DNA of 27,470 nt, taken from contig NIVC01005059.1 in NCBI GenBank assembly GCA_002269645.1, forward strand, positions 1 to 27,470. Direction: 5' to 3'. Shown one piece after another: positions 1 through 27,470 of this stretch. Below the pieces are notes generated by a model that was given only the letters and a program-made list of their open reading frames with translations, was not told the DNA's origin and did no database searches. The position numbers and the translations under genes were made by a program. Source of the DNA: Macrostomum lignano. Its lineage: Eukaryota. Numbering within the stretch: position 1 is the stretch's first letter; the number at the start of each line of letters is the position of its first letter.

Positions 1-512
1 ACACCACCAAATTAATGTGGCGGAATCGAACAAGAAGTAAATTCCTAAAATCGGCATTATGAAGTCCTACACAGATTTAAAATCAAACTAAACTAAGTTC
101 ATTGCAATTAAATTAGGGCTTTTTTTATAATTGTTCTTTCTGACTGTGGCAGCTGAACTTCGTATTCATGCTTCTCTTTTTTAAAGCCAATTGCTGCAAC
201 AAGCCTCTCTGCACTAGTAGAAAGAGGCACTTTCTAAAAAGTTGCACTTTTCTTGTCCCCCATCGTAATGCCTTTATCTGATGACTTTACCAAGCCTTGG
301 AAGGGCTAGGAAAAAATCAACATTGGTTGCTTCTGGAATTTTGGGGGAAATGAGGAGGGAAAAGAGGACTCTAGCTCTCTCCCATATTATTGGTCTCCGA
401 GGCTCTTCAAGTCTTCCTTCCTGTCCTTGGCTTGTCCTTACTAAGCATTATACACGCTACACGCATTTACTTGCCTACTGCTTTTTCTGCTTGGCTTACT
501 GAGGGTGTTCTA

Positions 513-976
513 AGAAGCAGTCAACGTAACCTCCTGACTTCTCACCATTGTTTTACCTGCAATCCAGATCATGAAACAGTAGAATATTTTGCGCCTCTCA
601 TGAGTTCACGCGTACAAGTGTAGGACTATTGTCTAAGTCTAGGACTTTTTTGGACAATTGTTTAGTCAAACAAAGGAATTCGATATTCTGGAATCACTCC
701 GCGTGATGATTAAACAGATTTAAAAAGGCGTGATTCAAAGAAGCAAGAAGCAGTCGACGTAGCCCCGGACGTCTCACTATTGTTTTATTTTCTAGTCAGA
801 TGATGCAGCAAAAGGAATTGTATCTGTCATGAGTCAACGCGTAAATTTAACACAGTATTATGATTTCTATTCTAGAGACTAAAATTGACAATTTATCTTC
901 GTCTTCTTTGTTTAGTCAAAGAAAATGATTCGAGATCCTGCAATCACCCGGCATGTTGATAAACAGATAAAAAGGT
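513..976. repeat. Degenerate tandem duplication, about 2 copies of a 230-250 bp unit
   Basis: Paired blocks: AGAAGCAGTC(A/G)ACGTA at 513/746, TCATGAGT..ACGCGT at 598/827, GTTTAGTCAAA...AAACAGAT...AAAAAGG at 660/910. Confidence 0.6.
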
Positions 977-1108
977 AATGTATATCAGAGAAAAACATTT
1001 AATATTTACAGAGTACAGTTTTACAGGTACATGAAATTATAGTGGGCTCATGTTTGTATCAATCCATCTGTCAATAGTCCGATGAAGAGTCCACATGGAT
1101 AAAATTTT

Positions 1109-1113
<5 letters not shown>

Positions 1114-1197
<84 letters not shown>
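1114..1197. repeat. (AG)n microsatellite, about 42 units
   Basis: Perfect AG dinucleotide run read directly. Confidence 0.98.
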
Positions 1198-1201
<4 letters not shown>

Positions 1202-1250
1202 CTTACTTACCTCTAAACAATCAAACATATTACTGTAACATTGGTACTTA

Positions 1251-1607
1251 TCAGCGGCGTAGGCAAGGGGGGATATGGGGATGGATCCCCCCGTGGGCCT
1301 GGTCGGTGGGTTTTTCCGGAAACTGCGTAGCCAGACGTGAGGACATTTCCTTGAGTGTGAGGAAGGGATTTTCCTCCAGCGTCTCAGTCAGGAAGTCTCT
1401 CATCTCGTTGTCAGCCTTGCAATTTTCTTCTCTCCGACCGCCACGAGGTAGGGATTCAACTCTGCCATGGAGGCGGAACTCCGCAGCGATCCTAAAGGCG
1501 GACGCTCTCTTGATCTTGGGAATTTGAGCGGCAGCTAGGATGGTTGATCCATTGTTTACTGCGTCGATCAGACGCTGACGGTTTGCTGCAGGAATCGATG
1601 GTGCCAT
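1251..1607 (-). pseudogene. Truncated IS630/Tc1-mariner-type transposase, N-terminal HTH region only
   Basis: MAPSIPAANRQRLIDAVNNGSTILAAAQ...SAFRIAAEFRLHGRVESLPRGGRR...LEENPFLTLKEMSSRL resembles the paired-like double HTH of Tc1/IS630 transposases. No DDD/E catalytic domain follows, and the similarity ends near 1300. Confidence 0.7.
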
Positions 1608-1985
1608 CACAGTGAAATCCAAGGGGTCAGATGCAACCCAAGGGGTGAAGAAGGAGAGCTGGCTGAGGGTCGGAGGGTTAGAGCGATATCTGAAGGCTTT
1701 CACACTCAGTCTCATATTGAGCGTCTTATTCTCATTTTGATATTCCATTTTTTAGTCTATGGCCAAGCCATTCCTGCAGCCAATACTGGGCATGCTCTGG
1801 CCGTGGCTAGCCTGGCCTTGCTTGCCCTCTGGTAAATAAACCAGATAACACCACAAGATAACATTCGCTCAAACAAGATAACATGCCCTATTCCGGTTAT
1901 GCAAAATGTTATCTTGTATGAATCTTGTTTGCGTGACGAAATCTTACGTTTCCTTGTTTCAAACAAGATTCAAAAAGGATTTGCT

Positions 1986-2525
1986 GACCAGATAACAGTC
2001 GGGTAATTCATGCGAATCCTGCAGGGAAACATCGTGTTATCCTGTTTGTTATCTTGTTTGTTATCCTGTCTGGCAAACAGGATCGTTGACCAGGTAACAG
2101 TCGGGTAATTCATGCGAATCCTGCAGGGAAACATCGTGTTATCCTGTTTGTTATCTTGTTTGTTATCCTGTCTGGCAAACAGGATTCGCTGACCAGGTAA
2201 CAGTCGGGTAATTCATGCGAATCCTGCAGGGAAACATCGTGTTATCCTGTTTGTTATCTTGTTTGTTATCCTGTCTGGCAAACAGGATTCGCTGACCAGG
2301 TAACAGTCGGGTAATTCATGCGAATCCTGCAGGGAAACATCGTGTTATGCTGTTTGTTATCTTGTTTGTTATCCTGTCTGGCAAACAGGATTCGCTGACC
2401 AGGTAACAGTCGGGTAATTCATGCGAATCCTGCAGGGAAACATCGTGTTATGCTGTTTGTTATCTTGTTTGTTATCCTGTCTGGCATCAAACAAGATTTC
2501 CTGATCAGATAACAGTCGGGTAATT
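1986..2525. repeat. Tandem array, 103-bp unit, 5 copies plus a partial
   Basis: Units begin GACCAG(A/G)TAACAGTCGGG at 1986, 2088, 2191, 2294 and 2397. They are near identical and each contains internal GTTATC(C/T)TG sub-repeats. Confidence 0.95.
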
Positions 2526-2752
2526 TATGATAATAAAAGGCAGAAGGCACCGACAATCAAATTTCGCAGTAAAGAAGCGTATAAAAAGTTGGTGCTTCAA
2601 GATGTTGTGAGAAGCATCTATTTAACAGCGGGGTGTCAACTAAACGGCATCTCAACATGAACGAAAACATCTGGAGAACAGTGTGGCATAAGTCTGAGTT
2701 TCGGGAGTCCAGTTATAAGTAGATCTACTTATACTGTGGATACCAATTGATA

Positions 2753-4378
2753 TTACTGGATTGGTGATCTGCTGCGACCTGGTGTATCAGCTGGCGAGCT
2801 CGGACCTGCTGTACTCGGACGCGACTCTGGCGGCAGTCGACGCGTGAGCCAGACGTTTGAAAGACCGGGTCGCGCCCGCGGACGGCGATTAATGAGACCG
2901 CCGACGGGGACTTGCATTATATGTCGGCGCAATGGAACGACTCTGTAGTATTAAGTTAAATTGAATGGCGATGGATGACAGTTTCTCCGACATATACACA
3001 GCTATAAAAAACACAGTAAGGTACATACACTCTCGATTGTCTAGCTCTAACAGACAGTGACGGTGTGCCGACAGGCATTGCCATATTATACGACCGTTCA
3101 CAAGTAGCGTCAGCTGTGTCGATAGAAGTTTCATTCGTAGCATAGTCGTCATCCGGAAACAACTGGCTTTCGTTGATCGGCTGCTCGTAGACCGGAGACG
3201 AAGTGAATGTCGTGCCATCTGATGCGCCGGCTTGCGCGGCGATGGCTTCGTTGTGCAGTTGCGTCCACAAAATGCCGACTGCACTGGAAACAGCTCTTAC
3301 CTGATTGTCTTTGCAATCCCGTGTGCCAACGGTAATATCCAACCGACTTGGCGTTGCAGATGTCGCTAGTGTGATGGACGATCGTCCAACGGCGTCATCA
3401 ACTGCGTCGTTCGAAGCAGTGACACCCTCTGGAAACAAGTGGCTTTCGTTGAACGACTGCTCGTAGACTGGAGACGAAGTGAATGGCGTGCCATCTGAAG
3501 TATCCGCTTGCGTTGCGATGGGGTCCTCGTGCAGTTGCGTCCACGAAATCCCGGCTGCGCGAGGGAAAGATGTTACTTGATTGCCGCCGATCGGCGGTGT
3601 ATTAAAGCCAGCCCACCAGACAGACATTAGCGAGCCGCAGGGAGCAGCGATATAGGATGGAACTACGCCAGCAGTTCCGCTGGTACGACCTACTGGTTCC
3701 ACTGGCAAATCAGCCAGAAATAGTTCCAGTCGTACTACCTCTTGACGCAAGTAGCTGCCCGTGCTGCAGCCGCCGCATGCTTGTCTACGGCAACGCGGAC
3801 AGCGAGGTGTCGTGCAGTCGACAATCTACAGAATTAGTTGTATATAGCGGCTGGTTTCGTTAAGGTCAGTTAGTTCGATAAAAAGTAAAACAGGTTATAC
3901 GTACGTATGTGCATCCCGTATATACGTGTAGGATGTTACTAGGTACAATATTGACAGAGCGTTTGTCTGGACGACCGGGCGGTGCAAAAATTGTCGGTCG
4001 GCGCAACAGAATAACATCGCCACGACGCAACGGCCCAATCTGCGAGCGTACGCTGCCTTGGACACTGCAACCAATCATCCCGGTTGGGTCGCATGCATCA
4101 ATTGTAAAAGCCGACGAGGATGACGCTGAGCAGATCTGCTGGTCGGTAACTCGTTGAATAAGTAGCAACAATATCGGAATCCTGTTCGTTGAGTCGCGAA
4201 TGTGGCCGACAGTACAGAACTCTGACAGCTTCGTGCACAATTCGATCCCGATGTCGCCGATGGCGTTTCTCCAAGCAGGTGTATTCCATATGGACTCCGA
4301 AAACGCATACTTTGCGTCGTCGGTACTCAGTCGCAGCGTGCTTAATGGACCAACCGTGCGATTTGAAGCGCTGGACAT
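2753..4378 (-). CDS. Spliced gene, about 486 aa: HROB/DUF4539-like OB-fold, Cys cluster and low-complexity tail (exons 4378-3905, 3825-3029, 2942-2753)
   Basis: Exon 1 reads NRIPILLLLIQRV...DPTGMIGCSVQ...LRRGDVILLRRPTIFAP...VNIVPSNILHVY. This matches the HROB (C17orf53/MCM8IP) OB-fold pattern as I recall it (KVPNMAVMIKSL...DPTGEMQGTVH...LKPGSVLLLKQIGVFSP...LNVTPNNLVHIY). GT-AG introns of 79 and 86 nt (donors GTACGT, GTATGT) join the exons in frame: 474+797+190=1461 nt. Upstream exons are possible because an AG acceptor abuts the ATG. Confidence 0.7.
3155..3558. repeat. Internal coding duplication, 276-nt (92-aa) period
   Basis: 3155-3282 is similar to 3431-3558. The two copies encode GISWTQLHEDPIA..TSSPVYEQSFNESHLFP and GILWTQLHNEAIA..TSSPVYEQPINESQLFP. 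Confidence 0.9.
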
Positions 4379-5446
4379 CTGTAACAGAGAGAAGTGGAGG
4401 TTGTTCGGTGAGACGGCGTGGCCCGAAAACAGCGTCGGACACCAGCGATCATGAGATGGGAGACAGGATTGAAAGGACGTTGCATGGGTATTTGTTATTA
4501 CCATTGACTTAACATAACTCCGCATATAATACAACTAACTCGGCACCCAGACACAAGTCTGTTGGGACAGAGTCCAGACCTCTAGCAATTGATTTAAATC
4601 AAAACGGGTCGTCCCCTAGAACTCGCACTACCACTTTTTCGGAATCTCGGCAAGACAGTACGTATGAAATGACTTAAAAGACGTAATAAAAATGTTCAGT
4701 ATTTTTCATTTATAGTGGTGCCAAAAAGCACGACAATAAAGACATTAAAAAAGCAGCTAGGAAAAAGATTGGAAAAGCTGTATGTGTTATAAGTAATACT
4801 TTAGAATATTATTAGTACTGTTAACGTATGTGGACGTTGTAGATGAAACTGACGTACGTGCTGCACTCGTTGATCCATGTTTACGGGGGAAACACGTGCC
4901 CGAGGGCCCTCCTAGTACTGTAGGAGATGAATTCGTGTTATAAAAATAGATACTGAGTCACACAACATTACGTACTTTCTTAGAGAACTCATGCCTTCAT
5001 TAAGTCAAGTAGGTGCACCGAATATGGTTCTAGTTCCCAAGGTATAATAGAGTTACACAGTATTACGTGCATTGGGGCAATTAGAATTCCCACGTATAAG
5101 TACGGACTCCTGGATCATTTTTCGCGACAAGAAGTTGTGTCTGGCCTTTCTAAGTGCACGCCTACTTCAAATTGCAAGTCGCACTGAACATGAAACAGTA
5201 AACCGTAAACGTTGAACAGAAAAAAACTGGAAAACTGAAATATGAAGCACACAAAGATGAATGGCAAAATGCCGGACGAAATTTCAAACGATTATCGTCC
5301 TGAATTAAAATAGCAGATCTGCTATGGGACGAAGTACTGTGTAAAAAAACAAACAAAAACAGTAAGTTCATTGTGCGAAAACAATTTATAGTATTAATCC
5401 GTTATGATCCGTTATCCTATAAAACTACTCAACGCCGACAGTCAGC

Positions 5447-7090
5447 CTAAGGTTCGGCGGCTCCCTCGACGGCTTCCTCGGCTGTGCCGGCCAGCTGTGT
5501 CTTCTTAGCGGCGCGCCATCTTTTAACAGCGTCGGATTTTTTAGCCTTTTCTTCCGGAGTCTGCCTGCGTTTTATGGCCGTCTCGCGGCACTGATAGTGC
5601 TGACGCCGAAACTCCTTTTCGTCTATGTTTACGCCAACGTGCTTGGCGTATGCCATAGCCACGGCTAGCTTGCCGTCGTCACATCGCTGGCCACCTACTT
5701 GACCCTTGACGCGACCCGAGCAAGTCTCCCGCAAAAACTGGTCCTCGCTGAATAAAGCGCGAAGGACCGCTCGTATAAATGAGCCATTAGCGGTAGCCAA
5801 TTTTTTTGCATCTGGCCGATCGGCCGATGCCAGTTGATGAATGGCTTCCGTTCGCTGCTCGATTTCGCGCTTGTCTTTCGGCTCTACTAGTATTCTCCTA
5901 AAGCCGTTGTCGTTTGACAGGCGAACCAATGCGCTTGGGTTGACTTCACGTGGCCGCATTGAAACAATAGCGTCGGCAGCCTGCACAGCACCCATAGTCT
6001 GCTTCATTTGCGCCGACTGGTCAGTGGACCAATGGCTGTGGGCATATATACCAACTTCTCGAGGTTCGTCATCGATTAAAATGGGACCAGTTTCGTCTTG
6101 CCGATCGGCATACTCTGCGTCGACACTATCAGAGCCTCCGATTGTGCATCTGGCAGCATGTACTGCACTGAGTAGTCGCTCACACCGGCGCTCAACCACG
6201 CTCATAACCTGCTGCATTTTGGCGTCTCGACTGGAGTCAGTGTTCCCGTTCTGCGCCATTTGTTCTTCAAGCGAATGCAGTTGAGCGCGAAGTTGATCAA
6301 CTTCGTTCAACAACTGTGTGTTACTTTGCGCCAGATGTGCCGAACGTTCCCTCTCATTTTCAATTTCAATTTCCAGAGCCCGAATGCGATCACCTGTGAT
6401 GAAGTGCGTTCAGATAAATATATAGAGTTGCTCTTATAGAATAATTTATTGACTACGTATTACATACAAATATATTGAAATTACGCAGTAAACCAATAGT
6501 TACGCACGTTGCTCGTCCACAATGGAAACATGCGAGCGCAATTGGTTGGTTAGTGCACAACACGAACCACAAGGATTCGGCGCACTATTAGTTTGCAACG
6601 GGCCCGACGCGGATGCGACGCGTTGCGCAGCAGCAATGCTACTGTAGGGTCCACTCCATATAGTGGCGCCATATCTTGCGGCCGAGGCAGTCTTTGTTTT
6701 GGCTGTCACGACGCCAATGCGACAACCAACAGTGGGTTGCTCATGACGATCGTCAAGAGCAACAATATCGGTGCTAAGTATCGCACCTCTGTCGTTGTTG
6801 CTGTCGTAAATGACCGCCCACGCGGACGAATCTGCAGATTTGTAACCGCGCATTCCGTCAGGGGCACATGCTGCACTTGCACTTTTATTTTGGCGGTTCT
6901 TCTTCTTTGTTGACCTCGCGCTGTCGGACCCATCGAATATTTCCGACTGAATTTCCGACGAAGCTTTCGGGACTGTCGATTGGTCGTTTGGTCGTACACC
7001 CTTGCGCGGTCGCTTTTCGGCTTGTTCTGCGTCTATATCCACTGGATTTTCGTCCTCTTGTAAGTGAGTAACGCAGTTCTTCTTGCCCAT
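5447..7090 (-). CDS. Spliced coiled-coil plus BEN-domain-like protein, about 509 aa (exons 7090-6508, 6393-5447); likely EnSpm accessory ORF
   Basis: A 114-nt GTGCGT...CACAG intron joins the 6500..7105 and 5447..6313 ORFs in frame (583+947=1530 nt). The middle is a heptad-rich coiled coil. The C-terminal SFIRAVLRALFSEDQF..TCSG....DDGKLAVAM....QCRETAIKRR fits the BEN-domain pattern. The start codon is uncertain; a TTTTCCAG acceptor lies at 7114. Confidence 0.6.
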
Positions 7091-7870
7091 TACTTTCCAA
7101 ATCAAGCAGACGACTGGAAAACGATTTTTAACAGCATATTTACTTCAAATATCGCATTGTACAATGTTTAAGAATAGAAAAGGACGCTCTCAAGATACGA
7201 TCCTAATTTCCACAAAATCTTACGTACACGCTAAAGTTAGATCTAAGGAATTTCGTTATAGGGAGAGTGGACGGCCAACCAATCGATGTGGTGAACTACA
7301 TGCTAGGTTCGATGCAACGTTGCAATCACGAAACACGAGACATAGTGTAATGATGGACGCAAAATGCGTGAATTTCGCATATTTACTGATTGGTGTATGA
7401 TACGAGGTCCGTTATGATTCATTTTAATGAAAAAATTAAAACGGCAGATTTCATACATATTTAAAGTGATTAAGATTCATTCACATTGTCGTCATAGTGG
7501 TTGTGGAAGTATACTGGTGTATAAACGAATGACCATTGGTGTAAAGATCGTGTAAACTTGTGAACCTTCGCCTTATTTAATGCCTGCGTGAATGAGTCTT
7601 ATAACGTTCATAGATAAAGTTGAAGGCGTTTATAAATAGGGTGGCAACATACAGTGGAACAGATTTTATCTCAGCAATGAGCGGTACTATACTTGACGTT
7701 ACAAAGACTGCTTAATCAGTTCGTACAAATTGTGGGGTATACGCAAACAAACGTTTGAGGTGACAGCTTACTTAAAATTGTCTTTTCCGCGAACTTATTA
7801 AGCAACGTCAATACATTACAATGGGCTTGGACAGTACAAGGAGCACACAGGCGTATAGGCCCGAGCAAAT

Positions 7871-10606
7871 TCACGAAAAAGATAGTTGCGCATGCGGCAG
7901 CGCTACTACATGCGTGTCGCTGACAGCACATGATCCCACAATCATTTTGATAGGAACACAAATAACATAGCCGCCAATGTCACCGAAGGGATCGCAAGCC
8001 AGCTTCCGGACGTGGATGAGTCGGCAACCTCGATTTGGCGCATCAACCGGAACGGCCACGAGCACTGATAGAGGATCCTCCATCGGTGCGGCCAGACGGA
8101 GCGGTTGCATCAGTAGATGTAGATCGCCTACATCCTCATCCTCTTCCAATTCGTAGACGCGACCAAAGTCTATCGCTGACCGACCAGCGTCAGTCCAGAC
8201 GGCAACAAAGCTGGAGACAACTCTTTCTGTGACATAGATTGTCTGAACACATCGATCATTGTGCCGTCATGCAATGTAACTCGCTCCCATTTACTCGGGT
8301 TTCCAGCATATCTTCTAGGTCGTGAAACTGTGCCACACCTGATGTTCTTCGTTGTCATGCGTCTGGCTACTGGCGTGTCAGTCAACTGAAGATCTTCAGT
8401 TGTCTTGTCCGCCAATTGTGCCACTAATAGCTCAGTTTGGATGACGTTCGCTATTTCTACGTCGGTCGCTCGCGAACCGCGTATGCGTTTACGAATACTA
8501 CAATGAAATGACTCGAACAGCGATGCTGATAACTGGTGTATTGGCCCTGCCAACACTGCGTGCATCAGGGTATGCACGCATACCTGATGAGCGTTATAAG
8601 TCAATGCCCGATTCGAGAACATCATCGGGAGTAGGCGATGGAAGTACGATAATGTCGTTCGCACATGTGTCAGCTCGCGGATCGAGGAACCAACGCATGA
8701 CAATGCGAACATTGCGGACGATAGAGCCAGCAGTAGCTGATAGTACCTGCCGTGATCATAGCATGCAAGGAAATCTTCCAGTACCATCGGACCGTAAGCT
8801 AACATCCACATTTCAAACTCGTGGCCCCGATACCTCTTCAATAGGTTTAGTGACCTTGGTCCGCGTCTCTGAACACTACGCGGCACTCGAATTCTTGCGA
8901 GCCGTTCATCAATCAGGCTAATCCGTCGGTACAAATCGGGGTTTCTCGACGTCTGGTCTGGCTTTTGATGTCGTATTAGGAACAACTGGTACATCAGATA
9001 GCCGGTCAGACCAGCACAGGTTTGGTGCAAATAACACGGCGGGCAACCCCTAATGTAGTCGAACCCGGCCAGTTCACTCAGTGGAGACTTGGCTCGCACT
9101 CCAAGCGTGTCTGTCTTGTCGTCAGTACGAGCCACGCGCATTCTGTCTCTTTCATATTCGTGCCGATCGGCAAGCATGTTAGTGTCGGTGACGCACCGAA
9201 ACTCTGTCTGTGTACACCCACGTCTGACAGCGGCGTTCAGCATAGCGTTGGTGATTTCGAGCGGAAACATACGTCCGGATCCAAACGGCTGTTTTTTTGT
9301 TCGAATATAACATTTTTCGCATCCGTATATCGCGTTGAATCGCTTCATACCTAGTGCATCCGCTCGTGCTGGGGCATCGAAGATGGCCTGGAAAGGGTGC
9401 AATCTAAGGATTTGCTTATCGCCGTGTCCGTCTACATATTGGTAGGAAACTTTCCGCATGCAATTTAACGTGTCCAGCCCAGACTCCGCATACAATCACG
9501 TACTTATACTTCATGCGTTCGTACACCTCTGTTACAGACATGTACACTGGACAGACCTCGACGTTACTGCTTTTCCGCAACGAAAATCCGTCTGAACATA
9601 GCGTGTACGACAGATCGCATCTACGTCGAGGTTCAATCGACGCTAGGAACTCCCTGTACAGTGCACTGTTGACGTAGTGTAACTGACGTCTAAACATGTC
9701 GTCTGACGGTTGATCAGCCGGCCACACAACAGTCTCCAGCATTCCGCGTCGGATGCAGCGCCGAAGTTGATCCTTTGCGTCACATAGCCAGAAGCTTGCA
9801 ACTTCTTCGCTACCGCAAGTTGAACACGTCGGCGCGTTTCGACCGAGTCGATTTTGTCTACACTTCGCACACACAGTGTAGCATTCTGAGGTCGGTAATG
9901 CAGATCTGCATTCTTGTCGAAAGCGAGCTTTCACAACCTCAGAAAGTACATGCGGCGACCGCGGCACATCAGCGCTAGGCATCAGTTTGCGTAATAAACC
10001 TAGTAGTTCTCTTTTCTGCTCTCTGCATGCTTTCCACTTGGAGCAGTAGTCCGCAATTAATGTGGCCGCTTCTCCTGTCGTTAGAAGCACATCCGCTTCG
10101 GCTATTTTATGAAATGGTCTGTCTATGAAAATAGGATCAGCTCTCGAACTGGCTGGATCGCTCTGGTCGGATGCGTCGCTGCCCTCCTCATTGAGGCTGG
10201 CTGGGTCGATCTGGTCGGATGCGTCGCTACCCTCTTCGTTGAGACTGGCTGGGTCGCTCTGGTCGGATGCGTCGCTGCCCTCCTCATTGAGGCTGGCTGG
10301 GTCGATCTGGTCGGATGCGTCGCTACCCTCTTCGTTGAGACTGGCTGGGTCGCTCTGGTCGGATGCGTCGCTGCCCTCCTCATTGAGGCTAGGGACCAGA
10401 GTGTTTGATGGCAGATCTGCCAGATTCGCGCGTTTGTCGCGTAATCGACGTTGCCGTAATGCTTGCATTCTCTGCTGGCCAGTCAATGCGGGTGCGGCCC
10501 TTTTACGTATGCCAAGCCGCCAATTTCTCATATAGTGCGTTGCATTGTGCGTTTCGTCCGTCTGTTCCGGCCCTGCAGACTGTGCTGAGGTGCCGGCCTT
10601 GTCCAT
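7871..10606 (-). pseudogene. EnSpm/CACTA (CMC superfamily) DDE transposase, about 910 aa, two frameshifts (~9445 and ~8240)
   Basis: Motifs: CxxC...CxxC, SDGFSLRKSS..VCPVY, FDAPARA..KRFNAIYGCEKC, HQTCAG, PRSLNLLKRYRGHEF, TYNAHQ, GPIHQLSASLFESFH. The C-terminus continues in a third frame to the stop at 7871. Confidence 0.85.
10151..10390. repeat. Coding minisatellite, 5 x 48 bp (SLNEEGSDASDQ(S/I)DPA)
   Basis: Five exact-length units alternating between two variants in the transposase N-terminus. Confidence 0.95.
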
Positions 10607-11318
10607 CCTGGAGAAGTCAGATTTCGACTGTTCTGTAACGAAACGGTATAATAATAATAATCGGAGGAACTACATGACATTCATGTATGCAATAGGTTTA
10701 GATGAATGTGTCAACTCTATATAGACGTGGGTAGCTATTCTAGATCACTACGGTATCCTACTTAAAATGAGGGGATCAATGACTTCTGCTACTACTACTG
10801 ATTATTGATTGTGATTGATTGATTAGTGATACTGATTGTTACTACATACGATTGTTCTAACATATGGGCGGATGAACGGTGACACTTGAATTTTTGCAAT
10901 AGAAACCATGACTAGATAGTTCAATGAAATGAATGCAAGGCAATGCAATCGGGATCTGTAATAAAACGGAAGCACACGTTTTCGTAAAAAACAAGTTAAG
11001 TAACAAGAGGTGGAATTTGCTTACTGGGAAATGCATAAAAGTCAATAATGAGATAGGATGGATACGAATAGTTAAAAGAAAACATAATTGCACAAATGTA
11101 ACGCGTAATAATGTCATATTAAAGTACTTAGGTTTCGATATGTTCTCCGTTTGTTGGCTGGCAGATTTGGCCTGCTAGATTGTTCATCTGCTGCTATAGC
11201 TACCAAACGGTGCTATATTCACTCTGCTTTTATCTTCACTCTGATGTAACGGCGCTCAACGGCGCTCAACTGCACTGTCCTCAGTTACTAATAAATGAAA
11301 AAAAGGTACGAAACTGCA

Positions 11319-11324
11319 AGCATC
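11319..11324. other. Candidate 6-bp target-site duplication (AGCATC)
   Basis: These six bases lie immediately 5' of AGTAG. Mavericks make 6-bp TSDs, but the right-hand copy lies outside the window and cannot be checked. Confidence 0.45.
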
Positions 11325-11369
11325 AGTAGAAGGCATGAGGGGGCTTCTGGGACAAAATTTTTCACCTCC

Positions 11370-11579
11370 TCCATAATCCCATTAAATCCATCCATATTAT
11401 CCCTGACAGAATCAGAAAAAAAGGGGGGTCGCACCTGCTCCAAAAACTTCGTCCATAATCCCATTAAATCCATCCATATTATCCCTGACAGAATCAGAAA
11501 AAAAGGGGGTCGCACTCGCTCACAAAACATCCTCCATAATCCCATTAAATCCATCCATATTATCCCTGACAGAATCAGA
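11370..11579. repeat. TIR-internal tandem repeats, 81-82 bp, 2 full copies plus a partial third
   Basis: TCCATAATCCCATTAAATCCATCCATATTATCCCTGACAGAATCAGA at 11370, 11452 and 11533; mirrored in the right TIR. Confidence 0.92.
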
Positions 11580-11631
11580 GCATAACAGGTGTCCTACTGT
11601 TATGCTCTGAGGGTTTATGCTCTGAGCATAA
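11575..11631. other. Nested palindromes in left TIR
   Basis: TCAGAGCATAACAG-8nt-CTGTTATGCTCTGA (perfect 14-bp stem, 11575-11610), followed by TTATGCTC-T-GAGCATAA. Confidence 0.85.
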
Positions 11632-11748
11632 CAGCTCCAAATCCACCCATAACATTTCTAAAACAATCAGAAAAATAATCTGCATTCTTCTCCCCACATT
11701 CAATTCGCAACGTGCTACCAGATCCCTAAGACTTTAAATCATCAGCGC

Positions 11749-11762
11749 AGGGTCCTCACCCT
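11749..11762 (+). promoter_or_regulatory. Palindromic AGGGT-N4-ACCCT motif upstream of left TIR ORF
   Basis: AGGGTCCTCACCCT, 26 nt before the ATG at 11789; the same motif occurs at 15919 and 26996. Regulatory role is inferred. Confidence 0.5.
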
Positions 11763-11788
11763 TTAAAAAAATTAAATTCTCAATAAAA

Positions 11789-12049
11789 ATGTTTCCAGTT
11801 GTCTCTCCAGGTTCCTATTATACTCAGCCTCATCCATTGTACAAATCCAAGTACCGATGCAAACTAGAATGCAGCGAGTACATGAGAAAATATTGGCCCG
11901 ATGTTGATATCAATGTCCCTAATATTAATCAAGCTCTCCAAAGACATTGGTTTCATAAGTATGGAGTAACCTACGTAACAGATTACGACAGCTACTATAA
12001 CTTTGCAGAAATCATTAGGCAGTTGAAGCTTACTAAAAAAACAGACTAA
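11789..12049 (+). CDS. TIR-encoded hypothetical protein, 86 aa (left copy)
   Basis: AAAAATG start context. The paralog in the right TIR shows synonymous differences, consistent with coding constraint. Confidence 0.7.
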   Translation: MFPVVSPGSYYTQPHPLYKSKYRCKLECSEYMRKYWPDVDINVPNINQALQRHWFHKYGVTYVTDYDSYYNFAEIIRQLKLTKKTD

Positions 12050-12125
12050 GTTCATTTATTCACAAGTATATTTACATAAAACAGGAGGAAATAAGGAGGA
12101 AAGAGCAGACACTGAGTGTGCAGGG

Positions 12126-12615
12126 CTATCCGGCCGAGAATTTCCTATTATTCGGATCCAGAAGAATATTGATTTTCCTCCCGCTCATTTCGTGTACAGC
12201 AAATCGTATATGGCAATAGCCCCATAATTCTGCCCGCTTGCCAGACTCTAGCAGCCCCGTCCGTTCCCGTCCATGGCTCCCGTCCCGTCCCTCTCTCCCT
12301 CTCTTGCTTGCCAGTGCCTCAATTGTAGCACAATAGAAGCTAGAACGCCCTTGCCTCTTGGACTTGGAGTTGTAAACTATAGATTTTCCTCCCGCTCATT
12401 TCGTGTACAGCAAATCGTATAGGGCAGAGTTCTTCCAGGGTTAATATAGATTTATACTTACTGGGTATACGAGAGCGTATTGTGTCTTTAACCGGTTCCA
12501 CCAGCTGCTGCCACATTCGCCGCCCCAGGGATAACAACGTTACCGTGTCAGTGTCGATCGCGCGGAAGCTACTGTATCTATTGTATAATACACTGAGAAA
12601 AATTTCTAGAGCCAT
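12126..12615 (-). CDS. Hypothetical protein, about 163 aa, with duplicated IRFAVHEMSGRKI motif (one frame break near 12372)
   Basis: The 12340..12615 ORF continues in another frame (..GRDGSHGRERTG..CHIRFAVHEMSGRKINILLDPNNRKFSAG*) to the stop at 12126. Confidence 0.45.
12171..12421. repeat. Perfect 40-bp direct repeat (12171-12210 and 12382-12421)
   Basis: GATTTTCCTCCCGCTCATTTCGTGTACAGCAAATCGTATA occurs twice, identically. Confidence 0.95.
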
Positions 12616-12782
12616 ATCTTAAAGTAGAGCTTAGTATTGAGCAGAGCTCTACCTACTAAAGAACTACTGATTCCCGATTCAGTATCCATATACGCGCTAA
12701 ATATTTTTTTAATCTGCAAGGTAATAATTATTAATATATTTGCTTATACTAGTTCTGCTTTTTTTCATTTACTTCACCTACA

Positions 12783-13421
12783 ATGTGTTTTAGAATTTCA
12801 ATGGACATAGCAATGCCTACATTTGAGGATGATTTGGTTGCTCTAGTAAGGAGGATGTGCGAGAGTGATGACATGAAGCAATCGAAGTATTGGATTGAGG
12901 AATTTAACAAAGTTGCGAGGCGATTCAATAAGTGTGTGATTAATCTACCATCTATCACTGGTAGGGTGGAAGGAATTGACGAACGAAAGAAGTTGGAGCA
13001 CATCAATGAGGCTGCGAACTTACTCCGTGATTCACTTGCTCGTGTCATTCCACAACCGGCTGTGGAATTTGTCTCTGGGAGGCATGACATTGCAGATGTT
13101 GTGAATGAGCTCAACAAAATTGACAAAATGATAAATGAACTACAAAATCAAGGACTTCAATACGGAATAAAGGCTGGAAAAATTCTGATCCGCATGAAGC
13201 TCGTACTGTCTGCTGAGGAATATAGAGCGTTTGCCATGAAGCTTCGATTTAAGCCGGTTTGGGGGAATTTCTTAATTCGGGTGGCAAGACTCAGCAACAC
13301 TCGCCCTATTCTAAATCGTTGTGGCATCTCGCTGTATCGACTGCGCTCAATAATTAAGTATGCCGATGAGGCATTGAAGATGCTAGAAGAAGAAGAAGAG
13401 GCCAGTGCACTCCTGGGTTAA
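12783..13421 (+). CDS. Hypothetical helical protein, up to 212 aa; C-terminal half DUF3102-like (tentative)
   Basis: Uninterrupted ORF. YGIKAGKILIRMKLVLSAEEYRAFAMKLRFKPVWGNFLIRVARL loosely resembles the DUF3102 pattern (IEIGxxLxxAK...W......A.NFMR.A). The true start may be a later ATG. Confidence 0.7.
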   Translation: MCFRISMDIAMPTFEDDLVALVRRMCESDDMKQSKYWIEEFNKVARRFNKCVINLPSITGRVEGIDERKKLEHINEAANLLRDSLARVIPQPAVEFVSGRHDIADVVNELNKIDKMINELQNQGLQYGIKAGKILIRMKLVLSAEEYRAFAMKLRFKPVWGNFLIRVARLSNTRPILNRCGISLYRLRSIIKYADEALKMLEEEEEASALLG

Positions 13422-13481
13422 CTAATCTGCTGTGACTAATGACTCTTGCTGCTATGACTCTTGCTTTTTCACATAAAAAAC

Positions 13482-13697
13482 TTTTCACACTGAATACTGC
13501 AGTATCTGCTGCTTTTCACATTGAATACTTTTCACATTGAATACTGCAGTATCTGCTGCTTTTCACATTGAATACTTTTCACATTGAATACTGCAGTATC
13601 TGCTGCTTTTCACATTGAATACTTTTCACACTGAATACTGCAGTATCTGCTGCTTTTCACATTGAATACTTTTCACATTGAATACTGCAGTATCTGC
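13482..13697. repeat. 47-bp tandem array (~4.6 copies), each with the palindrome ATACTGCAGTAT
   Basis: Units start at 13482, 13529, 13576, 13623 and 13670, between convergent genes. Confidence 0.95.
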
Positions 13698-13842
13698 GGC
13701 ACATTGAGTATAGGATAATGGTTGACAAGAAACAGCTGCCATATCCGTTCCGCTCAACACCCAACCACCACGCGGCAAAATGTCATAAGGAAAATATAGC
13801 CGCCTTTACAAGCTTTCTTTTCAACCGCTAGAGCCACTTGAA

Positions 13843-14307
13843 TCATTCTGCTCTCTCAACCCCCAGCTCTTTCAGCAGTCTTCCAAGTTCTTTACGTGGC
13901 GCGTGCAATATAAAGCCCACCTCTCTTCCCAAACACCCACCCTCGGCGTTAATTCCCAACCCCAATTTTGTCTTACCAAAAATAACAGCTTTAACTAGCT
14001 TCCGAGCGATCGATTCCTTCCACCCGCTTGAAGCCCCTATATTGTCTAGTCTCTTAAGCATTTCTTTGTCCCAGCGATTCTTCTCCTCAGGAAAATCTCT
14101 ATATTTAACATCGTGCCACATGCAGACAGAGTCTAGCTCGTTCACAGGCTCATGCCCAGGATGTGGATTATTGTTTTTATCTAACTGTATTTCAAGTGGA
14201 TTCAAAGGCCCGCAATATTTATAGCCGGGAAGTGTCCAGCCTTTGTTTGGATGAGGAAGCTTTTCTATCAGTCCATGTGAATCTATTTTACCACCAGAGC
14301 GCTGCAT
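13843..14307 (-). CDS. Parvovirus-type phospholipase A2 domain protein (PLA2X), about 154 aa
   Basis: TLPGYKYCGPLN calcium-binding loop and PVNELDSVCMWHDVKY catalytic HDxxY. Start set at MQRSGG (14307) because the longer ORF overlaps the integrase. Confidence 0.9.
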   Translation of the reverse strand: MQRSGGKIDSHGLIEKLPHPNKGWTLPGYKYCGPLNPLEIQLDKNNNPHPGHEPVNELDSVCMWHDVKYRDFPEEKNRWDKEMLKRLDNIGASSGWKESIARKLVKAVIFGKTKLGLGINAEGGCLGREVGFILHAPRKELGRLLKELGVERAE

Positions 14308-14337
14308 TATTTTATTTAAAATTTTCTTTTTAAATAA

Positions 14338-15374
14338 ATGACAGATCAGAAACTTAAAAAACTCTACTACAGCGACAAAGGATTCTTTGTAGGCAAAAAT
14401 GCCGTTAGTAAACTCATGGAGCTGAGTAAGGAACCAAAAGCTACAGTAGAAAAATGGCTCTCTAAGCAGGCTGTCTTTCAAATCTATTTCCCACCAGTAA
14501 AATTTGAAAGGCCCCATTTCAGTATTTATAAACCTAATGAGGCGCACCAAGCAGATCTTCTGTTTCTCCCCAATGACTCGGGCTACAAGTATGCTCTTAC
14601 AATTACAGACGTTGCTTCCAGATATAAGGAAGCTCGCCCACTCAAGACGAAGAAGTCAGAAGCAGTTGCAGCCGCCCTCCAAGATATTTATAAAAACTCA
14701 CCCCTTAGTTACCCTGAAATCTTTATGACAGACCCTGGTAAAGAATTCATGGGTGCAGTGAAATCACTTATGGAAAAGAAAAATACAGAGATTCGCTATG
14801 GCAGAACTGAGCTCCACAGAGATCAGGCTTTTGTGGAAAGATTCAATCTAACTCTAGCCAAGAGGCTATTCACTAAGCAGACAGCTGAAGAGCTGAAACT
14901 AAAAAGTGGCCAATACTACACCAAGTGGACAGACCGGCTCCCCACTGTTATAGAACAACTGAACAATGAAGTCACACGCATGACTGGATTGAAACCGTCC
15001 CATGCAATTAAACAAGACACTGTCGAACTTAAGTCATCTCATAAAACAGACAACAACACGACAACCCCACACAACACACACAACACAAAGCACACCTCGA
15101 ACTACCCTAAGCTTCCAGGAGTTGAATCACCATACATACTGACAAACTCTGAGTTTCTACGCTTTTTATATCTACCTGGAGAGCTAGAGAAAGACACCAA
15201 AAGAAGAGCTACAGATCCATACTTCAGCCTTGATGTACATAAAATAGACAGACATTTTACCTCCGACTCCGGTGACTATTACTTTTTATCTCAGGCCTTT
15301 AACCCTAAATCCCCACACGGTCATTCACTAGAGCTGAACTCCTAGTGATACCAGCTGACACAGAAATTAATTAA
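14338..15374 (+). CDS. Retroviral-type (rve) integrase, about 345 aa; one frameshift at ~15315
   Basis: HQADLLFLP, LTITDVASRY, TDPGKEF, QAFVERFN (D,D,E). Adding one C to the run at ~15315 gives the C-terminus TRSFTRAELLVIPADTEIN*. Confidence 0.95.
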
Positions 15375-15390
15375 AATATTAAAATAAAAA

Positions 15391-15837
15391 ATGACAAAGA
15401 TTGAAACCAGAACCATCAATAAACTCAATAAAATCATTGAATCAAAGAAACCAGGTCTTATATCAATTAAAGGTATCAAAGTAAAAATCGATCCCACGCA
15501 GCAAATAGTTCAGTGTAATGAACAAAGACACAGCATCACAGATGAAAAGTCAGGAGGAATCCTACCATTAGCAGCTCTTATTCCGATCATTGCAGGCGCT
15601 GTAAGTGCCGCAGGTGGTGTAGCTGGAGGTGTAGCAACTGCTGTTAAAGCTGGGAATGATAGAGCCCACCAGCTAGAATTGCAAAAGATTGCAAGAGACA
15701 AAGGTATAACAATTAAGGCAGGAGAGGGCTGCCCTGATCCTGATGATTGTGAGCATGAAAATTCTGTAAGCAAGTCTGACATTGTCAAAGCCATCATGAC
15801 ATTGCACAATGCTGGGTTTACAATAATGCGTATGTGA
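15391..15837 (+). CDS. Small virion protein with adenovirus pX-like GG/ILP hydrophobic segment, 148 aa
   Basis: KSGGILPLAALIPIIAGAVSAAGGVAGGVATAV resembles the adenovirus pX C-terminus as I recall it (MRGGILPLLIPLIAAAIGAVPGIA). AAAAAATG start. Confidence 0.75.
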   Translation: MTKIETRTINKLNKIIESKKPGLISIKGIKVKIDPTQQIVQCNEQRHSITDEKSGGILPLAALIPIIAGAVSAAGGVAGGVATAVKAGNDRAHQLELQKIARDKGITIKAGEGCPDPDDCEHENSVSKSDIVKAIMTLHNAGFTIMRM

Positions 15838-15918
15838 TGAGGTTTAAAACCCCACTTTATCCAGCTTCATAAACCTAACGCTACTTATAGGATGTAGAAA
15901 CAGTTCAACTTTTCTATC

Positions 15919-15932
15919 AGGGTGGTCACCCT
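15919..15932 (+). promoter_or_regulatory. Palindromic AGGGT-N4-ACCCT motif upstream of pPolB
   Basis: AGGGTGGTCACCCT, 28 nt before the ATG at 15961. Regulatory role is inferred. Confidence 0.5.
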
Positions 15933-15960
15933 CAAAATTTTTTTTATATTTTCGAGAAAA

Positions 15961-18900
15961 ATGCCAAAAGCCAATCCAGCAAGAGATTTAGTCAACAAAT
16001 ATTTTTCGTCTCATTTACCCTACCCTACAACCTTACAAGGCGTCTCATTTCAAGACAAAAGTAATTCACTAAGAGAAGCATGCAAACAAAAGTTCAACAC
16101 CGACCCTGGTCACCTGGGAAGCTATGAAAAACAGTTGGAAATCATCAATCAATTAGAATCAAACCAGTATGCGCCTATAAAAAATTCTGCAAAGGAACAC
16201 CAAGAGAGGAGTCGCAACTTAGTTAACAAATATGAAACTCTCACTGGTGAAAAAGCAAAGTACCCACAAAATAAGCAGGAACAAGAGAAATTAGAGCAAT
16301 TAATCCATTTAAAAGAGTCGGAGCTTGCCACTGAAGAGATTAATTTTGCACAGACGAAGTTTACAGAACATTACATAGAGTACACAATCCCAATAAACGG
16401 CACCAACGGTACCACCGCAAACATCTACGACTATAAAGACAGCATCCAATCAGTTGTTGATCACACACTCAAAACACGCAAGACTTTAAACTACAGATAT
16501 CATTCAAGATTGCGTTTTATATGCCTGCGAAACCCACTGAGCATCTCGAGTATTACATGACAACAAAGGCAAAGCCATTCACCCCAACAGACACACTGGA
16601 TCCTTTCCTTCAAGATGTCAATAAGAAAATTGAAGCGTTTACATCCAGAGGTTCCGGATGGGTCGTGGGAGGGATTCAAAGAGCGACTGTCATGGTCATG
16701 AAATATGACCCACTTAAAGCCTCCTCTTATATAGAGCTCCCGCATAAGCTAGCCGGTAAAAAAGCTTGCATAAATGTTAAAAATAAAGACAATTGCTGTG
16801 CTCTATGGGCAGTTCTTTCTGCACTTTTTAGTGTACCTCACCACCCCGAAAGAACCTCAAATTATCAAAATTATTTCAACTACTATCTCATCGAATGCGA
16901 AAAGAAGGGAATCAGGTTTGACAAAGGAGGCTTGGCGATCTCTCAGATCCCAAAGCTAGAAGAAGTGTTTAATAACAAAATTAGAATCACAGTCTTTGAG
17001 TGGAGTGAAAAAACTGAGAAAGTTCAACCGGTCAGATGTAGCAAAGACGTTTTAGATCCGAGGGGAAAAGGCGGACTGAAGTGGATCTTCTAGTGATTGG
17101 TAATTTACTAGAGGAGGCTCACTATGTTTGGATTAAAGATCTTTCAAGACTCATTCACAAGCAGTTGAATAATCATCACGAGGCTGTTGCCATCTGCCGC
17201 TTGTGCCTTAAGCATTACAGTGGACCTGAACGCTTTGAAAAGCTAACAGAGCATGAATTATCATGCGAGGATCACCCGACAAACTGCTCTCTTCCTTCAG
17301 CTGAAGAGAAGTATCTCCGTTTAAGAACTATCACAAGATGGAGAAGCTCCCATTTGTTGTATATGCTGATTTCGAATGCTCAATCATGCCGGAAACTCAA
17401 AAACAAACTCAAACTCAAAAACATGTCCCCAATTCAGTAGCATATGCCTTTATTAATACAAAAGGACTTGTTGAGTATAATTATTTCTTTGGAGAGCAGT
17501 GTGTGGAGCAGTTTATTGCCAGAATGTTAGAGTTGCAAAAAGTGATTAGCACCCTTCAACCTGTTCCAATAATGATGACTGAGGAGGATGAAAGCAATTT
17601 CCTATCAGCAACTCATTGCCACATCTGCAGGAAACATTTAACTTGCACTAATATTAAAAACCCCACCGTTAGGGACCACTGCCACTTTACTGGGAAATTT
17701 AGAGGTGCAGCGCATAACACCTGTAATCTAAAGCTAAAATCGAACATTCATGATCTAACGATATTTTGTCACAACGCAAAGAACTATGACATGCATTTAA
17801 TAGTTGAAAAAATCGGCATGATTCCAGACATACACCTTGATTGCATCGCAGAGAACAAGGAGAAGTTTAAGTGTGTTGATATTAAACAGGATAATTCGGG
17901 TACAGGTAAAATAAGACTGAAGGATTCATATCAATTTCTAGCTGCCAGTCTAGACGAACTAAGCAAGAATCTAAAAGATGAACAATGTACATATACAAAG
18001 ATGTTTGCAAGTAAAATTAACAACACTGATGAATCATTTAAACTCCTGAGAACCAAAGGCTTCTACCCCTATGAAAATATTACTGGGTATCACGTATTTG
18101 AAGAAGGTTTACCACCACAGGAGAAGTTCTTTTCAAAGCTAACAGACTCTGGAATCTCTGACAAAGACTATGAGCACGCGAAGCATGTCTATAATTACTT
18201 TAATTGTCAAAACTTCTTCCAGTATCACCTGCTTTACCTCTTCACAGATGTGTTTCTGCTGGCTGATGTGTTTGAAACCTTCAGATACACCTGGTACACA
18301 GCATATGGCCTCGATCCAGCACATTATGTGTCTCTGCCTGCCACTAGCTGGGAATCTTTGCTTAAAATGAAATGGGATCAAGATCCAGATTGGTACATTG
18401 AACTTCTTACAGACATTGACATGTACAATTTTGTCGAATCGTCAAAGCGAGGGGGAATCTCAATTTGTGTTAACAGGTATGCAAAAGCAAACAATCCCTA
18501 CATTGAATCTTACAATAAGGAGCAGCCCTCAAACTACATTACTTACTTGGACGCTAATAATCTCTACGGGTGGGCGATGAGTCAAGATCTTCCAGTTAGA
18601 GATTTTCGATGGCTACCCTCATCAGAATTAAATGGGACTTTTCATTGGCTGCCATTTATGAGGTTGATGTTTACATTCCACCAGAGCTTCACGACTATTT
18701 CTCTGACTTTCCACCCTTCCCAGAGAACATCAAGTGCCCGAAAATAATCGAAACTCCCAATGATAATAATGGAACTTGGCACCTGTCAGGAACAGAAAAA
18801 GAACATACAGAGAAACTAACACAGAATCTAAACAACAAGACACGTTACAAAATCCATTACAAACTGCTTCAGTATTTTATCTCACTTGGTTGCAGGGTCA

Positions 18901-19828
18901 CCAAAGTTCACAGGGCTCTTACATTTACAGAGGAAGCGTGGATGAAACCCTACATTGATAAGAACACCCAGTTTAGGACCAAAGCAACCAACGACTTTGA
19001 CAAGAACCTCTTTAAGTTGGCCAACAACTCTGTCTATGGCAAGACTCTTGAGAATGAGCGGAAAAGAACAAACCTGAAACTTGTTACCTCATCAGAGCCT
19101 GCTGTTATTCAGGCAAATATGTCAAAGCCAACATTCAAAGAACTCCATATCTTTAATAGCTACTTAGGTGTGATCATATTTTACAAAACCAAGGTGACGC
19201 TGCGCAAGCCGATCTATACAGGTGTCACTGTTCTCGACGAATCAAAACGTCTGATGTACCAGTTCTTCTATGGCATGAAGCAGCAGTACAAGGATAAAAT
19301 GAAACTCTTGTACACTGACACAGACAGTTTTATTATGGACATTCAAACAGAAGACATTTATCAGGACATGCTGCAGCAAAAAGATTTGTTTGACTTGTCT
19401 GAGTATGATGAATCTTGCAGGACGCTGAATGGCGATCAAGTGTTTGACGCCACTAACAAGAAAGTGATTGGGAAAATGAAGGACGAGATTGCTGGTGACA
19501 TAATCACTGAATTCATTGGGTTGAGAGCAAAGTCCTATTTTATAAAATGTGAGTCGTCAGACCCAATAAAAAATCAAAGGGAATTCCGAAACGTGTGGTT
19601 AGGAAGGAAATTAATGAAGCTGAATACAGAGACGCCTTGAATTGCAACAAAAAGACATCACATGAGTTCTCAAAGCTACAATCTAAAAACCATATTATTC
19701 ACACAATTCAGCAAAAGAAGATTGGACTGTCAGGTGCAGATAACAAGAGATTCATTTTTGATGACAATATCAACAGTCTACCGTTCGGGCATTGGAGGTT
19801 AGGTTTAGGAGGTGGATATTGGGTTTAG
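15961..19828 (+). CDS. polB: Protein-primed family B DNA polymerase (pPolB), about 1290 aa after repairing 5 single-base frameshifts
   Basis: GSGW, DPLKASSYIELP, NKDNCCALW, HYVWIKDLSRL, FVVYADFE (ExoI), HNAKNYDMH (ExoII), KGFYPYE, YLFTDVFLLADVFE (ExoIII), YLDANNLYGWAM (A), KLANNSVYGK (B), YTDTDS (C), GKMKDE. Breaks at ~16515, 17080, 17320, 18630 and 19577; 3868+5=3873 nt is a multiple of 3. Confidence 0.97.
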
Positions 19829-19861
19829 GTTTGAGAGAAAGTTTAATAAACCTCATAAAAA

Positions 19862-20262
19862 ATGACAACAAATAACTTTCTTGAAGATTTGGCTAACGAA
19901 CTGGAAATCCCAAACTTTAGAGGAATATTTATGAGGGACACTCTGCCTGATTTTCCTCTAAGAAAGAATGCGGCATCATGAACTTTGACACCACCGATAA
20001 GCCAGGATCTCATTGGGTTTGCTGGGTGATTGATCCCGATCGCAAGCACAAGTGTTATTACTTCGATAGCTATGGGACGGCAGTACCAGAAGAGCTAAGA
20101 AATTATATGAAGGGAAAAAATAATAAAAAAATTTATCGCTCAGACTTTATTCTCCAAGGTCTTAGCAGTGATATTTGCGGTGAGCTGTGCATGACTGTTT
20201 TGTATGCAATGACCAAAACACGAAAGACCTACAAGGAAATTATTCTTGGCTGTGTTTCATAG
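19862..20262 (+). CDS. Adenain-like cysteine protease (maturation protease), about 133 aa; one frameshift at ~19960
   Basis: FRGIFMRD, GSHW (His), YFDSYG (Asp), ILQ (Gln), ICGELC (Cys). Confidence 0.93.
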
Positions 20263-20265
20263 GGT

Positions 20266-20977
20266 TCATTGTGCATTTCTCGTTGTACTTCTCGTTGTCC
20301 TTCTTTCCACATAATGTTGAAGAACTTTCTCGAGTTCATTTCTCAGCTGACTCATGTCATCAGTACCGACCATGTTCAAGTTCATTCGAATTGATTGTTC
20401 ATAAAGATCCTGAATGGTTTTGAACTCATCCTCTGAAATGAACTTATCCTCGATTGCCCTTGAAATGTACCCTATGATTGAAGTGTGCACCCCTTTCTCT
20501 TTTACTTGCTTCTCCTGTAGCTGCTTTAGTTTTTTTCGCCTGTTTCGCGCTAATGCTCCAGTAATTGCTGAAATAAGTCCACATGCAGCACCCACAGAGC
20601 CGAGCGGGATTGCGATTGGGGCTGTGATGACTGGCAACACTGAGACAGCTGCAGCAGATCCAGATAGAACAGACACAGATCCTAGAATCATATTGCTGTA
20701 GTCGAAAAATTTACAGTGGTTGTCATAGCGCTTAATTTTCTTTGTGTTGTGGAAAATATTTTTTTCAAGATCATCGCGCATTTTTTGAATCTCCACCAGT
20801 CGAAACTGTGAGAGTTACAAGTAATGACGGGGTAGAGTTTTTGTTGCTCATATTGGGTGCATTCAGATTCGGTGCCAGGTTTTGTGTGTTCGAATTCGGT
20901 GCCATTGAGTTTGGTGCTGTCGGTATTTTAGGTTCAACGTATTGAGACTGATCGTATAGAGAATTTTGTTGGGCCAT
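20266..20977 (-). CDS. Conserved Maverick membrane-associated protein (GasderminX-like), frameshifted near 20810-20850
   Basis: LYP/FRL N-terminal motifs, a two-helix hydrophobic stretch (LGSVSVLSGSAAAVSVLPVITAPIAIPLGSVGAACGLISAITGAL), then ISRAIEDKFISEDEF. AAAAAAATG start at 20977. Confidence 0.7.
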
Positions 20978-21068
20978 TTTTTTCTCTAGAAAAAATAAAA
21001 AAATTATAAAACTATCCGGTTGAAAGATCTGTTTTCTTTTTGATAATTCCATCTGCACCGCCGGTTGT

Positions 21069-21886
21069 CTAGGCGGCTCTCGTGACGCCGGAGGATCGCG
21101 AGTCCAGCAGGCAGCGGCTGGGCGGCTGACGTTTGAGAGCGTGCCGGATTACTCCGGCGGGGTCCAGAGCTCCTTCTACTCGATCTGTAGACATGACCGG
21201 ACGAGCAGCAGATTCTGCTTCATCAATAGCAATGTCACGAAGATTGAGTGTTCTCTCCAGACGATCAAGCCTCCTTATTATTTTACCCCAAGAGCTATAC
21301 ATTCCGTTTAGATAGCTACTGTGTGATACATCCTTTCTCTTTAATGCTTCAAGTCTTTCTTTGATTCGATCATGCAACGATGTTGACTGAGTCATGAACT
21401 CTTCTAAATTATTGACTTTACTGTGTTGGTTGCGACGTTTTCTTTAATTCTATCATGCAACGCTGTTGACTGGTTCATGAACTCTTCTAAATTATTTACT
21501 TTAGCTGTGTTTGTGAAAACTCCTCCTTCAAGAATACGCATCCGTCTATCAGTGGAATTTCCCAGAAGATTAACTGATGATCTCAAGCCGTTGATTAGCG
21601 AGACTATCGAAGTTATTTCTGACCTAAGTTCATTAGTTGCGTTTAACAACGGCACATAAAGCTTATCACTTTCAAACTTCTGCCTAGCTACTTTAAGCCT
21701 GAGATCTTCCATGTTTATTTGCAACTGGTGCATGGAGCGCTCTAGGGCTTTCAGTCTGTTTTTATTCAGTTTGATCTCTGGGATCTTTTCGTCGCTGTTG
21801 ATATATCGCCTGTCAAGGATGGATATCTGAGCTGATGTAAGAGCGCTGTTGCCAGAAATGGATTCACCTGCAAAGTTTATCGACAT
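21069..21886 (-). CDS. Coiled-coil protein, about 272 aa, with internal 28-aa repeat; one frameshift at ~21417
   Basis: KVNNLEEFM(N/T)QST(A/S)LHDRIKE occurs twice; adding one A joins 21404..21886 and 21069..21395 (818+1=819 nt). Confidence 0.75.
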
Positions 21887-21902
21887 CTTTTAATAGCAAA
21901 TT

Positions 21903-22701
21903 TTAAATTACAGTTCTTTTTTCTTTGCTGATAATCACAAACTGGTAAGGCTGATTCCACTTGTCATAGCAAAGATTAACGAATTCCTCTTGTGAAATCT
22001 TTCTGCTTGAGTTTTTTGTTGGATTTATGAAATAGGCAGGCGCAATGACCTCATTGTAAAATCTTTTTAACCTGTCCTGTGGAATGGTTGGAAACAGGAG
22101 AATCAGATTGCAGTTCCCACGAATTGTTTTGTTCGGGAGCTCGAACCAGTTCTGTGCAATGTAAATTACATTACAATTGTTATGTCGCCCTCTTGTAAAA
22201 TAGTTTTCTATCTGCTTCTGTGGGCCTGTCATACAATCATCAAAGACGATCAAATGCTTTCTCCCCTTTTCTAGCTCATCTGGTTGGGGTAGAAGTTTGG
22301 TCTTTGGATCAGCCTGTGGATCTCCATAGGTGAACACTTTAATGTTCTGCCATTTTTCATTGTCTTTGAGGTGCTTTGCATATTCGGCAGCTACAATTTC
22401 AGGGTTACTGGGAAGGCTCATTTGGTTATTAAAACATGCAATAATGTCCTCTTTGTTCAGTTGTTTTGAAGCCAGCAATCAGCATTCTATACTCATCTTG
22501 ATACAGTGTGGGAGAGTAGATGTGCAGAGTGTCATAGTCGATAAAGCCAGGTCTAAGAAGCATGTTAAAGACTCTGAATGTTTTACCTGAACCTGATGAA
22601 CCAACAACAATGCATCTGAAGTGACTCGGGATTGACTCATGATGAGAAAACTTAATCTGATTACGCGTCCAGTGAGGATTGAAGTCGTTTGAAAAGTCCA
22701 T
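21903..22701 (-). CDS. A32/FtsK-like genome packaging ATPase, about 266 aa; frame break at ~22465
   Basis: Walker A GSSGSGKT, Walker B LIVFDD, RGRH arginine finger, IYIAQ sensor. AAAAAATG start at MDFS. Confidence 0.93.
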
Positions 22702-22739
22702 TTTTTCTATGATGAAAAAAAATTTAAATAATAAATAAT

Positions 22740-22928
22740 TTAGATGTGTCATTTCGGGACTTAGATGTGTCATTTTGGGACTTAGATGTGTCATTTTGGG
22801 ACTTAGATGTGTCATTTTGGGACTTAGATGTGTCATTTTGGGACTTAGATGTGTCATTTTGGGACTTAGATGTGTCATTTTGGGACTTAGATGTGTCATT
22901 TTGGGACTTAGATGTGTCATTTTGAGAC
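22740..22928. repeat. 21-bp tandem array, 9 copies (TTAGATGTGTCATTTTGGGAC)
   Basis: 189 bp = 9 x 21, immediately upstream of the ATPase start. Confidence 0.97.
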
Positions 22929-23012
22929 TAGTCTTGTACCTTTACATTTCTTGTACCCTCGGAAAGTACCTTTAGTCAAATTTGAAACCACTTCCTTTTT
23001 TAATGCTTGCTC

Positions 23013-23354
23013 TCATCTTCTCATAGACTGCAGGGTCCACACTGTCTGGGTTTGGGGCCAGCGGGGCCAGCGGGCCAGAGGTTGAATCTCTTGTTTAGGT
23101 GTTACAGTATCCTTTATCTTTTTGGCTGCTGTGGCTACACTGCCAGCCGCTTCGGCAACGTTCTTGATGTTCTCTTTGTTCTCTCCAATGACCTTAAAAA
23201 TCTTGGCCCCCTGAGCGATCAAATCGGCAAGGCCATTCCCGAGCGTCTTTTCTTGGATAGTGGCCTGCAGGGAAAAGTCCAGATCCGCGTTTAATAGATT
23301 AAGTTCCTCTTTGTCATAGTATTTGTCAATGTCTTTTTCGAAAATAAGTGGCAT
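23013..23354 (-). CDS. Small protein, about 113 aa, with GNG followed by an amphipathic helix (putative membrane-lytic virion protein)
   Basis: Own AAAAATG start at 23354; LGNG/LADLIAQGAKIFKVIGENKENIKNVAEAAGSVATAAKKI. The C-terminus may be frameshifted. Confidence 0.55.
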   Translation of the reverse strand: MPLIFEKDIDKYYDKEELNLLNADLDFSLQATIQEKTLGNGLADLIAQGAKIFKVIGENKENIKNVAEAAGSVATAAKKIKDTVTPKQEIQPLARWPRWPQTQTVWTLQSMRR

Positions 23355-23389
23355 TTTTACTTGAAATAAATTATTTTTTGTTGAACCGC

Positions 23390-24524
23390 GAAAGCAGAAG
23401 CTCTCTCGCCCTTTATCGATGTATTTTCTCTCAAGCATTTTGTCCAGGATGTTGACAAATTCTTTTCTATTCTCATCTTTCATTCCGGTCTTTGCCGCTC
23501 CTAGAAGAACCGCTACTCGCTTGTAGATTTCAGCTATTCCTTTTCCAGATTGGGGCGGTTGGTCTTGGGGTTGTGGAGTTGGTTGGGCTTGTGGCTGCTG
23601 GGGAGGTGATCAAAAGACTGCTCACTTTCAGAGATGGAACTGTCATGTGGCGCCTGTCTTTGTTGAGGTGTGAAAACTCTTTGCTTGATTCTGTTCATTC
23701 GATCTGGAGAGTGTTGTTCTAAGTGTTGCCAGTCTGTTGGGTGATCATTTTTATATTCAGCTACTTGAGTCGGATCTGCATTTTCCAGTTGCCTGAGTAC
23801 TTGTTCTTCTGTGAAATGTTGCTGCTGTTGTGGCGGTTGTGTTGTTGCTGTTGTGTTGTTGTTGTTGTCTTATGACTTTCCTGATCTGGCAAACCAACCA
23901 TTGTTTAAAGTATTGTACTTTTTGAATCTAGTCAGGTTGACACCGTTATTCATAAATTTCAACTTCCGTTGTTTAGTATTTCTATATCTCTATCAAGAGC
24001 AAAAGTCACTAGATCTCTTGTAATTTTTGAGCTGTTTTTAGAGATTCTCTAGGTTCTTGGTCATAATCAGTAAGGTTTGTGAAAGGATTCTTAGTTTCGA
24101 GCCTTTGACAACAGAAATGTTTTCCTTATTTATGTCGATATAATATTCCACTGGTTCATTATAAATTTTTTTCGCCAGGCTTATTCCAAATATATTTCCC
24201 ATCATGTTCGACACGCTCTACTGGTCCAAAAATGTTATCTGTCACTTTTAGTTGCTGGTTGTTGGTTCCTGTTGTGGTTGCGGCTGGTGGTGGGAATTTT
24301 GCCCAAAACCTTTTGCACTTGGGTTTCCTGTATGTCGTCGATAGTTTCTTTGACCTGATCAATATTTTTCTTAGCTTCTCCATACCCGGGCTTTGAAACT
24401 CTGTGGCTGCTTGGACAAACTCATTGTAGGATTGTTGCTCCTTATTTATTAGCCCGGTAACTCGTTTCTCTGCTTGTGCTAGCTTCTCCAATTCAGATAT
24501 CTGCTGTGTACTTTTTCGCTTCAT
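23390..24524 (-). CDS. Conserved Maverick protein of unknown function, multiply frameshifted; 3' end approximate
   Basis: Starts at 24524, has Q/T-rich low-complexity tracts, and ends with KGIAEIYKRVAVLLGAAKTG...EFVNILDKMLERKYI. That tail resembles the RLxLLxAxxxAGN...E...I.D.L C-terminal motif I recall from polinton proteins. Confidence 0.55.
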
Positions 24525-24554
24525 TTCTTATTTTATTTTATTTTTAGTTAAAAA

Positions 24555-25838
24555 ATGAACGACCCACTGACACCAGTTTTCTACAAAATTAACAAGCCTA
24601 TTTTGAGTGATGATAGCACAATCAAAGCGACTCAGGTAAGAGTTCCCAGTCAGGAAAATCAGAATGAAACTAATCTTGGTCCTGGCCAAACACTGACATT
24701 TACATACAATGGATGTTCGTCTTTGGTTAGTGTGCACAGTCTTAAGAGCGGCTTCCATATGACATTTCAATTCAAGACAAAGGGTGGTGCGGATGCGGCT
24801 CGTGCTAACGTTGACAAGCATGATGCGGATGTGGCTCTGATCAGTAACTTTTGGGCGTACATGTTCAAGGAGTTTAGTGTATCGAATGGGAGCACTGAGT
24901 TGGAGCGAATCGCCAACTTTGGAATTGTCTATGACGCTCATTGTTTGATCGAGAATCCTGATTTTATTCAGTTGGGAAGTGGTGCGGGTTTTATCGCAGA
25001 TGAAAAAGAAGGAGACACAATGACAGTGGCTATAAAAAGAGGAAGAAGAGATACAACTATGCATTGCAAGGTGCAGATGATGCTGCTAAAACCCGCTGTA
25101 TCGGTCTGTTGATGTATTTGTACCACTGAGATTCATGAGTGGATTCTGTAATACATTTAATCGACTGACTAGTAACTTTAGCTACACCTTTAGGATGACT
25201 AGAGATGATCGCAGTAGAGTGTTGTGGACTGGGGCGGACACACAAGGATGGAGGTGAAGCTAACCGGAATCGAGCTGTATTTGGAAGTCATTGAGCCAAA
25301 GACTGCACTAAAAGCGGATTATCTTAAGGCAATAGAGAAGGACATTGATGTTGCATACACGGCCTACATGTGTCGAGATGAGCGAAACGAAACTAGAACA
25401 AACATCTGCATTAAAGAGGGATCATGCAGCAATCCACGGTATATTATTATTAACATGAGAAACCCAAATAGCATTATACGCTACATGCATGGAGACGTGC
25501 GGTCCATTCAGCATGAAATCAGTGATAATCTTTACCCTGCACTGCCACAAAATGGAGATTTCAGTCAGAACAAGATTAGCAAATTTTACAGCGAGTTGGT
25601 CGACTTGGCTGTGAAAGAGAACAATGGAATTGCTATCACTGCTCTTCAATATGGAACTCTATATCCAATGTTTGGCGCTGATGTGTCTGCCAGACAAATG
25701 CCTACTGATAACAGCCCTGTGAATATCGTGACTAACATTGAGAGGACTGTCGCAACACCCGTGGACCTGTACATTATCTATGCATTTGAGAGGAAGGTGA
25801 AGCTTAACATGATCAACAATTCATCCAGTAAAGTTTAA
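24555..25838 (+). CDS. Major capsid protein (double jelly-roll), about 428 aa after repairing 3 single-base frameshifts
   Basis: SDDSTIK; NDSGYKKRK and VPLRFMSGFC in the repaired middle frames; YIIYAFERKVKL C-terminus. Size and position next to the mCP fit. Breaks at ~25020, 25105 and 25245. Confidence 0.85.
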
Positions 25839-25862
25839 ATATTTTTTTTGTGGGTGAAAAAA

Positions 25863-26724
25863 ATGGAAGCTATAGCCGAAAGACTAAACAATATTATTTC
25901 GCACTCAAGGAGAGCATTCCTATTACAATAACTGGGCGAATTAATGACTCAAACGGGATATTTGTTCAAAAATTAGAGCAGGCGATTAGCCTGGATCCAG
26001 GTGCTAATTACCATGTCTATCTTAACGACTTCACTGGTTGGTCAAACGTTCCCAATGTGACGGCAGCAAATAATAAGTTTTATTACAAATGGAAAGGTGC
26101 AGCAGCAGAACCTGTGGTATTCCCTGTGAGCACGCAAAGTGTGGATACCTACAATTACTTTCTAGAAAACGTCTTTACTAAAAGAGGCCATTTTGAGACA
26201 CCTGATATGAGTAAGCCAGAGAAGAAACTGTTCCCTGTTAAACTAACCTATGATCTCACTGTAATGAGAGTGGTCATGCAAGTTCACAAAGATGCGGAGG
26301 TTGAGTTTAAAGATGACACTTGGTATAGGGAATTGGGATTCGTGAAGAAAGTTTATAAGGCAGAATCCACAGCGCGGACTGTCACTCAAGCATCGGGGGC
26401 CGTTAGCATGGCCCGGGAAAGTGTACGCGGTTTGTTCTTAGCACCCAATATAGCAGACATTGTAAAGGGTTTGAATATTCTAATCAGAACTAATCTCAGT
26501 CTTGATTGGGTATTTAAGGGAAAGCGAACTAATATTTTGTACAACATCTCCAACTCTGTAGCTGGAGGACAGATGGTGGTAGAGAAACCAAATCCAGTGA
26601 AAAGAGTTGTATTGAGTAATAAGGAGATTCACGAGATTGTGCTTCAGTTTGAGACTGAAGATGGGATGGGCGTTGATTTAATGGGGAAGAGTTTGTATTG
26701 ACGTTAATCATTGAGAGAATGTAG
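25863..26724 (+). CDS. Minor capsid protein (penton, single jelly-roll), about 287 aa after repairing 2 frameshifts
   Basis: ISLDP..YHVYL, WSNVPNVTAANNKFYY, ILIRTNL, ILY, EKPNP, FETEDG.VDLMGEEFVLTLII. Confidence 0.88.
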
Positions 26725-26727
26725 AAA

Positions 26728-26967
26728 TCACAATTGCCTAATGATTTCTGCAAAGTTATAGTAGCTGTCGTAATCTTTTACGTAGGTTACTCCATACTTA
26801 TGAAACCAGTGTCTTTGGAGAGCTAGATTAATATTAGGGACATTGATATCAACGTCGGGCCAATATTTTCTCATGTACTCGCTGCATTCTAGTTTGCATC
26901 GGTACTTACTCTTGTAATTAGGCTCGTGCGCTTTGTAATAAGAACCTGGAGAGACAACTGGAAACAT
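26728..26967 (-). CDS. TIR-encoded hypothetical protein, 79 aa (right copy)
   Basis: Paralog of 11789..12049; AAAAATG start. Confidence 0.7.
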   Translation of the reverse strand: MFPVVSPGSYYKAHEPNYKSKYRCKLECSEYMRKYWPDVDINVPNINLALQRHWFHKYGVTYVKDYDSYYNFAEIIRQL

Positions 26968-27470
26968 TTTTAGAGAAATTTAATTTTTTTTTCAAAGGGT
27001 AAGGACCCTGGGTTAGGGGATTTAAAGTCTTTAGGGATCTGGTTTCATGTTGCGAATTGAATGTGGGGAGAAGAATGCAGATTTTTTCTGATTGTTTCGA
27101 AGATGCTATGGTGGATGTCAGTGGATTATGTCATGTGTCATGAGCATAACAGGTTCAGTGACCATATTCCTATTCTGTCAGTCATAATATGATGGATTTA
27201 ATGGGATTAAAGTTTTGAGCTGCCCTTTTCATGATTCTTCAGGGATAATATGGATGGATTTAATGGATTATGGAGGACGTTTTGTGAGCGGTGCGACCCC
27301 CTTTTTTCTGATTCTGTCAGGGATAATATGGATGGATTTAGGTGGATTATGGAGACGTTTTGTAGCGAGTGCGACCCCCCTTTTTTCTGATTCTGTCAGG
27401 GATAATATGGATGGATTTATGGATTATGGAGGAGGTGAAAATTTTGTCCAGAAGCCCCCTCATGCCTTCT
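26731..27470 (-). repeat. Right terminal inverted repeat (~740 bp, last 3 nt beyond window)
   Basis: Reverse complement of the left TIR, with shortened homopolymers, an extra partial internal repeat and diverged patches. Confidence 0.93.
26996..27009 (-). promoter_or_regulatory. Palindromic AGGGT-N4-ACCCT motif upstream of right TIR ORF
   Basis: AGGGTCCTTACCCT on the minus strand, 28 nt before the ATG at 26967. Regulatory role is inferred. Confidence 0.5.

Follow-up and report, generated by a model that had tools for sequence, protein, structure and literature searches.

A full-length Maverick with interrupted genes: probable sequencing errors over a structurally complete endogenous virus

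Is a Maverick whose core genes are interrupted a decayed element, or a complete one seen through a faulty consensus? The question is raised by 16.1 kb (positions 11,325 to 27,470) of the window, i.e. the whole 27,470-nt stretch of DNA analysed here. This stretch is a full-length Maverick/Polinton, an adintovirus-type endogenous DNA virus that is structurally complete: terminal inverted repeats (TIRs) and genes for a protein-primed family B polymerase (pPolB), an integrase, a packaging ATPase, a protease and a double-jelly-roll capsid protein are all found, as the preliminary description had proposed, together with PLA2-like and protein-X genes. These genes form one collinear set that shows no sign of introns and represents coding potential only. 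In this family, origins in the TIRs serve the protein-primed polymerase for copying the linear genome, insertion with a 6-bp duplication is the work of the integrase, and packaging would fall to the ATPase, the protease and the jelly-roll proteins.

The element would have landed beside or within another transposon of an invertebrate-like genome. Its left junction with the flanking DNA is clean, and the hexamer at 11,319..11,324 is a candidate left copy of the 6-bp target-site duplication, of which the right copy would fall past the window end; the hexamer occurs six times in the window and is no proof of a duplication by itself. The window stops inside the right TIR, 3 nt before the point that would mirror the left end, and we infer that this is also the end of the contig. 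A search of the flanking transposon found no convincing terminal repeats, Rfam gave no match in the window, and exact look-up of ten window proteins in the protein collection found none of them. Named matches are from corals, molluscs, ants and a flatworm, with identities near 40%.

The pPolB gene (15,961..19,828, forward strand) has five breaks. It retains all seven exonuclease and polymerase motifs, spread over its pieces, and its match to PF03175 (E=6e-11) is weak and lies on one piece only. Among 7,999 proteins scored, 5,671 relatives reach E<=1e-20. The best identity over most of the piece is about 45%; the largest piece is 38% identical over 92% to the PolB of the Corynactis coral adintovirus (P0026, E=2e-97), the nearest named match among the adintoviruses (PMC8502044), and the second piece aligns with the N-terminal part of the same protein (36%). 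The sequence differs at 30 of 221 conserved columns, the worst of 41, a test that is confounded because this pPolB is a distant outgroup (42-44% identity).

The major capsid protein (MCP) gene (24,555..25,838, forward strand) has three breaks and is 72% identical to the full-length protein P0121. The latter matches PF21738 (E=2e-7), and its model (pLDDT 83.7) has Foldseek matches to the double-jelly-roll capsids of Sputnik and PBCV-1 (E=2e-16), which points to the same predicted fold in the window's gene by way of this relative. A PDB sequence search with the window's own MCP piece gave no match, and of 276 pattern matches to the capsid gene in prokaryote genomes none was confirmed. Downstream lies a candidate minor capsid (penton) gene (25,863..26,724, forward strand; two putative breaks), proposed from its position and from ESM feature matches; its score of 0.97 to viral clusters in which 14-15% of members carry DUF5901 is a lead only, it has no Pfam match, and its single-sequence model (pLDDT 29.9) is too low for use. 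The A32-like packaging ATPase (21,903..22,701, reverse strand) matches PF04665 below the cut-off (E=0.003) and is assigned to the A32/FtsK-like family through eight relatives at 58-74% identity that do bear this domain. Walker A, Walker B and RGRH are present, and it deviates at 4 of 133 columns invariant in these relatives, whose own leave-one-out range is 0-8.8%.

The other genes complete the set. The retroviral-like integrase (14,338..15,374, forward strand; PF00665, E=3e-9), for which there was no reference, shows one putative break near its 3' end and has the D, D, E patterns of a DDE integrase at residues 71-170. The adenain-type cysteine protease (19,862..20,262, forward strand; PF00770, E=4e-5, above the cut-off) has one putative break and the H-D-Q-C patterns. 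All ten pPolB and ATPase motifs tested are likewise in place, in line with the catalytic residues reported in the preliminary description. A parvovirus-type PLA2-like gene (13,843..14,307, reverse strand; PF08398, E=1e-13; 40% to P0006) keeps its His-Asp pair, and an unbroken gene (15,391..15,837, forward strand) contains an adenovirus protein-X-like segment (PF05829, E=5e-7). Neither the unbroken 212-aa ORF at 12,783..13,421 (forward strand), to which no function is assigned, nor an accessory gene with a hydrophobic segment (20,266..20,977, reverse strand), broken at least once by frame analysis, has a Pfam family. A coiled-coil gene has an internal two-copy repeat and one break (21,069..21,886, reverse strand). 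A fragmented accessory stretch consists of one or more genes (23,013..24,524, reverse strand), for which a reference was not found; by resemblance it is possibly the PZ-type gene.

This organisation is close to that of vertebrate Mavericks as reported in PMC8097293: 16.1 kb against 12.7-24.6 kb, TIRs of about 700 bp against 46-1,447 bp, and the same pPolB, integrase, ATPase, protease and capsid genes. The Mavericks called intact in that report are required to have eight conserved uninterrupted ORFs, whereas here at least 14 sites are broken in the sequence as given, PZ and other conserved ORFs were not identified among the window genes, the left end lacks a full (AG)3 or (AGT)2 motif, and the arms are imperfect. 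Like adintoviruses (PMC8502044), the element has adenain, rve integrase, FtsK/A32 ATPase, hexon, PLA2 and protein-X modules. According to that source, the Alpha class combines a strong pfam03175 PolB with a fused PLA2X gene and Adintoviridae PolB has an N-terminal OTU-like domain; unlike in adintoviruses, PLA2 and protein-X are here in separate genes on opposite strands and there is no single PLA2X gene. The closest precedent for the breaks themselves is given by endogenous polinton-like viruses of protists (PMC10120064), whose genes also look broken in the assembly, which was blamed on assembly or polishing error; theirs were tested with reads, whereas the error reading here comes from the pattern of the sequence. 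Since intact Mavericks and endogenous viruses fragmented by artefacts are both already in print, the element is new and divergent, and its type is already known.

How many bases are missing, and in which direction? The preliminary description had counted about 15, and this count was confirmed: 15 bases at 14 sites. The minimum number of frame changes is five in pPolB, two in the candidate minor capsid gene and one each in the protease, the integrase and the coiled-coil gene, while alignment to relatives gives three breaks in MCP and a single ATPase site at which two bases net are missing (8/8 relatives). The eight sites that could be compared with full-length relatives all fit base loss. The pPolB frames step 3,2,1,3,2 against 63 full-length relatives, always in the same direction, which fixes the phase of these breaks and not their size, some of six distant relatives scoring a site as +2 or as a -2/+1 pair. 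The MCP and ATPase breaks were sized as losses by relatives at 64-97% identity in a frame-aware alignment, and P0121, the MCP piece P0123 and the ATPase relatives P0155-P0162 are open across the sites broken in the Maverick. P0123, a sister protein identical at 109 of 112 residues, reads through the first two MCP breaks without leaving its frame; the second of these breaks blurs the interval of the first. Equally in line with the preliminary description, there is no in-frame stop in the 1,753 codons of pPolB, MCP and ATPase. Three places were left out of the preliminary count. The gene at 20,266-20,977 needs at least one change; in a tandem array near 23.07 kb whose unit is 9 nt, one copy is 8 nt long; and the 1.2 kb at 23,358-24,524 would need at least six changes if it is one gene, so that the stretch at 23.4-24.5 kb is broken more densely than the capsid genes closer to the end.

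The losses extend beyond the genes of the element. Alignment to relatives revealed one base loss of the same kind in the flanking transposase, and a 103-bp array outside the Maverick has lost one base. No copy is shortened in the 47-bp array (13,466..13,697) or among the nine copies of the 21-bp array (22,740..22,929). The latter and the inner block of the right TIR are free of losses, though both lie in the break-rich half. The transposase also shows a loss of roughly 44 nt that looks genomic, so some real decay is present at the locus. Loss density is 0.44/kb left of 15.1 kb (2 in 4,594 checked nt), 1.65/kb from 15.1 to 27.0 kb (10 in 6,068 nt) and 42.9/kb in the last 233 nt, the difference between left and middle, in groups drawn after the data were seen, not being significant (p=0.055 by length, 0.13 by runs).

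The TIRs make the contrast between ends explicit. The left arm (11,325..12,025, forward strand) starts with 5'-AG and has internal repeats of 81-82 nt; the right arm (26,731..27,470, reverse strand) lacks its last 3 nt, which fall beyond the window. The arms are imperfect, 83% identical by column overall with unrelated patches. In the terminal block, i.e. the last 233 nt, all ten gaps shorten the right arm by one base each and none shortens the left (two-sided p=0.002), eight of the ten falling in runs of at least 2. The claim that the right arm shows shortened runs thus stood for this block and failed elsewhere: the middle block (13 substitutions) has the left arm shortened by six of eight gaps, one of them an alignment-end gap, and the inner block has five substitutions and no gap in 173 nt (about 3% different). 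Both arms contain a short ORF, one of 86 aa (11,789..12,049, forward strand), with no Pfam family above the cut-off, and a diverged copy of 79 aa (26,728..26,967, reverse strand). We rejected the divergence of the arms as an age clock, as an open frame is kept across the diverged patch and the arms may differ natively or by chimerism. The description of the element as young is not supported, the arms differing by substitutions and unrelated patches.

Several arguments favour the hypothesis that the frame breaks are sequencing errors more than decay, which we regard as probable. First, decay should strike both TIR arms equally, and the ten losses at the window end are all in one. Second, stops are absent. 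Third, the phase of the breaks is uniform. Run context, on which the preliminary description had relied in placing each break in a homopolymer run, does not belong to these arguments. Eight of the nine located break intervals (eight Maverick sites and the flank site) do touch a run of at least 3, which is near chance (combined p=0.12); the copies of the coiled-coil gene repeat differ by one base outside any run of the longer copy; and germline indels are also deletion-biased and associated with runs. In the run-length spectrum of the window, long A/T runs are not depleted in the Maverick, those of 7-9 exceeding expectation, and wholesale run collapse is unsupported. Residual long-read errors are reported to be mostly homopolymer indels that survive polishing in repeats (PMC8812927), while a nanopore study reports that polishing introduces more insertions than deletions (PMC7500977), which counts against errors here. 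So do the break outside runs, the chance-level run context, the non-significant difference between left and middle, the loss-free blocks among break-rich sequence, the fragmentation at 23.4-24.5 kb, the genomic-looking loss in the transposase and, subject to the confounding by distance, the deviant pPolB columns. The reading of the breaks as errors over a complete Maverick remains the best one, with its original homopolymer argument much weakened. The fuller scenario, a complete Maverick beside or in another transposon, its breaks mostly base-loss errors of a long-read consensus, is only slightly less probable; the consensus would be of low depth or poorly polished, and worst at the sequence end.

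Early decay is the strongest alternative, though an unlikely one: a dead copy would have gathered deletions by slippage after it inserted, with other copies of the family remaining whole. To expect mixed indels from decay was too strong a premise, because mutation-accumulation lines of C. elegans are reported to show three deletions per insertion, mostly in runs, with about 2.7 substitutions per indel and mostly single-base germline indels (10.1101/529214). Under this spectrum, losses in one direction only have P=0.075 and the lack of stops P=0.25; the TIR arms do differ, P0123 has a large internal deletion of its own, which implies that the family includes decayed copies, and 96% of vertebrate Maverick loci are reported as eroded (PMC8097293). 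Yet the joint probability is 0.019 even with so favourable a spectrum, and that of no stop falls to 0.016 at 8 substitutions per indel; if the inner TIR divergence arose after insertion, 3.6 stops would be predicted (P of none 0.026), and the 10:0 losses in one arm at 43/kb are left unexplained.

Somewhat less probable still is a chimeric or collapsed consensus, in which reads of sister copies were merged, the TIR arms came from different insertions and breaks arose where reads disagree, so that no single genomic copy has the window's sequence. The unrelated patches of the arms, an inner block that differs about as much as the sister copy (97% protein identity), the stop of the sequence almost exactly at the Maverick end and the report that false consensus of near-identical copies creates frameshifts (PMC10120064) are all consistent with it; the clean left junction and the single, collinear gene set are less so, and merging copies would not alone yield losses only. 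We give a similarly small chance to the reading in which all breaks are errors and the element is an endogenous polintovirus, from a divergent invertebrate lineage, that is whole and replicating today. Its TIR arms would be natively unequal, each coding for a variant of one small protein, and free linear genome ends dominating the reads would cause the sequence stop; such arms would depart from the homogenisation that is expected of the ends. Programmed frameshifting or RNA editing that reads through the breaks would fit their common phase at all referenced sites and is largely excluded, as the full-length relatives have one open frame each (63 pPolB, 2 MCP, 8 ATPase) and losses of this kind also turn up in tandem arrays and in non-coding TIR.

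If the breaks are mostly errors, as we think probable, the consequences concern how Mavericks are counted and where their particles may be sought. Censuses that call Mavericks dead from frameshifts, such as the 96% reported in PMC8097293, hinge on assembly quality, a point already made for protist elements (PMC10120064), and this locus demonstrates a check that requires no reads: the phase of the breaks, the count of stops and the asymmetry between TIR arms. Particles of animal Mavericks had not yet been observed according to a 2021 abstract (PMC8097293), and an unpublished co-purification is mentioned for insect adintovirus genomes (PMC8502044). A host with a whole, expressed Maverick copy would be a place to look for them.

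Most of the frame breaks that interrupt the Maverick/Polinton at the right of the window are, in our judgement, quite probably errors of the sequence. The element begins at 11,325 and occupies the remaining 16.1 kb of the window (G+C about 40%), bounded by terminal inverted repeats (TIRs) of about 700 nt. Three more nucleotides would complete the mirror image of its left terminus, and the window thus shows neither the right junction nor the second copy of the target site. A Pfam scan of 35 ORFs matched an rve integrase, a family B polymerase (pPolB), an adenain protease, a parvovirus-type PLA2 domain and an adenovirus protein-X segment; the A32 ATPase match fell below the cut-off, and its identity was confirmed by eight relatives (58-74%). 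The capsid gene (MCP) is 72% identical to P0121, a full-length relative of 423 aa whose model (pLDDT 83.7) matches virophage and PBCV-1 double-jelly-roll capsids (E=2e-16), and the next gene along is a candidate for the minor capsid. Along most of the largest pPolB piece the best relatives are about 45% identical; among named virus proteins the closest is a Corynactis coral adintovirus PolB (38%). An exact-sequence look-up in the protein collection found 0/10 window proteins. The Maverick/Polinton belongs to a lineage for which few close relatives are recorded. Its PLA2-like (13,843-14,307, -) and protein-X-like (15,391-15,837, +) genes are separate and flank the integrase, whereas the text of PMC8502044 describes a fused PLA2X. 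The non-coding parts hold a 49-nt direct repeat (12,167-12,215 and 12,378-12,426), a 47-bp tandem array (13,466-13,697) and, immediately upstream of the ATPase gene, a 21-bp array (22,740-22,929).

The preliminary description had counted breaks in seven genes, and its tally holds: five in pPolB, three in the capsid gene, two in the candidate minor capsid, one each in the integrase, protease and coiled-coil genes, and in the ATPase one site two bases short. It overlooked others: at least one in the 20.3-21.0 kb gene, one near 23.07 kb and, if 23.36-24.52 kb is one gene, at least six there. Eight sites were checked against full-length relatives (pPolB four, MCP three, ATPase one); the fifth pPolB site is spanned by 1/6 aligned relatives, and the remaining breaks were deduced from where open frames overlap or from an internal repeat. 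Base loss fits every referenced site, those of pPolB being fixed in phase alone because the relatives are 42-44% identical; in unreferenced genes the breaks may be losses or gains, since a single gain shifts the frame just as two losses do. P0123, a near-identical sister capsid protein, shares 109/112 residues and reads through the first and second capsid breaks without losing frame. With X placed at each break, the 1,753 codons of pPolB, MCP and ATPase contain no premature stop, and all catalytic patterns tested were found, as had been claimed; these patterns are found in 34-62 of the 63 relatives of pPolB and in 7-8 of the 8 ATPases.

Position gives stronger evidence for error than homopolymer runs do. 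First, in the terminal TIR block each of the ten gaps is one base missing from the right arm, and the left arm has no such gap (p=0.002). Second, losses were counted at 0.44 per kb left of 15.1 kb, at 1.65 per kb in the sequence checked between there and 27.0 kb, and at 43 per kb over the final 233 nt; in these groups, set after the data were seen, the rise into the last 233 nt is the only significant step (left to middle: p=0.055 by length, 0.13 by run count). A few noisy reads in the consensus at a contig end would give such one-arm losses, and we infer that the window end is the contig end. Third, similar losses occur outside the Maverick, one in the flank transposase and one in a 103-bp tandem array (1,971-2,529, 5.4 copies, one short by a base). 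The run signature proposed earlier is weak: nine break sites were located, each to 4-47 nt (eight Maverick, one flank), and 8/9 touch a homopolymer of at least three bases, where chance in this sequence predicts 36-97% (combined chance 0.12); the coiled-coil gene has a one-base difference between two repeat copies outside any run. Its premise that decay gives mixed indels is too strong, as C. elegans mutation-accumulation lines are reported to show deletions over insertions at 3:1, mostly single-base and in runs, with about 2.7 substitutions per indel (10.1101/529214). Under this spectrum, which may not be the host's, nine losses in nine have P=0.075 and the lack of stops P=0.25 (jointly 0.019); at 8 substitutions per indel, the lack of stops alone has P=0.016. 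Long-read consensus errors are described as mainly run indels that persist after polishing in repeats (PMC8812927); a nanopore study reports polishing errors to be more often insertions (PMC7500977), so a loss-only pattern is not universal. Protist endogenous viruses that looked broken are reported as demonstrated assembly artefacts (PMC10120064). Decay after insertion, as a source of the terminal losses, should have hit both arms alike, against the 10:0 observed.

The element had also been called young, which its TIRs do not support: the arms are not copies of each other, differing by 5 substitutions in the inner block (173 nt) and 13 in the middle block, and holding unrelated patches. The shortening attributed to the right arm holds for the terminal block, but middle-block gaps lie mostly in the left. 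Both arms carry the same short ORF (11,789-12,049, +, 86 aa; 26,728-26,967, -, 79 aa); its two versions have diverged, and the frame is open across the diverged patch; a family search with it gave nothing above cut-off. Had the inner divergence post-dated insertion, the checked genes should have gained about 3.6 stops, against none seen (P=0.026); therefore it is more probable that unequal arms are a natural trait of the family, or that two sister insertions have been joined in this sequence. Under either reading the arm difference yields no age. At conserved columns the ATPase differs at 4/133, inside its relatives' range, and pPolB at 30/221, the worst of 41, a rank confounded by its distance from the others; 23.4-24.5 kb, which has no reference, is more fragmented than the capsid genes closer to the end.

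Genuine decay has left traces nearby. The large transposase-like gene at 7,871-10,669 (-), 37-43% identical to P0153 and the Macrostomum lignano protein P0154, resembles EnSpm/CACTA types; it has a 48-bp x5 coding repeat, a single-base loss near 8.2 kb and a loss of roughly 44 nt near 9.4 kb that looks genomic. P0123 lacks a large internal segment, which points to non-autonomous copies within the Maverick's own family; thus, decayed elements occur here. A G+C-rich block (2,900-7,150, -) with four further same-strand ORFs, including an HROB OB-fold match (3,866-4,534; PF15072, E=4e-9), is probably carried by the flank transposon; no ends of this transposon were located in the window, and the Maverick may have inserted in its upstream part. 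An ORF with a sub-threshold helix-turn-helix match (1,251-1,751, -; HTH_32, E=5e-4) lies next to an (AG)42 tract (1,114-1,197) and is possibly a Tc1/IS630-like remnant.

From what is known of the family, the protein-primed polymerase would start at the TIRs and replicate a linear genome, integration by the integrase would leave a 6-bp duplication, and particle building would fall to the ATPase, protease and jelly-roll proteins; PLA2 and protein-X are assigned entry and core functions in PMC8502044. What we see of these proteins here is coding potential alone. That the copy is whole in every gene, as first proposed, is a possibility we rate somewhat below even, and that it is active or makes virions seems improbable; these gradings, like that on errors, are judgements. 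Intact Mavericks are already known, with 134 reported in 17 vertebrate species (PMC8097293), and the element is thus another member of a known group.
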